Shown one piece after another: positions 1-64,000 of a stretch of DNA of 64,000 bases (positions are counted from its first letter, which is position 1; every line of letters begins with the position of its first letter). Under the pieces are notes generated by a model that had not been told where the DNA came from, made no database searches, and saw only the letters and a list, made by a program, of their open reading frames with translations. The stretch comes from Psammoneis japonica (lineage: Eukaryota). A program made the translations under genes and the position numbers. The stretch spans positions 248,001-312,000 of the forward strand of contig QPGO01000005.1 of the NCBI GenBank assembly GCA_008632985.1, given 5' to 3'.

Positions 1-459
1 CGGTGCCTGCGACGAATAGAGTAATAAAGGTTCCGTTTTTTCACTATCATCCTGATCGTCATTAAGACCCATGGATGCCGGGGCAATCTTGTCTTCTTCT
101 AGATATATTGGCGACGTAGACGAAGCTGACGGCAAACGTCTTCTCGAAGAAAATGCCGACGCCGACGACTCTTCTGGGTATCGAATCGGAGTTAACGCGT
201 CCTGATCCAAAAGCATGTAGCCATGTGACATGTCAACTGGCGTCTCTTCCACCATGACTGCTGATTCTGATGTTGAGTCTTGCGCAATGCAGTTGTTCTA
301 TTGCATCGTTTGACACAGGTAAGATTTCTTTGTCGTTGCCGTTTGCCGTTCCATCCTCGCTGCTCGCTGCGCTCTGGAATCTCCTCTTGTCAGCTTGTCA
401 GTGTACCGTATCGTCATTGTCTGCTCAAACAAGCCATGGCGGGACAAGAAATCATCATG

Positions 460-880
460 AGACATGAACGCGGGGTCCACAGAACTCGAAAGAGGTGCTG
501 CAGGGCTGATCAGTCCACAGCAATGCTGCCATGACTGTTTGATCCTTCTTTGAAAAAAAAAAAGCTCACCTTGCTGCACCCCCACTTCTGAGGTGCAGCA
601 TGATGGGGCACACGAGCACTCGTCGTCCAAGAAGCAGGGGTCATTGTGGCAACAAGACAAGCTGCAGTCACAGTGGTGGCTTGTTGGTGGTTCCAAAGGT
701 GCTGCCCAAACTTTGCAAACTGATGCACCTTCTTTTTGCAGTGTTTTTCTGTGCTGCAAAAAAAGGATGTGTTGGTGCCCCCCCCCCCGCCAGCAGCACG
801 GAGCCACAAGCGCTGAAACTTGCCCAGCTGCCCTCAACTGTGGCAAAAGCTGCAAAAAATTCTTGAGAAGAAAAAGTCAA
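460..880. repeat. Partial copy 1 of dispersed repeat R1
   Basis: Shares motifs such as 'caaaggtgctgcccaaactttgcaaac' and 'tgtggcaaaagct...ttcttgagaagaaaaa' with 4170-4640 and 7800-8250. Confidence 0.75.
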
Positions 881-1399
881 TGAGTTTCATTGACAAGAGA
901 GCTTCAAGAGTCAGTCAGAGGATGCAGATGACTGAGTTCCCAGTTTTGTGCAACAGCGCATCAGAGCGCGCACATTGCAGTGATCGACCCCTCCCTTCTC
1001 ACAGTGATTTTCACTCCTTTTGCAGGTAAATTTTTTGTGGTTTCAAACCTTGTTAGTTGTGCAGCTGGCAACAATCATTTGACTGTGAAAGGTGATTGTT
1101 TTTGCTGTGAAGTCCTCTTCTTAACTGCAAGAAATCAACATCATCAACTTGTTTGGCAGCCTCCCCCTTTTCCCATCAGCATGCGTGCACTCCATTGCTG
1201 CAGAAGCTGATGATCAACATCATTTGTTTTGTTGTGCTACATTTTGATTTTCATGTTCAATGTGATTTGTGCAATGAATTTGTGCCGCCTTTCTCAATCA
1301 ACAATGAACTGTTGCTTTTGCTGCTTCACATGGACTGCCAAGAATGAACACCAAGTTGACATGCCATGGTGTCTGCCACATTTCATTTTCAACTGGCTC

Positions 1400-2601
1400 A
1401 TGCTGGAGTTGCTGTTTGGTCATCTTTGTCATTGGCTTTTTCACTCTCTTTGTCTTCCTCCTCATCTTTTCTGTTGCCAGGTGTTTCTGTTTTGTCTTCG
1501 TCCTCCTCGTCGTTGCCAGAAAGCTCTGTCGTTGCTGGTGTTCTCGTCTCCACCTCCGCTGGTTTTTTGTTGGTTCTGCCCTTTTTCCTTTGCCTTTGCT
1601 CTCCCTTTTCTTTCCATTGGTGCACCATGTGTTGAGCTGCACACCTGGCTCACTTGCCCTGTCTTCCTTTGCTGCACCCCCCCAAGCAGGGCTTTGAGCT
1701 GCTCAATTCCTTCATCCTTTCAAGAGTCGCGCTGCCGTGTCTCGGGTCTGCACACTTGGGCACCAGTTTTGTTTCCTTCTCCTCCTCTTCACTCCCTTTC
1801 TCCTTTCCTTTCTGCATGGCCTTGTGCTCCCAAACCTTCCAGCAGCTTTCCAACATCAACAGCACCAGTGCCTTGTTGCTTGCCACAGCTGGCTCTGCAG
1901 CCTTGGTGCTGCCGGACTGACTTCACCATCCTTCTCCACATCGCAGTGCTCTTGATGCATGTTGGAATGTTGTCATGGAGCCACAGCTGTGTGTGCCTCT
2001 TCATTTGTCTGCTTCTCATGCACAATGGTGCCCCCACTGTCTCATGCTCCCAAGTTGCCAGAAGCTGTTCTTCCATGTCTGCTTGGGCCTTTTTGCCCCT
2101 CTTGCTTTTTTTGGCTCTCTTTGTGGGTTTCTTCCTCCCACAAACTTCCTTGGCTTGTTCTTCTGTCATCATGACTGCAGCAAAACAAGAATCTTGTTGG
2201 CAGCACCACCCAATGCTGTTTTGGAAATGCACCCCGCAGCACTTGCCACTCATCACACTCTTCATTGTTGTCTGACACACGGTGTTTCTTTTCACATTGA
2301 CTGCATTGAGGATGCACTTCTTCGCCCAGTCCTCCCATGACCCTGCTCATTTGCATTTGCTGAACTTGCCATCCACCATGTTTTTCCGCACTGGCCTTGA
2401 CACCTTGCCACCACTTGCCACGCCCACCTTCACAAGGAATTTTGCTTTTGGGGTGACTCTCTGCACCACTTCTTCCACCTCTCTCTTCAGAGATTGGTGA
2501 TCTCCAGCAGCTCCCGCCTGCGGCAACGCTGCTGTTGGCCTTGGGCTGGTTGGTGGTGCCTCTGCCAGCACCCCATGCTTTGTTGCCTTCTTCCTCACCA
2601 T
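1400..2601 (-). pseudogene. Decayed ORF, probably transposon-associated hypothetical protein
   Basis: Protein-like minus-strand fragments in shifting frames (2347-2601, 1789-2295, 1650-1886 'ALVLLMLESCWKVWEHKA...PKCADPRHGSATLE', acidic tail 1398-1628). Family assignment is only an impression. Confidence 0.35.
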
Positions 2602-2837
2602 TGCGTTTGACTCAATGTGTTGTGTTGACTGCTTGCAACTGTTGCAATCGTGTTGTGCAACAGGTCTTCAGAGGAAGACCAATGTTGCAAAAATTTCAAA
2701 CCTCTCTCTTGACATTCAACATGTGACACTCATCCCAATGCTTCTGAATTTTAACCCCCATTCCTTTCAAAAACAATCACAGCTGGAAATGTGCAAGTGC
2801 CCCATTGAATCTCAGACCCGTTGCAGCAGTGGAAATT

Positions 2838-3593
2838 GGGGTGTAATTTGGGGTGCAATTTGGGGGTGTAAAAACACATCGTGCAAATTTGCACCCCAAA
2901 ATTGCACCCAATTTTCTCACAACTGCAAGAGTGTAAAATTGGGTGTCTGCAATTCTGCGAGAAATGACACATGCATTGAATGTGTGCTCCTCAAAAATTG
3001 TTGACAACCAAGCAGGAATGACTCTGTGTCTCCAATTTCAGTCAACTTGCATGTGTGCGAAGCTGAACATTCTGTTGACAGCATCAAAAACACCATGGCA
3101 TTTGGCGGCTCTGCTGCAACCTTGTGCACATCAAATCATTGTTCTGACAAGTCCAGCCCACTCACAACAATGTGATCAACATCATGTGTTGCTGTTGCAT
3201 CCACAGCCAAGGTTTCAGCAACCACATGACATGTTGTTCTTCTAAAATGGCACAAACTGCAGCATGAACTTGCGTTGATTTTGTTGTCCATCAATGGCAA
3301 TCTCATCATTTTTCGCCATTGTTTCTTTCACAAACATGTCACAACAGCTCCCATCAACAAGTTCTTGCATCTTTTGCTGGCTGAAGTTCATCGTTGATTG
3401 TTGGTTGCCATTGTTGTTCAACATTCTGATGTATGTTGCCATCATGGACGATGATGAGTCTGTTTTTGTACAAAAAATTGCAGGCACTTACGAAAAATTG
3501 CAGGCAAAAATTGTGTGCCTCAGGAGGGGCAATTGTTGGCTGCAATTTTTTTAGGGTTTTTACACCCCAAAATTGCACCCCAAATTGCACCCC
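2838..3593. mobile_element. Non-autonomous TIR element (MITE-like)
   Basis: ~38-bp inverted repeats: 2838-2875 ggggtgtaatttggggtgcaatttgggggtgtaaaaac and 3556-3593 gtttttacaccccaaaattgcaccccaaattgcacccc. No TSD resolved. Confidence 0.7.
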
Positions 3594-3614
3594 TTTGTCA
3601 CGACTGGGGTGGGT

Positions 3615-4787
3615 CTCAGGCTCCTGCTTCTGCAAATGACTGCACAAGGCACCACTTCCAAAGATTGCAACAACCAGACATTGATTTTTAACAGCATGGC
3701 AACAGCCCAGGCTTGCACAATGTGATTGTCCCTGTTGGGCATGGAAAGAACAAGAGGGGTTGGAGTTTTGTTTGTGCGCCACAATTGTCCCCGGTTTAAA
3801 GCAAGCATGTGTGCAAAAAGCACAAAATCCAAAAATCCATCAGCTCGATGGAAAAGAAATGCTGTGTCAGCAAACAATTGAAGGACAAAATCAACTGGCA
3901 CTTGAAATGTTTGTGGGGTTGACAACAACCTCAACATGAAAAACCAGCCAATTGACCAGCCGGCCAGGAGTCAAAACGGTGCCCCACCAACAAAAAAACA
4001 GAAATTTGTGTGAAGCCCCAGAGCCTTTCAAAGTCATTGGGTGTTGTTTTGCGCACAAAGACCGCTTGCAAATTTGGTCATTTTAAAAAGAGTTGTTGTC
4101 CCCAAACACCCTGACTTCATCTTCCCCTGTCTGTTTCCAGCCCGGCAGGGGTCAGGGCAGGGGACGGATGCAGATGGACATGAGTGCGGGAGCCCACAGA
4201 ACTCAAAAAATTGCTGCGGGGATGCTCAGCATGCACTGAGTTGGCAATGCTGTTGTGAGTGTTTGGCCCTTCTTTGAAAAAAACTTGCCTTTTTCTTGCA
4301 CCTCCACTTCTGAGGGGTGTCTGAGGAGCATGTCAACCCAAGCTCTCAGAGCAGGCAAGCGCTTCAAGCAGGGGGTGTTGCAGCAATGTTGTTGTGAAAA
4401 ACAAAAGTTGTGGCCACAATGGTGGCTTTTTTGGGGGCTTCAAAGAAAAGCTGTGGCCACAGCAGTGGCTTTTTGGGGGGCTTCAAAGGTGCTGCCCAAA
4501 CTTTGCAAACTGGCGCGTGCAACACCATCTGCAATTTTTTCTGTGATGCAAGAAAGGCTGCATCATCTCTCCAGCACAGTGCCAAGTTGAAACTTGCCTG
4601 GCTGTGGCAAAAGCTCCAAAAAAATTCTTGAGAAGAAAAAGCTTGGGAGAAGCAAAAAATGAGAGAGAAACAAAAAAAAGAAAGGTGAAAAAGAAAAAAG
4701 AAAGGCAGCCCTGCAACACGCCAAGAGGAACATCATCCACCAGCACCGCCCCTGCACTCTGCTGCCCACTTTTTTTTTGTCATCTGC
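3615..4787. repeat. Copy 2 of repeat R1
   Basis: Colinear with 6915-8475 from 'ctcaggctcctgc...tgcaaatgactg' to 'ttttttgtcatc'. Confidence 0.8.
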
Positions 4788-4859
4788 TGCCCACTCAGTT
4801 CGAGAAGAAGCAGGAGAGGCAATGCTTCTCACACAAACCAATGCACAAACCAACATTCT

Positions 4860-6475
4860 TTGTCGTGGCATTTTCACTGTGTTTTCTGCTGCTTGCCATG
4901 TCCGTGCAGTTTTCAATGCATCTTGCAGAAAATTGGCGTTGGTGCAATCGCTGCATTGACACATGCTGCGTTGACTTGCGTTCATTTTTCGACACTGCTT
5001 GGGAGTCAAAAATCAAAACATCATGTCACTGATGAGGGTCTTGCCATTGGCATCATGTGCATGTTCGAATCCGCCAACAGACACAGGCTTCAACATGTCG
5101 TTGTGTGGCTCACGCATGGACACATTGCACAACCATTTGTTCACTCATTTCTTGTTTCCATCTTCATCTTTAATGAGAATCAAGTCTCATGTGTTGGGAG
5201 ACTGCACTGTGTCAGGATGATTTGACAACCAGTGCACAAAAATGCCTTTCGGATCTCAGGGGAAACTTTGTGAGGATGCCGACGGGGTTGCACTGAAGAC
5301 CACATGACATCGTCAGTGTTTGAAATCAAGGCCTCTCTGGCAATCTTTCCCTTCTTCATTTGGCAATGAACAGTGCTCCGTTTCAGGCCAAGTGCCTTGG
5401 TGTAGTCATGGGAAGACAACTTTTCCTCTTCAGCAGATTTTTCTGGTGAACCGGAGATTCCAGTTGCCAGAGCACGGACAAACGATTTTTTGTCATTGGT
5501 GAGGTGTTGACCATTGCTGGTGTTGTTGGCACGTGCCCACATTTTGCCCAACTGCTTGGTGATTTGCAAGGCCACAGAATTTGTTTTCGGCAATGTCAAA
5601 TTACAAGCCTGAAGAAATGGGGCTAACTCGGGAAAATGCAAAGCGTGCACAAAGGCACAGATTTGTTGTTCTTGTGTGGCTGCACAAGACAACACTCCTT
5701 CTCTTGCTTTGACCACTGCACAACAAAGTGCCTGTTGGGGATCTTTGTGGGTTGCTTTGAATGCATGAGGATCAAAAGTGGGGCAACCTTTGGAGGTGGT
5801 GAGGTTGACAGCAGCTTGGTTGGCCGAAGCGACAGAGGGAGTGACGGCGGCATTGTCAGAGTTGGGGTTGGAGGGAGTGGCGGCCACTCCTGCAGTGTGC
5901 ATTTGGGAGGGGCCTGGCTGTCTTGGCAAGGACGACCCTGGACAATGAGTGGGGTGTTCCTTGGAGGTGTTCGGGTTGAAAGCAGCCAGGTTGGTGGGAG
6001 CAACGGAGGGAGTGATGGTGGCATTGTCAGAGTCAGGGTTGGAGGGAGTGGCGGCCGCTCGTGCAGTGTGCATTTGGGAGGGGCCTGGCGGTCTTGGCAA
6101 GGACGACACTGGACAATGAGTGAGGTGTTCTGTGGAGGGGTTCAGGTTGAAAGCAGCCAGGTCGGTGGGAGCAATGGAGAGAGTGACGGAGGCAGCAGAG
6201 CTCGGGTTGTTCGGGTTGGAGGGAGCGGCTGCAGCTCCCTCAGCTGCAGCAACGACATGGGCGGAGACCGTGGAGTGTGTTTCAAGTTCACGACAAGGCT
6301 TCTTGTTTTTGCTGTTGCCAGTCCCTGACTTGTGTTGACAGCCAACTCCATTTTGCTTCTTCCTCTTGTTGCCCACGATGCACTGGAAATTTGATTGAAA
6401 GTGTGCATCGAGAGGGCTGGTGGATGAGACGGACGGCAAGTCGAGAGGACACATTTTTTTGGCGCACTCAATCAA
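4860..6475 (-). pseudogene. Degenerate transposase-like/TE ORF with internal 57-aa repeats and a Cys-rich motif (frameshifted)
   Basis: 431-aa ORF 5180-6475 with an HTH-like 'KALGLKRSTVH' segment, continuing in other frames to 'PKQCRKMNASQRSMCQCSDC'. It interrupts repeat R1. Confidence 0.45.
5803..6230. repeat. 171-bp tandem repeat (~2.5 copies) inside the TE-like ORF
   Basis: 'ggacaatgag' at 5940 and 6111. The peptide TPSNP...SSLPR.PGPSQMHTA is repeated. Confidence 0.85.
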
Positions 6476-6770
6476 ATTAACTGCATTGTGTCTGCAGAAA
6501 TGAGGTGTGTTTGGACGTCAGTTGAGTTGAAGAAGACCAAACACACGAGCTCTGAAAAATGAAAAAGTGAGTGATCACGAGCATTTTTCACGCAGAATGG
6601 GACACCAGCCGAAAATCACATTTGGCACAATTGAGTCCTTCATTTTTGATCATTTCGAAAATCGAAAGGCAAGTGTACACCCGAAAACACATGTGGTGTA
6701 CACTCACCCTTCGATTTGGCAAAAAACGGATTTTGAAAAAGTCATTTGCGCTGAACCTAAAAATGGGCAA

Positions 6771-6812
6771 ATGATGGGAATCGAACCCACACGCGGAGCA
6801 CCTGGAGCTGGA
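6771..6812 (-). pseudogene. tRNA-like remnant (T-arm/B-box only)
   Basis: Minus strand reads gtgtgggttcgattcccatcat, nearly identical to the T arm of the tRNA at 8577-8648. No D arm or A box seen. Confidence 0.5.
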
Positions 6813-6914
6813 ACAGGCCGGAAGAAGCTTGATGACAGGGAAATGAAAGGCATGTCATTGGCATTGAACAAGTTTCTCAATTGCTTCAGATGCACAAGAG
6901 GGCTCCAAGAAGGC

Positions 6915-8475
6915 TCTCAGGCTCCTGCTGCAAATGACTGTGCAAGGCACCACAGCCAAAGACTGCAATCATCAAAGACATTGATTTTCAACAACATGGC
7001 AACAACCCAGACTTGTGTCACATGATTGTCCTTGTCAGGCATGGAAACAAGAGGAGGTTGAGTTTTTGCTTGTGCACAATGATCCCATGTTTGAAGTGAG
7101 CGTGTGTGCAAAAAGTGCAAAATCCAAAAATCTTTCATCAGCTCAATGGAAAAGAAGTGCTGTGTCACACCCACAGTGAAAGGGGGCAGCAAGCAATTAA
7201 AAGACAAAGACAACTGGCACTCAAATGTTTGTGGTTGATGACAACCAACCTGTTTGTTGGGGTCATCCAGTGCAGGTGGGGCACCTCAGCCCATTTCCAG
7301 GTTGCCAGCTCAAGCACGTGTGTGCGGAAAAAGGAAGGGACTCAAACCCGCCCTGACCAAAAACAGCCAATCGACTGGCCAAGAGGAATCAATGGCATCC
7401 CAACCACAAACTGACTGGGGCAAACAGTTTAAAATTTGGCATGTTTTGTGTTTGCTCACAGAGCAATTTGTGTGCAAAATCTCAGAGCCTTTGAAAGTCA
7501 TTGGGTGTTGTTTTGTGCACAAAGACCACTTGCAAACTTGGTCATTTTGAAAGAAGTTGTGTCAACCCCAAACCCAACTTCATTTTCCCCCATGTGTTTC
7601 CGGTCCGAGCAAATGAGCAACTCAAAAATCAGTGCTTCAGGTCTCTGCTGCGCAGCCACCCTGGCACAATGGAGCATGGCTTGCATCTTCTGCCAGGGCC
7701 AAGCGCATCCTGAGCAGACTTGTCAGCCCCAAACCCTGACTCTTTGCCTTCTCCCATCTGTCTCGGCCTCTGGTCCAGTCAGGGTCAGGGCAGGGGGGGG
7801 TGCAGACAGACATGAGCACGAGAGCCCACAGAGCTCAAAGAGTTGCTGCAGGGCTGACCGGCATGCAACAAGTCAACAATGCCGCCATGAGTGTTTGGCT
7901 CCTTTTTGGGAAAAGGTGCACCTTGCTCTTGCACCCCCGCTTCTGAGGGGTGTGCGAGATGGGCATCAACCCAAGCTCTCGCCAAAGCAGGCAAGCACTC
8001 CAAGCAGGAGGTGTTGCAGCGATGTCACCACAAAAAAGAAAAGCTGCAGCCACAGCAGCGGCTTTTTGATGTCTTCAAAGGTGCTGCTCAAACTTTGCAA
8101 ACCAACGCATGTGCAATGTCCTCTTGTTGCAAATCCCTCTGTGCAGCAAAAAAGGCTGCATCATCTCTCCTCCAGCGTGGTGCCAAGTCAAAACTTGACC
8201 TTGCCTCCTGGCTGTGGCAAAAGCTCTAAAAACAATCTTGAGAAGAAAAGGCCTGGGGAAAGCAAAAAATGAGAGAGAAACAAAAAAAGAAAGGCAAAAA
8301 AAGAAGTGCATGAAACAAAAAAAGAAACAGCAGCAACCTTCTGCAAGTTGCCAAGAGGAACAATTTCCTCCACGGCCGCTGCAAGGCAGTCAGCTTCTGC
8401 AAGATGCCAAGAGGAACGATTTCCAGCACAGCCTCTGCACTCTGCTGTCCACGTTTTTTTTTTTTGTCATCCGCT
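6915..8475. repeat. Copy 3 (longest) of repeat R1, running into the tRNA-Arg-like gene
   Basis: Colinear with 3615-4787 and 460-880, with extra internal segments. Confidence 0.8.
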
Positions 8476-8576
8476 TGGGAAGCAGAAGCTTGGTTTTTCT
8501 TTTACGTTCCGCCGGTGCGATGTTTTCTGCTGCCGCCTTGTTTTTTGCTCTTGCTTGCGAGCTCCAAAAGAAGATT

Positions 8577-8648
8577 TTTCGATGATGGGACTCGAACCCA
8601 CAACCTATGGATTAGAAGTCCATCGCGCTACCTTTGCGCCACACCGTG
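8577..8648 (-). tRNA. tRNA-Arg(TCT)-like gene with an imperfect acceptor stem (possible pseudo-tRNA)
   Basis: Minus strand CACGGTG TG GCGC AAAGGTA GCGC G ATGGA CT TCT AA TCCAT AGGTT GTGGG TTCGAGT CCCAT CATCGAA A. D, anticodon and T arms pair, but positions 1:72 and 2:71 do not. A TTTT run follows about 8 nt downstream. Confidence 0.8.
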
Positions 8649-9989
8649 CATAAGGTGGTTTTTCAGCTACTTAAACTTTCTCCCAGCCTCTGCCAACGGG
8701 CAGTTTTCGTGTTCTCCATCAGCAGTTTTAAATGGGGGTCACACGTCCCCACGTTTATCCAAAAATTACCGTGGCATTTGAATTGCCGGTGGGATTTTAC
8801 GGTCTTCATTTTTGAACACAAAAATCATTCACACTTTCACACCCAATCGTGGTCGTGCACGAAAATGAGAACATCGGGTGCCACGATCCAAGCGCGCCAT
8901 CATGACGACAGTCGTGGATCTCTCCAAAGCATGGTGGGCAGTTCACAAACATTTGGTGTGTGTGTGTGTGTGTGACCTTCAACACAAAACAAGCACAATG
9001 TGTGCAAGAGTTGACAAAGCCTCCCCCCCTTTCATGGACTTGTGGCTTGCTGTTTTCACTGCGGCGCCGGGGCCTGGCAAAACTCAAAAAATCATGTGAG
9101 TCGCTGGCCACCCAGAATTTGGACACAACAGCTCATGATTTTCAGCTGAAAAAAGTTTGCCGCACTTGCAACATGCCAGCAATGGCATTTTCAGATGATG
9201 CAGCAGGTGAGTGCAAAGAAGTGTTGCCGCCTCTGTGCTCGCTTTGCTTCAGAACATTGCTCTCTGTGCAAAAGATGACTGACATGGTGTGACAGTGTGG
9301 TGGCAGAATGCTGCATTTTTGAGAAAGGTCTGTGCATGTGAGCTGGCACTGACACAACTGCCCACACCACAAAAGTGCACACTCATGGCTGCTGCTGCTT
9401 TTTTTCTCATCAAGCGCCACAAGAGACCAGAGACAAAGGGTGAAAAGGCGCCAAACAGAGTCATGAAAAGGCGCAAATCTCTGAAAAGAAGATGCCTTCA
9501 GCGGCATTGCACCAAGCCAGAAGTGGTGCCAATTGTGTTGGATTTTGGACTCATGCTCTGAGTTGTGTCAGTTTGTTGTGCCATGCCAAGAGCCGTGGTG
9601 ACAAGTGACAAGCCTCCAATGGCAGACACTGACTTGCCATTGAATGACTCTCAAGACAGGTCTCAAACCAGTGTTCATTCTGTCCAAGAATTGTCAAATG
9701 GCTTCCTTGAGACACCAACATGTGTCAGAGTCTGATGCAGCTGGCTGACAAGCACTTGGAGCCAGTTGCAAGAGGGTTCTCTCATCAAGCATTGAACATG
9801 AAGGTTCTGGGCATGACAAGAAAATGAATCAAAGCACACAATGAGCTCAGTTGGAACTGTGGGATGGTTCATCAAAATGTTTGTCTCAGTGCACCTGTGA
9901 TGCACCTTTTTCCAGCCTTTGCATGCAGGCAGCTCTCGTGTGTCCTCCATCCAGCCACATTATTTTGTGTGTGTTGGACATGAAACAAC

Positions 9990-12900
9990 TTGTGTGTGTT
10001 GGACATGAAAAAACACATCAAATGGAAAAGAATGCTCGGCAATGAACTGTGTGTTAAAAATGACACAACAAATTCTCACAAGGATCAGCAAATCATGCTG
10101 TGGCAGGTGAGGCTCTGCAGCCCACCACAGGTGGGAAAAAAGCTGGTCGACCGGCTTTTCTTGAGGTCCATTTTGAGTGTTGAGCTGGCACCACTTTCTG
10201 CACAAAGCTGCAGGGCTTGGAACCATTTTTCAAGATGCATGAGATGACAATCAAAATGCCACAAGACCAAACTCTTTAATCACTTTTGACCAACCATGCT
10301 GGGAACAATCTGTGCACAAGAGTTGCAGGTTGTTGCAGTGATGTCAGGTGCATTGTCTCAGAAAGCTGTTGCACAGAAATGCACAGCACAATTTGAGCCA
10401 GAAAAAAGAGCAAACAAGAGCATTTTTTGGATGGGTTCTGTGACATTCTCTCCCATGAAAAGTGTGCCAGAAAATTTGTGAGCAAACCAAGCATCTTTTC
10501 ATGCACAGAACTCCTGCATGGAAACATGCCAGCTTGGCTGGCTTTTTTCCTCTGACCGGCTTTCTTCTTGTCTGTGGCAATCTGTGGTCAACATGTCTCC
10601 CTTTCTGCTTGTGTGGCAGGCACAACTCTCCCTTGTTCCTTTGTGGGTGTGCTTCACCTGCACATGCACCTGCGGACAAAAAAAGACACTTTTGCAATTT
10701 TTGCATGGCCAACAACTTGTGATGATGAGGCTGTGTTTTGAGTGGAAAACAATGTCTCCACTTGTCTGCAGCCATTTTGGTGTGCTGCCAAGGACAAGAG
10801 CTGCTGCACAGCAAGCAAAAACTGGTGGCTGCTCCTCATTTCCCATCTTTGTTGAGCCAGACTGCTGCACCACAACCCAAAGGATTGTTGATCTTGAGAG
10901 CAAAATTTTGTCTGCACTTGCGAGCAAAAAAAAATTGACAGAAGCTCCTCTCAGCTCTTGTTGCTCAAGCACTTGTTTGGGGGGCACAGTGCTGCAAATC
11001 AGATGGTTGTTTTTGCCTTGCACAAAGAGTGCTTTGAAGCTGGTGACAAAACTTCTCATGCCAGCACAACATGAGTGGAAATGACTTCATGCACTGAACC
11101 ACATTTGGAGAGCTCTGCATGGGTTTCTCTTGACTTTGTGGCTGCAGAAGTGGTGCCAGCAGATGGTGCTGTAGAGTGTGAAAGAATGATGTCTCATGTG
11201 CTTTGAAAAGAAAATGGCAAACTGTGGTGCGCACAATGCTGAAATGGACCTGTTGCACTCAACAGGTTTTGCAGGTCTTGTTGGCACATGTCTCTTGAGA
11301 AAGCCAGCATGCAAGGTTGCAAAAGCAGATCTGCATGACAGAGAAATGTCCATGTGAGCTGAGCCAGATGCAACAGATTTTTGGTGTCATTTTCATGTTG
11401 AATGAATTTAGAGTGGGTGGTCAAAATGCCCTGAGAGCAGGGTGCAAAAACTTCTTCTCTCTTTCTCTCTTCAAAGTTGCTGAAAGAAAATCACCACAGG
11501 GGTCATCTGCAGTTGTTGACCTGACCTGAGCACAAAAGAGAAATGGTCTCCACAGACCAAGTTGATGTGCCAGTCCCAGCGGCATCATTTTTGTTGCCAC
11601 AAAGTGCTGGAAAGTGACTGCTGCTGTGAGCGGACATGTTTGCTGTCATGTCTGGCATTGCTTTGGGTGTTTGCTTCTCATCAAGGATGTGTGCCCCCCT
11701 TGGAGTTTGCACAAGGCAATTTTTGACACCAACATTCCAGATGATTGACTGCACTCAAATGCCAACAACATCATGTCAGTTGATGCAATTGTCATGGCGC
11801 GCATCACCCACCTGGCTGGTGTGCTGGAGCATGTCTGTGCTGCTGTGTGAACAAGTCACCAATGTTTGTCACCCTTGTTGCGAAACAAAAAGCAGCACTT
11901 TTGCTCCTGTCAGATGCTGTTCTGTGAGAGATGTTCTGAACAAAGTGCTTCATCTCATTGTCAAAGAGAGTTTTCTTTGTGGCAGGCAAGGCTGCAATCT
12001 GGGGAGGGCAGCACATCTCACTCACAATCTGGGGGGGGGGGGGGCACATCTCACTCTCTGCTGTCAAGTGGAGAACAATGCCCTTGCTCTTTTGTGGTTG
12101 CTTTGGTGCACCAAGACAAGACCTGCTGAGCAGCATGCCAAAAAAGCCAGTGGTTGATCCTCAACTCCTGTTTTCATTGTGCAGTCTGTGTCACAAACAA
12201 GAAAGTGTTGTTGGTTTTGAGAGCAAAGTTTTGTTGTTTGTCCTTGTGGGCAAAACATTTGAAAAAACTTTCAGCTCTTGCTCAAACGCTTGTTTGTTGG
12301 GGGAGCACAATGCTGCAAATCAGATGTTTTCTTTCTTGCCTTGCACAAGAAAGAGTGCTTTTGAACTTGGAACAAAACTTCTCATGCCACAAAACATGCA
12401 GAAATGACTTTGTGCTCTGCGCAGATTGCCTGGCATGTGTTTTTGAACAAGTCACTGTGGCAGTGTGCAGCTGCATTTTTAACAACTTCCTTGTCTTAAC
12501 TTTGTGACTGCAGAAGTGGTGGCAATCAACAGTGTGCAGTGTGCTGGACATTGCATGTTTTGAGGAAGTGGCAAACACACAGGTGCATTTCTGCACTGGG
12601 GTGGGCCTTCTGTGCATTCAAAGGATTTTGCAGGTCTTGGCATGTCTCTTGAAAGTCAGCATGCTGGGTTGCCAAAGCGGTTCATCTGCAGCGGAGGAAA
12701 ATGACCATGAGCTGACTCAGATGTGGCAGATTTGATGGCACTGTTTTTGTGTTGAATGACTTTGGAGCAGGCCTCAAAACAGCCTGAGAACAGCACAGTG
12801 CAAAAACTTCTCTCTGACCTCCTCTCTTGAAAGTTGCTGAAATCACCATGGTGAGGGTCACACGTGGTTGTTGACCTGGACAAAAGAGAAATGTCACCTG

Positions 12901-15900
12901 CAGACCAAGCAAAATGTGCTGGCTCCAATGGTGTCATTTCATTGGTGCAGCAAGCTCATGTTCACTGTCATGCTGGGTGTTGCTTTGGTGGGTGTTGTTT
13001 GAAATGATTGGCGCTCCTGTGGCTGCTCAAATGCCAACAACATGTCAGTTGACAAAATTGTCATGGTGTGCAAATTGCCTGGCACTGGAGCATGTCTGTG
13101 TCACTGTGAAGCTGCCCCTTTGTTGCCCTTGTTGACTTGCAAAACAAAAAGAAGTGCTTTTGCTCCTTTCCACATGCCAAAATTTGTTCATCGTGGGCTG
13201 CTCTCTGATGTGATGCTGTTCTGCCAGAGATGGTCCATGCACAAATGCTTTGTCATCTCAAGTGGGGTTTGCCATTTTGTTGTGTCCGCAAGCTTTTGCA
13301 CAGCTCCAAAAATGCCATGTGCAAAGCAAAGTGCTCTGACACAAACACTTTGCACAACTTGCACCACATGCTTGAAATGAGGGCACACTCCAATGCAACA
13401 AGCAAGATCCTCTTTTTTTTGGTGTTTGTTGTTCTGAGAATGAGGAGATTCAACCCCAACACAAAGTGTTGTTGAATTTGAGAGCCAAGCTTTTTGTGTC
13501 CTTCTTGTGGGCAGACAAATTGACAAAATTTTCCAGCCACATGAGTGCCTGGTCATCAAGATTTTGCAAACACAGCAACTCAACAGTGTGCCTTTTGCAC
13601 TGCACAAAAAGTGCTTTTGATCTGGCAATGAAAGTGCTCATGCCAGCAGATGCATGAGGAACTGTGCACACCTCAGTCTGTGGTGACACCGCTCTTTGTT
13701 TGTTTTTGGCATGTGGGCCCAGCTGTCAACAACATTGGGTTGCTGCTGTGTGTTTGTTCAGTGCAGTGAGTGCCAGCACATGCTGGTGGCTGGCAAACAC
13801 TGCAACAAAAAAAGCAAGCCAAACAAAAAATGCGCAGCAATTTTTTCATGCCCCCCCCCCCCCCCCCATCGTAAACCCCAACAAGTGCTCACAAAAGGGC
13901 CAGCAAGTGGTGCTGTCATGGGATCTGCAGCAGCAGCCTGAAAGTGCAGCAGCAAACAGCCTCAAAATGTGGAAGTCCATGCTCTTCCTCTGCAGCGCTG
14001 CTGTGGAGTGGCTCTGGCACCTTTGTTGTTCCCATCATTGCAAAATGAAAAGCAGCACGTTTGCTCCTCTGTGAGCCCACCATTGGCAGAATTTTGTTCA
14101 TCATGGGAGAGATTCTTTCTGACATGGAACAAAGCTGCTTTGACAAATGTCACATGATCTGAGCAATGCTCTGTTGTTGTCCAACAGAATTTTGCACCTT
14201 GTGCACAGCATGAAAAACACCCCGCAGTGCAAGTGCCCCACAAGAGAGTCAAAACAGCCCCTGACTTGCCTTGGCTGCTCAAGAAACAAAAGCATTTAAA
14301 AGCAGATGCTTTGCATGATTCCCTGAGTGCTCTGCTTTGGAGTGTGCACTCAAATGCACCAGGTGAGAAGCTTTTGGACAACTCACAAAACCAGGCTTTC
14401 TGTGCATGTTCACACATCAAGCACAATTGCTGCCAAGTCTGCACAAGAAAAATGTGAGAGCTCACATCACAAATGACATGTGCACCCCACCCCAAAAATG
14501 GCACCATGCTGCATCCACAAACTTGGGTGCACTCTTCACAAACCAACACACCCACCTGGGTCAAAAAACAAAGAGCACAGTGATGACTTGGCTTGGTTTC
14601 ACTGCAGGATTCCCCCAAAACTCTCTGAGATTGCCACCTCCTTTTGCCGTGATTTTCCATGGGAAGCATGATTTCCGGGGGGGGGTGCCACAAATTGTGC
14701 TTCACTGCATGCATGCTGCACACATGAATGAAACATTTCACATTGGGAATTCCCCATGCTTCCCTCTTGTGCATTTCTGCACCTTCTGCATGCCGGAACA
14801 CAGGAGCCAGCAAGGATCAGTGAGTCCATCAGGATGTGCAAGCTCCAGCCCAAATCCACGTGTGAGAGCCTGTTGCCGTGCATGGTGCAAACACTGTCAA
14901 ACTTTGCACAGGAATTTGCAGAGGCCTGCGTCAAGCTTCTGATGGGACAAACTTGACATTAAAAATTGTAAAAAACATTGACAACTTTCATTTCCAGAAA
15001 TGTTCAAAAGTTCTGGCGGAAGAATGACAGATGCCATTTTTCCAGAACTTTTGCCTTTCACATGTCAACGCAATTGAAAACACATTCACACACAATGATG
15101 TCAGAGTTTGCGCCATCAAGATCACTCAAAGACTTGTTGTCAAGCATGGCAACACATGTTCCATGCAGCTTGCATGTCCTGATGAACTCACAAATCCTTG
15201 GGAGCCAGACAATCGACCAACCCCGCAACAAAAATGGGCAGCATGCCATGGTGTTCACATCCCATCCATGACAGCTTTTGTCCATCAATCATGACACTGT
15301 TCACTGCATTCAATGACATTGATTGAACGGGGCCCACAGCATAAAATGCATGCTGAGGTGTGATTGCTCATGTGCAAAATGCCAGAGCAAATTGAGTCAT
15401 CAGTCGTCAGTTGTTCTTTTGTCGTGCAGCCCAAAATGCAGGCGACAAGGCGTGCATTGAAGGCCAAGGCAAAAGCAGAACCGTGCATGTCCAATGGCGA
15501 CAATGTGGCAGATTGAATGTTCACCCTCATTCTTCCAATTCACACATCTCATGTGCAAAATGAAGGGGGTCATTTGGATTGCTCCTTTGTCATGCACTCA
15601 GAAAGGCAAGCCATGAGGCGTCTGAAGTGAAGGACAAGGCAAAAGTGTGACTGCACATGGTTGAAGAAAATGTGGCAGATTGATTGACAATGATTGTTCT
15701 TCCCTTTGACCCATCTCATGTGCAGAACAAAGTTGATTTTTCCCTTTCTTGTGTTGTGTGGCCCCAGCAAATGCAAACAGCAAGTGCTCTGGAACAAAGG
15801 CTGGGGCACAAATGGAGCCGCATGTGAGCAATGTCAATGTGCATGATTCAACAGCAAAGAGATTGTTCTTCCCTTGCTCTGCCACAGTCCAAGGGGCCGC

Positions 15901-18900
15901 GTTGTGTTGATTTGTCGATGCATCCATGTCATGGTCGTTGTCCCGCTGGATGAAACAAGATGAAAGCACCGCCGCCCAACCCAAATGAAATGGGAGCTGC
16001 CGCAATGCACTCATTTTTTGTTCCCCTCCTTGAGCCCTTTCAGTCATTCCTTTCTGCTGAATTGCCCTCATTTCCTGGGGATTCTCCAAAAGGGCAAGGC
16101 AATCCCCCCTTGCCCTTGCCATTTTGGGGAATCCCCAAATGGATGATGAAACCAAGCTGAGAGTGATGACAGAGGTGCAAGCGACATTGCTGCTGCCAAT
16201 TTGGCGACATTTTCAAATGTTGATTTTTGCTGCTTGCAGGGCATCATTTTGAGCCTCTTGACCCAAGGCATTTCTGATGTTTCTTTCTCTTTCTCAAGTT
16301 TCACAGTGGGACTAAAAAACACTCAAGCCCTTTTCCAGCCTCTGCGCCCAAAAGTGGTTTTCATGTTCTCCATCCAATTGCTTCAATTTGTGTGTGTTGG
16401 GCACAAAAAAAACATCAATGTCAAATGACGAGCTGGCTGTGTGTCAAAAATGATGCAACAAATTGCAGCAAGCATCAGCAAATGGTGCACCTCCCTGCCT
16501 CTTCACTTGCCATGAGGTGCAAGAAATCTCCATTGCTCTTTTGTGGGTGTGCTCCAGCCACGCACAAAAGCGTGCATTAAAAAAAGACATTGTTCTGCAA
16601 TTTTTGCATGGTTGCCAACTTTCGATCAGACTGTTGAGCAGAAAACATGTGGCTGATTTGGTGTGCTGCCAACAAGGCCCCCCACATCATGCAAGCAAAA
16701 ACGCTGCTCCTCATCTCCCATTTTTGTTGTGCCCAGCTGCGGCATCATGGCACAAAGGGTCATTGACCTCAAGAGCAAAGTTTGGTTTGTGTCCTTGTGG
16801 GCAAAAAAACTGATGGAAGCTCCCAGCTCTTGTTCACACATTTGTTCATGCACTGGGGGGCCCACAACACTTGCAAACTGGTTTTTTTATTGCCTTGCAC
16901 AAAGAGTGCTTCCAAACTGGTGACAAACTTCTCATGCCACAAGACATGTGGAATCTGCATGGATTGCTGCACGTTTTTTGCACAAGTGGCAGCAAAACAG
17001 TGCGCAATTGGCTTTGGCAACTTTTCTCAACTTTTTGACTGCAGAGGTGACAGTTTTTGCAGGACTTGTTGATGCATCTCTGGAAAGGAGCCAGCACACC
17101 AGGTTGCCAAAGCAGATCTGCAAGACAGAAAAACATCCATGTGAGCTGAGTCAGATGTGGCAGATTTGATGGCATCACATTTGTGTTGAATGAATTTAGA
17201 GTGTGGGGTCAAAATGCCCTGAGAACACAGCACAATTTTTTTTTCTCTCTCTCTTGAAAGTTGCTGAAAAATCACCACGGGAGGTCATTTGCAGTTGTTG
17301 ACCTGAGCACAAAAGAGAAATGGTGTCCACAGACCAAGCAAAATGTGCCAGCTCCAATGGCATCATTTTTGTCACCACAAAGTTAAAAGTGGCCACTGTT
17401 GTGCAGTGCAAACATGTCCATTGTCATGCTGGGCACTGCTTGTTTGGGTGCAATTTGCTTCTTGTTGTTGAGGACATGACCCCCTTGGAGTTTGCACAAG
17501 GCACAAGGCAATCAACTTTTTGATGCCAACATTCTGGGTGATTGGCTGCACTTGAATGCCAAGAACAGCATGTCAGTTGATGCAATTGTCACAATGTGCA
17601 TTGCCGGCCTGGCGCTGGAGCATGCATGTGCTGCCACAAAGAAGTCACCTGCCTTTGCCACCCTTGTTTCAAAACGAATTAGCGCCTTTCCAATGCTGCT
17701 CTGCAAGATGTGTTCTGAACAAAGTGCTTCATCATCATCAAACAGAATTTGTTTTTTTGTTGTGCACAGGTGCTTTTGTGCAGCACCAACAATGCCCCAC
17801 GACAAATGCTGCATGAGATGCAAAAACAACCCCTGGCTTGTTCCAGCCATGTGCAAAGCAAAAGTGGTGGAAGCAAAGCTGACATTTTGCACAACTTTGC
17901 ACATGTTCTGCAGCAGGCAAGCAAGGGTGCACTCCAACACAGGCAAGACCCTTCTCTGTGTTGCAAAGCACTCATTTTTGGGTGCTTGTTTGTTCTGAAC
18001 AAGGAAACTCAAAACCCCAGCACAAAGCATTGTTGATTTTGAGAGCAAAGCTTTGTTTCTTGTTCCCACGGACAGACAACCAACAAGTTTTCCAGCAGCT
18101 GCACAAAAGGCTGGTCATCAAGAATTTCTTGCAACACAACAAAATTTGCAGGAGCACACTTTTTGCATTGCACAAAGAGTGCTTTTGACCCAGTGACAAA
18201 AATGCTCATGACAGCAGACAAATGCAAGGACCTTTTGCACACCTGGGCTCTGCACATGGAGCTCTGTGTGAAAGAAGTGTCGCCACAGCAGCGTGCAACC
18301 AGTTGCCAGGATCAACTGCAATCAGCCTCACTTTGATTGCAGTTGCTGTCACAAACTCAATTGCAATGACCTGATTGTCGGGAAAGAGCCAAGAGGTTGC
18401 AATCACAATCAACTGTTGCAATCGATTGCAGTCAAAATTTGAGCTCTTTTTCCAGATGAAATCAGCAAAATGGCTCAGCTTCTTTGCCTGTGGTGGGCTT
18501 CTTCCTTTTCTCCTGCATGAAGTGTGCTCATGCACAAAGGGTGCCCCTGCATGGGGGGTGCACCTGGCCGGCAGGGTGGTTGCAGTCACGATTGCAGCCA
18601 ATCTGTTTGTCAGACCATGCAATTGCTGCGCGACTGCAATCAACCAATTGCTGCTCCGCAGTGATGCAATCGACTGACTGCAATCTGATTGCTGCTGAAA
18701 ACTTTGCAGCTGGTCAACACTGGTGCACAGTTGTTTTTGACAATTTTTTTGACTTTGTGACCACAGAAGTGGTGCCAGCTGACAAGGTCATGAAGCCAGC
18801 ACAGCTTGTGCTGCGCAAAAGGAAATGGCAGAACACTGCGCAGCTCTTGCCAAAATGTTCTTGTTGTGCTCTACAAAGTTTTTTTGTGTGTTGTGCCACG

Positions 18901-19720
18901 CGCAAACAAGCCAGCATGCATGGCTGAGGTGGTTGAGCTGAACCAGCATGACACATCAGCAGCCATGTGGCCTGACTCGTCCGCCTCTCAGGTGTGCAGA
19001 AAATTTGATGTGGGGGCTCATTTGTGCACAAGTTTTTTCAGAGTGCAAGAGCAAGGGGCAAAATGGCTCAAGAAAAGAACACAAAAACTTTCATTTGAAA
19101 GTTTCTGAGAAAACACTTTTCAAGTCTGTCACTGCTGTGCTGGTCAAAAAAAAAATGGCCAGTTCAGACAGCATCATTTTTGCTGTCATGAGGCAGAATT
19201 TTGACTCAGCTGTGGGAAGTCATCATGTCAATTGTCCTTGCTGTTTGTGCTGTGCTGGGCACTTGCTTCTCTGTGCTGTTTTTCTTGTCACATGCTGCAG
19301 CTGTGGTGCAATGAACAATGGCAATCTTGGGCAGACATGCACGCTGCATGAGAAAAAAAAATGACACAAAATTTGTCGACTTTTTTGCATTTGATGCCTC
19401 CATTTCACACACAGAAACACGAGGTTGTCACACATTGGAGAAGCGCAAAAAAAAAGATCAGGTGGAAAAGAAAGAGCACAAGCCAGTGCAACAAGCACAC
19501 TTGCAAAGACAAACACAGCAAGTGCTTTTGCACACCACATCGCTGCAAACTGCCACAGAGCAAGTGTCATTTTTGCTCTTTTGTGCCTCTCTGCCGCCGT
19601 CATTGAGAGATGTGCTTTTCTTTGGAGGGGCTTTGTTTTTGTTGTGGCACTTTTGTGCTGCACCTGAGTGTGTGCACTCACACCAAAGTCCTGTGATGTC
19701 ATTCTGAGAGATGTTCTGAG
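9990..19720. repeat. Array of diverged ~1.3-kb units (at least 5 copies), possibly a decayed tandem gene family
   Basis: Marker 'ttg..(t)tgagagcaaag' near 10885, 12208, 13469, 16761 and 18030. Marker 'tgcacaaagagtgctt' near 11020, 12343, 13601, 16896 and 18169. Segments near 9990 and 16390 also match. Confidence 0.75.
18300..18722. mobile_element. MITE-like element with palindromic subterminal motifs (hAT-like ends)
   Basis: Ends cagttgccag / ctggtcaacactg. Many tgcaatc/gattgca motifs, including gcaatcgattgc at 18418-18429. It interrupts one array unit and is flanked by a repeated gtgca. Confidence 0.5.
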
Positions 19721-20375
19721 CAACGTTTTGCTGTGGTCAAACATGATTTTGTGTTCACAGGTTTTCACAGTGCTGGGAACACCACCCTGCACAGCAGGTG
19801 CTTGAAGAGAGGAAGGGCCCCACACCTTTCCTTTTGGCAATTCTCCAACCTGTTGTCCAGCCCCAAGAAGGGTGAAGATTGATGGTCAATGCTCCCCGGC
19901 AGGACTGTTTCACGCACCTTTAGCAATGGTGCATCCGATGTTTTTACGGTGCAGTTAGTACAGCACGGTGTTGCCGGGGACAAACAGAAATGAGAGATGA
20001 CATAAATCTTTGCCGATTTTCGTTAAAAGACATTTTGGATCGAGAATTCTGGGACTGATTTCCAATGTGCACAGGTAGCACACGTGGAAAAGACAAAAGC
20101 AAAATATCACCGAAAACCTTATTTTTTAATGCTCTAGCTGTTTATTACTTATTGAGGGACATTTAGATTGCTGACTGTCAAATACGAACAACTGCGCAAG
20201 TCACAGAAATGAAGGCAAACACGCGAAGTCGTCATTCTACCGAATTTCAGCCGAAGACAACATTATGGATACTAGTGTCGTACCTAAAGGGGAGGAAAGC
20301 TCACATTGATTGCCGGTAGCACGACTACGTCTCAATTCGCGATTTACCACATCGTGCATCCAACAATTTTTCACG

Positions 20376-23300
20376 ATGAGAATACCACGTTTTCTGTCTC
20401 TGGTGGCGATGTCATCGCTCTTAGCGGAGTCAAATTCAAAGCGAAGCGAAGGCTGCAAAAGAGGTAGCTTAAGCCTCGACGGCTTCGATGATGCAGTGCA
20501 GGTTGAGACTGTGCTAAAATTTATTGCAATGGGAGATACACCTTATTCGATACAGGAGAGGTTATGTTTGGGAGCCGAATTACGTGATCTAGATCTTTCT
20601 TCTTCGAAAGACTCACCCGCTTTCATGATTCACGTTGGAGACATCAAAGAAGGCTCAGGGAGATGGCCTTGCGACGAAGAAGCGTACAATGACGTAGCTG
20701 AGATCTTTTACAACAAGACGAATGCAATAAACTACGACCCTCGAGATTGTTTCTTTGTACCAGGAGACAACGAATGGTGAGTCCATCCGTCAGTCTCTCA
20801 TCGCGACGTTCGTTATGTTATTAACGCAATCATCAATTTTTCTCGTGATCTATCACAAAACAGGGTCGATTGTAGAAATCCAGAAAAGGCGTGGGACTTC
20901 TGGATGAAGCATTTTGGCCCGGCAAACCCCTATGGCTTCGGGACATTGTCATCCGGAAACGTTAAAGTTGAACGGCAGGTTGGCGTAGAAAGGCTTCCAG
21001 GTGTAAATAGAGCAGAAAACTTTGCATTCTTTATGGATAGCATACTGTTCATAGGGCTCAACATCGTTGGTGGTGCGGAGGATTTCGGTACGTATTGACA
21101 CAAAGTGTATGATATCTATTGTGATATGAACGCCTTGGATCACGGCTCCCTCACCTCAAACATTTTGCCAGGGGACGAGCCGATTAGACTGGCACAAAAC
21201 TATGAGTGGGTAAAGACCAACCTTCGCAAATACAATAAGAAAGGGATGAAGGCGGCAGCTCTCTTTGGACACGCTCCGTTGAAAGGTGTTAGGTATCAAT
21301 ACTTTGGTAGCGACTTTTTCTCCCTTCTCCGCAAACAGTACCCTGACCTTCCCGTGATGTATCTTCGAGGTGACAGCGTAAGTCCCTCGCTGCTCTCTCT
21401 GTTGCTTTCCGATTCATCTCTGTGCCACTCACTCCCTGGGTATCTTTTCCGCATTCAGCACAACTTCTGTGTTCGATATCCCGACCCACTTAACCAAAAT
21501 ATCGTGGACGTAGAAGTGGACGGAAATAATCTCGCTCCTCCCATAGAAGTGACGATCAAAAGAAACAGGAGAAATGACCAGTATGCTTTTTCAATAGACC
21601 GACGGGGAGGACTGTACGATCCTGCTGTTGGGTGCCCGTCCACCATAGAACAAACATGGAAATCGCCACCTGCAAAACTTACCACTGTGGGTCACATGCA
21701 AGATGATCCAGACATTTATCCGCTTTCTGCTTGCCGCGGGACATGTAAGAAGGACATGCAATGCCAGCCTGGCCTCTCATGCTACATTCGAACTGCGTCT
21801 GAACCAATACCTGGATGTTCTGGGGCTGGTCGAGCACGTAGAAACTACTGCTACGACCCAACTTCAGGAAAGGAGAAACCGAAGAAGCAAAAACCAACAA
21901 CTATTCTCCCGCCGCCAAAGGAGACTGGGCCAGCAAATGAAAACAAGAAGAAACAGAAGAGAAAGCAAAAACCAATAACAATACTCCAGCCGCCAAAGGA
22001 GAGTGGGCCAGCAAATGAAAACAAAAAGAAACAGAAGAGAAGAAAGAAGCGAAAGCAAAAGAAGACCAAACCAGGCGGTACATCTTCAGTAGCAGAGAAA
22101 AGAACACCAACTGGACGGCCGAGCCAAAAAACAAATGTAGGGCTTCCCAAACTTTCAATTGTTGCTGAAGACGCAGCCTCATATTCATTAGGCGTTTGCG
22201 AAGGAAACTGTGGCCGAACATCTGACTGTAAGCCTGGCTTACTCTGCTACAAAAGGAAAAAAGAGGAAGGGGAAAGTGGGAGAGACGATGTCCCGGGATG
22301 CGCTTCCGGAGGTCCTGGGGACATCAGAGGCAAGGATTACTGCTACTTGCCTCATCCTGATCTTCTTGTTCGTCTTGGAAGGAATGGAGAGCCAGCCTTG
22401 AACTATCCACTTCGCCGATGTACAGGAGATTGCGATTCGGACAAGGGTAAGGCGCAATAGGTTGAAAGTTTGACTAAAACCATCGCTCACATTGAAGCGA
22501 CTCTCAAAAAATTTTCTTGCTTTGTCAATATCCACAAAGACTGCCAGAAAGGTTTGAGATGCTATAAACGCAGAGGATCCGGCCCAGTGCCTGGTTGTCG
22601 CGGAGTAGGAGATAAGGGGGTCGGTTATTGCTATGACTCAGCTGTGGGCGTGTTGCCTCCCCCTCTCGAAAAGATAGAAATACCTAGAAAGCGAAGCCCA
22701 GCTACTGTCCCAGCACCTGTGCCAACAAGGAGCCCGACGTTGCCACGATACAAAATCGTTTCGTGGAATGTCGTTGAAGGAGATAAGTTAGGGGTCTGTA
22801 AGGGCGAGTAAGTGTTCGTCTACTATTATTTGTCATTTACTTCCGTTGCTGTTGAGCGACGAACTCACTTTGTCTCCACTACAGTTGTGATAAGGATGCA
22901 GAGTGTGAGCCCGGTTTAATGTGTTACCTTCGCCACGAAGCTGAGTCTATGGTACCGGGATGCGTTGGCGATCCGAGCAAGAAACATGACTATTGTTATA
23001 GACCGCCGGCCAACGACAAAAATTTAGCTCTTTTCGGTGAAGGCGGTAGGCCGAAAGAGGTTTATCCCTTGGGTTTGTGCAAGGGAGAGTACGTCTGAAA
23101 TCGTGTACTTTTTTTGTGGTTTGCTTCCTGTTAGGGCGCTGACCTAACTCTTGTCCTCATTGCTTACAGCTGCAGCGACGATTCAGATTGTAAAGGCAAG
23201 TTGAAGTGTTATCATCGGGACGCAATTGAAATCCCTGGGTGTGTTGGGAGAGGCAGGAAGGGCCGAGGCTATGTAAGTTACCTGCATTCTCTTGCTTTGT

Positions 23301-23398
23301 GGCTTCCAAATGCATTTTCGGCACCACTTCTTACCTGCGTGTTGGCTCTCCCACCCTTTGTATTTTTATTTCAGTGCTATAACCCGAAGTTGAGCTAA
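20376..23398 (+). CDS. Secreted calcineurin-like metallophosphoesterase fused to a Lys/Pro-rich linker and five frustulin-like (ACR-type) Cys-rich domains; 8 exons
   Basis: Signal peptide MRIPRFLSLVAMSSLLA. Motifs MGDTPY, HVGDIK, VPGDNEW, FGH and GDSH. GT-AG introns at about 20777-20863, 21088-21170, 21378-21458, 22447-22539, 22808-22884, 23088-23170 and 23273-23374. Five C-x-G-x-C...C..GL.CY.R...PGC.G...YCY repeats. Confidence 0.85.
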
Positions 23399-24105
23399 AT
23401 AGAGCATACAATGAATTCATAAAAAAAGATGGAAACGGAAAGTTACGACAGGTGGGAAGCGACAGTACTGTACCCTGTTCACAGTAAACCAAACGAAGAG
23501 TACTTTTTGTAACACTCATCACACAACTACCTACCCAAAGATCTCGGTTCCTTTATTGCAACTCTAACGGTCAAGGTTGGAAGCGGATTCGCAATTAGCA
23601 CTCGAATCTGCAAAGTCATCTGTCTGCCAACGAAGTTTCTTACTGTTCTTCTCCTTAAGTGGCAGCACCGAGAATGATCCAACTGGGACTGGGTATGCTC
23701 GTAGTAGAAGTAACAAACAAGACTCTAGGTAGAGATTTGTTCTCTTCAAGCCGTTACGAAGAGACGAAGAATCTCCCGATTCTGGATGCACAGCACAGTC
23801 ACAAAATTTTCTCGACTTTTCTCTATTGAAACTGTTCTTTGTCTAGTCTTCCCCTTCAATGCACCATTAAGCCCGCACGACTGTTACCCCAGTAACACTT
23901 CCGTCACTGCAATGCTCTTCTTTCTCGTCGCTAATGCTCTTCAATTCACCCGCCAATTTTCGACGTCGGACGCGAGGTGTCAAGTCTATGGTACTCTCAG
24001 GTATTCTTCCTTGCTACAATCCAGAGTTTAGCTAATCGCAGACCACAAAATGCCTTCAACAGTATTTAGAACTTTTAAGCAACCATCCTCACAGAAAGGT
24101 TGGAA

Positions 24106-26411
24106 CTAGTTAATCCCCAAGAAAACAAGGGCAAGAGACAACAATGACGCAACGGAAACCGTGGCACGGGTAACACCACTTGGAGCTTCCGTCGGTAAGG
24201 ATGTGGACATAGCCGTTGGCGTTGACATTGTCGAAGGTGATGGAGGCGTTGTCGGTGGCGTCACCGGAGCATCGCCTTCACAAGTAAATTCCCAGTAAGA
24301 GAGAGTTCCTGACCACGCTCCAGCAAACACCATGGCTGCTTTACCAGTGGGGCTTTCTGACGCATCCAAAAATATGATGCTCTCCGCATCTATCTCGCCG
24401 AGAGTCCTCTGTTCATACGCCAACCCTGGACTAAGTGTCTCGGAAGCCTCGGAGAGATGGAACGTTTGTACAAATTGTGGATTCATCACATCGTCCAGAT
24501 TGTACAGATAACCGACTGAATTCTTCTCCGATACGGTGACTGCAAAGCGACTGCCACAGGCTTCGCCGACTACAACCGCTTCAGCAGCTGGTCCATCCTT
24601 GAGAGAACGTTCATCAACAGTTTGTCCGAGAGGACAGGCACCTGGCATTCCATCTCCTCCATCCTCGCATCCGTCGCCATCGGGAAATGCATTAACCTCA
24701 TCAATGGTTTCACGAAGATCTTCGTCCGCGAGCTGGTATGCAGTTCCATTGACGGGAGAAAACTCTTCGTCTTGGATTCCATTGTGAGCCCAGGGAAACC
24801 CTTGGAATCCCTCCTTCTCAAACTCGTCTCCCGAATCCCACACCATGGTCATTTCAGTCGCAGTAACCTTGTAAATGGAGATTCCTCTTCCTCCAAGTGC
24901 CACGAGCCTGACAATATTTGGGGCCTGTGGATCTGAGTAATCAACCATGGAGGACCCAACGGTGAGTCTCAAGCTTCCAGAACAAAACGGAGTCGCGGCA
25001 TTCGTTTCGTTGCATGCTGCGTTGAAGTATTTGCTGCTTCCAGCAGTAACGTCGTTGGGATCAAAGACCGAAATGTTGGCGGTGGCACCGAGCATTGTAA
25101 TATTAGCACCGTCAAAAACATCCTTCGCCTTGACCTTTTCCTCGTAGTCCCCGTATTCCTTGTCGTCGCCCTCATTGGCCGTGATAATGTACGTGGTGCC
25201 GTCGACGGTGAAGCTTGCAATCGAGTCGGGCGTTCGGGTGGAATACAGGCCCTCCACCATGACAGACGAGAAGTCGTCGTCTTCGACCACGTCGATACCA
25301 GTCGTGGACCAATCCTTGAGACCATACCTGTAAACAACATGGAGTATCTTAGAAGTCAGAAGGCATCACGAGGGCCGCATCCAAACTTATGTAACGAATA
25401 GCCGATTAACTGACTCACCCAAAGATCTCAGTTGCTGTACCACTTTCAACGTCAACCGTCACAAGTGCACAATTCTCTTGCAGGTTAACAAACAACGTCG
25501 AACCATCTTCCGACCACGCAAGGTATTCGGGCTCAAGGTTGGAAGCGGGCTCGTAATTAGCACGGGCATCCGCAAAGTCGAGATCGTCGGCGATTGCCGA
25601 AACGTCATCCCAATATTCGAGAGCATTCAAATGGAGCGGCATGTGAACTCCCTTTTCGAGTAGTTCGTCGTCAGTCCACACATTCAAGGAAACAGTGACG
25701 ACCTCTACAGTACCATTGAAGGGTCCCTTGATGAGAGATACGCTGCCTTCCGGGTCCACCAACGAAGTTTCGTATTCTCCTTCTCCTTCGTTGGCGACAC
25801 CGAGAATGGTGCAGGTGGGATTGGGTAAGACCATGTCTGGACCAACTCCAACCTCCACGTCCTGAACAAACTCTGGTTCAATAATCTCGTCTTGAACGGT
25901 CTTTTCAGAAGACGGTTCAACGCCCGTGCCAATTGTCCTCTTGGCAGTTTTGTAGACGCTGACTTTTCCATTGTTGGGATCATCCTTACTCGCAACGAAA
26001 AGATACTCTCCACAGACTTCAACGTCGGTGAGTGTATCCTCCAAGAAAATAACAAAGGGCTCTTGCTTGGCGTTGGCGGGATCTTTAAAGTCAATAACCG
26101 TTACGTATCCCTTTTCACTTGCGCCGTACACGATCTTGTGGAGAGGATCATACGCGATCTGTTCCAAGGCACCAAGACCAAATCCGAATCTAGCAATAAT
26201 GTTCGTGCAAGGATTTTAGAAAAAGGTTAAGGTAGCTACTTCATCGAGCACAGTAGGGCTACAGTACTTACAAATCAGGTTGTCCCGTTCCGTTGGCATT
26301 AACGTATCCAGCTGCATGGTAGGTACGAGCGACAAAATCAAAGCTTGAGAGCTGCGACTGCACTGAAACAGCAGTGCTGAGCATCAAGGTTGACGCAAAA
26401 AAGAGCTTCAT
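24106..26411 (-). CDS. Choice-of-anchor I family / alkaline-phosphatase-like secreted protein with a Thr/Pro stalk and a probable GPI/TM tail; 3 exons
   Basis: Signal peptide MKLFFASTLMLSTAV. Motifs VGVGPDM, VANEGEG, DPEGSVS, EPEY, LQENCA, TANEGDD, GGRG.SI, DSGDEFE and DERS.KDGP. Introns near 26211-26270 and 25329-25417. Confidence 0.85.
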
Positions 26412-26827
26412 GGTGGTTGACGCCCTTGGGAAAATAAATAATGAGGCGTGTTCCTTGTTGGATATAGTGGCATATCTTTCACATGCTCCACCACGTCAAA
26501 GATTCGTTGTCCATCCCACACAGAGGCATACTGTAGGGGCTACACACTCCCAATAGGTTGAAGGTAATCGAGCTTGACAGTGAAACGAAAATCTGTTGGA
26601 TGGCACGGAAGATTCGCGGATTGCAGGATGATTCAGAGGAAGATTCCATGCAGATTATCTTGGCGCAGGAAACGCTTGGCGCGAAACTTGAGATACGGAC
26701 AGAGGCCAGACTGAATTTGTCGAACGCGAACGAGCGCAGTACAGACATGCTTCCCGCGCAAAGACCGATCAAATCGCGCGGTCCACCGCCTCTGCCGACC
26801 GCCCACCTGCCCTCATTCCTTCTGGCA

Positions 26828-27755
26828 ATGGCGGAGGGGACTGAGGAAACGGACTTCCATCCTCTCGAGAATGGTGCGTTACGTGGCTAAGCGTTATCCC
26901 TGAATGTCATCGTTCTTGTACAAGGCGGTGGTTATGTTTCGAGGTTGTTTGCCTCCAGAGATCACCACGCCTCTCGAGCGGCTGTTGTTTTTTCCTCCGA
27001 ATCGTTTTTGGTCTGCGTAGGATTTGTACTGCAGTTGACGTAACGCGTGGTTTGCTGTGCACCGTCCAATTCAATCAAAGCGTGTGTTGCGCGTAAAACT
27101 GTCTGCTCTTGTCATTTCAATCAAAACATGCTCATTAACTCATCTCACCTCCCTTCCATAACCTTGCTGAATGACTCCATTAAACGCAGAGTGGGTTTTG
27201 TGGGAACACGCTGGTGGCGCAACCAAAGATCCCAACAAATGGAAAGAAAACATGAAAGAGCTGTGCAGCTTTAACAGCATTGAAGGCTTTTGGCGGTACT
27301 TTAATCACATTCCCCGACCCTCTGAGGTTTTCTTTGACGGTGACAGTCGCAAGCGCATCGGACCCGAGGGAAAGACCGTGGAGGAGTACAGCCTTTTCAA
27401 ACGGGGTATTGAGCCCGAATGGGGTGATCCCAAGAACGTGACGGGGGGAGAGTGGTTTTGTCGACAGTACTTTGAGGGGGACGTCCTGGATTTGTACTGG
27501 CAGAATCTCGTCTTGGCGGTGGTGGGCGAAGTCATTGAAGACGGGCACGGGGAAGTAGAGAGTCATGTCAATGGAGCAAGAGTCGTTGATAAGGGCAGAG
27601 GATATCCCATGTTTCGCCTAGAACTGTGGATCAACACGAGAAACCCAGATGTTAAGGAACGGATTCGGCAGAAAATGGTGGATGTCATGACGGATGGACA
27701 GCCACCCTCGAGAAAGGCGCACCCAAAGTTTGATTGGAAAGACCACAGCAGTTAA
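26828..27755 (+). CDS. eIF4E: Eukaryotic translation initiation factor 4E family member; 2 exons (26828-26873, 27190-27755)
   Basis: The spliced product reads HPLENEWVLWEH...SIEGFWRYF...LFKRGIEPEWGDPKNVTGGEW, the eIF4E signature. Confidence 0.92.
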
Positions 27756-27837
27756 TTTTTTTCATCTCTAGTGGAGACAACCAACCCCCCATACAACACT
27801 CCCCATACAACACTCTACTCCTATTTGTTATTAGATT

Positions 27838-30800
27838 TTAGGATGTAGATTTTACAGCAACCTTTGCCATTGATCCAAGCTCTTCCAACGACATGGGTTT
27901 CCACTGAGAGCCCTGAAAGGCAAACACGACATTCGAGTCCAAGTATATGGGGACAGAGCCGAATAGAAACACTTGCTTCCCGTCCTTGAGGGCGTTGGCA
28001 CCCATGCGGGGAAGAAAGTCAACATCTTGTTCTCGCGCATAGTCTTGTACCACATCACGAAAGGTCGAGCTCTCTTCCTTCTTGTATGCCGACGTGGATG
28101 CAAAGCCCTTTTGATCTTGATGAGCGTCTCGTTCCGCTTGATTCAATTCTGATTGGGCCTTCACTTGCTTCTCCTTTTGGCGGCGGGCCAACACGACACG
28201 GTAGTTGACGTCACTGTTGGGACGCAAATCGTTAAGTGCATCTTGAGTAACATCAGAAGAATCCGGCTGTTGGACCGCTTGAATCATTAACAAACCACCG
28301 TAGAAAATTCGACATATTCTGCTGTCCTTGCACAGTAGCAGCCAAGGTTTCCCTTCGTATCCAGATTCCTTCATGCCTTTGCGGGTGTCAAAGAAGAGTC
28401 GCCATTTCCACTCGAGATAGTACTCTGCAACACTCTTCATGTCGAGTTCCTTTTTGTTGGACGATGTCAAGATCCATGTATAAAGAGTCTTGGCCCAGTT
28501 CTGTAACAGCTCGCCCTCTACCATACTCAAAAACTCGACCTCGGAAAGCAAACCTAGTCCATTCAGCCGAAACAAGACACGAACCGGTGACAGAACATTG
28601 CCATTCGCGGCGCCATCGTTGCTCCGCATTTTGAGATTGGACAAGCAACGACCCAGTCTAGGTGTTATGTAGTGAGACGTTAGATCGTGCACCGTGGTGG
28701 ATTTGAAAACAAATTTCCAAGGTTTCAGCGTCTCCAAGGACGCCTGCAGAAATTCATCGTCGTTGGAGACCTTGCGTTGTAGAAACGACATGGCGCTTTT
28801 GATCTTTCTCTTGATATCAGAAACCAATGTTGGAAGAATAGAACGATTGTAGTCCAAGTGTTGTACCCAGGGAAGGACCCAGAGGTCGATGCGGTCTTGG
28901 AGTTGAGCACGTGCTGAAGCCTCCCCGTTCTCAACGAATTGTGGCTTCCATTGACTTACGCATCGTGCGAGCTTGGGATAGATGGTATCATGGACAAGTT
29001 CATCTTGTATTACATGGACGAGGTTCGGTAAACCGCCATGGTCATCATCGGGAGCATCTGAAGTCATGAGTACGTGGTTTTCGTCTTGTTTGTGATCGGC
29101 TGTTGGCGATATGAGTGCAGCTGCTCGAATCATTGCTTCGTACAAGGCAAGGGGTCGTTCGACGTTGCTCATGGGATCCCATTTCACTGACTGGAGCGCC
29201 TTCTTAACTCTAGGAACAACGTGATTCACGAAAAGGGACTGCCTCATTGCAATGATATCCTTTTCATTGACTGAAGAGTTTGATTCCGCATCGTTTCCAT
29301 TCAACGTCAAAATGAAATTGATGAGTGCTTCAGATGTACTGATCGAGTCTTCCAGAGGCTCCCATCCACTCAACCGATTCTCTACAAGGGAACTGAATAA
29401 CGACGGTGCGAGGACTGTGTTGAATCGCAGAGACACCTTTTCTTCAGAGGTAAAGCTATCGCCCAACTCTTTGACCAACGATTCAACCTTGGCTGCCGCT
29501 GCAGGATCGTCGCTCTTTTGCAAAACATCAATTTGATCCATTATTCTCAAGACACGTTGCATTTTGTCAATCCGTTCTTGTCCATCCTTTTGTCTCCGTT
29601 TCATATCTGCAATGTCTGATTCGATGCTCTGGACTTTACGCTTGGTTGACTGAACAAAGTGAGACGTCGAGTGAAGTTTGTTTTCGTAGGTGTTGAGAAT
29701 CAAGGTTACATTGTGCAGAAGCTCTTCGGCGAGAGGAACCTCCTTTTTGGATCCATCGGCTGACGTCGATAAGGAAGGACCCCTCATATCTATAATGACT
29801 GGCTTGTCTTGTTGGTTCTCTAAAACTTGCGTAGCAGACACAATGTTTCGCTTCGGTCGTTTGGCTTGGCGTTTCGAGTATTGTCCGCCCTTTCTCCACG
29901 ATTCCTGCTCCAAGAGTTCCTGCGTACTGGGTAACGCCGATGCCGAGAGCGACATGGCCATACCATCATCCGCCTGCTGCTTCTTTTGTTTCTTTGGCAA
30001 TTCGATACCACGAACCTCAGCTTCAATTTGTTGGTTCACCTTGAGCTTTGTTGCTTCCTTGAAATTCCCGTAACCAAGGCCGAGGTTGTTTGGTCGAACG
30101 ACAACTTCGACAGGACGCGAAATGCCTTTTCGGGACTTTGCCTCTGTTTGCAGGTCTGTTTGTCCTTCTTGGTCTTGTCCCTTTTCGTCTTTCTTTTTCA
30201 CAACTCGTCGATTCGATCCCAGCCCCCCACTGCCTTTGTATCCCATTTTGGTAAGCAACTTCATCCCGATACCTTTGGTGTGCTTCTCCCATTTCCCAAG
30301 GTTTGGGTCAATTTTCGGTTTCTCAGACACAAAACCGCCACCACTTCCTAATCCGAATGATGCGGCCATGTTGGAAGACATGCCCAATCCCATCTGAGAC
30401 ATGCCAAACGGTTGCTGGTCAAGCTCTTGACTCGGTTTCTGAGACGACGGCTCAAATCCCAACCCACCACCTGGTGTTACCATATCAATATCGGTTCTTC
30501 TGGTAGGAGGCTCTGATGGAGCTGACATACTAAGAGGTCTTTTGCGACCGCCACCCTTTTTCTTCCCTCGTCCCAACAATTCCAGGAATCTCTTATTTGC
30601 CGCGTCCTTTTCCTCTTTAAGCAGTCGCTTTTGTTCCTCCTCTTCTTTTTTCCGTATAGCTTCTTCCTCTAATTCTTTTGGGCTTTTACTTTCCCGTCTA
30701 TCAGATGTGCCATCGTTTAGATCCGCTTCATCGACTTGAGTCTTTTCTTTTTCCTTTACAAAGCTATCTTCCGTTTTGCTCTTGACAAAGTTCATGGTGG

Positions 30801-31059
30801 ACGGACCGTCGTTCTTCTGATAGTGAATATGACGCCTCGAGGTAAAACGATCATCTTCATCATTGTCTGAGTCTAAAAAGACCCCATACGTCGCAACATC
30901 ATGTCCATTCTCGGTCTGCTCTTCGCGGTCTTCGTCGCCAAATGTGGTGTAGGCGAACTTTCGTTTCTTGGAAGCCACAAACTCCACAACATCATCATCG
31001 TCACTGTCTACAGATATAGCGTCACTATCATCGTGGTAACCACCATGGGGGTCTTCCAT
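27838..31059 (-). CDS. TFIP11: Tuftelin-interacting protein 11 / Ntr1-like spliceosome disassembly factor (G-patch + GCFC)
   Basis: G-patch 'WEKHTKGIGMKLLTKMGYKGSGGLG...GISRPVEVVVRPNNLGLG', 'EELLHNV' and the C-terminal 'DGKQVFLFG'. Single 1073-aa ORF. Confidence 0.9.
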   Translation of the reverse strand: MEDPHGGYHDDSDAISVDSDDDDVVEFVASKKRKFAYTTFGDEDREEQTENGHDVATYGVFLDSDNDEDDRFTSRRHIHYQKNDGPSTMNFVKSKTEDSFVKEKEKTQVDEADLNDGTSDRRESKSPKELEEEAIRKKEEEEQKRLLKEEKDAANKRFLELLGRGKKKGGGRKRPLSMSAPSEPPTRRTDIDMVTPGGGLGFEPSSQKPSQELDQQPFGMSQMGLGMSSNMAASFGLGSGGGFVSEKPKIDPNLGKWEKHTKGIGMKLLTKMGYKGSGGLGSNRRVVKKKDEKGQDQEGQTDLQTEAKSRKGISRPVEVVVRPNNLGLGYGNFKEATKLKVNQQIEAEVRGIELPKKQKKQQADDGMAMSLSASALPSTQELLEQESWRKGGQYSKRQAKRPKRNIVSATQVLENQQDKPVIIDMRGPSLSTSADGSKKEVPLAEELLHNVTLILNTYENKLHSTSHFVQSTKRKVQSIESDIADMKRRQKDGQERIDKMQRVLRIMDQIDVLQKSDDPAAAAKVESLVKELGDSFTSEEKVSLRFNTVLAPSLFSSLVENRLSGWEPLEDSISTSEALINFILTLNGNDAESNSSVNEKDIIAMRQSLFVNHVVPRVKKALQSVKWDPMSNVERPLALYEAMIRAAALISPTADHKQDENHVLMTSDAPDDDHGGLPNLVHVIQDELVHDTIYPKLARCVSQWKPQFVENGEASARAQLQDRIDLWVLPWVQHLDYNRSILPTLVSDIKRKIKSAMSFLQRKVSNDDEFLQASLETLKPWKFVFKSTTVHDLTSHYITPRLGRCLSNLKMRSNDGAANGNVLSPVRVLFRLNGLGLLSEVEFLSMVEGELLQNWAKTLYTWILTSSNKKELDMKSVAEYYLEWKWRLFFDTRKGMKESGYEGKPWLLLCKDSRICRIFYGGLLMIQAVQQPDSSDVTQDALNDLRPNSDVNYRVVLARRQKEKQVKAQSELNQAERDAHQDQKGFASTSAYKKEESSTFRDVVQDYAREQDVDFLPRMGANALKDGKQVFLFGSVPIYLDSNVVFAFQGSQWKPMSLEELGSMAKVAVKSTS

Positions 31060-31159
31060 TATGTGTAAGCGTAAGAATGTTTCGGATTATAGAGCGGCAA
31101 GGTGCGAGAAGGGGATTTCTACATCCGTACCTGTCGCATCATTGTCACCGAGTGAATAA

Positions 31160-31290
31160 ACTGTGATGCGTGATGCGAATGGCGAATGGGCACAGAAAGA
31201 AAGCAAGGAGCGGATGGACGGACAGCCTCTCACGTCTGAAAAGCGCGGGAAACCGTACAACGTACAGACCCCAAAATTTGACGCACGTTG
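31160..31290 (+). promoter_or_regulatory. Promoter-proximal segment duplicated at 43505-43640
   Basis: Identical 30-bp core gggaaaccgtacaacgtacagaccccaaaa at 31247-31276 and 43596-43625. Lies about 190 bp upstream of TFIP11. Confidence 0.65.
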
Positions 31291-31626
31291 TCTTCGCTCT
31301 TCCATGAACATGAGGATGATGAGACATGGTCCATTGGAGCAAAGCGAGGACAGGAAGTGGAAGTTTATCCTGGAGTTGTTGTCAGTCAAAAATCAAGCAG
31401 AGAAAAGTGGCCTCAGATTCTGGAAAATGTTTGTCATTTGAAAACCCAAAAACAGGCAGGAAACGGCGAAAACGGAACAGTGCAAAAGGCGCGCAACACA
31501 GTCATCCCTGTGACGCAACCAAGACGGATGACCGGACCTACAGTATCTACTTCTATCGGAGCGATTGATGCACCATGATGAGCGACGGAAGTTCGTTGTC
31601 CCCGTCGCCCCGTTGCTGCTAAAACA

Positions 31627-34400
31627 ATGTCATCTACGACGGGTGAGAAGATCTTGCATTGCTTCGTGGAGAATGAGCAGCTGCTGATGCTGGTGAAGGT
31701 TACAGAGCAGCATCAAAACAAGCACGTACCGCTGCCACTGCTCTCCGTCTATCTGCCCTATACGAGCACTGTCAGGGAGCTGAAAATGATCATTCAGGAG
31801 CAAGCTGGCACAGAAGCAAAGGACCAGCATTTGCACATTGCTGGAAATGCGATCTTTCATGGTGCCATTGCGGAAGCGCACCAAGATGTGTTCCAAGTGG
31901 GGTTGCAGGATCTGTCCCCATAGCGGGAATCACTCCAGATCGAAAAAGTGTTTTCATGTGCGTTGGATCAGAAAAAGATGGGAATCATCTTCTCAATGTT
32001 GCACACAAATGATGTCGCCGAAAATGAGAGTGATGGTGTTGAATCACAAAGTCAATGACAATGTAAACAAACATCATCAGTTCAATGAGTTGTTGTGATG
32101 TTCTGCTGTCATTCTCATTTTCGGCGGGAAAGCATGTGCAAGCATTCGATTCTATAGAACAATGACAAAAGGACCCTCATGAAAACACTTTTCTGGAAGT
32201 TGATTGTGGGTCGAGGGTGATTCCCGCCATGGGGAGAGATCCGGGGTTGCGCAGGGTGCCACTCGATCCATGTCTCGAAGCCCTTTACGACATGACTGGA
32301 CATGGAGACGTTCACGAGCGCGATGAAATCATGGCCAAAATGACCACTCCACGAGATGCGCAAAATTGTCCTGGAGGTCACCAATTGACGGCTCTCTTTG
32401 ACGATGATGTGGAAAGCACAGAGGAAGTGCAAGAGGAACGCAAGCGGCATGTCTGTGTCAAATGCCACACACCCGGAAACCCCAATGTGAGAATCACATC
32501 GGGTGACGGTTTGGTGAGGTTTCTGCCTCTTGTTTGTTGGGAGTGCAACTTTTCTCTCTGCAAGTCTTGTCACCATGATGACATCGGAAGAGGCAAGATC
32601 AACGATCCGTGTGAGAGCCTCCAGGATTTGGCTGCCGGTGTCAGTCGTAATGTGGCAGGTTGTGCTTGCTGGTTTGGAGGCCATGGTCATGTGAATGGCC
32701 ACCCGGTTGTTGGGTGTGGGTCAGAACATGTGAACAAGCGACTTTGTCAACCTGCCAACAGATGTCGAAGGGACGATGAACATGGAATCGTCATTGACAG
32801 AAATCAGCAGGTTCTTCAACAAGGCGTCCGTGTCCAAGTCCATTTTGATGAAGATGCGAGGAGTGTTCTGACTGCCGCAGGAAAGGAGGACTCGCTAATG
32901 AAGCTTGAAATTGACACCATTCTGGAAGATGGAGCAACCACGATGGATGTGGTTAAACTTCGGGGGATTCTACGCGGGGAAGACCTTTGGTCCATTGTCA
33001 CAAATGAATTGAAAGACAGGTTCCCGATGCACACAGATCCGCGTGCCCATGAAACAATGAAAGTTGCATCCTTTGAGGCCGGAAAAGTCGTTCTCGAGAT
33101 CAGCTTCAAAGTTTCTGATGCCGCAGACTGCCAGAGGTGTCCAGTTTTACACCTGTGATGCACCAAAGAGAGCACATTCAGCAGTTGGCTGTCGACATGT
33201 TTGGGCCTAACTCACAAAGTACAGTGCAACACAGTCGCCACATGATGAGCTTGTCAACTTTCTACTCGCACGGCGCTGATTGTCTGAAACTGGCGAAAAC
33301 GCCAAATTTCATGCGGCTGATCAGAGGACAGACCAGAGGCAAATTTGAGACAGTTTTTCGGGACAGCAACCAGGATGAGCCATGCAGCCAGAAGAAGAGG
33401 GATGGGAGGGGAAAACAGCATGTGAATGACAGGGGTTAGATGGGCAGTAAAATGAACAGGGGAGAGACACATTGTTGAAGCACACAGACAATCAAAATCT
33501 GGCTCTGCCTGCCCGGCAGATGACTTTTCAGATTGCTTGCTTCATGCGCGCACTCACAGGAGCATCTGGCCCATCTGGCGACCTTGAGCACGGCAACTTG
33601 GTGTGACTTGCATGTTGTCATCATCCAGGCCGGAACAAGACCCTTTGCTTCAAGGTGGGACTTGGCTGTTTTGTCAGCTTTTGAAGAGTGTGTGAAGCCA
33701 ATTGCAAGAGGCAGGATTTGCTCACACCATGCAAAAACAATGGTGCGAGATTTGAGCTGTCTGACTTGCAAGGTGATTGATCTCAAGTCATTGCATGTGT
33801 GCTTTCTTGACTGCATGTGTGGATCAAGCAGATGGAGAGTGACAGCATCGGGCAGAGCTCTCAAACCTCTCTGTGCAGCTGTTGTTGAGGCTGCAGGTGC
33901 TGGAAAAAGCACCATGATGAGTGCATTGGTGGTGTGCTGCTGTTCAACGAGAGATGTTTCAACCAAATGGCGGTGTGTTCATGGGTGGGCCAACTGGGTC
34001 ATCAGCTGCATTTGAGGCTTTGGGGAGACATGGCATTGGGGCTGTTTTCCACACCTGTTTGCAACTCAAGCTCGGCCAAAATGCTGCCATTGTCTGGAAC
34101 CACCTCTGCTTTGCTGACCTCCTGAAACAGAAGAACAATTGCAGGGGGGGGGGGTTGAGCAAAGTTTGGCTTTGCTGGCTTCCATGGGCTGTGCTTCCCA
34201 CAATTGTTGGCAAACTGCATGTGATGGGAGTTGTTGTGGTGAGGACCCATGCAGGAATAAGATCCAAGCACTTGGGCAGATGTTTTGGGTGTTGTGTGAA
34301 TCACCAAACCATTTTGTGCAGAGCGCACATGCACACAATGCAGGGACACACAGAGCTCAAGTCATTGCACAGAGTCAACCACACTTGGCACTGAACAGAT
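31627..34400 (+). pseudogene. Decaying multidomain gene: ubiquitin-like domain, ZZ/C1-like zinc finger, P-loop NTPase
   Basis: 'TVRELKMIIQEQAGTEAKDQHLHIAG' (Ubl-like), 'CPGGHQL...CVKC...CWECNFSLCKSCH', and 'AVVEAAGAGKSTMM' near 33880-33920. Stops and frameshifts increase 3'-ward. Confidence 0.5.
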
Positions 34401-36379
34401 CCTGTGCAGACCCTTCACACAATGCACATCAAGAATTGTGTGGCAGCCAGACATGGCACAGATCAAATGTGTGGAACTCCTGCAGCCAATCACAGGCTCA
34501 GCATGCTGGGAGTCATGTTTTCATCACAACTGCACTTTTGCACAATCAGCTGTCAGCTGTGGACAGCTTCAGATGCACAAAGGTGGCATGACACATGCTG
34601 CTGCAGGGATGCCTGTGGCAGCAGAGATGAAGCTTTCTTTCTGCAATGCACCAATCTCCAGATGTTGGTTGGAGTTGACTTGTCAGAGTTGCTGCCTGTT
34701 TCTTGTGGTGTGTTTGGCACTCCTCTGGGTCCTTCTGCCAACACCAAGCATTTCTTGAGAGCAGAGTTGTTGAGCATGCAGGTGTTTCTTCAATGTGGGC
34801 CAATGATGTCATGACCATTCTGTCAAAGAAGAAGCATCAGACTGAGGGGCAAAAGAAGAACATCAAAGGCTGCTTGATGAAAAGAGGGTTTGGCTTTTTG
34901 ATGACAGCAAATGCTGAGACAAGCTGTTGGATGAGTTGCATCTTGTCAGAGGTGAGCACAGCAACAACAACAGGGAGCTTGTTTTGGGTGTGATGCATTG
35001 TTTCTTTCTGTCAGCAGGAAACCCATCAATGAGTGCAATCACTTGTGTTTGTCAAGGCTTTGTTTGGAGGATGATCCTTTTGTGATTGCAAAGTCATCAA
35101 CAAGAGGCAAAATGAGGTTGGAGTTTCCAACCACTTTGACACTGGTTGTCTCATTGAGGCTTGTGGCTCATGCTTGCACTGGGGCAAAAGTTTCTCCTTT
35201 GCATGGTTGTGACTTCAAGAACCCTTCATGGGGGCTGTTTCATGGTTTGATGGGAGCCAGTGAGGAGATTGTTTTGCACCATGAGACAACCCAAATGAAG
35301 GACACCAGTCATTGCATGTTGTTGTCAACTTCAACAACAGCTCTTGTGGACCACAGCATGAGATTTGTCTTGTCCAAAGGCACGTGTTTGGGTGTGCTTG
35401 GCCAGGTGTCATAACAGCGTGCTCATCTCCACATGGAATGCTTGTCTTTGACCAAGTGGTGTGCTCCTGCTGTTCTTTGCATTGCACATCCTTGCAGCAG
35501 GCGCTGATGCTGTGAGAAAATCCCTTGTCCATTGAGGCTGTCATTTGCTTGCTGGACAGAGGGTGCATTTCAAGGACAAACGGCTGGGCAGGTTGAACCT
35601 GGGAAGCCACCTGATGATGTCCTTTGTGTCATTTTGGATGCTGGCTCTTGTTTTTTTTTAGGTGTGCCACAAGCTTGGGACATTCTGTGTTGTGCTTGGA
35701 AGGAGAATGTTGATCAGAGAGCTGCTGGGGTTGAGGATGACAAGCACGTGGGTTCTGCCATGTTCTTCCTTGACTTTGGGCTCAGACTGGTGGTGCGGAC
35801 TGTTTTGTCAGCTGCAGGGGATGGTTGGCTTGCCAGACAAACTGCACAGCACCATTGGTGTGACAAATGGATTGAACACCTCAAAGCTCATCCTTGTCCA
35901 GCAGGGCCAGCAGTTGAAGATGTTGAGTTTCTGCGCCAGTGGGCCATGACAACAAGAATCTTGCCATTGTGCATTGGCGCATGATGGACCGAGAAGCTGA
36001 CGAAGGCATTTGCACCTGACATGCCTTGGCTGACATTTTTTGTGGTGCTTTGAATGGCAAGAAGCTTGTGTGCCCACAATGTGCCAAGTGCTTGCAGCAC
36101 TGCCTTTGCAACAAACTGGCAATTTGGCCCTTTTTGATGAGCTCCACATCATGTGGAGCTCTCATTTTCATGTTGCTTCCACGTGGGAGCTTGCCAGACC
36201 ACGCAGGTCACCAGCGGCTGTTTTGAAATGGTTGTCTGGCCCCCTTTTGTAAAGACTGTTCAGAGAACACATGTTTTTGATGTTTTTCAATGTCTGGAAT
36301 CAGGGTGTTCTCATGGCAGCTGTGCAGATGTGGGCACTGAAAATGTGTGCATGTCCACATGAGCCTGTCCACCACCAAA

Positions 36380-36830
36380 TGCAATGTGCAGCTGCCAATG
36401 AGAGTCAATGCATCACGGCGACGTGTCACAGCCTTTAAATGTCACAAAGGGCGTGACAAAAGTGACCTTTTGTCTGCATGCATGCTGCGTTGTGAATTCA
36501 CAGCGGGGAGTGGTTCATCGTATGACCATCAGGCAGGAGGCCAGGGGTTCGAAACCCTGAGTGGGAGTTGTCTGCAGCAACGTTGATCACTGTCGAACGC
36601 GCAAAACTCTGTGCAGTTCTGCATGTTCCTTCGCACGCACCCACACTGTTCCGCCAAAACCGTGCAGTGTCAGCACACGTTAGTAAAGAGCCGCATGGAC
36701 GCGTGACACATGGGGAGGAGTGCAATGTGCAGCTGCCAATGAGAGTCAATGTGTCACGGCGACGTGTTGCAGCCTTCAAATGTCACAAAGGGCGTGACAA
36801 AAATGACCTTTTGTCTGCATGCATGCTGCA
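36380..36830 (+). mobile_element. TRIM-like miniature LTR retroelement (110-bp LTRs, 231-bp internal region)
   Basis: Direct repeats 36380-36489 and 36721-36830 (TG...CA in the 3' copy). PPT ggggaggag directly before the 3' LTR. 4-bp TSD caaa (36376-79 / 36831-34). Absent from the paralogous site near 42058. Confidence 0.85.
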
Positions 36831-39792
36831 CAAAAAAATGTTTGTGCCCCAAAGAAACATTTTGTCTCAACTGTGATTGGAGCTTGGCAGATCAGACAAA
36901 TGCCATCAGTTTTCCTCAAATTTGAACAAATTTCAATGCTCGTTTGAGGGCACCTGTGCCCCAGCTTTGGAAACATGTGCCTTGATGGCCAACAAATGAT
37001 GCAGCCTTTGGCGCGGCATGCACACCTGAAATGACAGAGGGCCCACAGGGCACAGAGTGTGCAAAGTTGACACTCAACCATGGCAAAGTTGACGCACCTG
37101 CTTTTCTTTTTTTGTGTGAACCCACGCTGCAATGGCAATGCAGAGCCAACACACAAAGCATCTTTGTGGTCTGGGAACTCCATTGCATGGCATGCATGGT
37201 TGCAAAATGGACAAAAATGCCTTGAAAATTGAGTCAAGCATTGCGCCCACATTCCAAACTGCTCCATGCTCTGTTTCAAACTGCTGGCCATCATGAACAG
37301 ACACAGTGCCCAGCATGATGAACAAGCTCATGCCAACAAACCGCAAGAGCATGGCTGCATCAATCATGGTCAAGAGGTGTCCAACATTCCCAAGGCCTTC
37401 CTCATGTTGCAAGCCATGGGCAAGTGCAAAAACAAGGAGGTGCTGAAAGCAATGCAGCTGCAGTGCATGGCAGACTGCTGCAGTGACACCCTGACAATGG
37501 TTTTGCTTGAGCAGCCAGTGGCTGGTGCACTCATTTTGTAAAGTCTCTTCCTCTGATGCAGTGAAATCTGAGAGCAGCAATGACAAGCAATGCCCGCTGC
37601 ACAATGATTGTGTGACACCTCATTGTCATTGCCCACACATGCTTGAAGAGGACAAGGATGAACTCTGGGAACAACCCAATCAGCTGGCCAAGCAGCGCAC
37701 CACCAAGTGAGTTTGTTTCATGCAACAGAGTGGTGATTGCCAAAGAAGACAAAGCACAAGTGCAGCTGATCCTGCCATGTGCTGATCTGGAACATTTTCT
37801 GCCATCCCTTCTTTGAGAGGAGAGTGCCAAGACAAGCAAAACCAAAAGACAACATTTGCAACAGACATGTGGCATTTTGCAGACCACAATGTCATTGTGA
37901 AGTGTGTTGCGTGCATGACAACATGATGCTTGCTTTGCAGTTCAATTGTGTCAACAAGCTTTTGACTGATGAAAGATTTGCAGTTTCGCCAAGTGGGCAC
38001 ACAAACAAAAACTGGGCAACCATGCTGCTGCATGACAACACAAACAAGGGATCACATGAAGAAAACAAATGCCATGCACAAACAGACTGTGTGCTCCACA
38101 ATGACAGAGAGACAATCCAATGACATGCAACCATGATCCATTTTCACATGAGATTTCTCCCTGTTCTTGGGCTTGGAGTTTGGAAAGCAATTCAACCTTC
38201 TTTTCCAAGTTCTGACATTTGTTTTTCACATCCACACCAGAGAGCCAACTAAGAGCAATGTTGTGAACCAGGAGATTGCTCTTGATCTGACTCCAGCTTC
38301 ACTTGCCATGTTTTTTCAAGGCATGATGCAATGCCTGAGTCTCCTCATCAGCCCATTGAAAGCAGCACTCCCCCCCCCACACACACCTCCTGGACCAGTT
38401 GGTTGCATCCCACCCACCACCTTGCCCTCTCCTCACAAGCAGAAGTTTAGACCTTGGAATGTTCTGGAGCAGTGCTGAGCTTCACACCCTCCTCCAGTTC
38501 TTCCCACTCCTCCTCCTCTGATGTGCAGCTGAGCCCCAGCACTCATGCAGTTGGCTTTGGGGTCATGGCTGTGTGTTGCTCATCAATGGGGCCAGGCCAG
38601 CTGGATGACCAGGAAGGAAATTGCACAGACAGAGTGGGAGTGACAGACAACTCCTCTGGCAGATGCTGGTTTGTGGGACAACAGAAGGGTGTGAGCAGGG
38701 AGGGGCTGGGGCTGGGCAGCAAGGTGCTGCAAAAACTCACAACAATTGCAATGGGCTTCTGCAGCATCTGGGAAGGGGGAGTGCCACACGGTGTAGGAAC
38801 TGGGGTGTCAGGATCAAAGTTGCAGCAGACATTGGAGACACAAGGAGATGGGGCAAAGAGGAGATGGCACAGCAGGTGTGGTGGAGGGTGCTCTTGGTCT
38901 GAGACAGACAAACGGTCAAGATCAGTGTGGAACAAGGAAGCTTTTTGTGCAAGGCAAGTGCAGACAAAGTCAGCACTGCCCTGACAGGCTGGCCAAGGAA
39001 GCAGAGGCCAGCTGCAACTTTTGGTGAAAGCAGAGGGTTTGCAGTGGGGTTGAGGAAGGCAAGTGCCTTGTGCAAGGCATCTGCGCTGTCAGGCAGGGAC
39101 AGCCTTGGAGTGGGCTAGAACCAGAGATGGAGGTTGGGATGCACATCTTCAAGCAATTGAGTTTTGTGCCATGCTGTGGGCCAATCTGGGTGAGCTGCAG
39201 AAAGAACCACAGCAGCTTGGCATGCAGCAGCCAGACACTGGCATCATTTGATGATGGGAAAACAGCAGAAGTTGTTTGAGGAAAGTGCTCCGGCTTCCAG
39301 CTGCAGCAAGACACTTCATTTGCCAGAGTTGTCACAATGCCAACATGTGTTGGGAGAGGCACAGCAGAGGTCAAGTGAAGAGAGGCACCAGAAAGTGCGG
39401 GGTTCTGCACAACAAGCAGGGTTGGCGTTTGGCATCAAGAACCTCCCTGCGGCATTCAATGTTGGTGTGGGTGGTGCGGATGAGGCAGTCAAGGCCACCT
39501 TTGATGCCGGCCCTGAATTGGTCATCTGGGAGGAGGCAGTGGGTGAGGGCAGGAGCCTTCACAGTGAGAGAGCCTGCGACACATTGGACGTCAGTGTTGC
39601 CACAGCCAATGGGCCATGGCTTCTTCTTGAGGTTTGTTTGGTCTTTGTGCAGTGTGACATGGATGGAGCAACTGCTGGCTGGCAGAGGGATGGGCAGATT
39701 TCATTGGAGGGGCCAAACTGGCTTGGACCAGGAGAATGAACTGCTTCTTGAGTGTTTTGAAGCATGTGGGCCTCCTCATTTGAGTCTTGCCA

Positions 39793-40026
39793 CCCTGCAC
39801 AAGAAGTCTGGAATGTTGAGCTGCGTAGAAACCGTCGTAGAGTCAGCACCAGGGTGGTCAAAAAAGTCTGGAACATCCGATTTTGACAAAAAACACGCAG
39901 AATCTGGTGCAGAGTCAGTGCCAGGAACATCCAGAAAAACATGAAAAATCCCGCTGTTCCAGACTTTGTTGGCTTTTCTGGTGCAAATTCTACGCAGGAA
40001 TGACATTCCAGACTTTTTGTGTCGGG
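39793..40026. mobile_element. MITE (234 bp) with ~38-bp imperfect TIRs
   Basis: Left ccctgcacaagaagtctggaatgt...ctgcgtagaa, right ttctacgcag...acattccagactttttgtgtcggg. Flanked by ca/ca. Absent from the paralog near 43330. Confidence 0.75.
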
Positions 40027-40195
40027 CAGCTTGGGGGGCACAAAGACTTTAAAGAAGGTGCAGGCCTTGAGTGGGTTGATGGAGTTGGCACCAAGGATTG
40101 GCAGCAGTGCCCAGCTTCTTGCAGCAGCACTTGCGGCCAAGAGCTGCCAGGAGCTGCTTGTGTCCATCTGTTGCCTCAGGTGGGGGGGGGGGGGG

Positions 40196-40231
40196 NNNNN
40201 NNNNNNNNNNNNNNNNNNNNNNNNNNNNNNN
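40196..40231. other. Assembly gap after a poly-G run
   Basis: 36 N characters. Confidence 0.99.
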
Positions 40232-43200
40232 TTTGAAGTGCAGGCAATTCAGGGTGGGCACAGTGATTGTGTGATGGGACTGTGGTGTGAATGGGGCATC
40301 ATGGCATGGCTGTGATGTGGGCATCAACAAGCAAAGAGCAGACTGACAGACAGATGTTCACTGCAGTTTCCCATGATGCATGCAGATGAATGAAGGTGGC
40401 ATCACACATGCCGCTGCAGGGATGCCTGCTGCAATGGAGATGAAGCTTTCTGTTGCATGTTAATCCTGATGTTGACCAGAGTTGACTGTCAACTGTCACC
40501 TGTTTCTCATGATGTGTTTGGTGCTCCTCTTGGCCCTTCTGCCAACACAAAGCATTTCTTGAGAGCAGAGTTGTTGGGCATGCTGGTGTTTCTTCAATGC
40601 GGGCCGATGATGTCATGACCGTTCTGTCAAAGAAGAAGAGTCAGACTGAGGGGCAAGAAGAACATCAAAGGTTTCTTGATGCTGCCAGGGTTGGCTCTCA
40701 GATGACAGCCAATGCCAGGACAAGCTGTTGGATGAGTGATGCATCTTGGCAGAGGCAAGCTCACTGATGAAGATGGGGAGCTTGTTGTTGAGCACAAATG
40801 CACCATTTTGCTCTGTCAGCAGGGAACCTGTTGATGAGTGCAGTCACTTGCATTTGTCAAGGATTTTGTTTGGAGGATGGTCCTGTTGTGATTGCAAAGT
40901 CATCAATGAGGGGCAAAAATGAGGTTGGAGTTTCTGGCCACTTTGACGCCAGTTGTCCCATTGTGGCTCATGCTTGCTCTGGGGCAAAGGTTTCCTTTTG
41001 CAGGGCTCTGCAACTCCAACCCTGCATGGGCTTTTTTTGTGGACAACCCAATTGAACAAGGAGATCAGCCACCACATGTTGTTGTTAACTTTGACAGCTG
41101 CTGTGGACTGGCATGGGACAATTCATTGTTGTCTGAAGGTGGCACATGTTTTGATGTGCTTGGCTGGGTGTCATGACAGAGCATGCTCATCTAAATGGAG
41201 TGCACTTGTCTTTCTCCAAGCGTGCTCCTGTTCCTTGCATTGCACATCTTTGCAGCTGCCTTTGCTGTGAGCAAACCTCTTGTCCACTGAGGCAGCCACT
41301 TGCTTGGACAGCAGATGCATTTTGAGAACAAATGGCTGGGCAGTCTGAGCCTGGGAAGCCACCTCCTGATGACATTTTTTGGACCCTGGTTCTTGTGCTT
41401 TCAAGGTGTGCAACAAGCCTGGGATTTTCTGTGATGTGTTTGGAAAGGAAAAGTCAACTAGAGAGCTGGGGGAGGATGGCAGGTGCATGGGTTCTGCGAT
41501 GTTCTTCTGTGACTTTGTGCTTGGGCTGGTGGGCACTGCTTTGTCAGCACCATGAGTTGCCAGCGCGCAAGGCAGGGATGGCTGACTTGCCAGACAAAAT
41601 GCACAGCACCATCATTTGATGTGACAAGTGGGTTGAACACCTCAAAACTCATGCTTTTCCACCAAGGCTGACAGATGAAAATGCTGACTTTCTGTTTCAG
41701 TGGGCCAAGACAACAAGAATCTTGCTGTTGTGCACCAGTGCATGGGTTGAGAAGCCAACAAAGGCATTTGTGCCAGACATGCCTCATTGGCTGGCATTTT
41801 TGTGGTGTTTTCTGTGTGGCTGGAAGCTTGTGTGTCAACAGCGTGCAAAGTGCTTGTGGCGCTGCCTTTGCAATGAACTCTTCTCATCAGACCACACATG
41901 CCAGTGGCTGTTGCAAAGTGGTTGTCTGCCCCCCTTTCACAAAGTCTGTTGAGAGAACAGATGCTTTTGGTGCTCTTCAACTGGGGTGCTCTCATCACTG
42001 TTGCACGGATGACATTGGCATTGAATGTGCCCATGTCCACACAAGCCTGTTCACCACCAAAAAACATGTGCTTTGAAGAAACATGTTGTCTCAACTGTGA
42101 TCAGAATTTCAAACTGCTGACTGTGACAAACAGACATTGTGCTCTGTGCTCCATTTCAAACTGCTGACTGTGACAAACTTACACAGTGCTCAGCATGACA
42201 ACAACAAACCACAAACTTTGTTGGCAGTCTTGCCAACAAACTGCAAGAGTGTGGCTCCGCATGAGTGGCTGTGATTGGGAGGAGCTCAGCGTTTCTGAGG
42301 CTCTCATGTTGCAAGCCATGGTTGATGAATGCAAAAATGAGAAGAAATGCTGAAAGAGATGCTGCTGCAGTGTGCAACACATTGCTGCCGTGACACCTTG
42401 ACAATGGCTTGAAGAGCCAAAATGTGGTGCATTTCACAAAGAAGTCTCTTCCTCTGATGCAGAGAGGAATCTGAGAGAGCAATGATGACAAACAGCACTT
42501 GTCACAGGACTGGAACCAGAGATGGAGGCAAGAATGCACATCTTTGAGCAGCTGAGTTTTGTGCCATGCTGAGGGGCAACATCTGGGTGAGTTGCTCAAG
42601 GAACCACATGGCAGCTTGGTGGGTGGCAACCAGATGCCAGTGGCACAGCCTGATGACTGGGGAGCCACAGAAGTTGAGAGTTGGATGGAGCAAGATGCAA
42701 GCACAGCTTGGTGCTCAGCTGCTTGAGGATGATGCTCAGAGCTCAGGCAGAAAATGGTGGGCCTGGCAGGCAGCATTGGATGAAGCCCTCCAGCTGCAGA
42801 AAGGCGCGCCATTTGTTGGGGTCATTGCAAGACACCAGCATGTTTTGGGGTGGGCAGCCACAGCAGAGGTTAAGTGTGAAGAAGAGAGAGGGGGAGAATG
42901 TGGTGCAAAAGATGGGGTTGGCATCAAAAACCTCCCTGCAAATCTCACAAGAGCATTCATTAAAAATGTTGATGAGGTCAAGGGTGAAAAAGGAGTGTGT
43001 GTTGGAATAATTTCTTCATCCAAGTGGCAGCAGTCAAGGCAGTTGAGGCCACCTTTGGTGGCTGCCATCCCTGAGAATTGCCTGTCTCTGGGAGGAGGGA
43101 GCAGAGGCAAGGGCAGGAGCCTTGGCGGTCATGGCAAAAAGTGCCTGTGACACACTGGGTGGCCATGGGGTGCAACTTGTTGAGGTTTGTTTGGTCTTTG

Positions 43201-43489
43201 TGTGGCACCACCAGATGGACAAAGCAGCTGGCTGGCAAGAGCAGGCTGATCTCATCAGGGGCCACCAAGCTGGCTTGAGCCAGGAGAATGAGCAGATTGA
43301 GTGTTGTGAAGCAGGGCCTTGTTTTGGATTTTGAGGGTGGTGCAGAGACTTTCAAGAGGGCACAGGCCTGGAGTGCATCAGCAGAGTCGACGTGTGACAG
43401 TGTGCCTGGCTTGCACACTTGCTGAGAGCTGCCAGGAGAAGAGCTGCTCGTCTGGCATTTGAAGGGTGGGCAATTTGGGGCGGACACAG

Positions 43490-43640
43490 GGATTGTATGA
43501 TGGGACTGTGATGCGAATGGGGATCATGGCATGGATTGGGGGCATCGACAAGCAAAGAGCGGATAGACAGGCAGACGTTCACTTCTGAGAAGCGAGGGAA
43601 ACCGTACAACGTACAGACCCCAAAAATTTGGCGCGCGATG
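43490..43640 (+). promoter_or_regulatory. Second unmutated copy of the duplicated promoter segment, upstream of the kinase-like gene
   Basis: Matches 31160-31290. A third, mutated and truncated copy is at 40255-40362. Confidence 0.65.
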
Positions 43641-43763
43641 TATGTTCTCGTGTTCCTTTGCGTGCTCGTGTCACCTTGAACTTGATGCCCGATCCATCCT
43701 TCACCTTTCTCAACAACAACGTCTATCTCGTTCGCATCAAGCCTTGATGAAATTTTAACAGAC

Positions 43764-44633
43764 ATGAAGCACTTCAGTCTTCTCATTCTTGTTTCGACTC
43801 TTGTCAAGTCCATCAATGCTTTTGCGGGGGTGAGCACTCGCCCTTTTGCCGCTCATCATTCCCAGGCACCTCGGCCAAAATTGATCCTCATTAGCGGGAG
43901 TCCTGGTACTGGTAAATCAACTTTTGGCATGAGCGTGGCACTCGATCAGGGCATACTAAAATGCATATCCACCGATACAGTTCGAGCCGTCATGAGATCT
44001 TTTGTCAGAGAGGATATTAGTCCAGCCCTTCATCGTTCTTCCTACGAATCGTCGGGAGAAGATGATAACCCCGTCAAGAGCTGGAAAAAGACTTGTACAG
44101 TGCTAGAGGCGAGTTTGAGTAGTCTGGTTCTTGACGCTATTGAACGAGGCCAGAGCCTGGTGCTAGAGGGAGTACATATAATACCATCGTCCGACTTGAT
44201 TGAACTATGGGAAGCAAGCGGTGGAGTTGCGATTGGGTGTCTCTTGACCATTACTGACGAAGAGGGACACAAGGGACAGCTGCGCCGCCGTGGCCTAATG
44301 ACTGGAAAGGATGCGCCGGAGGAGAAAAAGATCAAGTCCTTTGAGCGGATTCGAGCTATTCAGGACGAGATGGTGGCTCTCGCTCGAGCTTCCAAGAATT
44401 GGGTCCTTATCGAACAGAATCTTGCGCCCGATCCCCTCGACATCATCCAATCAAAAATTCTGGATTCCACTCTAGAAGCGACCAACTCTGGTGTGCCGAC
44501 CCTCGAAGAATTATCTCACTTGGAGCAGCATTTGGTGCAAGTGGAGGAGGAAATGGATTTGGCGCCGACCGAGGAAGCATCGGAGGAAGATGTGCCTGGC
44601 GATGGTGTTCATCGCGAAGGAGTTTCATTCTGA
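43764..44633 (+). CDS. 2-phosphoglycerate-kinase-like P-loop NTPase, probably plastid-targeted
   Basis: 'LILISGSPGTGKST...ISTDTVRAVMR...LHRSSY...SLVLEGVHIIP...F.RIRAIQ'. N-terminal signal peptide ending INA-FAG (ASAFAP-like). Confidence 0.8.
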   Translation: MKHFSLLILVSTLVKSINAFAGVSTRPFAAHHSQAPRPKLILISGSPGTGKSTFGMSVALDQGILKCISTDTVRAVMRSFVREDISPALHRSSYESSGEDDNPVKSWKKTCTVLEASLSSLVLDAIERGQSLVLEGVHIIPSSDLIELWEASGGVAIGCLLTITDEEGHKGQLRRRGLMTGKDAPEEKKIKSFERIRAIQDEMVALARASKNWVLIEQNLAPDPLDIIQSKILDSTLEATNSGVPTLEELSHLEQHLVQVEEEMDLAPTEEASEEDVPGDGVHREGVSF

Positions 44634-46499
44634 GATTAATGCTTTGAAAATATGTACAGGAATACATAGTACTAGTCTAGCTACCTTATATGTAAAAGCG
44701 ACCCTAACGCTGCCTAAAATCAATATGTGTCGGCATCAACGCTCCTGCTCCGACAAGTCCCTGCAAAATGCAGCGGGAGAGAATCAATTGTTCCGTTTCA
44801 GAGAGGAGATTTCCTAACCATCTCTCACTGTTGTTATTGCATGCAATGCAAGACACATTTTTTGGAAACATAAATACCACTGCATTCCTTCTCTCTAGTG
44901 TAGTACTCCCTAGTCTCTAGAGAGCCTACCGCAAGAAGGAAACAGGCTCTCGCACTTTTACCAGGACCGCAGGCCGGCGGAGAGACACAAATCAGTCACG
45001 AAACGGTTAATACTCGTGACTGACTTCTCAGAGACCAGATTGAAGATGGCAGATTGAAGATGCCATTGCGACAATGTTGAGTTGTAAATTAAATGGCAAT
45101 TCTCAACAGCGAACGAAACGAAGACTTGTTTTGCAACGGAAAGGGCTTTATCAATTACCATGGCATTACAAGAATCGTAATGCAATGATAAAGTGAGTGT
45201 GCTACTCTACGGGAGAGAGCATGACTGTTGTCGAAGCTCGGCAGGATTGCTCATTGCGTACTCATTTCTCTTTGTGCCTGCGTTCGCACTAGATTCCTCT
45301 CGATAACGAACGCCCCAACGGTTGCGGTGCTTCGACTAAAGACAGAACCAAAGGTGACGGATTTAGGAATGCGTGCGATTGAATGCAATGGAAAATCAAA
45401 TGGAAGACAATTGGTGGAACAGTGGCGACGGAACAAAATGGGGCCTGACAATCCTACAACGCAATTACTTGAATCCAGCAACGCGGAAAAGAAAATATTC
45501 AAGGGACAAAGAGTCGAGTCCGCACAAAGCAAGCGCAAGGTGATTGAATGCAGATGGTTCACTCGCAATCACTGACGCGGGCATTGTACAATTCCTGGTT
45601 CCAAAGCTGGTGCAGATCCCGCAAGTCGTTCCGATGCAGAAACCAAACACTCTCGCAAATCTCCATACTCCCACAGTCACGACATTATCGCCTATAAAGA
45701 GCAAAAGACCCAACAATAACTCTCTTGAAGACTCCTGTTGTGATCGAAACTAAGGGAACATACCGTTGTCTCCCTTAGCCCTTAGGAGGTGCTGACTTGA
45801 TGAACAAAATAAGAACTTTGGAATTGATAGATTGAAAATAAGCAACAGCGCATCTACAATTGGCACTTCCACGTCTGCTGGAGAAGCAACAGCGGAAAGT
45901 GATGGAAGTGAGACTAGCTAGAACACCGAACAGAACGTTGCAGTCCCAGCGACACCTCGTGACAAATATGTATGCAGGCTAACGAGAATGTCCACAACAA
46001 AAACAGCAGTTACGGGATCGACTCTAGCCTCGAGAGTCACCGAATAAGCTTGACGAAATGGCTGGAGAAATCATTATGATCTTTGAGGATACTGATTAAA
46101 GCGAGAGTCAGTCCAGGTCGAGTGCTTAGAACTCTTCTGGCGACGGCTTGAAGCCATCGCGTCTGAATCAACGGATCGAGAAGATTTACAAGAAAATGAG
46201 CCTTTCAGAAGCGACTCGTACCAAACTCAATAAGCACAGCAAAAGTAGAAGGAGACATTCCAATTTAAACGCACGTGCTGTCTCTCCACCCAGCAGCCGC
46301 AGCGACGGCTCATCACCGAGCCCTGCTTCTGCTTACAGTTGAGTGAGCCAATAACATCATGATGCGGAGCTCACGGCTGTGCGAGATTCAAATGAAGGCA
46401 CAACAGACAGCACGGATGATCAAAGCATCACTCTAAGTTGTTTCTCTTTCACAACTGAAGCGGGATTTCTCATACCTGGATTTCAGCGGACAAGTGGCT

Positions 46500-47600
46500 G
46501 TCGAACGCGGAACAATGTAGAGTACTTGGAAAGGCATCTCGGGGGGGTGCCACCCCCGGAGATATCTCTGCTGTCGTCTCCTCTGGTGACGTTAAATCTG
46601 CACAGTAACTTAACTCAAAAATAGCAGAGACGACGGGCATAGTTTCTTGCAAGAGTTGACGAACCTGCGTCACTTGAATGTTGGCTTGAACGACTTCATC
46701 GACGAAGGCATCCCGTTCCAGTTTGCCAAGCTGACGTATTTGCTTGTCCTGGACGTTTCAAACTTGGGCTACTTGGGAGAGTTCAACGGAAAGGTACTTC
46801 AGGGATTGCACGTTGTAAAAGACCTTCAGAATCGGCGGGAACTACTTCAATAGTCGAATTGGATTGGCAAGGCCAAGTCTCTCGAGTACCTGCGCGTTGA
46901 AAACTCAGGCATTACTTGCTCCTTCTACAGACATTACGAGCATTTCTCCCACGAAAAACACCCCGAGTAAGAAGTCCCAGCGTCGTCAACGAAACGCAGA
47001 AAGAAGAGATCAACGCCCAAAAGGTTATGGACATGTTTCCCTCTGCTAAAAAGCTTATGGGAATGGACTTGGGAGACTTGGCTTCTGCTCTTGCTATGGC
47101 GTCTGTAAAACAGAATGATTTGAAATTTGAGAAGGATGTGTTGGAGTGAGCCATTAATCATCACTCCCCATTGGTTGAAAAGCGTGTTAATCCGCTCACC
47201 ACCCAGACTGCCAAAGTGCATCCGCCACGGGCGCCGCATCCGACAAAATTTGGCTGAACGTGAGTTAAGCGGGTTGCTCAGCAAAAGAGACAAGTGCTTC
47301 AATGACTTGGACCCGTCGGGTGGATTGCCATCCGAGATTTGTCGCCCATGACCTTTATGCAACAAAAGGCATTGGGTAAGTCCTTCCGTTCATCTCTGTG
47401 GTCGCTACGGACGATTCAGAGCACCGGGATTCCTCCCATGCCAGGAGCGCTGCCGAATACTCATATGAGTCGGGAAGTCTGTCTGGAAACAAGTTTCTGG
47501 AGGATATGGAGTTTGCCCGAGAGTGACTACGGTGCTATCCTGACTGTTCCACCACTTACTTCTTCAAACTTCCCTGTTGAGCAAAAGCAACAGCGACGAG
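46500..47600 (+). pseudogene. Fragmented leucine-rich-repeat gene
   Basis: LRR-like pieces 'LGGVPPPEISLLSSPLVTLNLHSN', 'LTNLRHLNVGLNDF..IPFQFAKLTYLLVLDVSN' and 'SGGLPSEIC', in different frames with stops. Confidence 0.55.
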
Positions 47601-47961
47601 CTGACATTGCACGCTTCTCCTCTACGGCCCTTCAACAATCTCGAAAAGATACGGGACAGCTAAGAACGGTTGAATCCAGTGCCGTAAGGTGTTAGCAGGT
47701 TTGCTGGTTAATTGCTGGCGGTCCCGTTTGTGTGTTCTGTTTGTTTCCAAGTTGAAAGTGCAGTGGACACCTTGCAGCTTCTTTCATAGCTATGGAGGTA
47801 AATCCCGATACAGGCGATTGGTCTCACGCTGCTTCGGAATCGGCGGGTCAGGCGAAACAAGCTCTCAAAGCGTCTTTGGGTATGAACGGCGCATGGGTCT
47901 TGTGACCGCTCCTTACCGTGGAGGAAAAGAAACTGCCTCCTACTCTTTCGCTCATTCTTGA

Positions 47962-50336
47962 TCATCGGTCCCGAGATTCAGAGCGCTTCCTTTTCATGAG
48001 AGCGAGGCAGTCGGCCAGAACAGATATCGAATCCTCCACAATGCAATGATTGAGAAGCGCAATCTCGTGATTCCTTCCCATAAGATCTAGAAATTCTCGC
48101 TTCAGCAGGCGACGAAGGACCGAGACGAAAGCTTGCAATGACGATAAGTGCTTTAAGGCAGTTTGATCCCGAAACATGACGGCGTCAATGAGGGAGCCTG
48201 ACATGTATCGCTGTCGAGCAGACAAAAATAGTCTTTCTTGCCGAGAGAGATAAGTTGCTAGCAACTCACAAGCTCTGCTTGCAATCCTGGTTGCTTCTGA
48301 GTGTCCTGAAATACTTGTCAGAGCTACTGAAAGGTCAAGCATCGCCGAAAGAGTCATGGGATGACAAAGCGGCAAGTGATGCTCACATCCTGCTACGAAA
48401 GTATGAAGAATATCATTGGACTTAAACCCATCGCCACGCTCCATGTGTAGACAAGCAATTCGAGACATGATGTCGTACGGGCGTTCCGTAGTTCGGTCAA
48501 GCGTGCTAACCAACCATCATTCCTACTGAAATCGCTTGATTCGCGACGTCAAGGCATCGTGAAAGCGCCATCTCGCACCTATTTTCAATTCCAACTCCTT
48601 GCTCCCTTTGTTTCTAGCTGCACGAAACTTCGAAAGACAGTTTAAAAGTAGCCAGGTCGCGTGGATTGTGGTGACCGTCTTTTGAAACGAACGTTGTGAT
48701 GGTGTCCACTTCGTCATCTTGCCAAGGCTATAGCAGCAATGTTGGTGACAACCCCCTTGAAGAACCCAACGGTGGCCGTTGCTTTACCTTCTACGCTTGT
48801 GTCGACGCAATATGTTTCATATCAGTATCTCCTGTTGCAGAATCATCGCTAGGCTTATTACTGGTTCTGGAAGATGCTGCCGCAGCAGCGGCGGCTGCGG
48901 CGATGCCACCAATGGGGGGTTCGGTGCTCCTTCTCTTACGACGAGATGCCGCCGCCACAGTAATAACCCCCGCCAGCGATAAAGGGAGGTGTGGCAGAAC
49001 CAAGAGCTTTCTGTAGCTTCTTAATCATCTTTTCTGTACCAGTAGATGGTTCAAGGACTTCAACATGCGATTTCGCGTCGTCGGGCTTTCGTGAAGCATT
49101 CTCCCCTTCTGTTGGGAGGTGAAGTTAAAGTGGCAGTAGCGGCACGTGAAGGAGCACACGGTGATGGCTGCTTTGCCCATGGTGCTTTCGATGCAGAATG
49201 TACGTCACCAGCACTTTCATGATCGAGATGCTTCTTCTTAGCTTTCAAACGTGAAGCCGCTGCAGCAACCGCCGGTATACCCCCACCGGCGGGTTTGGTT
49301 GACGGTTGACATCGACAGCAGTGGTAGCGTTTGCTGACGGACCCGTCGGAGACGCATGCGTTACTTTCTGTGGCTCCGACAAATCATCCTGGACACCACT
49401 GTTTTCGTCATCGCGGCAGCTGCAGCAATACCCCCGACAGAGATTAAGGGAGGCAGGGCAAAAACTAGATCACCCTGTCGCTCGTCAACAGTCACTGCTT
49501 CTGCTGGTTCAGAGATTCCAGTACGTTCGCTGGGCTCTCTAGTGCTGCTTCATCCTTCGCTATGAACGGTGGGGCGTCTGATGGTAAAGGCAAGCACGCG
49601 AGGCAGCTAAATGTGTCGAGTTTCCACAAGGCCTCCAGCTGTACGTAAAATTCAGATTGGAATATTTTCCGCATTGACAATCCGGATGTGGAATTTACCC
49701 GCACTGTGGCCTCACGATTGTCAACGAAGAAAAACAAATATTCAATGCAGTTGTCAATTCTATTCGTGGCCAACTTCGAAGACAAGCTCGAGGATTCTGA
49801 TTGGAGACTTGTTGTGTGGCTGAAGCAGGTATTCAATATTATCTAGCCAGGTGATGGATTCTTCACCTCAGAAAGAGGATAAACGGAGCTTGTTACAGTC
49901 AGACAAATAAGCTCATGAATTTAGAACCTTTCATTTATTTCTGGAGAGTATTCTAGCTAGCTACTTTTAGAATTGACATTCTTCTGTTGCTCCGCCAGTT
50001 TGGCAGAACACGACGAATCTGAATCCATAAAAAACGCAAGGCGATCAGCGCCGAAATAGTCAGCACATACTGAATATCGTCTTGGGGCATACCGTAACGA
50101 ATACCCCAGCGTGGACACTTCCTGAAATAAAGAGAGCAATGCGGTACAAAAATAGAAACGACGACATCAAAGTACGCAACGACGACGCAAGCGCTACGAC
50201 CGTCATCGAAGTCCATTGACGTTCGTACGGAATGAATAACACGCCAAAAAAGATTGCTATCTTGTACTATTAGTCTTTCTACTTGTAATGGAAGTTTCAA
50301 AGCGTGTTTCAAATAGTTGAAACACGCCAATATCAA
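47962..50336 (-). pseudogene. Broken gene with a TPR-like C-terminal part
   Basis: 47962-48513 'LPLCHPMTLSAMLDLSVAL...EATRIASRACE' resembles helical TPR-type repeats. Upstream frames are interrupted by stops. Confidence 0.35.
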
Positions 50337-50809
50337 AAGTTGATATAGAAATCGGTTGCGTAGGGTGACGTTGCCTCAAGAGCTCCATCAAAAGATGGCG
50401 CTCAAGCTTTTACGTATCTTCAGAGAGAAAAATATCACTCTAAAAAAAGTAAAAGGGGGGACGTACTACGGAGACAACAAGAAAACTTGCGAGTCAACCG
50501 CGTTCTAAATCAACACTCCCTACGAGTGAAGACTTACCGTATCATGCCACTGATACGACAGAACCCCAAACCTGTGTTCCGTCAACGGTATGATCTGCTC
50601 GGCAAGCTCTTGCTGCTTTACAGACGAACGCTGCTGTCTGTTTCAACAGCCGTGACCTGACGGGTCAAGCGAACAGGCAACTTCCTACGCTCAAAGACAC
50701 GAGAGTGACATGGACTCAAGGCCGGAGACACGCATTCGATTTGCCCCGACCTCCGGACTTAACTGGCAACACCTACGCCACCTAGAGACAACACGCCATC
50801 AAGCAAAAT

Positions 50810-51090
50810 GAGTTGTGGAATGCCAAACAAATGCAAGGTCTCAATCCAGAGGAAGGGCGAGCCATCCTTGGCGATAACGGCATTCAGGCTTGGCAAACAA
50901 CAACACATCGTGCGAGACGACGAGTTGAAAAGAGAGACAACACTTCGCGCAAGCAAAACATGCTGTGGAACACCAAACAAGAGAAAGCAATTAGAACCAG
51001 AGGAAGGGCACGCCATCCTTGGGTATCGCTGCATTCCGGCTTGGCGAACAACAAACACATCGTGCCGCAAACGACGAGTTGTGATCGAAA
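50810..51090. repeat. ~150-bp diverged tandem duplication
   Basis: 'ccagaggaagggc..gccatccttgg' at 50846 and 50997, and 'cacatcgtgc..acgacgagttg' twice. Confidence 0.7.
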
Positions 51091-51458
51091 ATCGAGCGCA
51101 AAAGAATTTCCAGCTTTTGTTTGTCTCATGACCGTTGCTAAATTTCTCAATCACTATCATTTTTGTGTGTCCACGTAGAGTTATTACAGTGATTTCGTAT
51201 GTAGAAGATTTGTGGGAACTCGGTACTTTCAAAAATACTACTGATTCCTACGTACACTTTACGGTAACCGCCAGGGCTCCAGAATTGACCAGGACGCGCG
51301 ACACTTGCTGCGCACTGCGCGCTTCACCTCCCATCTGCACCGCCGCGATCTGCATGCATCACATCGCATCTTCGTGCTATTTCGTCGCCATGTGCATGAC
51401 CCCAGGGGCGTATCCATAGGGCCTACATCACACCGCTGTGTTCGGTTTATTACCTCCA

Positions 51459-53214
51459 TGATTCCCGCCATGTTGACTAGAAATGTGAGATGCATGATTA
51501 GGCTTTCAAAAGTCGACTTCTCAACAACAATCGCCAGCAGCACTACCCCGGAGTTTTTGTCCGACCTATCACAAGCATTGCCTCAGGTTGAGGTCTCCAC
51601 CAACCCATATGATTGCGAGACACACGGCCACGGTGAATCGTATCACCGCACTCAGGACCCCGCGGCCGTTTTAACGCCATCTAGTCGAGAGGATGTCCAA
51701 GAAATCATCAAGCTCTGTTCTCAGCACTTGGTTCCGGTGATCCCATACGGTACGTTTGTTTTTCTTGATCTTAGCAAGAGCATTGAACGCGCGGATCATC
51801 AGCATTGCTAACCAAACTTAAACGTCATATTGAAGGCGCGGGGACGAGTGTCGAAGGACATGTTTGCGCAAAGCAAAGCGGTACAATAAGTCTAGACATG
51901 ACAAAATTTGACTCCATCGAATTGTTTGACTCTTCCGACAGCGGGCTTCCTGATGCGCACGCTGCAGTAGGTGCTGGAGTACACCGAAGGCAGTTAAACG
52001 AGGCTCTTCGGTAAGTACTACTTTCTGATTGAGGTTCATAAAGATTGTAGCATTCGCGAGCCTCTAAGGAATACTCAGACTCATTTTGTTGGTGGGTTTC
52101 AAAGACACACCGGCCTTCAGTTCGTGGTAGACCCAGGAGCAGACGCCACCATTGGAGGAATGGTCGGTAGGTGTATACAAGCAGTATCATTCGCATGTTG
52201 GTATAAAGTGAACTATCTCATGAACAAGTTTCTCTTTTAGCATGTGGTGCATCTGGTACAACGGCCGTCAAGTACGGGACAATGAGAGAGAACATTTTGG
52301 GAGTTGAATGTGTGTTGCCGAATGGGGAAGTCGCGAATTGCGGAACTCGAGCTCTCAAGTCGTCAGCAGGATACGATTTAACTTCTCTCATGACAGGTTC
52401 AGAAGGAACTCTTGGTGTCATTACAAAAGTTATTGTGAAACTGCACCCAATTCCGAGCCATGTGACCGCGGCCGTGTGTGTCTTTGACGAACTATCGAAT
52501 GCTGCTCAGGCCGTTGCCGCGCTCAAGCTCTGTGGTATTCCCTTGTCACGATGTGAGCTGCTGGATGATATCAGTGTCGCTGCATTTAATCAGTATCTTT
52601 CAACAGGGAATGGTGTCGGTAAATCTATGAAAGTGAAGCCAACTCTGTTTCTGGAGTTTGAGGGAGCATCGGAAGCCGAAGTTCAAGAGCATGTGTCAAT
52701 GACAGAAGCAATAGTGCAGGACTTTGAAGGTTCCCATTTTGACTTTACATCTGCAGAGGCTGAACGAAAAAAGCTTTGGTCTGCGCGTCACAACCTGTAC
52801 TACGCAACACTCGCTCTGCGTCCCGGTTCTTCGAGCGCGTTGCTGACCGACGCTTGCGTTCCGCTGTCGAGCTTTGCCGACCTCATCGTGGCAACTGCTG
52901 ATGACGTTAAACGACTTGACGTCGTTGGTCCCTGTTTTGGTCATGCCGGGGATGGCAACTTTCATTGCATTCTTCCGCTTGTAGAAGGAGACTCGGAGGA
53001 GTATCTGTCGCGAGTTCATGAGGTAAACGACAACCTTATAAGAAGAACTTTGCAAGCAGGCGGTACGTGCACAGGAGAGCATGGAATTGGGTATGGCAAG
53101 ATCAAGTATCTCGAACTGCAGTATGGTTCCGCTTCTGTGGATGCGATGAGGATGATTAAGAAAGCATTTGACCCACTCAACATTATGAATCCCGGCAAGG
53201 TGGTCCCTTGGTAG
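51459..53214 (+). CDS. LDHD: D-lactate dehydrogenase (cytochrome), FAD-linked oxidase; 4 exons; start codon uncertain
   Basis: 'VIPYG|AGTSVEGH', 'FVVDPGADATIGGMV|ACGASGT', 'KSSAGYDL..GSEGTLGVIT', 'GHAGDGNFH', 'GTCTGEHGIGYGK' and 'DPLNIMNPGK'. Introns at about 51749-51835, 52011-52104 and 52167-52240. Confidence 0.92.
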
Positions 53215-53723
53215 AGCTTCCTAGGAATTGCACTTGCCTTCAAATAAACAGTACGAATGACAGCGAGAATCGAGAACAGCATGCGAAGAGAGTCTGTTGT
53301 CAGAGTAATGGTCATATAATGTTATAAGAATTCACGCTTTTGTTATGAAAGAACATGGATGTTGCCCGGTATAAATCCGCGGCTTCTTCAGAGGACTGGT
53401 TCAATGAATCGTACAAACTAGAAGCCTATTGCTTTGCGCCTTTTGATAATTTCGAATCCAGCTTCTGGATAAGCTGTCCAATGTGATGGAGAGGTGTGCT
53501 TGTGACGGAGAAGCTCGACGCAACCCCAACAACCTCGACGAGCAAGTCAAGCAGCCACTCCCGACGTTCATTTTCGGTTTGCGTTACACACACAAACAGT
53601 TTTGTCATCTTCGTCAGCGCCAAGTTCCACGCTGAAGCCTGAGCGGCTACTGCGACGCGATAGCGCATTTCCAAATCCCATGTGTCATGCGACGGTCTCG
53701 AAGCAGCTTTTCCCAGCACGTCA

Positions 53724-56288
53724 TCACCAAAGAAGTTTTCTGTCGCAGCGGCATTGAACGCCTCTACAGAAGCAGAGTGAAATCATGGTGTTAGAATAAG
53801 AATACGCCAATAATGTACCAGTGAAAGAAACATCACGAAAGAGACACATACCCCATGCTTCCGAAACCTTTCCTTCGGCAGATTTCAACTCTGCAATCGT
53901 CGTATTTACGACAGCTTTTACACTCTCAATTTTTGTTTCAAGTTCCTGTCGAACCTTCTTTGTTTCAGTGGTGATATCAGCGAGAAATTTAACATGTTCT
54001 GATGTTTCGGTATTCTCAGCTTTATCATTTTCGAAGTTCTCGTCTTCCGCATGATAGCGAACAGCAGACGCAGCCATGTTCACCCAGTGCTCCGCAGTAC
54101 CGGTTTCAGAAACTCCAGCTTGAAACCAACCAACAGACGATCGCCACTTGACCGCCGATGTAGCCATCTTTTCCACGTACATGGTCCGACGTTTAGACTC
54201 AAAGGAGAACAATCTCATGTCTGTTTCAAACGCATCAAAGTCTTTCGATTCACTGAAACCTGCATTTGTAGAATCGCCATTATCAAAATCGCCGCTATCC
54301 CCTGCATCCCATATTTCGAATGCATCCTTTTTCTTTATCTGGGTATCCTCAGTCGGTGACTCGCAGCCTTTTTCTTGGGTGTCGTTACCGGAGCCGTCGG
54401 TAATGGTTGACAAAAGGTTATTCACTCTACCAAGCGATTCATTCTTCTTCGCGCGAAGTTCGGCAATGGTGGAACTCCCCGAAGCTCTTTTCTCCAAAGA
54501 CGTTGACACTTGTGCGATCGGTGACGCGGAACGGTCTGCGTCTGACCATTTCGGAGTTAAAATGGATTCCGACCGGCTGGTGCTTGGCTTTTTTGTCAAG
54601 CTGGTACTTACTCTACCAAGCGATTCATTCTTCTTCGTGCGAAGCTCGGCAATGGTGGAACCCCTCGAAGCACTTTTCTCCGAAGACAGTGACACTTGTG
54701 CGATCGGTGAAGCGGAACGGTTTGCGTCTGACCATTTCGGAGTAAAAAGTGATTCCGACTGGCTGGTGCTTGGCTTTTTTGTCAAGGTGGGTGACGTTTC
54801 GGAAGGAATCACCGCTAATGCCTTGGACTGGGTGGGAACGCTACTTAATGCTGCATTCTTTTCTGTACTCAGCTGGTCGTTTTCTGGGATTTCTGAGTTG
54901 CTTTTGTCAGATTGCATGGGTACGGCCGGTGATTCAGAGCAGCTGGTTTTCAAAAACTTGGATAAGGTGGGTGGTCCCGGTCGGCTTGCGTCCGCTGACT
55001 TTGACAAAACAGAGGTTTCCAACGAGCTCGCAGCTGATGCTTTGGATAACGCAGGTGTTTCGGGGAGACTTGTGTCAGTGAAGAACGAAGTTTCAAACAC
55101 ATCATGACTTAACGTAGATGGATCCTCAGATTCGGTCGATTCGTTGTTGTCTTCTGCACCTGGCATTGCAACGGTGATTTCCTCTTTCGCTTTCGCTAGA
55201 TCTCTCTTTGCATCCTCAAATCTATAAGATGGAACAACATAGTAGTACGCAGTCGGAGACCCATCAAAGTCGAGAACTTGGTCCTTTGGACAATAGTCAA
55301 TATCCAGCCTGTTCAGTTCCGTCTCTGAAAAGAACATGGGAATAGCCGTATGGCCGCTTTCGTTCGGAGACTGAGTAAGCACTTCAGGATGAAAGTGGTG
55401 ATTCGCAATGTAACGGCTCTTGGCGGAATCATCAAAGCTTTCGTGATCCTCCACCGACAGCATACACCGAAGAAATGCGTCGCGCAACCGGTTCACCTCC
55501 AAATCCAGACGAGTTGTAACTTTTTGTCTTAGGTGCGGAACTTTGGTGTATCCAGATCGTGAATCGTTCAGCTTTGAAAATGCAATCGAAAGCAATTGAC
55601 ACCGTTCTCCTCTACCACAAATACAGGGAAGGGGCACAAACCCGTCATTCTTGGTTTCCGAGGAAAGGTCCATTCGTGCACTATCCTCTCGATGCTTCTG
55701 CATTAAAACAAACCTGGAAAATTTCGGGTTCTTATCATCGACGCCCACTCGTTCTTCTGGATTTGTAAGTTCTGAAATAACATCGCCTTTGCTCTCGTGG
55801 CATGTTTCGATGGTAGTCGCTTCCACATTGATACTCTTTTTCTTCGTTTCGACTTGAATTTCAAAGCTGTCGTCAAGAGGAGACAACTTCTTCCGGTTAC
55901 TAGCCTTGACAGTCTCTCTACTCTCGGACGATGTTTCTGGATCAGTCGAGGGTTGAGTAGATGATGAATTGGAAAGGTTTAGATCTTCATGGCCAAAGTC
56001 GTGAAGCTGCTTTGACTTGCGGCTACTTTCACGTTTCTGAATGGGCTCTTTGTCTTTACGAGCGTCAGGGAAGAAGTCTGCCGCATCGGCAGCATTATAA
56101 GCATCCATTGCTCGTTGATTCTGAGCAAGAGGATCATGATGGTCGTCATCAATCAATCCATTCAGAGGACACATGATGAGCTTCATCCTCCCGAGCAGAC
56201 GTTGGCTTCGCGCCGATCTCGACCTGTTCTTACGGCCGCTCGGTCGACTCGGCATGTTGCTTGGAGCGGACATTGCTTGTTCGGACAT
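53724..56288 (-). CDS. Hypothetical Ser-rich protein with a 62-aa tandem duplication; 3' end probably spliced toward ~53426
   Basis: 854-aa open frame with normal composition. 186-bp repeat at 54424 and 54610. Confidence 0.7.
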   Translation of the reverse strand: MSEQAMSAPSNMPSRPSGRKNRSRSARSQRLLGRMKLIMCPLNGLIDDDHHDPLAQNQRAMDAYNAADAADFFPDARKDKEPIQKRESSRKSKQLHDFGHEDLNLSNSSSTQPSTDPETSSESRETVKASNRKKLSPLDDSFEIQVETKKKSINVEATTIETCHESKGDVISELTNPEERVGVDDKNPKFSRFVLMQKHREDSARMDLSSETKNDGFVPLPCICGRGERCQLLSIAFSKLNDSRSGYTKVPHLRQKVTTRLDLEVNRLRDAFLRCMLSVEDHESFDDSAKSRYIANHHFHPEVLTQSPNESGHTAIPMFFSETELNRLDIDYCPKDQVLDFDGSPTAYYYVVPSYRFEDAKRDLAKAKEEITVAMPGAEDNNESTESEDPSTLSHDVFETSFFTDTSLPETPALSKASAASSLETSVLSKSADASRPGPPTLSKFLKTSCSESPAVPMQSDKSNSEIPENDQLSTEKNAALSSVPTQSKALAVIPSETSPTLTKKPSTSQSESLFTPKWSDANRSASPIAQVSLSSEKSASRGSTIAELRTKKNESLGRVSTSLTKKPSTSRSESILTPKWSDADRSASPIAQVSTSLEKRASGSSTIAELRAKKNESLGRVNNLLSTITDGSGNDTQEKGCESPTEDTQIKKKDAFEIWDAGDSGDFDNGDSTNAGFSESKDFDAFETDMRLFSFESKRRTMYVEKMATSAVKWRSSVGWFQAGVSETGTAEHWVNMAASAVRYHAEDENFENDKAENTETSEHVKFLADITTETKKVRQELETKIESVKAVVNTTIAELKSAEGKVSEAWGMCLFRDVSFTGTLLAYSYSNTMISLCFCRGVQCRCDRKLLW

Positions 56289-56876
56289 GGTAGCTCAGAC
56301 CTTAGTTTCTCTCCAAGTCCATAGCCTACTGACCGTTCGCAGGTATTAGGAGGGGATCAGTGCTTCCACTTCTTTTTTTGTGAGCGCAATGGCCGGTGGC
56401 CGGTGGCCGTTCGATCCATAAGTTGAGTATTAAATGTACGGATCTAGCCAGAAAGTGTTGTTCTCCTCTGAACGCTCTCGCACAGAACAAATAAATAGTA
56501 GTTCGACCGTTATCTTTGTGTCTTATCAAACCATTGGAAAGCTGCGACGTCTGCCATAGTTCGTTTAAGCGTTTGCGGTTTCGACAGCACATTGTCATCT
56601 CTCGGAGCTTTGCCAATCATTGTCGTTTTGCCAATCCCCTCACTTCTGTGGGAGGCCTCCTTTTTCAGCCCAAAGCGGCATTTTAGGGATAGAGATAATC
56701 GCGCGTATGACGCGCATTGAGAGACTTTCGCCTCGCGCATTCTGTGCTTCGCGCGGTGACATCGATGCCTTCTCACTTTCATCGTGCTGTGTGCTGGGTG
56801 TTTGTGTTGCTGTTGAGTGGTGCTGTGTTGTGTGTTACAAAGCGTTTCGATAGGGCTTACGGTAGCTTAGTTGGCC

Positions 56877-59237
56877 ATGTCCAAGTGGCTCAAATCCGTG
56901 AACAACCTGCTGGAGCAGCTGGATGGACAAGTCGAGACGGCAGTAGTTGATGAGCACGTTGAAGCAACGAGTCGTAACGCGGTGGATCATGTTCTTTCAA
57001 GTCGTGGCCTAAATTCCGGTGCGGACGATGAGGAATCGTATGAGGAATATTATTCAGACGATGACGACGGAGAATACGATGAAGACGAATTTGAAGAGGA
57101 TGAATGGGAAGAAGAAGAAGAAGAGTACGAAGACGCCGAGGAGGAAAAAGAGGAAGTTCTAGATTTGGAGGCACCAGAACCCGCAGAAATACCAAGCGAA
57201 CCTCTTTTTGAAGAAGACAGCGCGGATAACTTGTCCAAGGCCATGGATGAAGGACACCCCGATCAGACTGGTGTTGTTCCAGAATCCTCCACAATCGATC
57301 CTAAAGTGTCTGCCTCGCCGCCTGTTTCCGAGACAGTTGAAGTGGTATCCGTAGCTGATGTCAAAGCAAGTGACTCTGATGAAGTGTCGCCATCTGCTCA
57401 GTCTAGTAGCCAGGAGCCATCATCCAGTGCCCCCGGTAGCTCGTTTGATGTGTTGGATATAGAAGATGCTCAAAAAGATAGTCCACGCTCTCGTGAGAGC
57501 AACACTGAAGTTGTTCCCGTTCAGTCATCACCTCCGACATCGGTACAACTGTCTTCCCCTCCAGCTAGTACAGAATTGAATCTCAAGTCTGCACCTCCTG
57601 TCTCTGGTCAACTCTCCGTGTCAAGTGCCAAGCAAGATCAGCTAAGGCGTTGTAATCTGGAGCGTAGGAAAGCTCAGGCTGAAGCTCGACAGCTGCGAAA
57701 GCATGTCCTTGCATTAAACACACAGCTCGTTAGTCTTGAATCGGAAATGAAGGCTCAACGAGAGGAGCTACAGCGTGCTGCAGAGCGAATGGAACGGGAT
57801 CGCAACCGGCACACGGAAGAACGAGAAGATCTATTGGATGACCACGATGAAGAGATGGAAGCACAGAAGGAGCATTATGAACAATTGTTAGCAGAACAAA
57901 AAGAACGAAACGAGGAGCAGCTCGAAGAGTTGAGAGAACGGTTAGAGCAGGTGGAAGAGAGACGTATGCAGGAGGGAGGAGATTGGACAAAAGAGTTAGA
58001 AGATGCTCTACAAAGAGAACGTGAGTCACTGAAAAAATTCAGCGCCCTTCAAGACGAAAACTCTGCGCTTCAGTCTTCAGTATCCAAGCTAGAGACTCAA
58101 CAAAGCGCACTCCAGAGCAAATTAGAAACTGCGCTACAGAACTCTCAGACTGCTGCAAAACGGGAGCGAGAAGCAGAAGACAAGTTGGATGCATCCCTTT
58201 CGTTGCATTCCCGTCAATTGAGTCAACGACAGGCTCGTGAGGCGGAGTTGGAACGGACAGTTGCGGATCTCGGGGCAGCGCTTGTCGTTGCCCGACAAAA
58301 GAGGCCACCTCCGACCGCCAAAGCGACTGAAGGCGGCGAATCATTTAGAGAACAGCTTGTCGTGGCTTTGGAAGAGCTTGAAACGGTCAAAGCACAGCTT
58401 ACACTGGAGAGACAACGGAGCGAAACGCTGAGCAATGAGCTTCAGGACATCTCAAAGGAGCGTACCGACGAAGCTTCCGCAGCTCTTGCACGCCAGAGAG
58501 AACACGACCGTCAGATCGCCGACTTAAATTTGACAGTATCCCGACTGAAAGCTTCGCTTCGAGACACTCAGAGGGGCAAAGGGGGCGAAACGGAGAGTGC
58601 AGATGCCAGCGACGACGGGCGTCTTGCTAGGCTGGTGAAGGAGGCAGACGAGGCGAAGAATGCTGTAACGTCACTTTCTGAACAGTTATTGCGTCAACAG
58701 AAGTTGGTCGAATTGAGCAAGACCGAGAATTTAGCATTGAAGAACCGTCTCAAGGCTGCGAATGCGCGTGCAGACAGCGCTGAAAAGGCATTGACTTCGT
58801 CTGCAAATACACCCGCCATGTACGAGATGGATGCCAGCTCTGCCCTGACTCCCAACAAATTAAGGCGAAGAGTGAAAGGAGGGGGTCGAGGGCGTGCGGC
58901 GAGCTCATCAAGCGTTAAGTCAATAAGGTCGGCTCTAAATATGGAGCCTGGTAGGGTAGGCGAGGGTGGAGAACAGGTGGCTGTCACCATTGATGCCATC
59001 GATTCCTTCATGGTTGAAACGGGAGCGATGCTCCGGCACGAGCCACTTGCTCGCGCTGCCTTCTTTCTGTACTTGGTCATCTTGCATGTATGGACATTTT
59101 GTTTAGTTGTCTTTCACGCCCACTCGTTTGAAGAGGAGCATGGTGATTTTGGGTCCCTGAGTGAGAATGGCGGGATAGGTCATGGTCGAGATGCTATCGT
59201 TCAGCACTCTTACCGGAAAATGGAACAGATGCATTAG
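56877..59237 (+). CDS. Golgin-84 (golgin A5)-like coiled-coil protein with a C-terminal TM segment
   Basis: N-terminal 'MSKWLKSVNNLLEQLD', acidic region, long coiled coil, and 'IDSFMVETGAMLRHEPLARAAFFLYLVILHVW'. Confidence 0.8.
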   Translation: MSKWLKSVNNLLEQLDGQVETAVVDEHVEATSRNAVDHVLSSRGLNSGADDEESYEEYYSDDDDGEYDEDEFEEDEWEEEEEEYEDAEEEKEEVLDLEAPEPAEIPSEPLFEEDSADNLSKAMDEGHPDQTGVVPESSTIDPKVSASPPVSETVEVVSVADVKASDSDEVSPSAQSSSQEPSSSAPGSSFDVLDIEDAQKDSPRSRESNTEVVPVQSSPPTSVQLSSPPASTELNLKSAPPVSGQLSVSSAKQDQLRRCNLERRKAQAEARQLRKHVLALNTQLVSLESEMKAQREELQRAAERMERDRNRHTEEREDLLDDHDEEMEAQKEHYEQLLAEQKERNEEQLEELRERLEQVEERRMQEGGDWTKELEDALQRERESLKKFSALQDENSALQSSVSKLETQQSALQSKLETALQNSQTAAKREREAEDKLDASLSLHSRQLSQRQAREAELERTVADLGAALVVARQKRPPPTAKATEGGESFREQLVVALEELETVKAQLTLERQRSETLSNELQDISKERTDEASAALARQREHDRQIADLNLTVSRLKASLRDTQRGKGGETESADASDDGRLARLVKEADEAKNAVTSLSEQLLRQQKLVELSKTENLALKNRLKAANARADSAEKALTSSANTPAMYEMDASSALTPNKLRRRVKGGGRGRAASSSSVKSIRSALNMEPGRVGEGGEQVAVTIDAIDSFMVETGAMLRHEPLARAAFFLYLVILHVWTFCLVVFHAHSFEEEHGDFGSLSENGGIGHGRDAIVQHSYRKMEQMH

Positions 59238-59346
59238 CTTTGTATTTGCTACCCCGGAGCAGTACTCTAGCTAGAAGGCTTGTAATGATATATTATGCTG
59301 CCCCATAAGCAATATTAATAAACGAAAGTAGCTCGTTCTTCTGTAT

Positions 59347-62145
59347 TCACTTCGTGTTGCCTTTATCTTTGTCCAATTTGTTGGCTCCCTTGGAAACACC
59401 TATGTGCATCTTTCGGTGACTGGGAGCGTGTGCAACGCCTCGCGGGCGGAAAGCCAGAACACCGAAATCTGGCTTAGCATTTTTTGCGTCCGTTGTCGTC
59501 TTTAGATTCTCCCCGCTCTTCGGTTTCACGGTGTCAGTGCCGTCAGGTTTCACATGGTCGCCAGGTTCGCTTTTTCCTTTCTTGTGCTTCTTTCCTTTGT
59601 ATGGATTTTTGCGGTACATGCCTGGCGGAACAACATCAACCGCTCGAACGTGAGACCTTTCGACCTTGATTACTTTGTCATGCAATCCAACCTCATCGCT
59701 CAAGCTGATCGCCTTTTCTACTCCAGAGCGCTCTTCAAATTGAATCAATGCGATGCCTCTAGATCTACCCACCCTGAGCCCATGCTTCTTTTCTCGTAAT
59801 ATTCTGGCATGTAACACTGGTCCACACCGTGGCTTGAAGTAATCGACCAAATCCATATCTTCAGTTTCCAAGGATAGATTTGATACTTTCACCGTGAATG
59901 GATGCGCCGGAAAATCCAGCTTCCCAACTCGAACTGTGTGTTCAGGGGGTGGCTTGACAACCTTGAGATTCGCTTTCTTACTTTGCGCCGGAGAATCATG
60001 AGGGACGGCGTCCTCGTCTCCCAAAGGCTTCTGCTTCTTAGTAGACGGTTGATCCGCAGACTCTTGTGCAGGTTTGCGTTTACCATCCATCTCGTTTGAT
60101 TCATTAGCGGCTTCATCTTGCAAACCATCCCCGTTGGCTATTTCTACGCCAGCAGACAATTTGTCGCCACCGTTCTGTGCGGAAGCAGCAATCATCTTCT
60201 TATGAACACTTTTACATGCCTTGTCGTAACTTTCCTCCGACCCAAAGCACAATTCAAAATCCAAATACTCATGACCTAGGCTTCGAAGAGCTGTCTCAAC
60301 ATCACGATAAACAACTGTTGTGCTGCCGTTCTCTTCTGTTGTTGTTGGATGCTTTTTGGCCGACATGATCGCTTTTTGGTATAGTCCGCGAACCTTTCGA
60401 AGCCGTGTCAGGACTGCCCCGGGCGTCGACACGTCATGATGTACCAGGACACTAGAAATGTATTCCGCATAAAAGTCCGGATGAGTGGGTTGATGAAGCC
60501 GAATCAGTTTCTCAAAGCACCGAATCATTTCTTGGCTTTCATTTCCAACTTGGGCATTGCTTCCTCTATCTTCCTGAGCCAAGCATGTCAGAATCGGTCC
60601 TAGAAGGTAGCTTTCTGTCATTGCTCTTTCTTTCCAAAGCAACGTACGACCCAAGTTCCACGAATTGTGGTTCTTTCTAAGATACGAATCCGCCTTATCG
60701 TACATTTCTCGAAGGTCTTCCGCTAAATCTTGAATTTCTTGTTCTGTTTCTTCGTCTATCTCTGCATTGTCCAAACCTAACAACGTGCCTGCCTTCTCCA
60801 TCGCTTGAGAGTCATCAAACGACAAGAGCTTACTGTCGCGGTCGTTCTTTTGTTTTGTTGTTACAGCCGTAGCTTTTGATATGATTGACATGATACGTCG
60901 CTTGACAACTCGAATCGCCGTCATGTGTAAATCAAAAAAGCTCTCGGGGGATTGCAGAAACTTGGAGTCAATCGCCACTTGAACCACTGCCATGACCGCG
61001 TCAGGATCCAAAACTGTGTGCCCGACGTTTGCAAGAAGCCCGAGTACCTCGATCTTTTGTTGATAAAGAGGTAGACTATATGGACAATTTCGCACCGCAC
61101 GATTTGCCACATTCTGAATTTTAGAAACCGATGAATCGCTGTTGGAGAGGTACGTCAAATGTCGCAGGTATTTTAGCCACAGAGATTCGACTGTCGGGCA
61201 CTCTGAGATGCCCCGCTCATAAACATCTAATGCTAGGCCATGAATATGTTTCTCGGTTGCGTCTTTTGCAGCACTGTCTTCATCATCGTCCTCGCCCTTA
61301 AAAGAATACTTGGTACAAGCTCGAGCCAATTTGACGAATGCAAAGGAAGTCTTGGCGCCGCCGAGTCCCATCCAGAAACGAGAGTCGTGTTCGGTTTGAA
61401 TAAACTCGTCCCAAGCCACTGGATTATCCAACGCAAACCCTATTTGATGTCGTGAGAGAATCCCTTCCTCATTCATGGCCATGTCTACCTCATCGTGCCA
61501 CGTATTTAGAGAACTGTACGTTCTTGCGACCCACATGCGCCCCTGCTCTATCCTTTGAATCGCATCATTTGTGTCTTGAATGTTATGCAAAGCACAGAAT
61601 TGCTGGAATTCATCCATAATTGCATCATTGGCTTCCCTTATGGGTGTTTGAGACCGCTGCACAAACAGATCCATAATCGCATCATGATCGACCTCGCTCT
61701 GAGAAGCCAAGAAGTTTGCAAAGAGTCGATATATACTAGCAACAACTTCCCCTTCGTTTCGGTGTGAGCCTTGTCCGACCTTTTTCAGCGCTTCTTCAAA
61801 CACACTTTTCACAACGTCCCGGTCCTGGTCTTTGTGCGAAACAAGTATCTGAAGATAGTGCAACCAGAGCGGCGCACAAGAAGGAAATTCGCCAAGCCCC
61901 AGTTGAAGCGTTTGCAGACGCATATCCAAAGCTTCCTTAGTATTATTGAGAAGGACTTGAATGAGCTTGGATGCATCGAACGCGTATTTCATCCAAAGAA
62001 GTGGCGTCATGGGACAAGCAGCGCTGAGAGTTGCAAAGGTATCCACAGAGTGCTGCAGATGTGACGAGACATCTCCGCTCTCCTCTGCTGCATGTTTTCG
62101 ATGCTTTGAGATTTCAGAAACAAGAGCATTGTAGTCATACGACAT
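59347..62145 (-). CDS. SART3: SART3/Prp24-like U4/U6 recycling factor (HAT repeats + RRM)
   Basis: 'PLLWMKYA', 'YERGISECPTVESLWLKYL', 'RAVRNCPYS', RRM 'TVKVSNL...SRGIALIQF' and C-terminal 'FRPRGV'. Confidence 0.8.
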   Translation of the reverse strand: MSYDYNALVSEISKHRKHAAEESGDVSSHLQHSVDTFATLSAACPMTPLLWMKYAFDASKLIQVLLNNTKEALDMRLQTLQLGLGEFPSCAPLWLHYLQILVSHKDQDRDVVKSVFEEALKKVGQGSHRNEGEVVASIYRLFANFLASQSEVDHDAIMDLFVQRSQTPIREANDAIMDEFQQFCALHNIQDTNDAIQRIEQGRMWVARTYSSLNTWHDEVDMAMNEEGILSRHQIGFALDNPVAWDEFIQTEHDSRFWMGLGGAKTSFAFVKLARACTKYSFKGEDDDEDSAAKDATEKHIHGLALDVYERGISECPTVESLWLKYLRHLTYLSNSDSSVSKIQNVANRAVRNCPYSLPLYQQKIEVLGLLANVGHTVLDPDAVMAVVQVAIDSKFLQSPESFFDLHMTAIRVVKRRIMSIISKATAVTTKQKNDRDSKLLSFDDSQAMEKAGTLLGLDNAEIDEETEQEIQDLAEDLREMYDKADSYLRKNHNSWNLGRTLLWKERAMTESYLLGPILTCLAQEDRGSNAQVGNESQEMIRCFEKLIRLHQPTHPDFYAEYISSVLVHHDVSTPGAVLTRLRKVRGLYQKAIMSAKKHPTTTEENGSTTVVYRDVETALRSLGHEYLDFELCFGSEESYDKACKSVHKKMIAASAQNGGDKLSAGVEIANGDGLQDEAANESNEMDGKRKPAQESADQPSTKKQKPLGDEDAVPHDSPAQSKKANLKVVKPPPEHTVRVGKLDFPAHPFTVKVSNLSLETEDMDLVDYFKPRCGPVLHARILREKKHGLRVGRSRGIALIQFEERSGVEKAISLSDEVGLHDKVIKVERSHVRAVDVVPPGMYRKNPYKGKKHKKGKSEPGDHVKPDGTDTVKPKSGENLKTTTDAKNAKPDFGVLAFRPRGVAHAPSHRKMHIGVSKGANKLDKDKGNTK

Positions 62146-62159
62146 TTTGCTGCTTATGT

Positions 62160-62209
62160 GAGTGTATCTAAAAGGATCAGGGACGAGTGTATCTAAAAGG
62201 ATCAGGGAC
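62160..62209. repeat. Perfect 25-bp tandem duplication just upstream of the SART3 start
   Basis: gagtgtatctaaaaggatcagggac x2. Confidence 0.9.
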
Positions 62210-62900
62210 GGAGTTAGTTGCGAGTTACGGCTGCTTGCGGTTGCCTGCTTCTCATTGTGATGTTTTCGTTCAAGCGTGCGAAGCTGCGAAGGGCGAAGGC
62301 GGACAGACTGATCTTCTTCGGATTAGTCGTATTTGTCATAGGGCAAAAAATGTGTGAAAAGCTACGTACTCATAAATTGGTAATGTTCATACGTGGCAAA
62401 GGAACGAAATCGAAGTTCTACGCTCATCGCTCCGCAAGCGTCGCTCTTCATCTCACAATTTGCCGCCACTTCCAACTTTTTCCGCATTTTAGAGCATCTT
62501 CGCCAGTGAGTCGTAAACATAAACATAAACATAGGAACATAACCTAAAAGGACAAGCGAACAGACTGCCCCGTATAAGTTTACGATTCTGCACGCGACCA
62601 TCATTTTCAGTCGATCACAATCGTATTCACTTTCGGCCGATGGTTGGGCAGACGTTGAGGTAACAACCAACTCCATACACGTATATCAATAACTAACTGA
62701 TGGTAGGACGGACTTGTTGAATTTTACATGACGCCATGGCGGCTTTGAACGCAATATACGACACAAATCACCGTCTATTCAAAGATATGTCGACGTCTAT
62801 CAATAGAGAATAATTCATATTATATGTCTATGTGTTACTATGTTGTGAAAGTCATTCTACATCGCGAAAACAAGCGAAATGTTATCACACGATTTATGCC

Positions 62901-63913
62901 TTATTCTCTTCTGACCCCATAAACCCCCCATATGTCGGTTCTCCTCCCATATCTCGATGCGGCCGTATGTAAGTTCATAAGATACGACAAAGTCTTAATT
63001 GTTGGGCCTCTGTAAGGTCCTCTCATCAAGAAAGCGTCGATTGTCGTTTCGTCATGGTGACACGCACTTTCTACAGGATTTCTACACCCTTTTTGTACCA
63101 GAAATTTACGATTTTCGTTTACGATTTTGGAGGTGGATCGTATCCAAGGCCTGATTTGCGATTCACTTTCATGAATCGTAAATTCGAAAAGGGTTATTAG
63201 CGCAAAAAATATGTTTACGATCCACCGAAAATGATGATTTTTTGTGAATCTCATTCGTATCGGAAGACGTACGGACATAGGTTTATGTTTACGACTCACT
63301 GGCGAAGATGCTCTTAGCGTTTTCTTGTTTATCAGTGATCAGTTCCTGCAGATTGTTTGACGAAGCTGGAGGACGCCTTAGGACAGAGGAATGGAAACCA
63401 TGACTACTAGCATTGATAACGTTTTCTTTGACACGCGTAGGGTCCAGCCATCGATAAACCGCGGAAGAGAAATAATTGATCAAACCAAGCAAGCAGATTT
63501 CTACCAAGGCACGACTCAAAATGGTGGTCGCTTCGTCGGGAGTCACAAGAGTCCAAGAGGAGAGAAATATGGATCCACATCATCAGACTACGAACGTGGA
63601 GTTCAGAGAGCTAAACCAGCACCACGAAATTCGTTGAGTCGCACCAGGGCACACAGACGTAGGAGTGGTCATGATCGTAATGGTCGCGTGATTATGAAGC
63701 AACGCGACTACCGGAAGAATCGTCCCACACAGCAGTATGATAGGCACAAGAAGAACAATTATAGGATTCACAAAGCGTCTCCGTATATATCGTCTTACCA
63801 TCCAAGAGATCATGTGGGTAAAGGGAATTCGCGGTCGCGGCAGCAAAGAACAAAGCATGAAAGTTCACTTGATCGTGCTTCCATCGAGATGCCACGAGGG
63901 ATACCATTTCCAA
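62901..63913 (-). CDS. Possible multi-exon or broken hypothetical membrane protein
   Basis: Consecutive minus-strand ORFs with hydrophobic stretches. Splice structure not resolved. Confidence 0.3.
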
Positions 63914-64000
63914 ATGAACAACATAGGATGACTCGCACCTTCCATGACGTATATAAGAATCACGTTTCTTCCAATCTTCAGGAAACCACTCACGACACTT

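What the first reader, a model, noticed from the sequence alone, without database searches (positions are those of the whole stretch)
1020..18880. Surviving TAs are mostly TAA/TTA (often TTAA): an enzyme-like context rule
Seen: the rare remaining TAs are mostly ttaa, taa or tta (near 1122, 2752, 3689, 3797, 4084, 7198, 7430, 10055, 10277, 12481, 12497, 14296, 14960, 16578 and 17384; in block B near 40050, 40462, 41086, 42871 and 42961). TAC/GTA, TAT/ATA and TAG/CTA without an adjacent TAA/TTA are scarce. One TIR site reads GTAA (2843) where its partner reads GCAA, and the LTR start tgcaa and palindrome gcaatcgattgc would fit the same change. Inference: the mutated base is the A of 5'-TA followed by non-A, and an A followed by A resists. 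That looks like an enzyme signature rather than a compositional drift.
Basis: partly seen in the sequence, partly recalled or inferred. Interest (0 to 1): 0.75.

Follow-up and report, generated by a model that had tools for sequence, protein, structure and literature searches.

The report
TpA-erasing hypermutation in diatom repeats
Two repeat-rich stretches of a diatom chromosome have had almost every TA and most CG steps converted to TG or CA, and the few TAs left sit between T-runs and A-runs, a footprint that could help identify the still unknown DNA-editing activity behind it.

Summary
In two blocks (about 200-19,900 and 31,800-43,550) TpA observed/expected is 0.04, against 0.56 in the neighbouring genes. 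CpG is 0.16-0.27 and TpG/CpA 1.8-2.0. 77 of 102 surviving TAs are TAA/TTA, against 520 of 1,220 in genic DNA (p=1.5e-10).

The loss runs from TA to TG or CA. A decayed conserved gene at the edge of block B reads Cys/His (TGT, CAC, CAT) where its homologs have Tyr, and its stop codon now reads CAG. Repeat copies differ most often by CA versus TG at the same site (146 sites).

Retention fits a model of two independent half-sites. The odds for the outer neighbour are A 10.7, G 4.4, C 3.6, T 1. The effect extends to +2 and +3, so it is an A-tract effect. CpG follows a weak and different flank rule.

The data do not show which base is attacked (A or T). They also do not show which side the protecting flank lies on, because the polarised events are split.

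The closest precedent is a 2026 preprint on TpA-only hypermutation in Bigelowiella natans. This case is in a diatom, is near saturation, comes with CpG loss and shows a flank rule. I file it as a new variant of a known kind. The enzyme is inferred, not shown.

The parts
200..19900 (.). Block A: repeat-rich domain with TpA O/E 0.04, CpG O/E 0.27 and TG/CA about 1.8 (core 1000-19900). The right edge is sharp, within about 100 bp at 19900.
   Evidence: Parts lie at 10-90 times single-copy depth in the one run that holds it. No Pfam domain in 156 ORFs of 90 aa or more from both blocks.
2838..3593 (.). Short element bounded by 38-nt inverted repeats made of GGGTG-YR-A units. TA units face CA units.
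   Evidence: I1, 95% complementary. TA 3, CA 5, TG 0 units in this cluster.
8503..8798 (.). Island inside block A that keeps normal TA and CG density.
   Evidence: 11 of block A's 62 TAs lie in these 296 bp.
8577..8648 (-). tRNA-Arg(TCT) gene at the centre of the spared island.
   Evidence: ARAGORN.
11262..11973 (+). Direct repeat, 74% identical to 17050-17750 and 5.8 kb away. Possibly an old LTR pair, not verified.
   Evidence: 90 transitions, 37 transversions, 22 CA/TG double differences.
17050..17750 (+). Partner of 11262-11973.
31582..31911 (+). Weak ubiquitin-like domain remnant, probably the N-terminal part of the decayed gene at the edge of block B.
   Evidence: PF00240, E=0.002, below the cut-off. 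The same weak hit occurs in homolog P0242.
32166..33158 (+). Decayed member of a conserved protein family in the transition zone 31800-33500 (TA O/E 0.14, CG O/E 0.66). Conserved Tyr reads Cys/His, and the stop codon is lost.
   Evidence: 45 homologs, best E=4.6e-47; composition.
33500..43550 (.). Block B core: TpA O/E 0.04, CpG O/E 0.16, TG/CA 1.8-2.0. The right edge is sharp at about 43550. There is a 36-N gap at 40196-40231.
34570..36117 (+). Direct repeat, 74% identical to 40383-41879 and 5.8 kb away.
   Evidence: 180 transitions, 75 transversions, 34 CA/TG doubles.
40383..41879 (+). Partner of 34570-36117.

Best explanation
The window comes from a diatom nuclear genome. Two repeat-rich domains have undergone a domain-restricted mutational process that converts the two self-complementary pyrimidine-purine steps, TpA and CpG, into TpG/CpA. 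SHOWN: TA is lost by A:T->G:C transitions on either strand. The hits are independent from site to site and from copy to copy, and the boundaries are sharp. A tRNA gene with its flanks is spared. The TA rate is at least about 30 times the background transition rate in the same DNA. The chance that a TA remains is set independently by the two outer neighbour base pairs: A 3' of the TA (or T 5' of it) protects, T 3' (or A 5') exposes, and G and C lie between. Longer A/T tracts protect more. INFERRED: the agent is most likely an enzyme that deaminates adenine in DNA at 5'-TA, giving inosine that is read as G. It would act on each strand separately in silenced, repeated chromatin, as proposed for Bigelowiella natans. 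CpG loss is most likely deamination of 5-methylcytosine in the same methylated domains, because its flank rule differs. The TTAA-type survivors are the slowest substrates, topped up by occasional back-mutation.
For: Organism: every named homolog of two genes is from a diatom. Budget per kb: blocks have TA 2.9, CG 13.2, TG+CA 225; genic DNA has TA 38.1, CG 56.8, TG+CA 139. The total is 241 against 234, so the TG+CA gain (86) needs both the CG loss (44) and the TA loss (35). Direction: in ORF 32166-33155, which has 45 homologs, the columns where 8-11 of 13 homologs have Tyr read TGT, CAC and CAT in the window. The C-terminal ..GDY-stop reads ..DC-CAG. Tyr is 0.3% against 1.9% in neighbouring genes, Cys 5.2% against 1.0%, His 5.2% against 2.5%. 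At 4 places (2293, 6593, 16059, 18350), 92-100% of the depth of other genomic copies reads TA where the window reads CA or TG. Independence: CA versus TG at one site is the commonest dinucleotide difference between copies, 146 sites in 18 repeat pairs. Adjacent doubles are 71 concordant and 57 discordant (p=0.25). The TG share per 500 bp stays within genic noise. Flank rule. Targeting: edges within about 100 bp, a tRNA island, and a roughly 2-kb gradient at the left edge of block B. Rate: outside YR sites the copies differ by 407 transitions and 398 transversions over 3,980 sites, while 93-96% of TAs are gone. Precedent: TpA-only A/T->G/C hypermutation measured in B. natans mutation-accumulation lines.
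Against: No enzyme, base modification or chromatin mark was observed, and the genome is not held. Sequence cannot tell A deamination from a lesion on the paired T. The polarised events do not agree on which outer neighbour matters. The nearest-neighbour reading is favoured by 4 pair events, 1 Tyr codon and the GGGTG-YR-A units. The far-side reading is favoured by 3 read-lay sites, 1 pair event and 1 Tyr codon. The A-tract dependence to +3 could reflect slow base-pair opening rather than enzyme contacts. Only 1 aligned TA site is TA in both copies against 17 in one copy only, so some survivors may be new. TA and CG loss could be one process with two rates: the log-retention ratios are 0.3-0.7 across regions (computed). 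The blocks hold no recognisable transposon or viral protein, so 'repeat or foreign DNA' rests on copy number alone. Only one sequencing run holds the stretch, and it is probably the assembly's own source.
Confidence: 0.6

Rival explanations
1. The attacked base is the thymine, not the adenine. A dioxygenase or other activity on 5-methylpyrimidines modifies T at TpA (for example to 5-hydroxymethyl- or 5-formyluracil, which mispairs with G) and 5-methylcytosine at CpG. One chemistry would then erase both steps.
For: T->C on one strand is the same base-pair change as A->G on the other, so every sequence result here fits equally. Both targets are 5-methylpyrimidines followed by a purine, and both are lost in the same domains. 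That oxidised thymine mispairs, and that some protists carry hydroxymethyluracil preferentially at TpA, is recalled and comes from no call.
Against: The flank rules of TA and CG differ in direction: A 3' protects TA but is the worst flank for CG. No such enzyme or base was sought or seen here.
Confidence: 0.15
2. There is no dedicated enzyme. This is slow, spontaneous context-dependent decay in unrepaired, methylated heterochromatin over a very long time. The flank rule reflects how easily the TpA step opens: alternating ATAT opens easily, A-tracts are stiff.
For: The copies are old, with about 20% divergence outside YR sites and transitions roughly equal to transversions. The flank effect extends to +3 and scales with A-run length. 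Hits are uncoordinated single-site events.
Against: A TA-specific rate at least about 30 times background with sharp domain edges is not known for spontaneous adenine deamination. Unique non-coding DNA just outside the edges, and the 150 bp upstream of the tRNA, keep normal TA. In B. natans the same signature arises in bursts in some lines only.
Confidence: 0.12
3. The context rule is an equilibrium effect. Nearly all original TAs are gone, and today's TAs are mostly new, made by ordinary C->T changes at the very abundant CAA/TTG sites next to A/T runs.
For: Only 1 aligned TA is shared by both copies, against 17 present in one copy. CAA/TTG is the most abundant product trinucleotide in the blocks.
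Against: After dividing by TG+CA sites with the same flanks, retention still ranges from 0.43% (15 of 3,467, no A on either side) to 10-20% (A-runs on both sides). The half-site model fits without extra terms. At 4 sites most other copies of the family carry the TA. The one Tyr codon kept in the decayed gene is T-TA-C at a column where the homologs have Tyr or Phe.
Confidence: 0.12
4. RNA editing: transcripts of retroelements were A-to-I edited (ADAR- or ADAT-like) and copied back into DNA.
For: A 5' U preference is typical of RNA adenosine deaminases (recalled, and stated in the discussion of the B. natans preprint).
Against: TG and CA products are equally common and intermixed on one strand. 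Copies were hit after duplication in place (146 doubles). A cellular gene remnant, a short inverted-repeat element and non-coding flanks are all affected. The edge gradient argues for action on chromosomal DNA.
Confidence: 0.03
5. Artefact: modified bases miscalled during sequencing or assembly, or a conversion chemistry in the library.
For: Only one run holds the stretch, and it may be the assembly's source.
Against: Independent k-mer contigs of that run reproduce 550-4,251-nt pieces with 0-3 differences at an even word depth of 55-70. This needs accurate reads, on which base modifications do not change calls (inference). The 36-N gap suggests a short-read scaffold. Many diverged copies elsewhere in the genome share the signature.
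Confidence: 0.03

Closest known systems
TpA hypermutation of integrated viral DNA in the chlorarachniophyte Bigelowiella natans (Mettrop et al., bioRxiv 10.64898/2026.01.13.699255; I read the abstract, all of Results, the Discussion, and a term search)
   Same: Changes are exclusively A/T->G/C at TpA, giving TpG or CpA depending on strand. The process is confined to particular domains next to normal DNA. The long-term footprint is clusters of TpA-depleted, CpA+TpG-enriched 1-kb windows that hold transposon-type or unannotated sequence. An adenine deaminase is proposed.
   Different: The lineage differs (diatom, Stramenopila, against Rhizaria). Depletion here is near saturation (O/E 0.04, against 0.45 for their giant-virus region). 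CpG is co-depleted here, while the words CpG, flank and context do not occur in their main text. No viral or transposon protein is recognisable here. I have no de novo rate.
Repeat-induced point mutation (RIP) of fungi, including the TpCpG form of basidiomycetes
   Same: Transition hypermutation of repeated DNA, independent in each copy, with spill-over into adjacent single-copy sequence. The CpG part resembles the basidiomycete CpG-targeted form, and TCG/CGA classes are the most depleted here.
   Different: RIP is C->T only. In ascomycetes it creates TpA, whereas here TpA is destroyed by A->G. Dependence on duplication, the sexual stage and a RID-type enzyme are all untested. Diatoms do encode DNMT4 relatives of RID, of unknown function (passages of PMC9998398).
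Amphioxus ADAT2 acting on DNA (PMC10354150; passages only)
   Same: One tRNA-type deaminase makes both A->G and C->T changes in DNA, with C preferred at 5'-TCG. This shows that a dual A and C editor of DNA is biochemically possible.
   Different: Its adenine preference in E. coli is 5'-GAA, not 5'-TA. It has no known link to repeats. Nothing ties an ADAT2 homolog to this locus.
ADAR hyper-editing and DNA polymerase eta WA mutagenesis (spectra recalled, from no call)
   Same: A->G changes with a 5' T/U preference.
   Different: ADAR acts on double-stranded RNA, favours a 3' G and disfavours a 3' U, while here a 3' T is the most mutable. Pol eta also mutates AA, but AA is not depleted here (O/E 1.14-1.43 in the blocks against 1.13-1.19 genic).

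Membership tests
B. natans-type TpA hypermutation | Mutations are almost exclusively A/T->G/C transitions | tested here: met
   For the TA component: Tyr TAY->TGY/CAY and stop->CAG. TA aligned to TG or CA 17 times and to CG 0 times. The same blocks also carry C->T at CpG, which that system is not reported to do.
B. natans-type TpA hypermutation | Only TpA dinucleotides are targeted, giving TpG or CpA | tested here: met
   TA O/E 0.04, while AA and TT are not depleted and AT is only slightly lower. The YR budget balances.
B. natans-type TpA hypermutation | Confined to foreign or repeated domains beside normally evolving DNA | tested here: met
   Sharp edges, normal genic neighbours, high copy depth of parts of block A. 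A foreign (viral) origin is not shown: no Pfam hits.
B. natans-type TpA hypermutation | Elevated de novo rate measured in mutation-accumulation lines, episodic between lines | not testable with these tools
   Only contigs of one run were available.
Fungal RIP | C->T transitions at CpA (ascomycetes) or TpCpG (basidiomycetes), raising TpA or TpG | tested here: not met
   TpA is destroyed, not created. Only the CpG component resembles the basidiomycete form, and its TCG bias is weak: retention odds 1.3-1.6 for the other flanks. There is no bias among 77 polarised CG events.
Fungal RIP | Triggered by sequence duplication | tested here: inconclusive
   The blocks are repeats, but low-copy parts (7905-14544) and a gene remnant at the edge are equally affected.
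Methylation-driven CpG decay | CpG deficit matched by TpG/CpA excess in silenced repeats | tested here: met
   CG O/E 0.16-0.27. CG aligned to TG or CA at 77 sites. R->C and R->H at conserved Arg.
Methylation-driven CpG decay | 5-methylcytosine present on the domain | not testable with these tools
   No modification data. Diatom transposons are CG-methylated by DNMT5a in P. tricornutum (passages of PMC9998398).
ADAR-type RNA hyper-editing fixed by retrotransposition | Strand-pure A->G clusters, 3' G favoured | tested here: not met
   TG and CA are intermixed. A 3' T is the most mutable, and G equals C.
Polymerase eta WA signature | A->G at both TA and AA | tested here: not met
   AA O/E is 1.14-1.43 in the blocks.
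ADAT2/TadA-like DNA deaminase footprint | Context of the one DNA-active natural ADAT2 described: A in GAA, C in TCG | tested here: inconclusive
   The adenine context differs (TA here). The cytosine context agrees weakly. No candidate gene could be sought because no genome is held.

The most novel reading that the evidence does not exclude
Diatoms possess a chromatin-targeted DNA editing defence that erases both self-complementary pyrimidine-purine steps, TpA and CpG, from silenced repeats. A single dual-specificity activity does this: either an ADAT2/TadA-like deaminase acting on A and on C or 5mC, or one enzyme acting on the 5-methylpyrimidines T and 5mC. The half-site flank rule (ATAT fastest, TTAA slowest) is its substrate footprint. 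Together with B. natans, this would make TpA editing an ancient, widespread genome defence of the SAR supergroup.
Probability: 0.2. Interest if true: 0.85.

Novelty: new variant of a known kind. Interest (0 to 1): 0.72.

Why it matters
Natural mutation of adenine in DNA directed at a dinucleotide was unknown until a 2026 preprint on one chlorarachniophyte. Finding the same signature at saturation in a diatom would extend it to a second major lineage of marine algae, and it suggests a common but overlooked genome defence. The flank rule gives a quantitative footprint of four half-site odds that add up independently on the two strands. Any candidate enzyme must reproduce this footprint, which makes the search for it directly testable. 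The co-loss of CpG raises the question of whether the two processes share targeting or chemistry. A natural enzyme that edits A in double-stranded chromosomal DNA would also interest base-editing technology. For annotation, such blocks produce long false ORFs because TAA and TAG are gone. They also hide transposons and pseudogenes from homology searches, since Tyr becomes Cys or His and Arg becomes Cys, His, Gln or Trp.

Tried and rejected
(1) Transposon or viral identity of the blocks. Pfam on 12 + 144 ORFs of 90 aa or more gave nothing significant.

(2) Whole genome and earlier notes. No genome is held, and there are no earlier findings.

(3) Other diatoms. 80 metagenome loci around D-lactate dehydrogenase relatives (618 kb, many of them bacterial) had 0 of 1,114 windows with the signature. 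This serves as a negative control only. It says little about other diatoms, because repeats rarely assemble in metagenomes.

(4) Expression. No RNA holder is listed.

(5) Rare variants or ongoing mutation. Only contigs were available. The 8 single-copy differences from the window include 4 CG<->TG/CA changes and no TA change. 439 further differing places were not shown.

(6) Strand-coordinated clusters, as a processive single-strand deaminase would leave. None were found.

(7) Which outer neighbour matters. Composition against a genic proxy favours the nearest-neighbour reading, but the proxy is poor: gains exceed losses by about 700 in G..C and C..C contexts. The polarised events split. This stays unresolved.

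(8) TCG bias among 77 polarised CG events: none.

(9) 'TA loss is separable from CG loss.' I first read the 31800-33500 zone this way. The retention ratios are also compatible with one dose and two rates, so I dropped the claim.

(11) Literature. Searches found no paper on TpA depletion or hypermutation in diatoms. One search had a syntax error and was not repeated.


Full report
OBSERVATION. In 1-kb windows, two parts of the window stand apart. From about 1,000 to 20,000 and from about 32,000 to 43,500, TpA observed/expected is 0.01-0.17, CpG 0.03-0.67 and TpG/CpA 1.4-2.0. The rest, which is gene-dense, has TpA 0.43-0.80, CpG about 1 and TpG/CpA about 1.1. Only 62 and 40 TAs remain in the two parts. 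Six more TTAA sites were missed. 77 of the 102 survivors are TAA or TTA, against 520 of 1,220 TAs in the genic parts (odds ratio 4.1, p=1.5e-10). Over the ten strand-symmetrised NTAN classes, the 83 survivors of the cores (1000-19900 and 33500-43400) differ from genic proportions with chi2=168, df 9, p=2e-31. TTAA has 25 observed against 3.7 expected, and ATAT 0 against 4.9. The inverted repeat in which GTAA (2843) faces GCAA exists. Of 1,114 1-kb windows in 80 unrelated metagenome loci, none has TA <0.25 with TG/CA >1.4, whereas 59 of 125 windows here do.

ORGANISM AND SETTING. The window is eukaryotic. Every named homolog of a D-lactate dehydrogenase fragment and of a 991-residue HAT/RRM protein is from a diatom, and the best unnamed hits are 75% and 46% identical. 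No genome is held. The blocks are repeats. Self-comparison finds 18 pairs at 66-94% identity. In the single public run that holds the stretch, parts of block A lie at 10-90 times the single-copy word depth of about 60-70. None of 156 ORFs of 90 residues or more from the blocks has a significant Pfam match. The long ORFs exist only because TAA and TAG are gone. There is a 38-nt inverted repeat pair, and there are two direct-repeat pairs 5.8 kb apart, but no transposon protein.

DIRECTION OF CHANGE. Three lines of evidence show that TA was converted to TG or CA.

(i) Budget. Per kb the blocks hold TA 2.9, CG 13.2 and TG+CA 225. Genic DNA holds TA 38.1, CG 56.8 and TG+CA 139. The totals are nearly equal (241 against 234). 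The TG+CA gain of 86 exceeds the CG loss of 44 and needs the TA loss of 35 as well.

(ii) An outgroup. At the left edge of block B, ORF 32166-33155 belongs to a conserved family with 45 homologs at E<=0.001, the best at 4.6e-47. In an alignment with 13 homologs, the columns where 11, 8 and 9 of them have Tyr read TGT (Cys, 32610), CAC (His, 33030) and CAT (His, 33048) in the window. The family's C-terminal ..GDY-stop corresponds to ..DC followed by CAG, so the stop is lost and the frame runs on (my reading of the last three columns differs by one position from MAFFT's). Conserved Arg reads Cys (TGT) once and His (CAT) twice. The ORF has Tyr 0.3% against 1.9% in neighbouring genes, Cys 5.2% against 1.0%, and His 5.2% against 2.5%. 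It has also lost conserved residues by other changes (C177N, P190N, H218Q and others), so it is probably a pseudogene. A weak ubiquitin-like match upstream (31582-31911) mirrors one in the best homolog.

(iii) Other copies. At 2293, 6593, 16059 and 18350, 92-100% of the depth of other genomic copies reads TA where the window reads CA or TG. At nine further places they read CG. These 13 are among 34 rows that I parsed out of the 40 shown. I left out six rows at 14970-15006, which belong to one divergent contig. 439 more places were not shown.

INDEPENDENT HITS ON BOTH STRANDS. Between repeat copies there are 793 transitions and 398 transversions. The commonest dinucleotide difference is CA in one copy facing TG in the other, at 146 sites. 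Aligned YR sites are TG/TG 598, CA/CA 461, CA/TG 146, CA/CG 41, CG/TG 36, CG/CG 10, TA/TG 9, CA/TA 8 and TA/TA 1. A CA/TG pair means that one ancestral TA or CG was hit on opposite strands in the two copies after they separated. Neighbouring doubles show no strand coordination (71 concordant, 57 discordant, p=0.25). The TG share per 500 bp stays within the genic scatter. This argues against RNA editing of one strand and against processive action on exposed single strands. Outside YR sites the copies differ by 407 transitions and 398 transversions over 3,980 sites, which is about 5% transitions per lineage. Meanwhile 93-96% of TAs are gone. The TA-specific rate is therefore at least about 30 times the background transition rate. 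This is my estimate and a lower bound, because TA loss is saturated.

THE FLANK RULE. I normalised survivors by the TG+CA sites that have the same flanks inside the blocks, leaving out the tRNA island (72 TAs, 6,438 TG/CA sites). A model in which each of the two outer neighbours contributes independently fits well. Against no rule, chi2=72.5, df 3, p=1.2e-15. Against the saturated model, chi2=4.2, df 6, p=0.65. The retention odds for the base 3' of the TA (or, equivalently, the complement of the base 5' of it) are A 10.7, G 4.4, C 3.6 and T 1. The effect reaches further out. A makes up 56%, 54% and 40% of positions +1, +2 and +3 beside survivors, against 27-28% beside TG/CA sites (p=7e-15, 1e-11, 0.013), and nothing shows beyond +3. 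Retention rises from 0.43% (15 of 3,467) with no flanking A to 10-20% when A-runs lie on both sides. So the rule is real and graded, and it is an A-tract/T-tract effect. Two independent half-sites is what separate attack on each strand would give.

CpG behaves differently. Its survivors are also non-random (chi2=58, p=3e-9), but the effect is weak and opposite in sense: CGA/TCG is retained least, and the retention odds for the other flanks are 1.3-1.6.

WHAT THE RULE CANNOT SAY. TA is its own complement. Survivors alone therefore cannot separate 'an A followed by A resists' from 'a TA preceded by T resists on the other strand'. Only the product, TG or CA, can tell them apart. Bulk composition against a genic proxy favours the nearest-neighbour version: the share of the gain that is TG is 0.26 with a 3' A and 0.62 with a 3' T. 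But the proxy is poor, and CG-derived products are mixed in. Polarised single events split. For the nearest-neighbour version there are four pair events, one Tyr codon (32610), and the GGGTG-YR-A units of the inverted-repeat element (TA 3, CA 5, TG 0, not independent of one another). For the far-side version there are three read-lay sites (2293, 16059, 18350), one pair event and one Tyr codon (33048). I leave this open. Sequence also cannot say whether A or the paired T is the damaged base.

TARGETING. The right edges at about 19,900 and about 43,550 are sharp to within about 100 bp. The left edge of block B is a gradient. TA O/E is 0.38 at 31300-31800, 0.14 at 31800-33500 and 0.04 in the core, with CG at 0.80, 0.66 and 0.16. 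TA is lost faster than CG. The data fit either two processes or one dose with two rates. Inside block A, a 296-bp island (8503-8798) keeps 11 TAs and normal CG, and at its centre lies a tRNA-Arg(TCT) gene (8577-8648, minus strand). About 150 bp upstream of the gene is spared as well, which suggests local exclusion of the process (an active, open locus) rather than selection on the tRNA alone. That is inference.

MECHANISM. Best reading (confidence 0.6): a domain-restricted activity deaminates adenine at 5'-TA on either strand of silenced repeat DNA, giving inosine that is read as G, with a rate set by the outer neighbour. 5-methylcytosine deamination removes CpG in the same methylated domains. 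The steps shown and the steps inferred are separated in the explanation section.

Rivals are the following:
- Attack on the thymine, or on 5-methylpyrimidines in general (0.15).
- Slow unrepaired spontaneous decay governed by DNA opening (0.12).
- Survivors as new mutations at equilibrium (0.12, which bears on the rule only).
- RNA editing fixed by retrotransposition (0.03).
- Artefact (0.03).

Against an artefact, k-mer contigs of the run reproduce pieces of 550-4,251 nt with 0-3 differences at even depth, and the 36-N gap points to a short-read scaffold. However, the run may be the assembly's own source.

COMPARISON WITH WHAT IS KNOWN. The closest case is the 2026 preprint on Bigelowiella natans. 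In it, 231 of 302 new mutations in accumulation lines fall in an integrated giant-virus region and a virophage region. 230 of the 231 are A->G or T->C, and all of those fall on TpA. [quoted passage not shown] An ADAT2 homolog is proposed as the agent.

Fungal RIP shares the logic but not the chemistry, since it makes TpA rather than destroying it. Diatoms do carry DNMT4 relatives of the RIP enzyme RID, of unknown function, and DNMT5a keeps transposons CG-methylated in P. tricornutum (passages). Amphioxus ADAT2 deaminates both A and C in DNA, but at GAA and TCG (passages). ADAR and polymerase eta spectra, which I recall rather than take from a call, do not fit: here a 3' T is the most mutable, and AA is untouched. 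Six literature searches found nothing on TpA loss in diatoms.

VERDICT. The finding is real and striking. It is a new variant of a very recently described kind of system. It sits in a new lineage, it is at saturation, it is coupled to CpG loss, and it has a quantitative flank rule that a candidate enzyme must reproduce. The enzyme, the attacked base and the side of the protecting flank remain to be shown.

Noticed in passing
window 8503-8798: A tRNA-Arg(TCT) gene (8577-8648, minus strand), together with about 150 bp upstream and 75 bp downstream, keeps normal TA and CG density in the middle of a hypermutated block. It looks like a protected island.
   Followed up: partly
window 31201-31291 and 43550-43641; also 40232-40362 and 43458-43583: Unmutated direct repeats about 90 bp long (85% identical) lie just outside both ends of block B plus the decayed gene. 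A second repeat links the block interior, next to the N gap, with the right edge. This may be a segmental duplication or the ends of a large insertion.
   Followed up: no
window 32166-33158 (+) and 31582-31911 (+): A conserved, unnamed protein family with a ubiquitin-like N-terminus, a Cys-rich middle and a C-terminal ..DDGDY end. It has 45 homologs and no Pfam family for the main part. The copy here is decayed.
   Followed up: partly
window 5777-6237: A tandem repeat of 171-bp units (82-86% identical) inside block A, in a segment that lies at about 2,000-2,400 word depth in the run, i.e. roughly 30-40 copies.
   Followed up: no
window 54407-54778 and 21885-22040: In-frame tandem duplications inside genic ORFs: 186-bp units at 89% identity and 78-bp units at 92%.
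   Followed up: no
window 24106-26215 (-): Two adjacent ORFs both match the choice-of-anchor I domain, covering successive parts of the profile. This is probably one gene split by an intron or a frameshift.
   Followed up: no
window 1000-20000 and 33500-43400: Long ORFs in all six frames, up to 445 codons, arise only because TAA and TAG are absent. Gene callers would over-predict in these blocks.
   Followed up: yes
window 40196-40231: A run of 36 N inside block B, i.e. an assembly gap inside the repeat.
   Followed up: no

Follow-up and report, generated by a model that had tools for sequence, protein, structure and literature searches.

Composition of the locus

Why should a block of 10,054 nt have lost nearly all of its CpG and TpA dinucleotides and be so rich in TpG and CpA? 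The block lies in a 64,000-nt stretch of Psammoneis japonica (the window), which is diatom nuclear DNA, and the sequence-only reading had proposed that TA and CG were converted here to TG/CA and that paralogous copies record these changes directly. The features that define the locus are:

1001..19900, unstranded: block 1, a second block of like kind, with its own repeat families
8577..8648, minus: tRNA-Arg(TCT) gene inside block 1 (ARAGORN; Rfam RF00005, 59.7 bits)
27838..31086, minus: left flanking gene for a G-patch/GCFC (TFIP11-like) protein, of normal composition
31147..31291, plus: third copy of the promoter-proximal sequence, not converted, matching 43492-43641 and used as outgroup
31582..31920, plus: ORF with a weak ubiquitin-like match (PF00240, E 0.001, under the curated cut-off)
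31960..33360, unstranded: TpA-only zone at the left margin of block 2, TpA depleted and CpG largely kept
33361..43450, unstranded: block 2, the block in question, CpG and TpA depleted, TpG/CpA in excess
43686..44633, plus: AAA_33 kinase-like gene of the right flank, where composition is normal from ~43450 on

Block 2 contains 101 CG and 27 TA (observed/expected 0.16 and 0.04) against 1255 TG (1.77) and 1077 CA (1.97); the corresponding values are 0.27 for CG and 0.05 for TA in block 1, and ~1.0 for CpG and 0.55 for TpA in the flanks. Per kb, the flanks hold 54-58 CG, 37-38 TA and 139-140 TG+CA, together 230-236 pyrimidine-purine steps, block 2 holds 10, 2.7 and 232 (245 in all) and block 1 holds 15, 3.3 and 222 (240 in all). 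The blocks have thus gained 82-92 TG+CA per kb and lost 74-83 CG+TA per kb with the pyrimidine-purine total constant, and G+C is the same as in the flanks (0.47-0.50). The observed/expected ratios of AA and TT, followed in a 1-kb profile, are not reduced.

The TpA-depleted area is broader than the CpG-depleted one, and the right-hand border is common to both. The ORF at 31582..31920 is the final stretch of normal composition on the left, with TA density normal up to 31761. In the TpA-only zone that follows there are 12 TA (0.13) and 61 CG (0.74), and TG+CA reaches 189 per kb. Relative to the flanks this is a gain of 49 TG+CA per kb against a loss of 10 to 14 CG and 29 TA, so that CpG decay alone is insufficient as the source. 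Sub-zones 4801-7000 and 8401-9200 of block 1 have likewise lost TpA and kept CpG.

Depletion is regional rather than genome-wide. At codon positions 3-1 in eight ORFs, CG stands at 0.94 and TA at 0.58. None of 2109 1-kb windows of comparison DNA combines TA < 0.15 with TG/CA > 1.4, compared to 115 of 253 in our window, and none falls below TA 0.19; this comparison DNA consists of 80 metagenome loci (597,288 nt) fetched via TFIP11 relatives, the best-matching of which are diatom-like. Within block 1 the tRNA island stands out, since bin 8601-8800 has 10 TA and 11 CG, and the adjoining bins have 0-1 TA. Block 2, its TpA-only margin and block 1 are without recognisable coding content and consist partly of tandem duplicates. 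A Pfam search of block 2 returned no domain except one weak Myb match, and neither a homologue nor a Pfam match was found for the 330-aa ORF at 32166-33155 in the TpA-only zone. Domain searches found no viral or transposon protein domain, including reverse transcriptase, in the blocks, and so a role in defence against invading DNA is without direct support here.

Paralogues inside block 2

The paralogous segments and the interruptions within them are:

34570..37583, plus: paralogue A1, split by a 455-nt insertion
36376..36830, plus: recent 455-nt insertion whose tRNA-like core GGTTCGAAACC lies between terminal direct repeats of 109 nt
39112..40362, plus: paralogue B1, the inner copy, ending in a copy of the promoter-proximal sequence
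40196..40231, unstranded: run of 36 N inside paralogue B1
40383..42485, plus: paralogue A2, from self-BLAST
42507..43583, plus: paralogue B2, whose last ~130 nt (43458-43583), on the block edge, keep 5 CG and 2 TA

Self-BLAST pairs 34570-36117 with 40383-41879 (74.6% over 1600), 37260-37583 with 42140-42485, 39112-39274 with 42507-42676, 39483-39773 with 43037-43319 and 40232-40362 with 43458-43583. When transitions are ignored by recoding as purine/pyrimidine, identity of the first pair rises from 74.6% to 86.5%, which we count in favour of the TA/CG to TG/CA reading. Over the five segments, with 2308 aligned nt, there are 436 mismatches (297 transitions and 139 transversions), and the copies differ also by indels. 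Not a single CG (0 of 29) or TA (0 of 9) is conserved between paralogues in this alignment, compared to 58-77% for the other 14 dinucleotides, among which AA (65%) and TT (74%) are unexceptional. TA thus changes more often than other dinucleotides in the aligned segments, and together with the mass balance and the purine/pyrimidine identity this bears out the proposed conversion.

The individual pairs pointed out beforehand are all present in the sequence. For TA they are 43496 gTAtga (edge copy) and 40270 gTGtga, 35412 caTAac and 41174 caTGac, 36250 gTAaag and 41940 aCAaag, 39116 cTAgaacc and 42511 cTGgaacc, and, in the terminal repeats of the insertion, 36436 ttTAaa and 36777 ttCAaa; for CG, between 43505-43580 and 40280-40360, they are gCGaat/gTGaat, atCGac/atCAac, gCGg/gCAg and gaCGtt/gaTGtt. 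With the eight aligned segments taken together, TG stands opposite 14 of the 50 CG sites, CA opposite 16, another dinucleotide opposite 7 and a gap opposite 13; of the 14 TA sites, 4 lie opposite CA, 3 opposite TG, 4 opposite another dinucleotide and 3 opposite a gap. Direct TA pairs therefore do exist, but they are scarce (7 of 11 aligned sites), and by themselves insufficient for the claim.

At other sites one copy has CA and the other TG, as expected if a site was resolved on opposite strands. Such doubles make up 57 of 153 adjacent double mismatches in the five segments, about six times the average over 2000 shuffles (9.2, sd 2.8, at most 21), which upholds this part of the earlier proposal. 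They can also form stepwise from CA or TG via a short-lived TA or CG, so not every double need go back to a TA or CG present at the time of duplication. Conversion struck both strands at individual sites and formed no strand-coordinated runs (25 runs observed, 26.4 expected). CA in copy 1 with TG in copy 2 is more frequent than the opposite (38 to 19, p = 0.016), an imbalance that counts against the reading. In the three-copy families of block 1, 51 of 214 sites that are pyrimidine-purine in all copies mix CA and TG, 4 of them as (CA, CG, TG), and only 2 sites in these alignments bear TA.

The 455-nt insertion has kept its CpG (0.78) and is poor in TpA (0.16). An independent read run, X1, gives a summed word depth of ~54,000 on it compared to ~100 alongside, and it occurs in some copies of the locus only, as one X1 contig represents the empty site by running from 36375 straight into 36831. 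Its terminal repeats had been called LTRs; they are 109-nt direct repeats on either side of a tRNA-like core and need not belong to an LTR retroelement. On block 2, X1 contigs of 654, 803 and 738 nt show 8, 9 and 14 differences (~98-99% match), and X1 contains 78% of the 31-letter words of the block. Among the 40 differences listed, of 604 between X1 and the window, the 18 differing letters in the block include 4 TG/CA doubles, 4 differences between CG and TG/CA and 1 TA/CA difference; these may be allelic, between-strain or assembly differences.

Direction of change and surviving sites

The edge copy at 43458-43583 had been taken as the unmutated state that polarises the changes. Its 7 CG or TA sites read TG/CA (6) or CT (1) in the inner copy, and the reverse case does not occur. 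The outgroup copy at 31147-31291 matches it by self-BLAST over 31201-31291 and 43550-43641 (84.8%), a match that lengthens in the purine/pyrimidine code. Three-way alignment shows the inner copy to be derived, CG having become TG/CA, at 43514, 43560 and probably 43576. At TA 43564 the short outgroup is ambiguous, and at 43496, where it is poorly aligned, it has G like the inner copy. Polarisation by the edge copy thus holds for CpG, for which the direction is now shown, and not for TpA; since the outgroup polarises CpG only, we infer the direction from TpA to TpG/CpA on indirect evidence.

The 70 TAs that survive in the blocks are strongly biased in context. TTAA accounts for 22 of them (31%), compared to 5.5% of flank TAs and to 6.8% expected if new TAs came from TG/CA (p = 7e-10), whereas ATAN (4 of 70) and NTAT (3 of 70) are rare, whereas each makes up 26% of flank TAs. 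A model that gives each strand a single rate, determined by the nucleotide 5' of T, and with ancestral TA contexts assumed to equal those of the mostly coding flanks, fits all 16 contexts (X2 7.1, df 12, p 0.85) and improves on a uniform rate by a likelihood-ratio statistic of 85 (p 2e-18). The 5' base preference of TpA loss is A > G ≈ C > T. For CpG, sites with A or T neighbours decay more than sites with G or C neighbours.

Comparison with known systems and alternative explanations

The closest precedent is TpA hypermutation in Bigelowiella natans, where Mettrop et al., in a 2026 preprint, describe regional hypermutation, from TpA to TpG/CpA, in DNA integrated from giant viruses (NCLDV) and virophages, two viral inserts showing de novo mutations at TpA only, and propose an ADAT2-like adenine deaminase (bioRxiv 10.64898/2026.01.13.699255). 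The likeness extends to TpA transitions giving TpG or CpA by strand, to their limitation to certain regions of an otherwise ordinary nuclear genome and to a long-term signature of clustered 1-kb windows that are low in TpA and high in CpA+TpG. There are also differences: B. natans is a chlorarachniophyte and P. japonica a diatom (stramenopile); TA depletion is near saturation here (0.04) compared to 0.45 in the NCLDV insert; the targets there are viral, and here are without a recognisable viral or transposon domain; and the process there is known from de novo mutations, here from sequence comparison. CpG loss is coupled here, and we see a flank preference, with TTAA refractory and ATA/TAT most sensitive; the preprint text mentions neither CpG, nor diatoms, nor flanking sequence.

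Loss of CpG from methylated repeats by deamination of 5-methylcytosine is well known. Diatom transposable elements are CG-methylated via DNMT5a (PMC9998398). Such decay resembles our case in giving TpG/CpA on either strand of repeat-rich DNA; it explains roughly half of the TG/CA gain here and no more, and TpA loss lies outside it. TpA loss could be a by-product of CpG methylation if T:G mismatches from 5-methylcytosine entered error-prone, Pol eta-type patch repair that mutates A at WA, the motif preferred by Pol eta. The common blocks and common right-hand border agree with this, and zones with TpA lost and CpG kept could mean efficient mismatch repair with many patches, but AA, which a WA signature should erode, is conserved at 65% (TT at 74%) with ratios not lowered, and the specificity is for TA alone with its own 5' base order, so we consider this quite unlikely.

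Fungal RIP changes CpA to TpA, so that TpA goes up and G+C goes down. It shares with the blocks transitions only, dinucleotide specificity, wreckage of duplicated DNA and paralogues that record the events; here, by contrast, TpA is erased and G+C is constant. A related, homology-dependent process triggered by duplication, perhaps with a RID-like DNMT4, of which the block would be the remnant, draws on the tandem paralogues of block 2 and repeat families of block 1, on the share of discordant sites, from which we estimate that roughly two thirds to nine tenths of convertible sites were apparently converted after duplication, and on the grouping of diatom DNMT4 enzymes, to which no function is yet assigned, with fungal RID (PMC9998398). 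Nevertheless it is unlikely, as 33361-34560 and 37600-39100, single-copy within the window, are as strongly depleted as the rest of block 2, the TpA-only zone has no copy in the window, and at the block edge homology dependence is not seen, the duplicated edge copy being largely spared and its inner twin converted.

The blocks could instead have been poor in TA and CG on arrival, as foreign or viral DNA or as retro-copied, A-to-I-edited RNA. In keeping with this, the young 455-nt insertion is already TpA-poor with CpG at 0.78, so some TpA poverty can come from a source copy. ADAR/APOBEC hyper-editing of retroelements leaves strand-coordinated clusters on copied RNA or cDNA, and ADAR prefers a 5' U; it resembles our case in deamination with a neighbouring-base preference, whereas here both strands were changed in place and show no runs, which counts against one-strand RNA editing, and domain searches of the blocks gave neither a reverse transcriptase nor a viral domain. 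Integrated viruses are the targets in B. natans (bioRxiv 10.64898/2026.01.13.699255), but block copies disagree at converted sites (57 doubles, no shared CG or TA), the read contigs depart from the window by changes of like kinds, the edge copy continues into promoter sequence of a normal host gene and the 597 kb of comparison DNA hold no such TA-poor window, all of which makes inherited composition very improbable. Miscalling of modified bases (5-methylcytosine as T, modified A as G), with a consensus random between TG and CA, would mimic strand-symmetric, site-independent resolution, but can hardly be entertained: X1 shares most 31-letter words of the block and its contigs match at ~98-99%, when a true TA/CG sequence would give ~80 differences per kb, the paralogues differ by indels and 139 transversions too, and the borders coincide with genes and the tRNA island.

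Proposed mechanism

Our preferred explanation, which we hold to be probable, is near-complete in-place transition of both CpG and TpA, the two pyrimidine-purine dinucleotides that are self-complementary, to TpG/CpA on both strands of diatom DNA. TpA and CpG would be mutated in place, with the outcome recorded by the block paralogues; the process would halt ~100-200 nt from neighbouring genes, spare the tRNA gene island in block 1 and may be what still shows in the differences between the assembly and the independent reads. The CpG arm is probably deamination of 5-methylcytosine in methylated DNA. The TpA arm would be a separate, TpA-specific process, faster or wider than the CpG arm, most likely a deamination at 5'-TA-3' in DNA that turns adenine into inosine, for which ATA (= TAT) would be the best context and TTAA the worst. 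The target is presumably set by chromatin state and not by sequence homology. The pattern suggests targeted mutation, by a process that has previously been reported from one other alga only.

Composition of the two blocks

Those parts of the window that have a normal composition contain long, intron-poor ORFs for eukaryotic proteins, among them the following.

27838–31086, minus strand: G-patch/GCFC TFIP11-like protein
59347–62322, minus strand: HAT-repeat/RRM protein
ORF in a part of normal composition: FAD-linked oxidase

The TFIP11-like protein has 197 relatives, the unnamed ones reaching 53% identity, and its best named matches (36–44% identity) are all from diatoms (Seminavis, Fragilaria, Cylindrotheca, Mayamaea, Nitzschia, Chaetoceros and Thalassiosira), so that the window is diatom nuclear DNA. 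An 856-aa ORF on the minus strand (53724–56294), which has no Pfam match, contains a tandem duplication of 181 nt (54424–54604 and 54610–54790, 91.7% identical).

A different composition is found in two blocks, both of which are poor in CpG and TpA and rich in TpG and CpA.

Table. Dinucleotide counts, with the observed/expected ratio (O/E) in brackets.
Region; CG; TA; TG; CA
Block 1, 1001–20000; 286 (0.27); 62 (0.05); 2170 (1.78); 2041 (1.77)
Flank, 20001–31900; 641 (0.94); 440 (0.55); 811 (1.11); 846 (1.13)
Block 2, 33361–43450; 101 (0.16); 27 (0.04); 1255 (1.77); 1077 (1.97)
Flank, 43651–64000; 1183 (1.02); 775 (0.56); 1408 (1.11); 1444 (1.14)

Per kb, the flanks hold 54–58 CG, 37–38 TA and 139–140 TG+CA, and the blocks 10–15 CG, 2.7–3.3 TA and 222–232 TG+CA, while the pyrimidine–purine steps amount to 230–236 in the flanks and 240–245 in the blocks. 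The loss of CG and TA is thus matched by the gain of TG and CA, G+C is unchanged (0.50 in the block, 0.48 in the flanks), and this composition and balance are as expected from transitions at these two dinucleotides, CG and TA. Since TAA and TAG are nearly gone from the blocks, TGA is the sole terminator and false ORFs appear in all six frames, with stop-free stretches of up to 445 aa (for example 5183–6517 on the minus strand and 1214–2272 on the plus strand) that are rich in Cys, His, Gln, Trp and Met. These could be called as proteins and mislead gene prediction.

A marker that requires TA O/E below 0.15 and TG/CA above 1.4 in 1-kb windows is passed by 115 of the 253 such windows here and by none of 2109 control windows from 80 metagenome loci, fetched with the TFIP11 relatives and diatom-like where they matched best. 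These metagenome contigs are short and gene-centred; they are therefore a control for the marker and say nothing on the process in other diatoms.

Paralogous copies as a record of the mutations

Self-BLAST revealed that block 2 is built of two tandem A–B units, the first of which has been enlarged by insertions.

34570–37583: A1, pairs with A2
39112–40362: B1, pairs with B2
40196–40231: run of 36 N
40383–42485: A2
42507–43583: B2

The last ~130 nt of B2 extend beyond the block into the upstream region of the gene at 43686. We call this end of B2 the edge copy (43458–43583) and its twin inside the block the inner copy (40232–40362); a third short copy, promoter-proximal and unconverted, is found at 31147–31291 and served as the outgroup. 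The sequence-only reading had proposed that these paralogues record changes between TA and TG/CA and between CG and TG/CA, and each of the site pairs it had named was found where it had placed them. In five BLAST-supported segments 2308 nt were aligned, and the mismatches number 297 transitions and 139 transversions, 436 in all. CA faces TG in 57 of the 153 adjacent double mismatches of these segments, against 9.2 ± 2.8 (maximum 21) in 2000 shuffles in which partner letters were permuted among columns sharing the same base. Between the paralogues not one of 29 CG and not one of nine TA is conserved, compared with 58–77% for the other 14 dinucleotides; changes at TA are therefore commoner than elsewhere, in a comparison that could have gone against the proposal. 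Over all eight segments, TG or CA is the partner at 7 of 11 aligned TA sites and at 30 of 37 aligned CG sites. Identity of the main pair rises from 74.6% for nucleotides to 86.5% in a purine/pyrimidine code, which is blind to transitions. With some caveats, discussed below for the direction of change, the paralogues and the composition both support conversion of TA and CG sites to TG/CA.

Block 1 (19 kb) has its own repeat families, such as 3611–4788 with 6912–8475, and 10624–11973 with 16524–17750 and 12111–13170, and shows no similarity to block 2. In two three-copy families of this block CA and TG are mixed at 51 of 214 all-pyrimidine–purine sites and four sites read CA, CG and TG; TA occurs at just two sites, and CpG can be polarised by parsimony.

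Part of block 2 derives from a tandem duplication of sequence that lies upstream of the gene at 43686. A sequence of ~150 nt, at 31147–31291 and 43492–43641, lies directly upstream of a plus-strand ubiquitin-like ORF and of the AAA_33 gene, and it may be a shared promoter/5′ leader module or the trace of an older duplication. A purine/pyrimidine-coded self-search for hidden unmutated source copies lengthened the known matches and yielded nothing more; its weak block-to-flank matches are probably noise, because E-values are uncalibrated for a two-letter alphabet. No viral or transposon Pfam domain was recognised in 96 ORFs of at least 110 aa (45 in block 2, 51 in block 1), DNA that may be too decayed for recognition, nor when block 2 was read through in all six frames with X in place of stops. 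The sole match of this read-through is a weak, TGA-interrupted Myb/SANT-like one (PF00249, ~38206–38355, minus strand, E 0.006), possibly the remains of a host gene that has decayed. These ORFs and frames thus yielded no protein relic from which TpA changes could be polarised as Tyr to Cys or His. The largest ORF of the zone next to block 2 in which TpA alone is depleted (32166–33155) had no homologue among 1578 candidates.

Direction of change and sequence preference

The sequence-only reading had also held that the unmutated promoter copy gives the direction of change. This holds for CpG, where the outgroup reads CG with the edge copy and the inner copy carries the derived state at 43514 (CG, CG, TG) and 43560 (CG, CG, CA), and probably, from the same alignment, at 43576 too. 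The CA, CG, TG sites of block 1 agree with CpG as the ancestral state, and on these alignments the direction from CpG to TpG/CpA can be regarded as established. For TpA the outgroup is uninformative: site 43564 reads TA, TG and CT, and at 43496, where the outgroup is poorly aligned, it has G like the inner copy. Taking both dinucleotides together, CG or TA is retained in the edge copy and lost in the inner copy at seven sites, and the converse is found at none.

We infer the direction from TpA to TpG/CpA from mass balance, conservation, the contexts of the surviving TAs and equilibrium. The mass balance is clearest in the TpA-only zone (31960–33360), where, per kb, TG+CA rise by 49 while CG falls by only 10–14 and TA by 29, so that the gain needs TA as a source. 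Among the 70 TAs that survive in the blocks, 22 (31%) are in TTAA, for which 6.8% would be expected if TAs arose anew from TG/CA (p = 7e-10) and which makes up 5.5% in the flanks; ATAN and NTAT account for only 4 and 3 of the 70, although each makes up 26% of the TAs in the flanks. All 16 contexts are well described (X2 7.1, df 12, p 0.85) by a model in which each strand has a single conversion rate that depends on the base 5′ of T (A 3.06, G 1.75, C 1.44, T 0.49), and this model outperforms one in which the rate is uniform (likelihood-ratio statistic 85.1, p 2e-18). Seen from the opposite strand, the preference concerns the base 3′ of A (T > C ≈ G > A). As for equilibrium, TA amounts to ~1% of TG+CA by our own arithmetic, and TA would thus disappear about a hundredfold faster than ordinary transitions remake it.

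Regional targeting

In eight ORFs, codon positions 3-1, the least constrained phase, have O/E of 0.94 for CG and 0.58 for TA, and the flanks are therefore without the bias. The borders are sharp, at about 200, 19900, 31960 and 43450–43500. TA and CG recover jointly at ~43450–43500, about 200 nt upstream of the ORF at 43686, and also at ~19900. On the left side of block 2 TA depletion sets in at ~31960, just beyond the weak ubiquitin-like ORF, and CG depletion only at ~33360. Zones with TpA lost and CpG mostly kept are thus found at 31960–33360 and, within block 1, at 4801–7000 and 8401–9200, while a zone with CpG lost and TpA kept exists nowhere in the 64-kb window. It follows that the TpA arm has a greater reach or a higher speed than the CpG arm, and that one can occur apart from the other.

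Block 1 is interrupted by an island of normal TA and CG content around a tRNA gene.

8577–8648, minus strand: tRNA-Arg(TCT) gene

The island spans ~8500–8900 (200–400 nt), with 10 TA and 11 CG in the bin 8601–8800, and its presence points to protection of this DNA from the process by active Pol III chromatin or by selection. Homology dependence, a trait of repeat-induced point mutation (RIP), would fit the presence of duplicates, yet stretches of the block that have no copy in the window are depleted as strongly as the duplicated ones, and the duplicated edge copy is largely spared in contrast to its converted inner twin. Taken together, the borders, the tRNA island, the spared edge copy and the depleted single-copy stretches favour a trigger by position or chromatin state rather than by homology.

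Signs of recent activity

One of the insertions that enlarge the first unit of block 2 has a distinct structure.

36376–36830: 455-nt element; direct repeats of 109 nt form its ends, and its core (GGTTCGAAACC) resembles a tRNA

The 109-nt repeats differ from each other by transitions alone (two CA/TG doubles, one TA/CA and one G/A), and the element has a TpA O/E of 0.16 and a CpG O/E of 0.78. In a sequencing run of the same sample (X1) a contig joins 36375 to 36831, which is an empty site, so that the element is an insertion absent from some copies of the locus. Summed word depth in X1 is ~54,000 over 36132–36795 and ~100 on the block and flanks (~500-fold); this is depth and not copy number, and hints that the element is highly repeated and the rest of the block is not. 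No other copies were found among the metagenome contigs with an exact 24-nt core word. The element resembles a young mobile element of the SINE or TRIM type that is highly repeated.

Run X1 contains 78% of the 31-letter words of the block, and its contigs of 654, 803 and 738 nt differ from the block at only 8, 9 and 14 places, which makes a base-calling artefact very unlikely. Among 40 listed of the 604 places at which X1 and the window differ, 18 letters lie inside the block (four TG/CA doubles, four changes between CG and TG/CA, one between TA and CA, one CA/TT double and three single letters) and 20 in the left flank (9 transitions, 11 transversions). At two of the differing doubles the paralogue A2 sides with the window. 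Doubles at a divergence of ~1.4% suggest a two-step path in which CA becomes TG, or TG becomes CA, by way of a transient TA or CG, and hence a process that is still running; the X1 differences may be allelic or between strains. The blocks may be silent. Contigs of another run, X2, represent the flanking genes only and do not cover 32148–43435 save for the bin of the high-copy element; this does not count as evidence of silence, and no read run is on record as RNA.

Comparison with known mutational processes

The closest parallel is in the chlorarachniophyte Bigelowiella natans, where two viral inserts carried 231 of 302 de novo mutations, at ~1000 times the background rate in mutation-accumulation lines; nearly all of the 231 were A to G or T to C, and every such change lay on TpA (bioRxiv 10.64898/2026.01.13.699255). 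TpA-poor, CpA- and TpG-rich clusters occur elsewhere in that genome, an ADAT2-like deaminase has been proposed, and the available text of the preprint does not mention CpG, flanking context or diatoms (bioRxiv 10.64898/2026.01.13.699255). The diatom blocks share with this system the change of TpA to TpG/CpA (0 of 9 TA conserved, 7 of 11 facing TG/CA), a direction we infer here, and the confinement to regions of an otherwise ordinary nuclear genome, as seen from the sharp borders and codon positions 3-1. In B. natans the targets are integrated viral or transposon-derived DNA; here there is one small SINE-like insertion, and no viral or transposon Pfam domain was recognised in DNA that may be too decayed to show one. 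The CpG arm agrees with decay by deamination of 5-methylcytosine, in which ancestral CpG becomes TpG/CpA (0 of 29 conserved, 30 of 37 facing TG/CA). Diatom transposable elements are CG-methylated via DNMT5a, and many diatoms carry a RID-like DNMT4 of unknown function (PMC9998398). By analogy with those elements, the region itself would be CpG-methylated.

Fungal RIP changes C to T mainly at CpA, which raises TpA and lowers G+C. Here TpA is erased (O/E 0.04) and G+C is not lowered (0.50 in the block, 0.48 in the flanks), so the spectrum is not that of fungal RIP. Hyper-editing of retro-copies, or of a single RNA or cDNA strand, by ADAR or APOBEC enzymes, as well as processive deamination, is disfavoured by the lack of strand-coordinated runs at discordant sites (25 runs, 26.4 expected) and by TG and CA counts that are near balance along the blocks. 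At the CA-versus-TG disagreements copy 1 has CA at 38 and TG at 19 (p = 0.016), an unexplained strand asymmetry between the tandem units. Pol eta mutagenesis at WA motifs would also mutate the A of AA; AA and TT are conserved between the paralogues (65% and 74%) like other dinucleotides, and neither is depleted in the blocks. Mutation accumulation in Phaeodactylum revealed a GC to AT bias with mutagenic CG, CC and TG contexts, and the text available mentions no TpA effect (PMC6604790). In the literature outside subscription journals we found no account of diatom DNA from which TpA and CpG had been erased together.

Implications

The analysis thus bears out the observation, and the finding can best be regarded as a variant of a little-known type of regional hypermutation, one that erases TpA, is coupled here to CpG decay, is saturated and has a measurable flank preference. 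A further idea, to which we give only a small chance, is that TpA is a second marked dinucleotide of diatom chromatin, through either a maintained symmetric TpA modification or a chromatin-targeted deaminase that hits the C of CpG and the A of TpA. In either version mutagenic decay may remove TpA at a higher rate and from a larger area than those at which 5-methylcytosine removes CpG. The refractory TTAA and sensitive ATA/TAT contexts, the exclusion of the tRNA island, and zones with TpA lost and CpG kept but never the converse are consistent with such a second mark. If this were true, the blocks would bear the imprint of a genome-defence or heterochromatin system without a characterised enzyme, which might be common to Rhizaria.

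The classic cases of targeted, context-specific regional mutation are fungal RIP and the decay of methylated CpG. A TpA-erasing process has been reported once so far, in a chlorarachniophyte, with its mechanism unknown (bioRxiv 10.64898/2026.01.13.699255). The diatom window adds a saturated signature in a second major stramenopile–alveolate–rhizarian (SAR) lineage, a CpG loss that is coupled yet spatially separable, a flank preference that can be measured, sharp borders near genes and around a tRNA island, and signs of recent activity. The 1-kb window test offers a simple genome-wide marker for affected DNA, and the removal of TpA becomes directly testable in algae that include transformable laboratory species.
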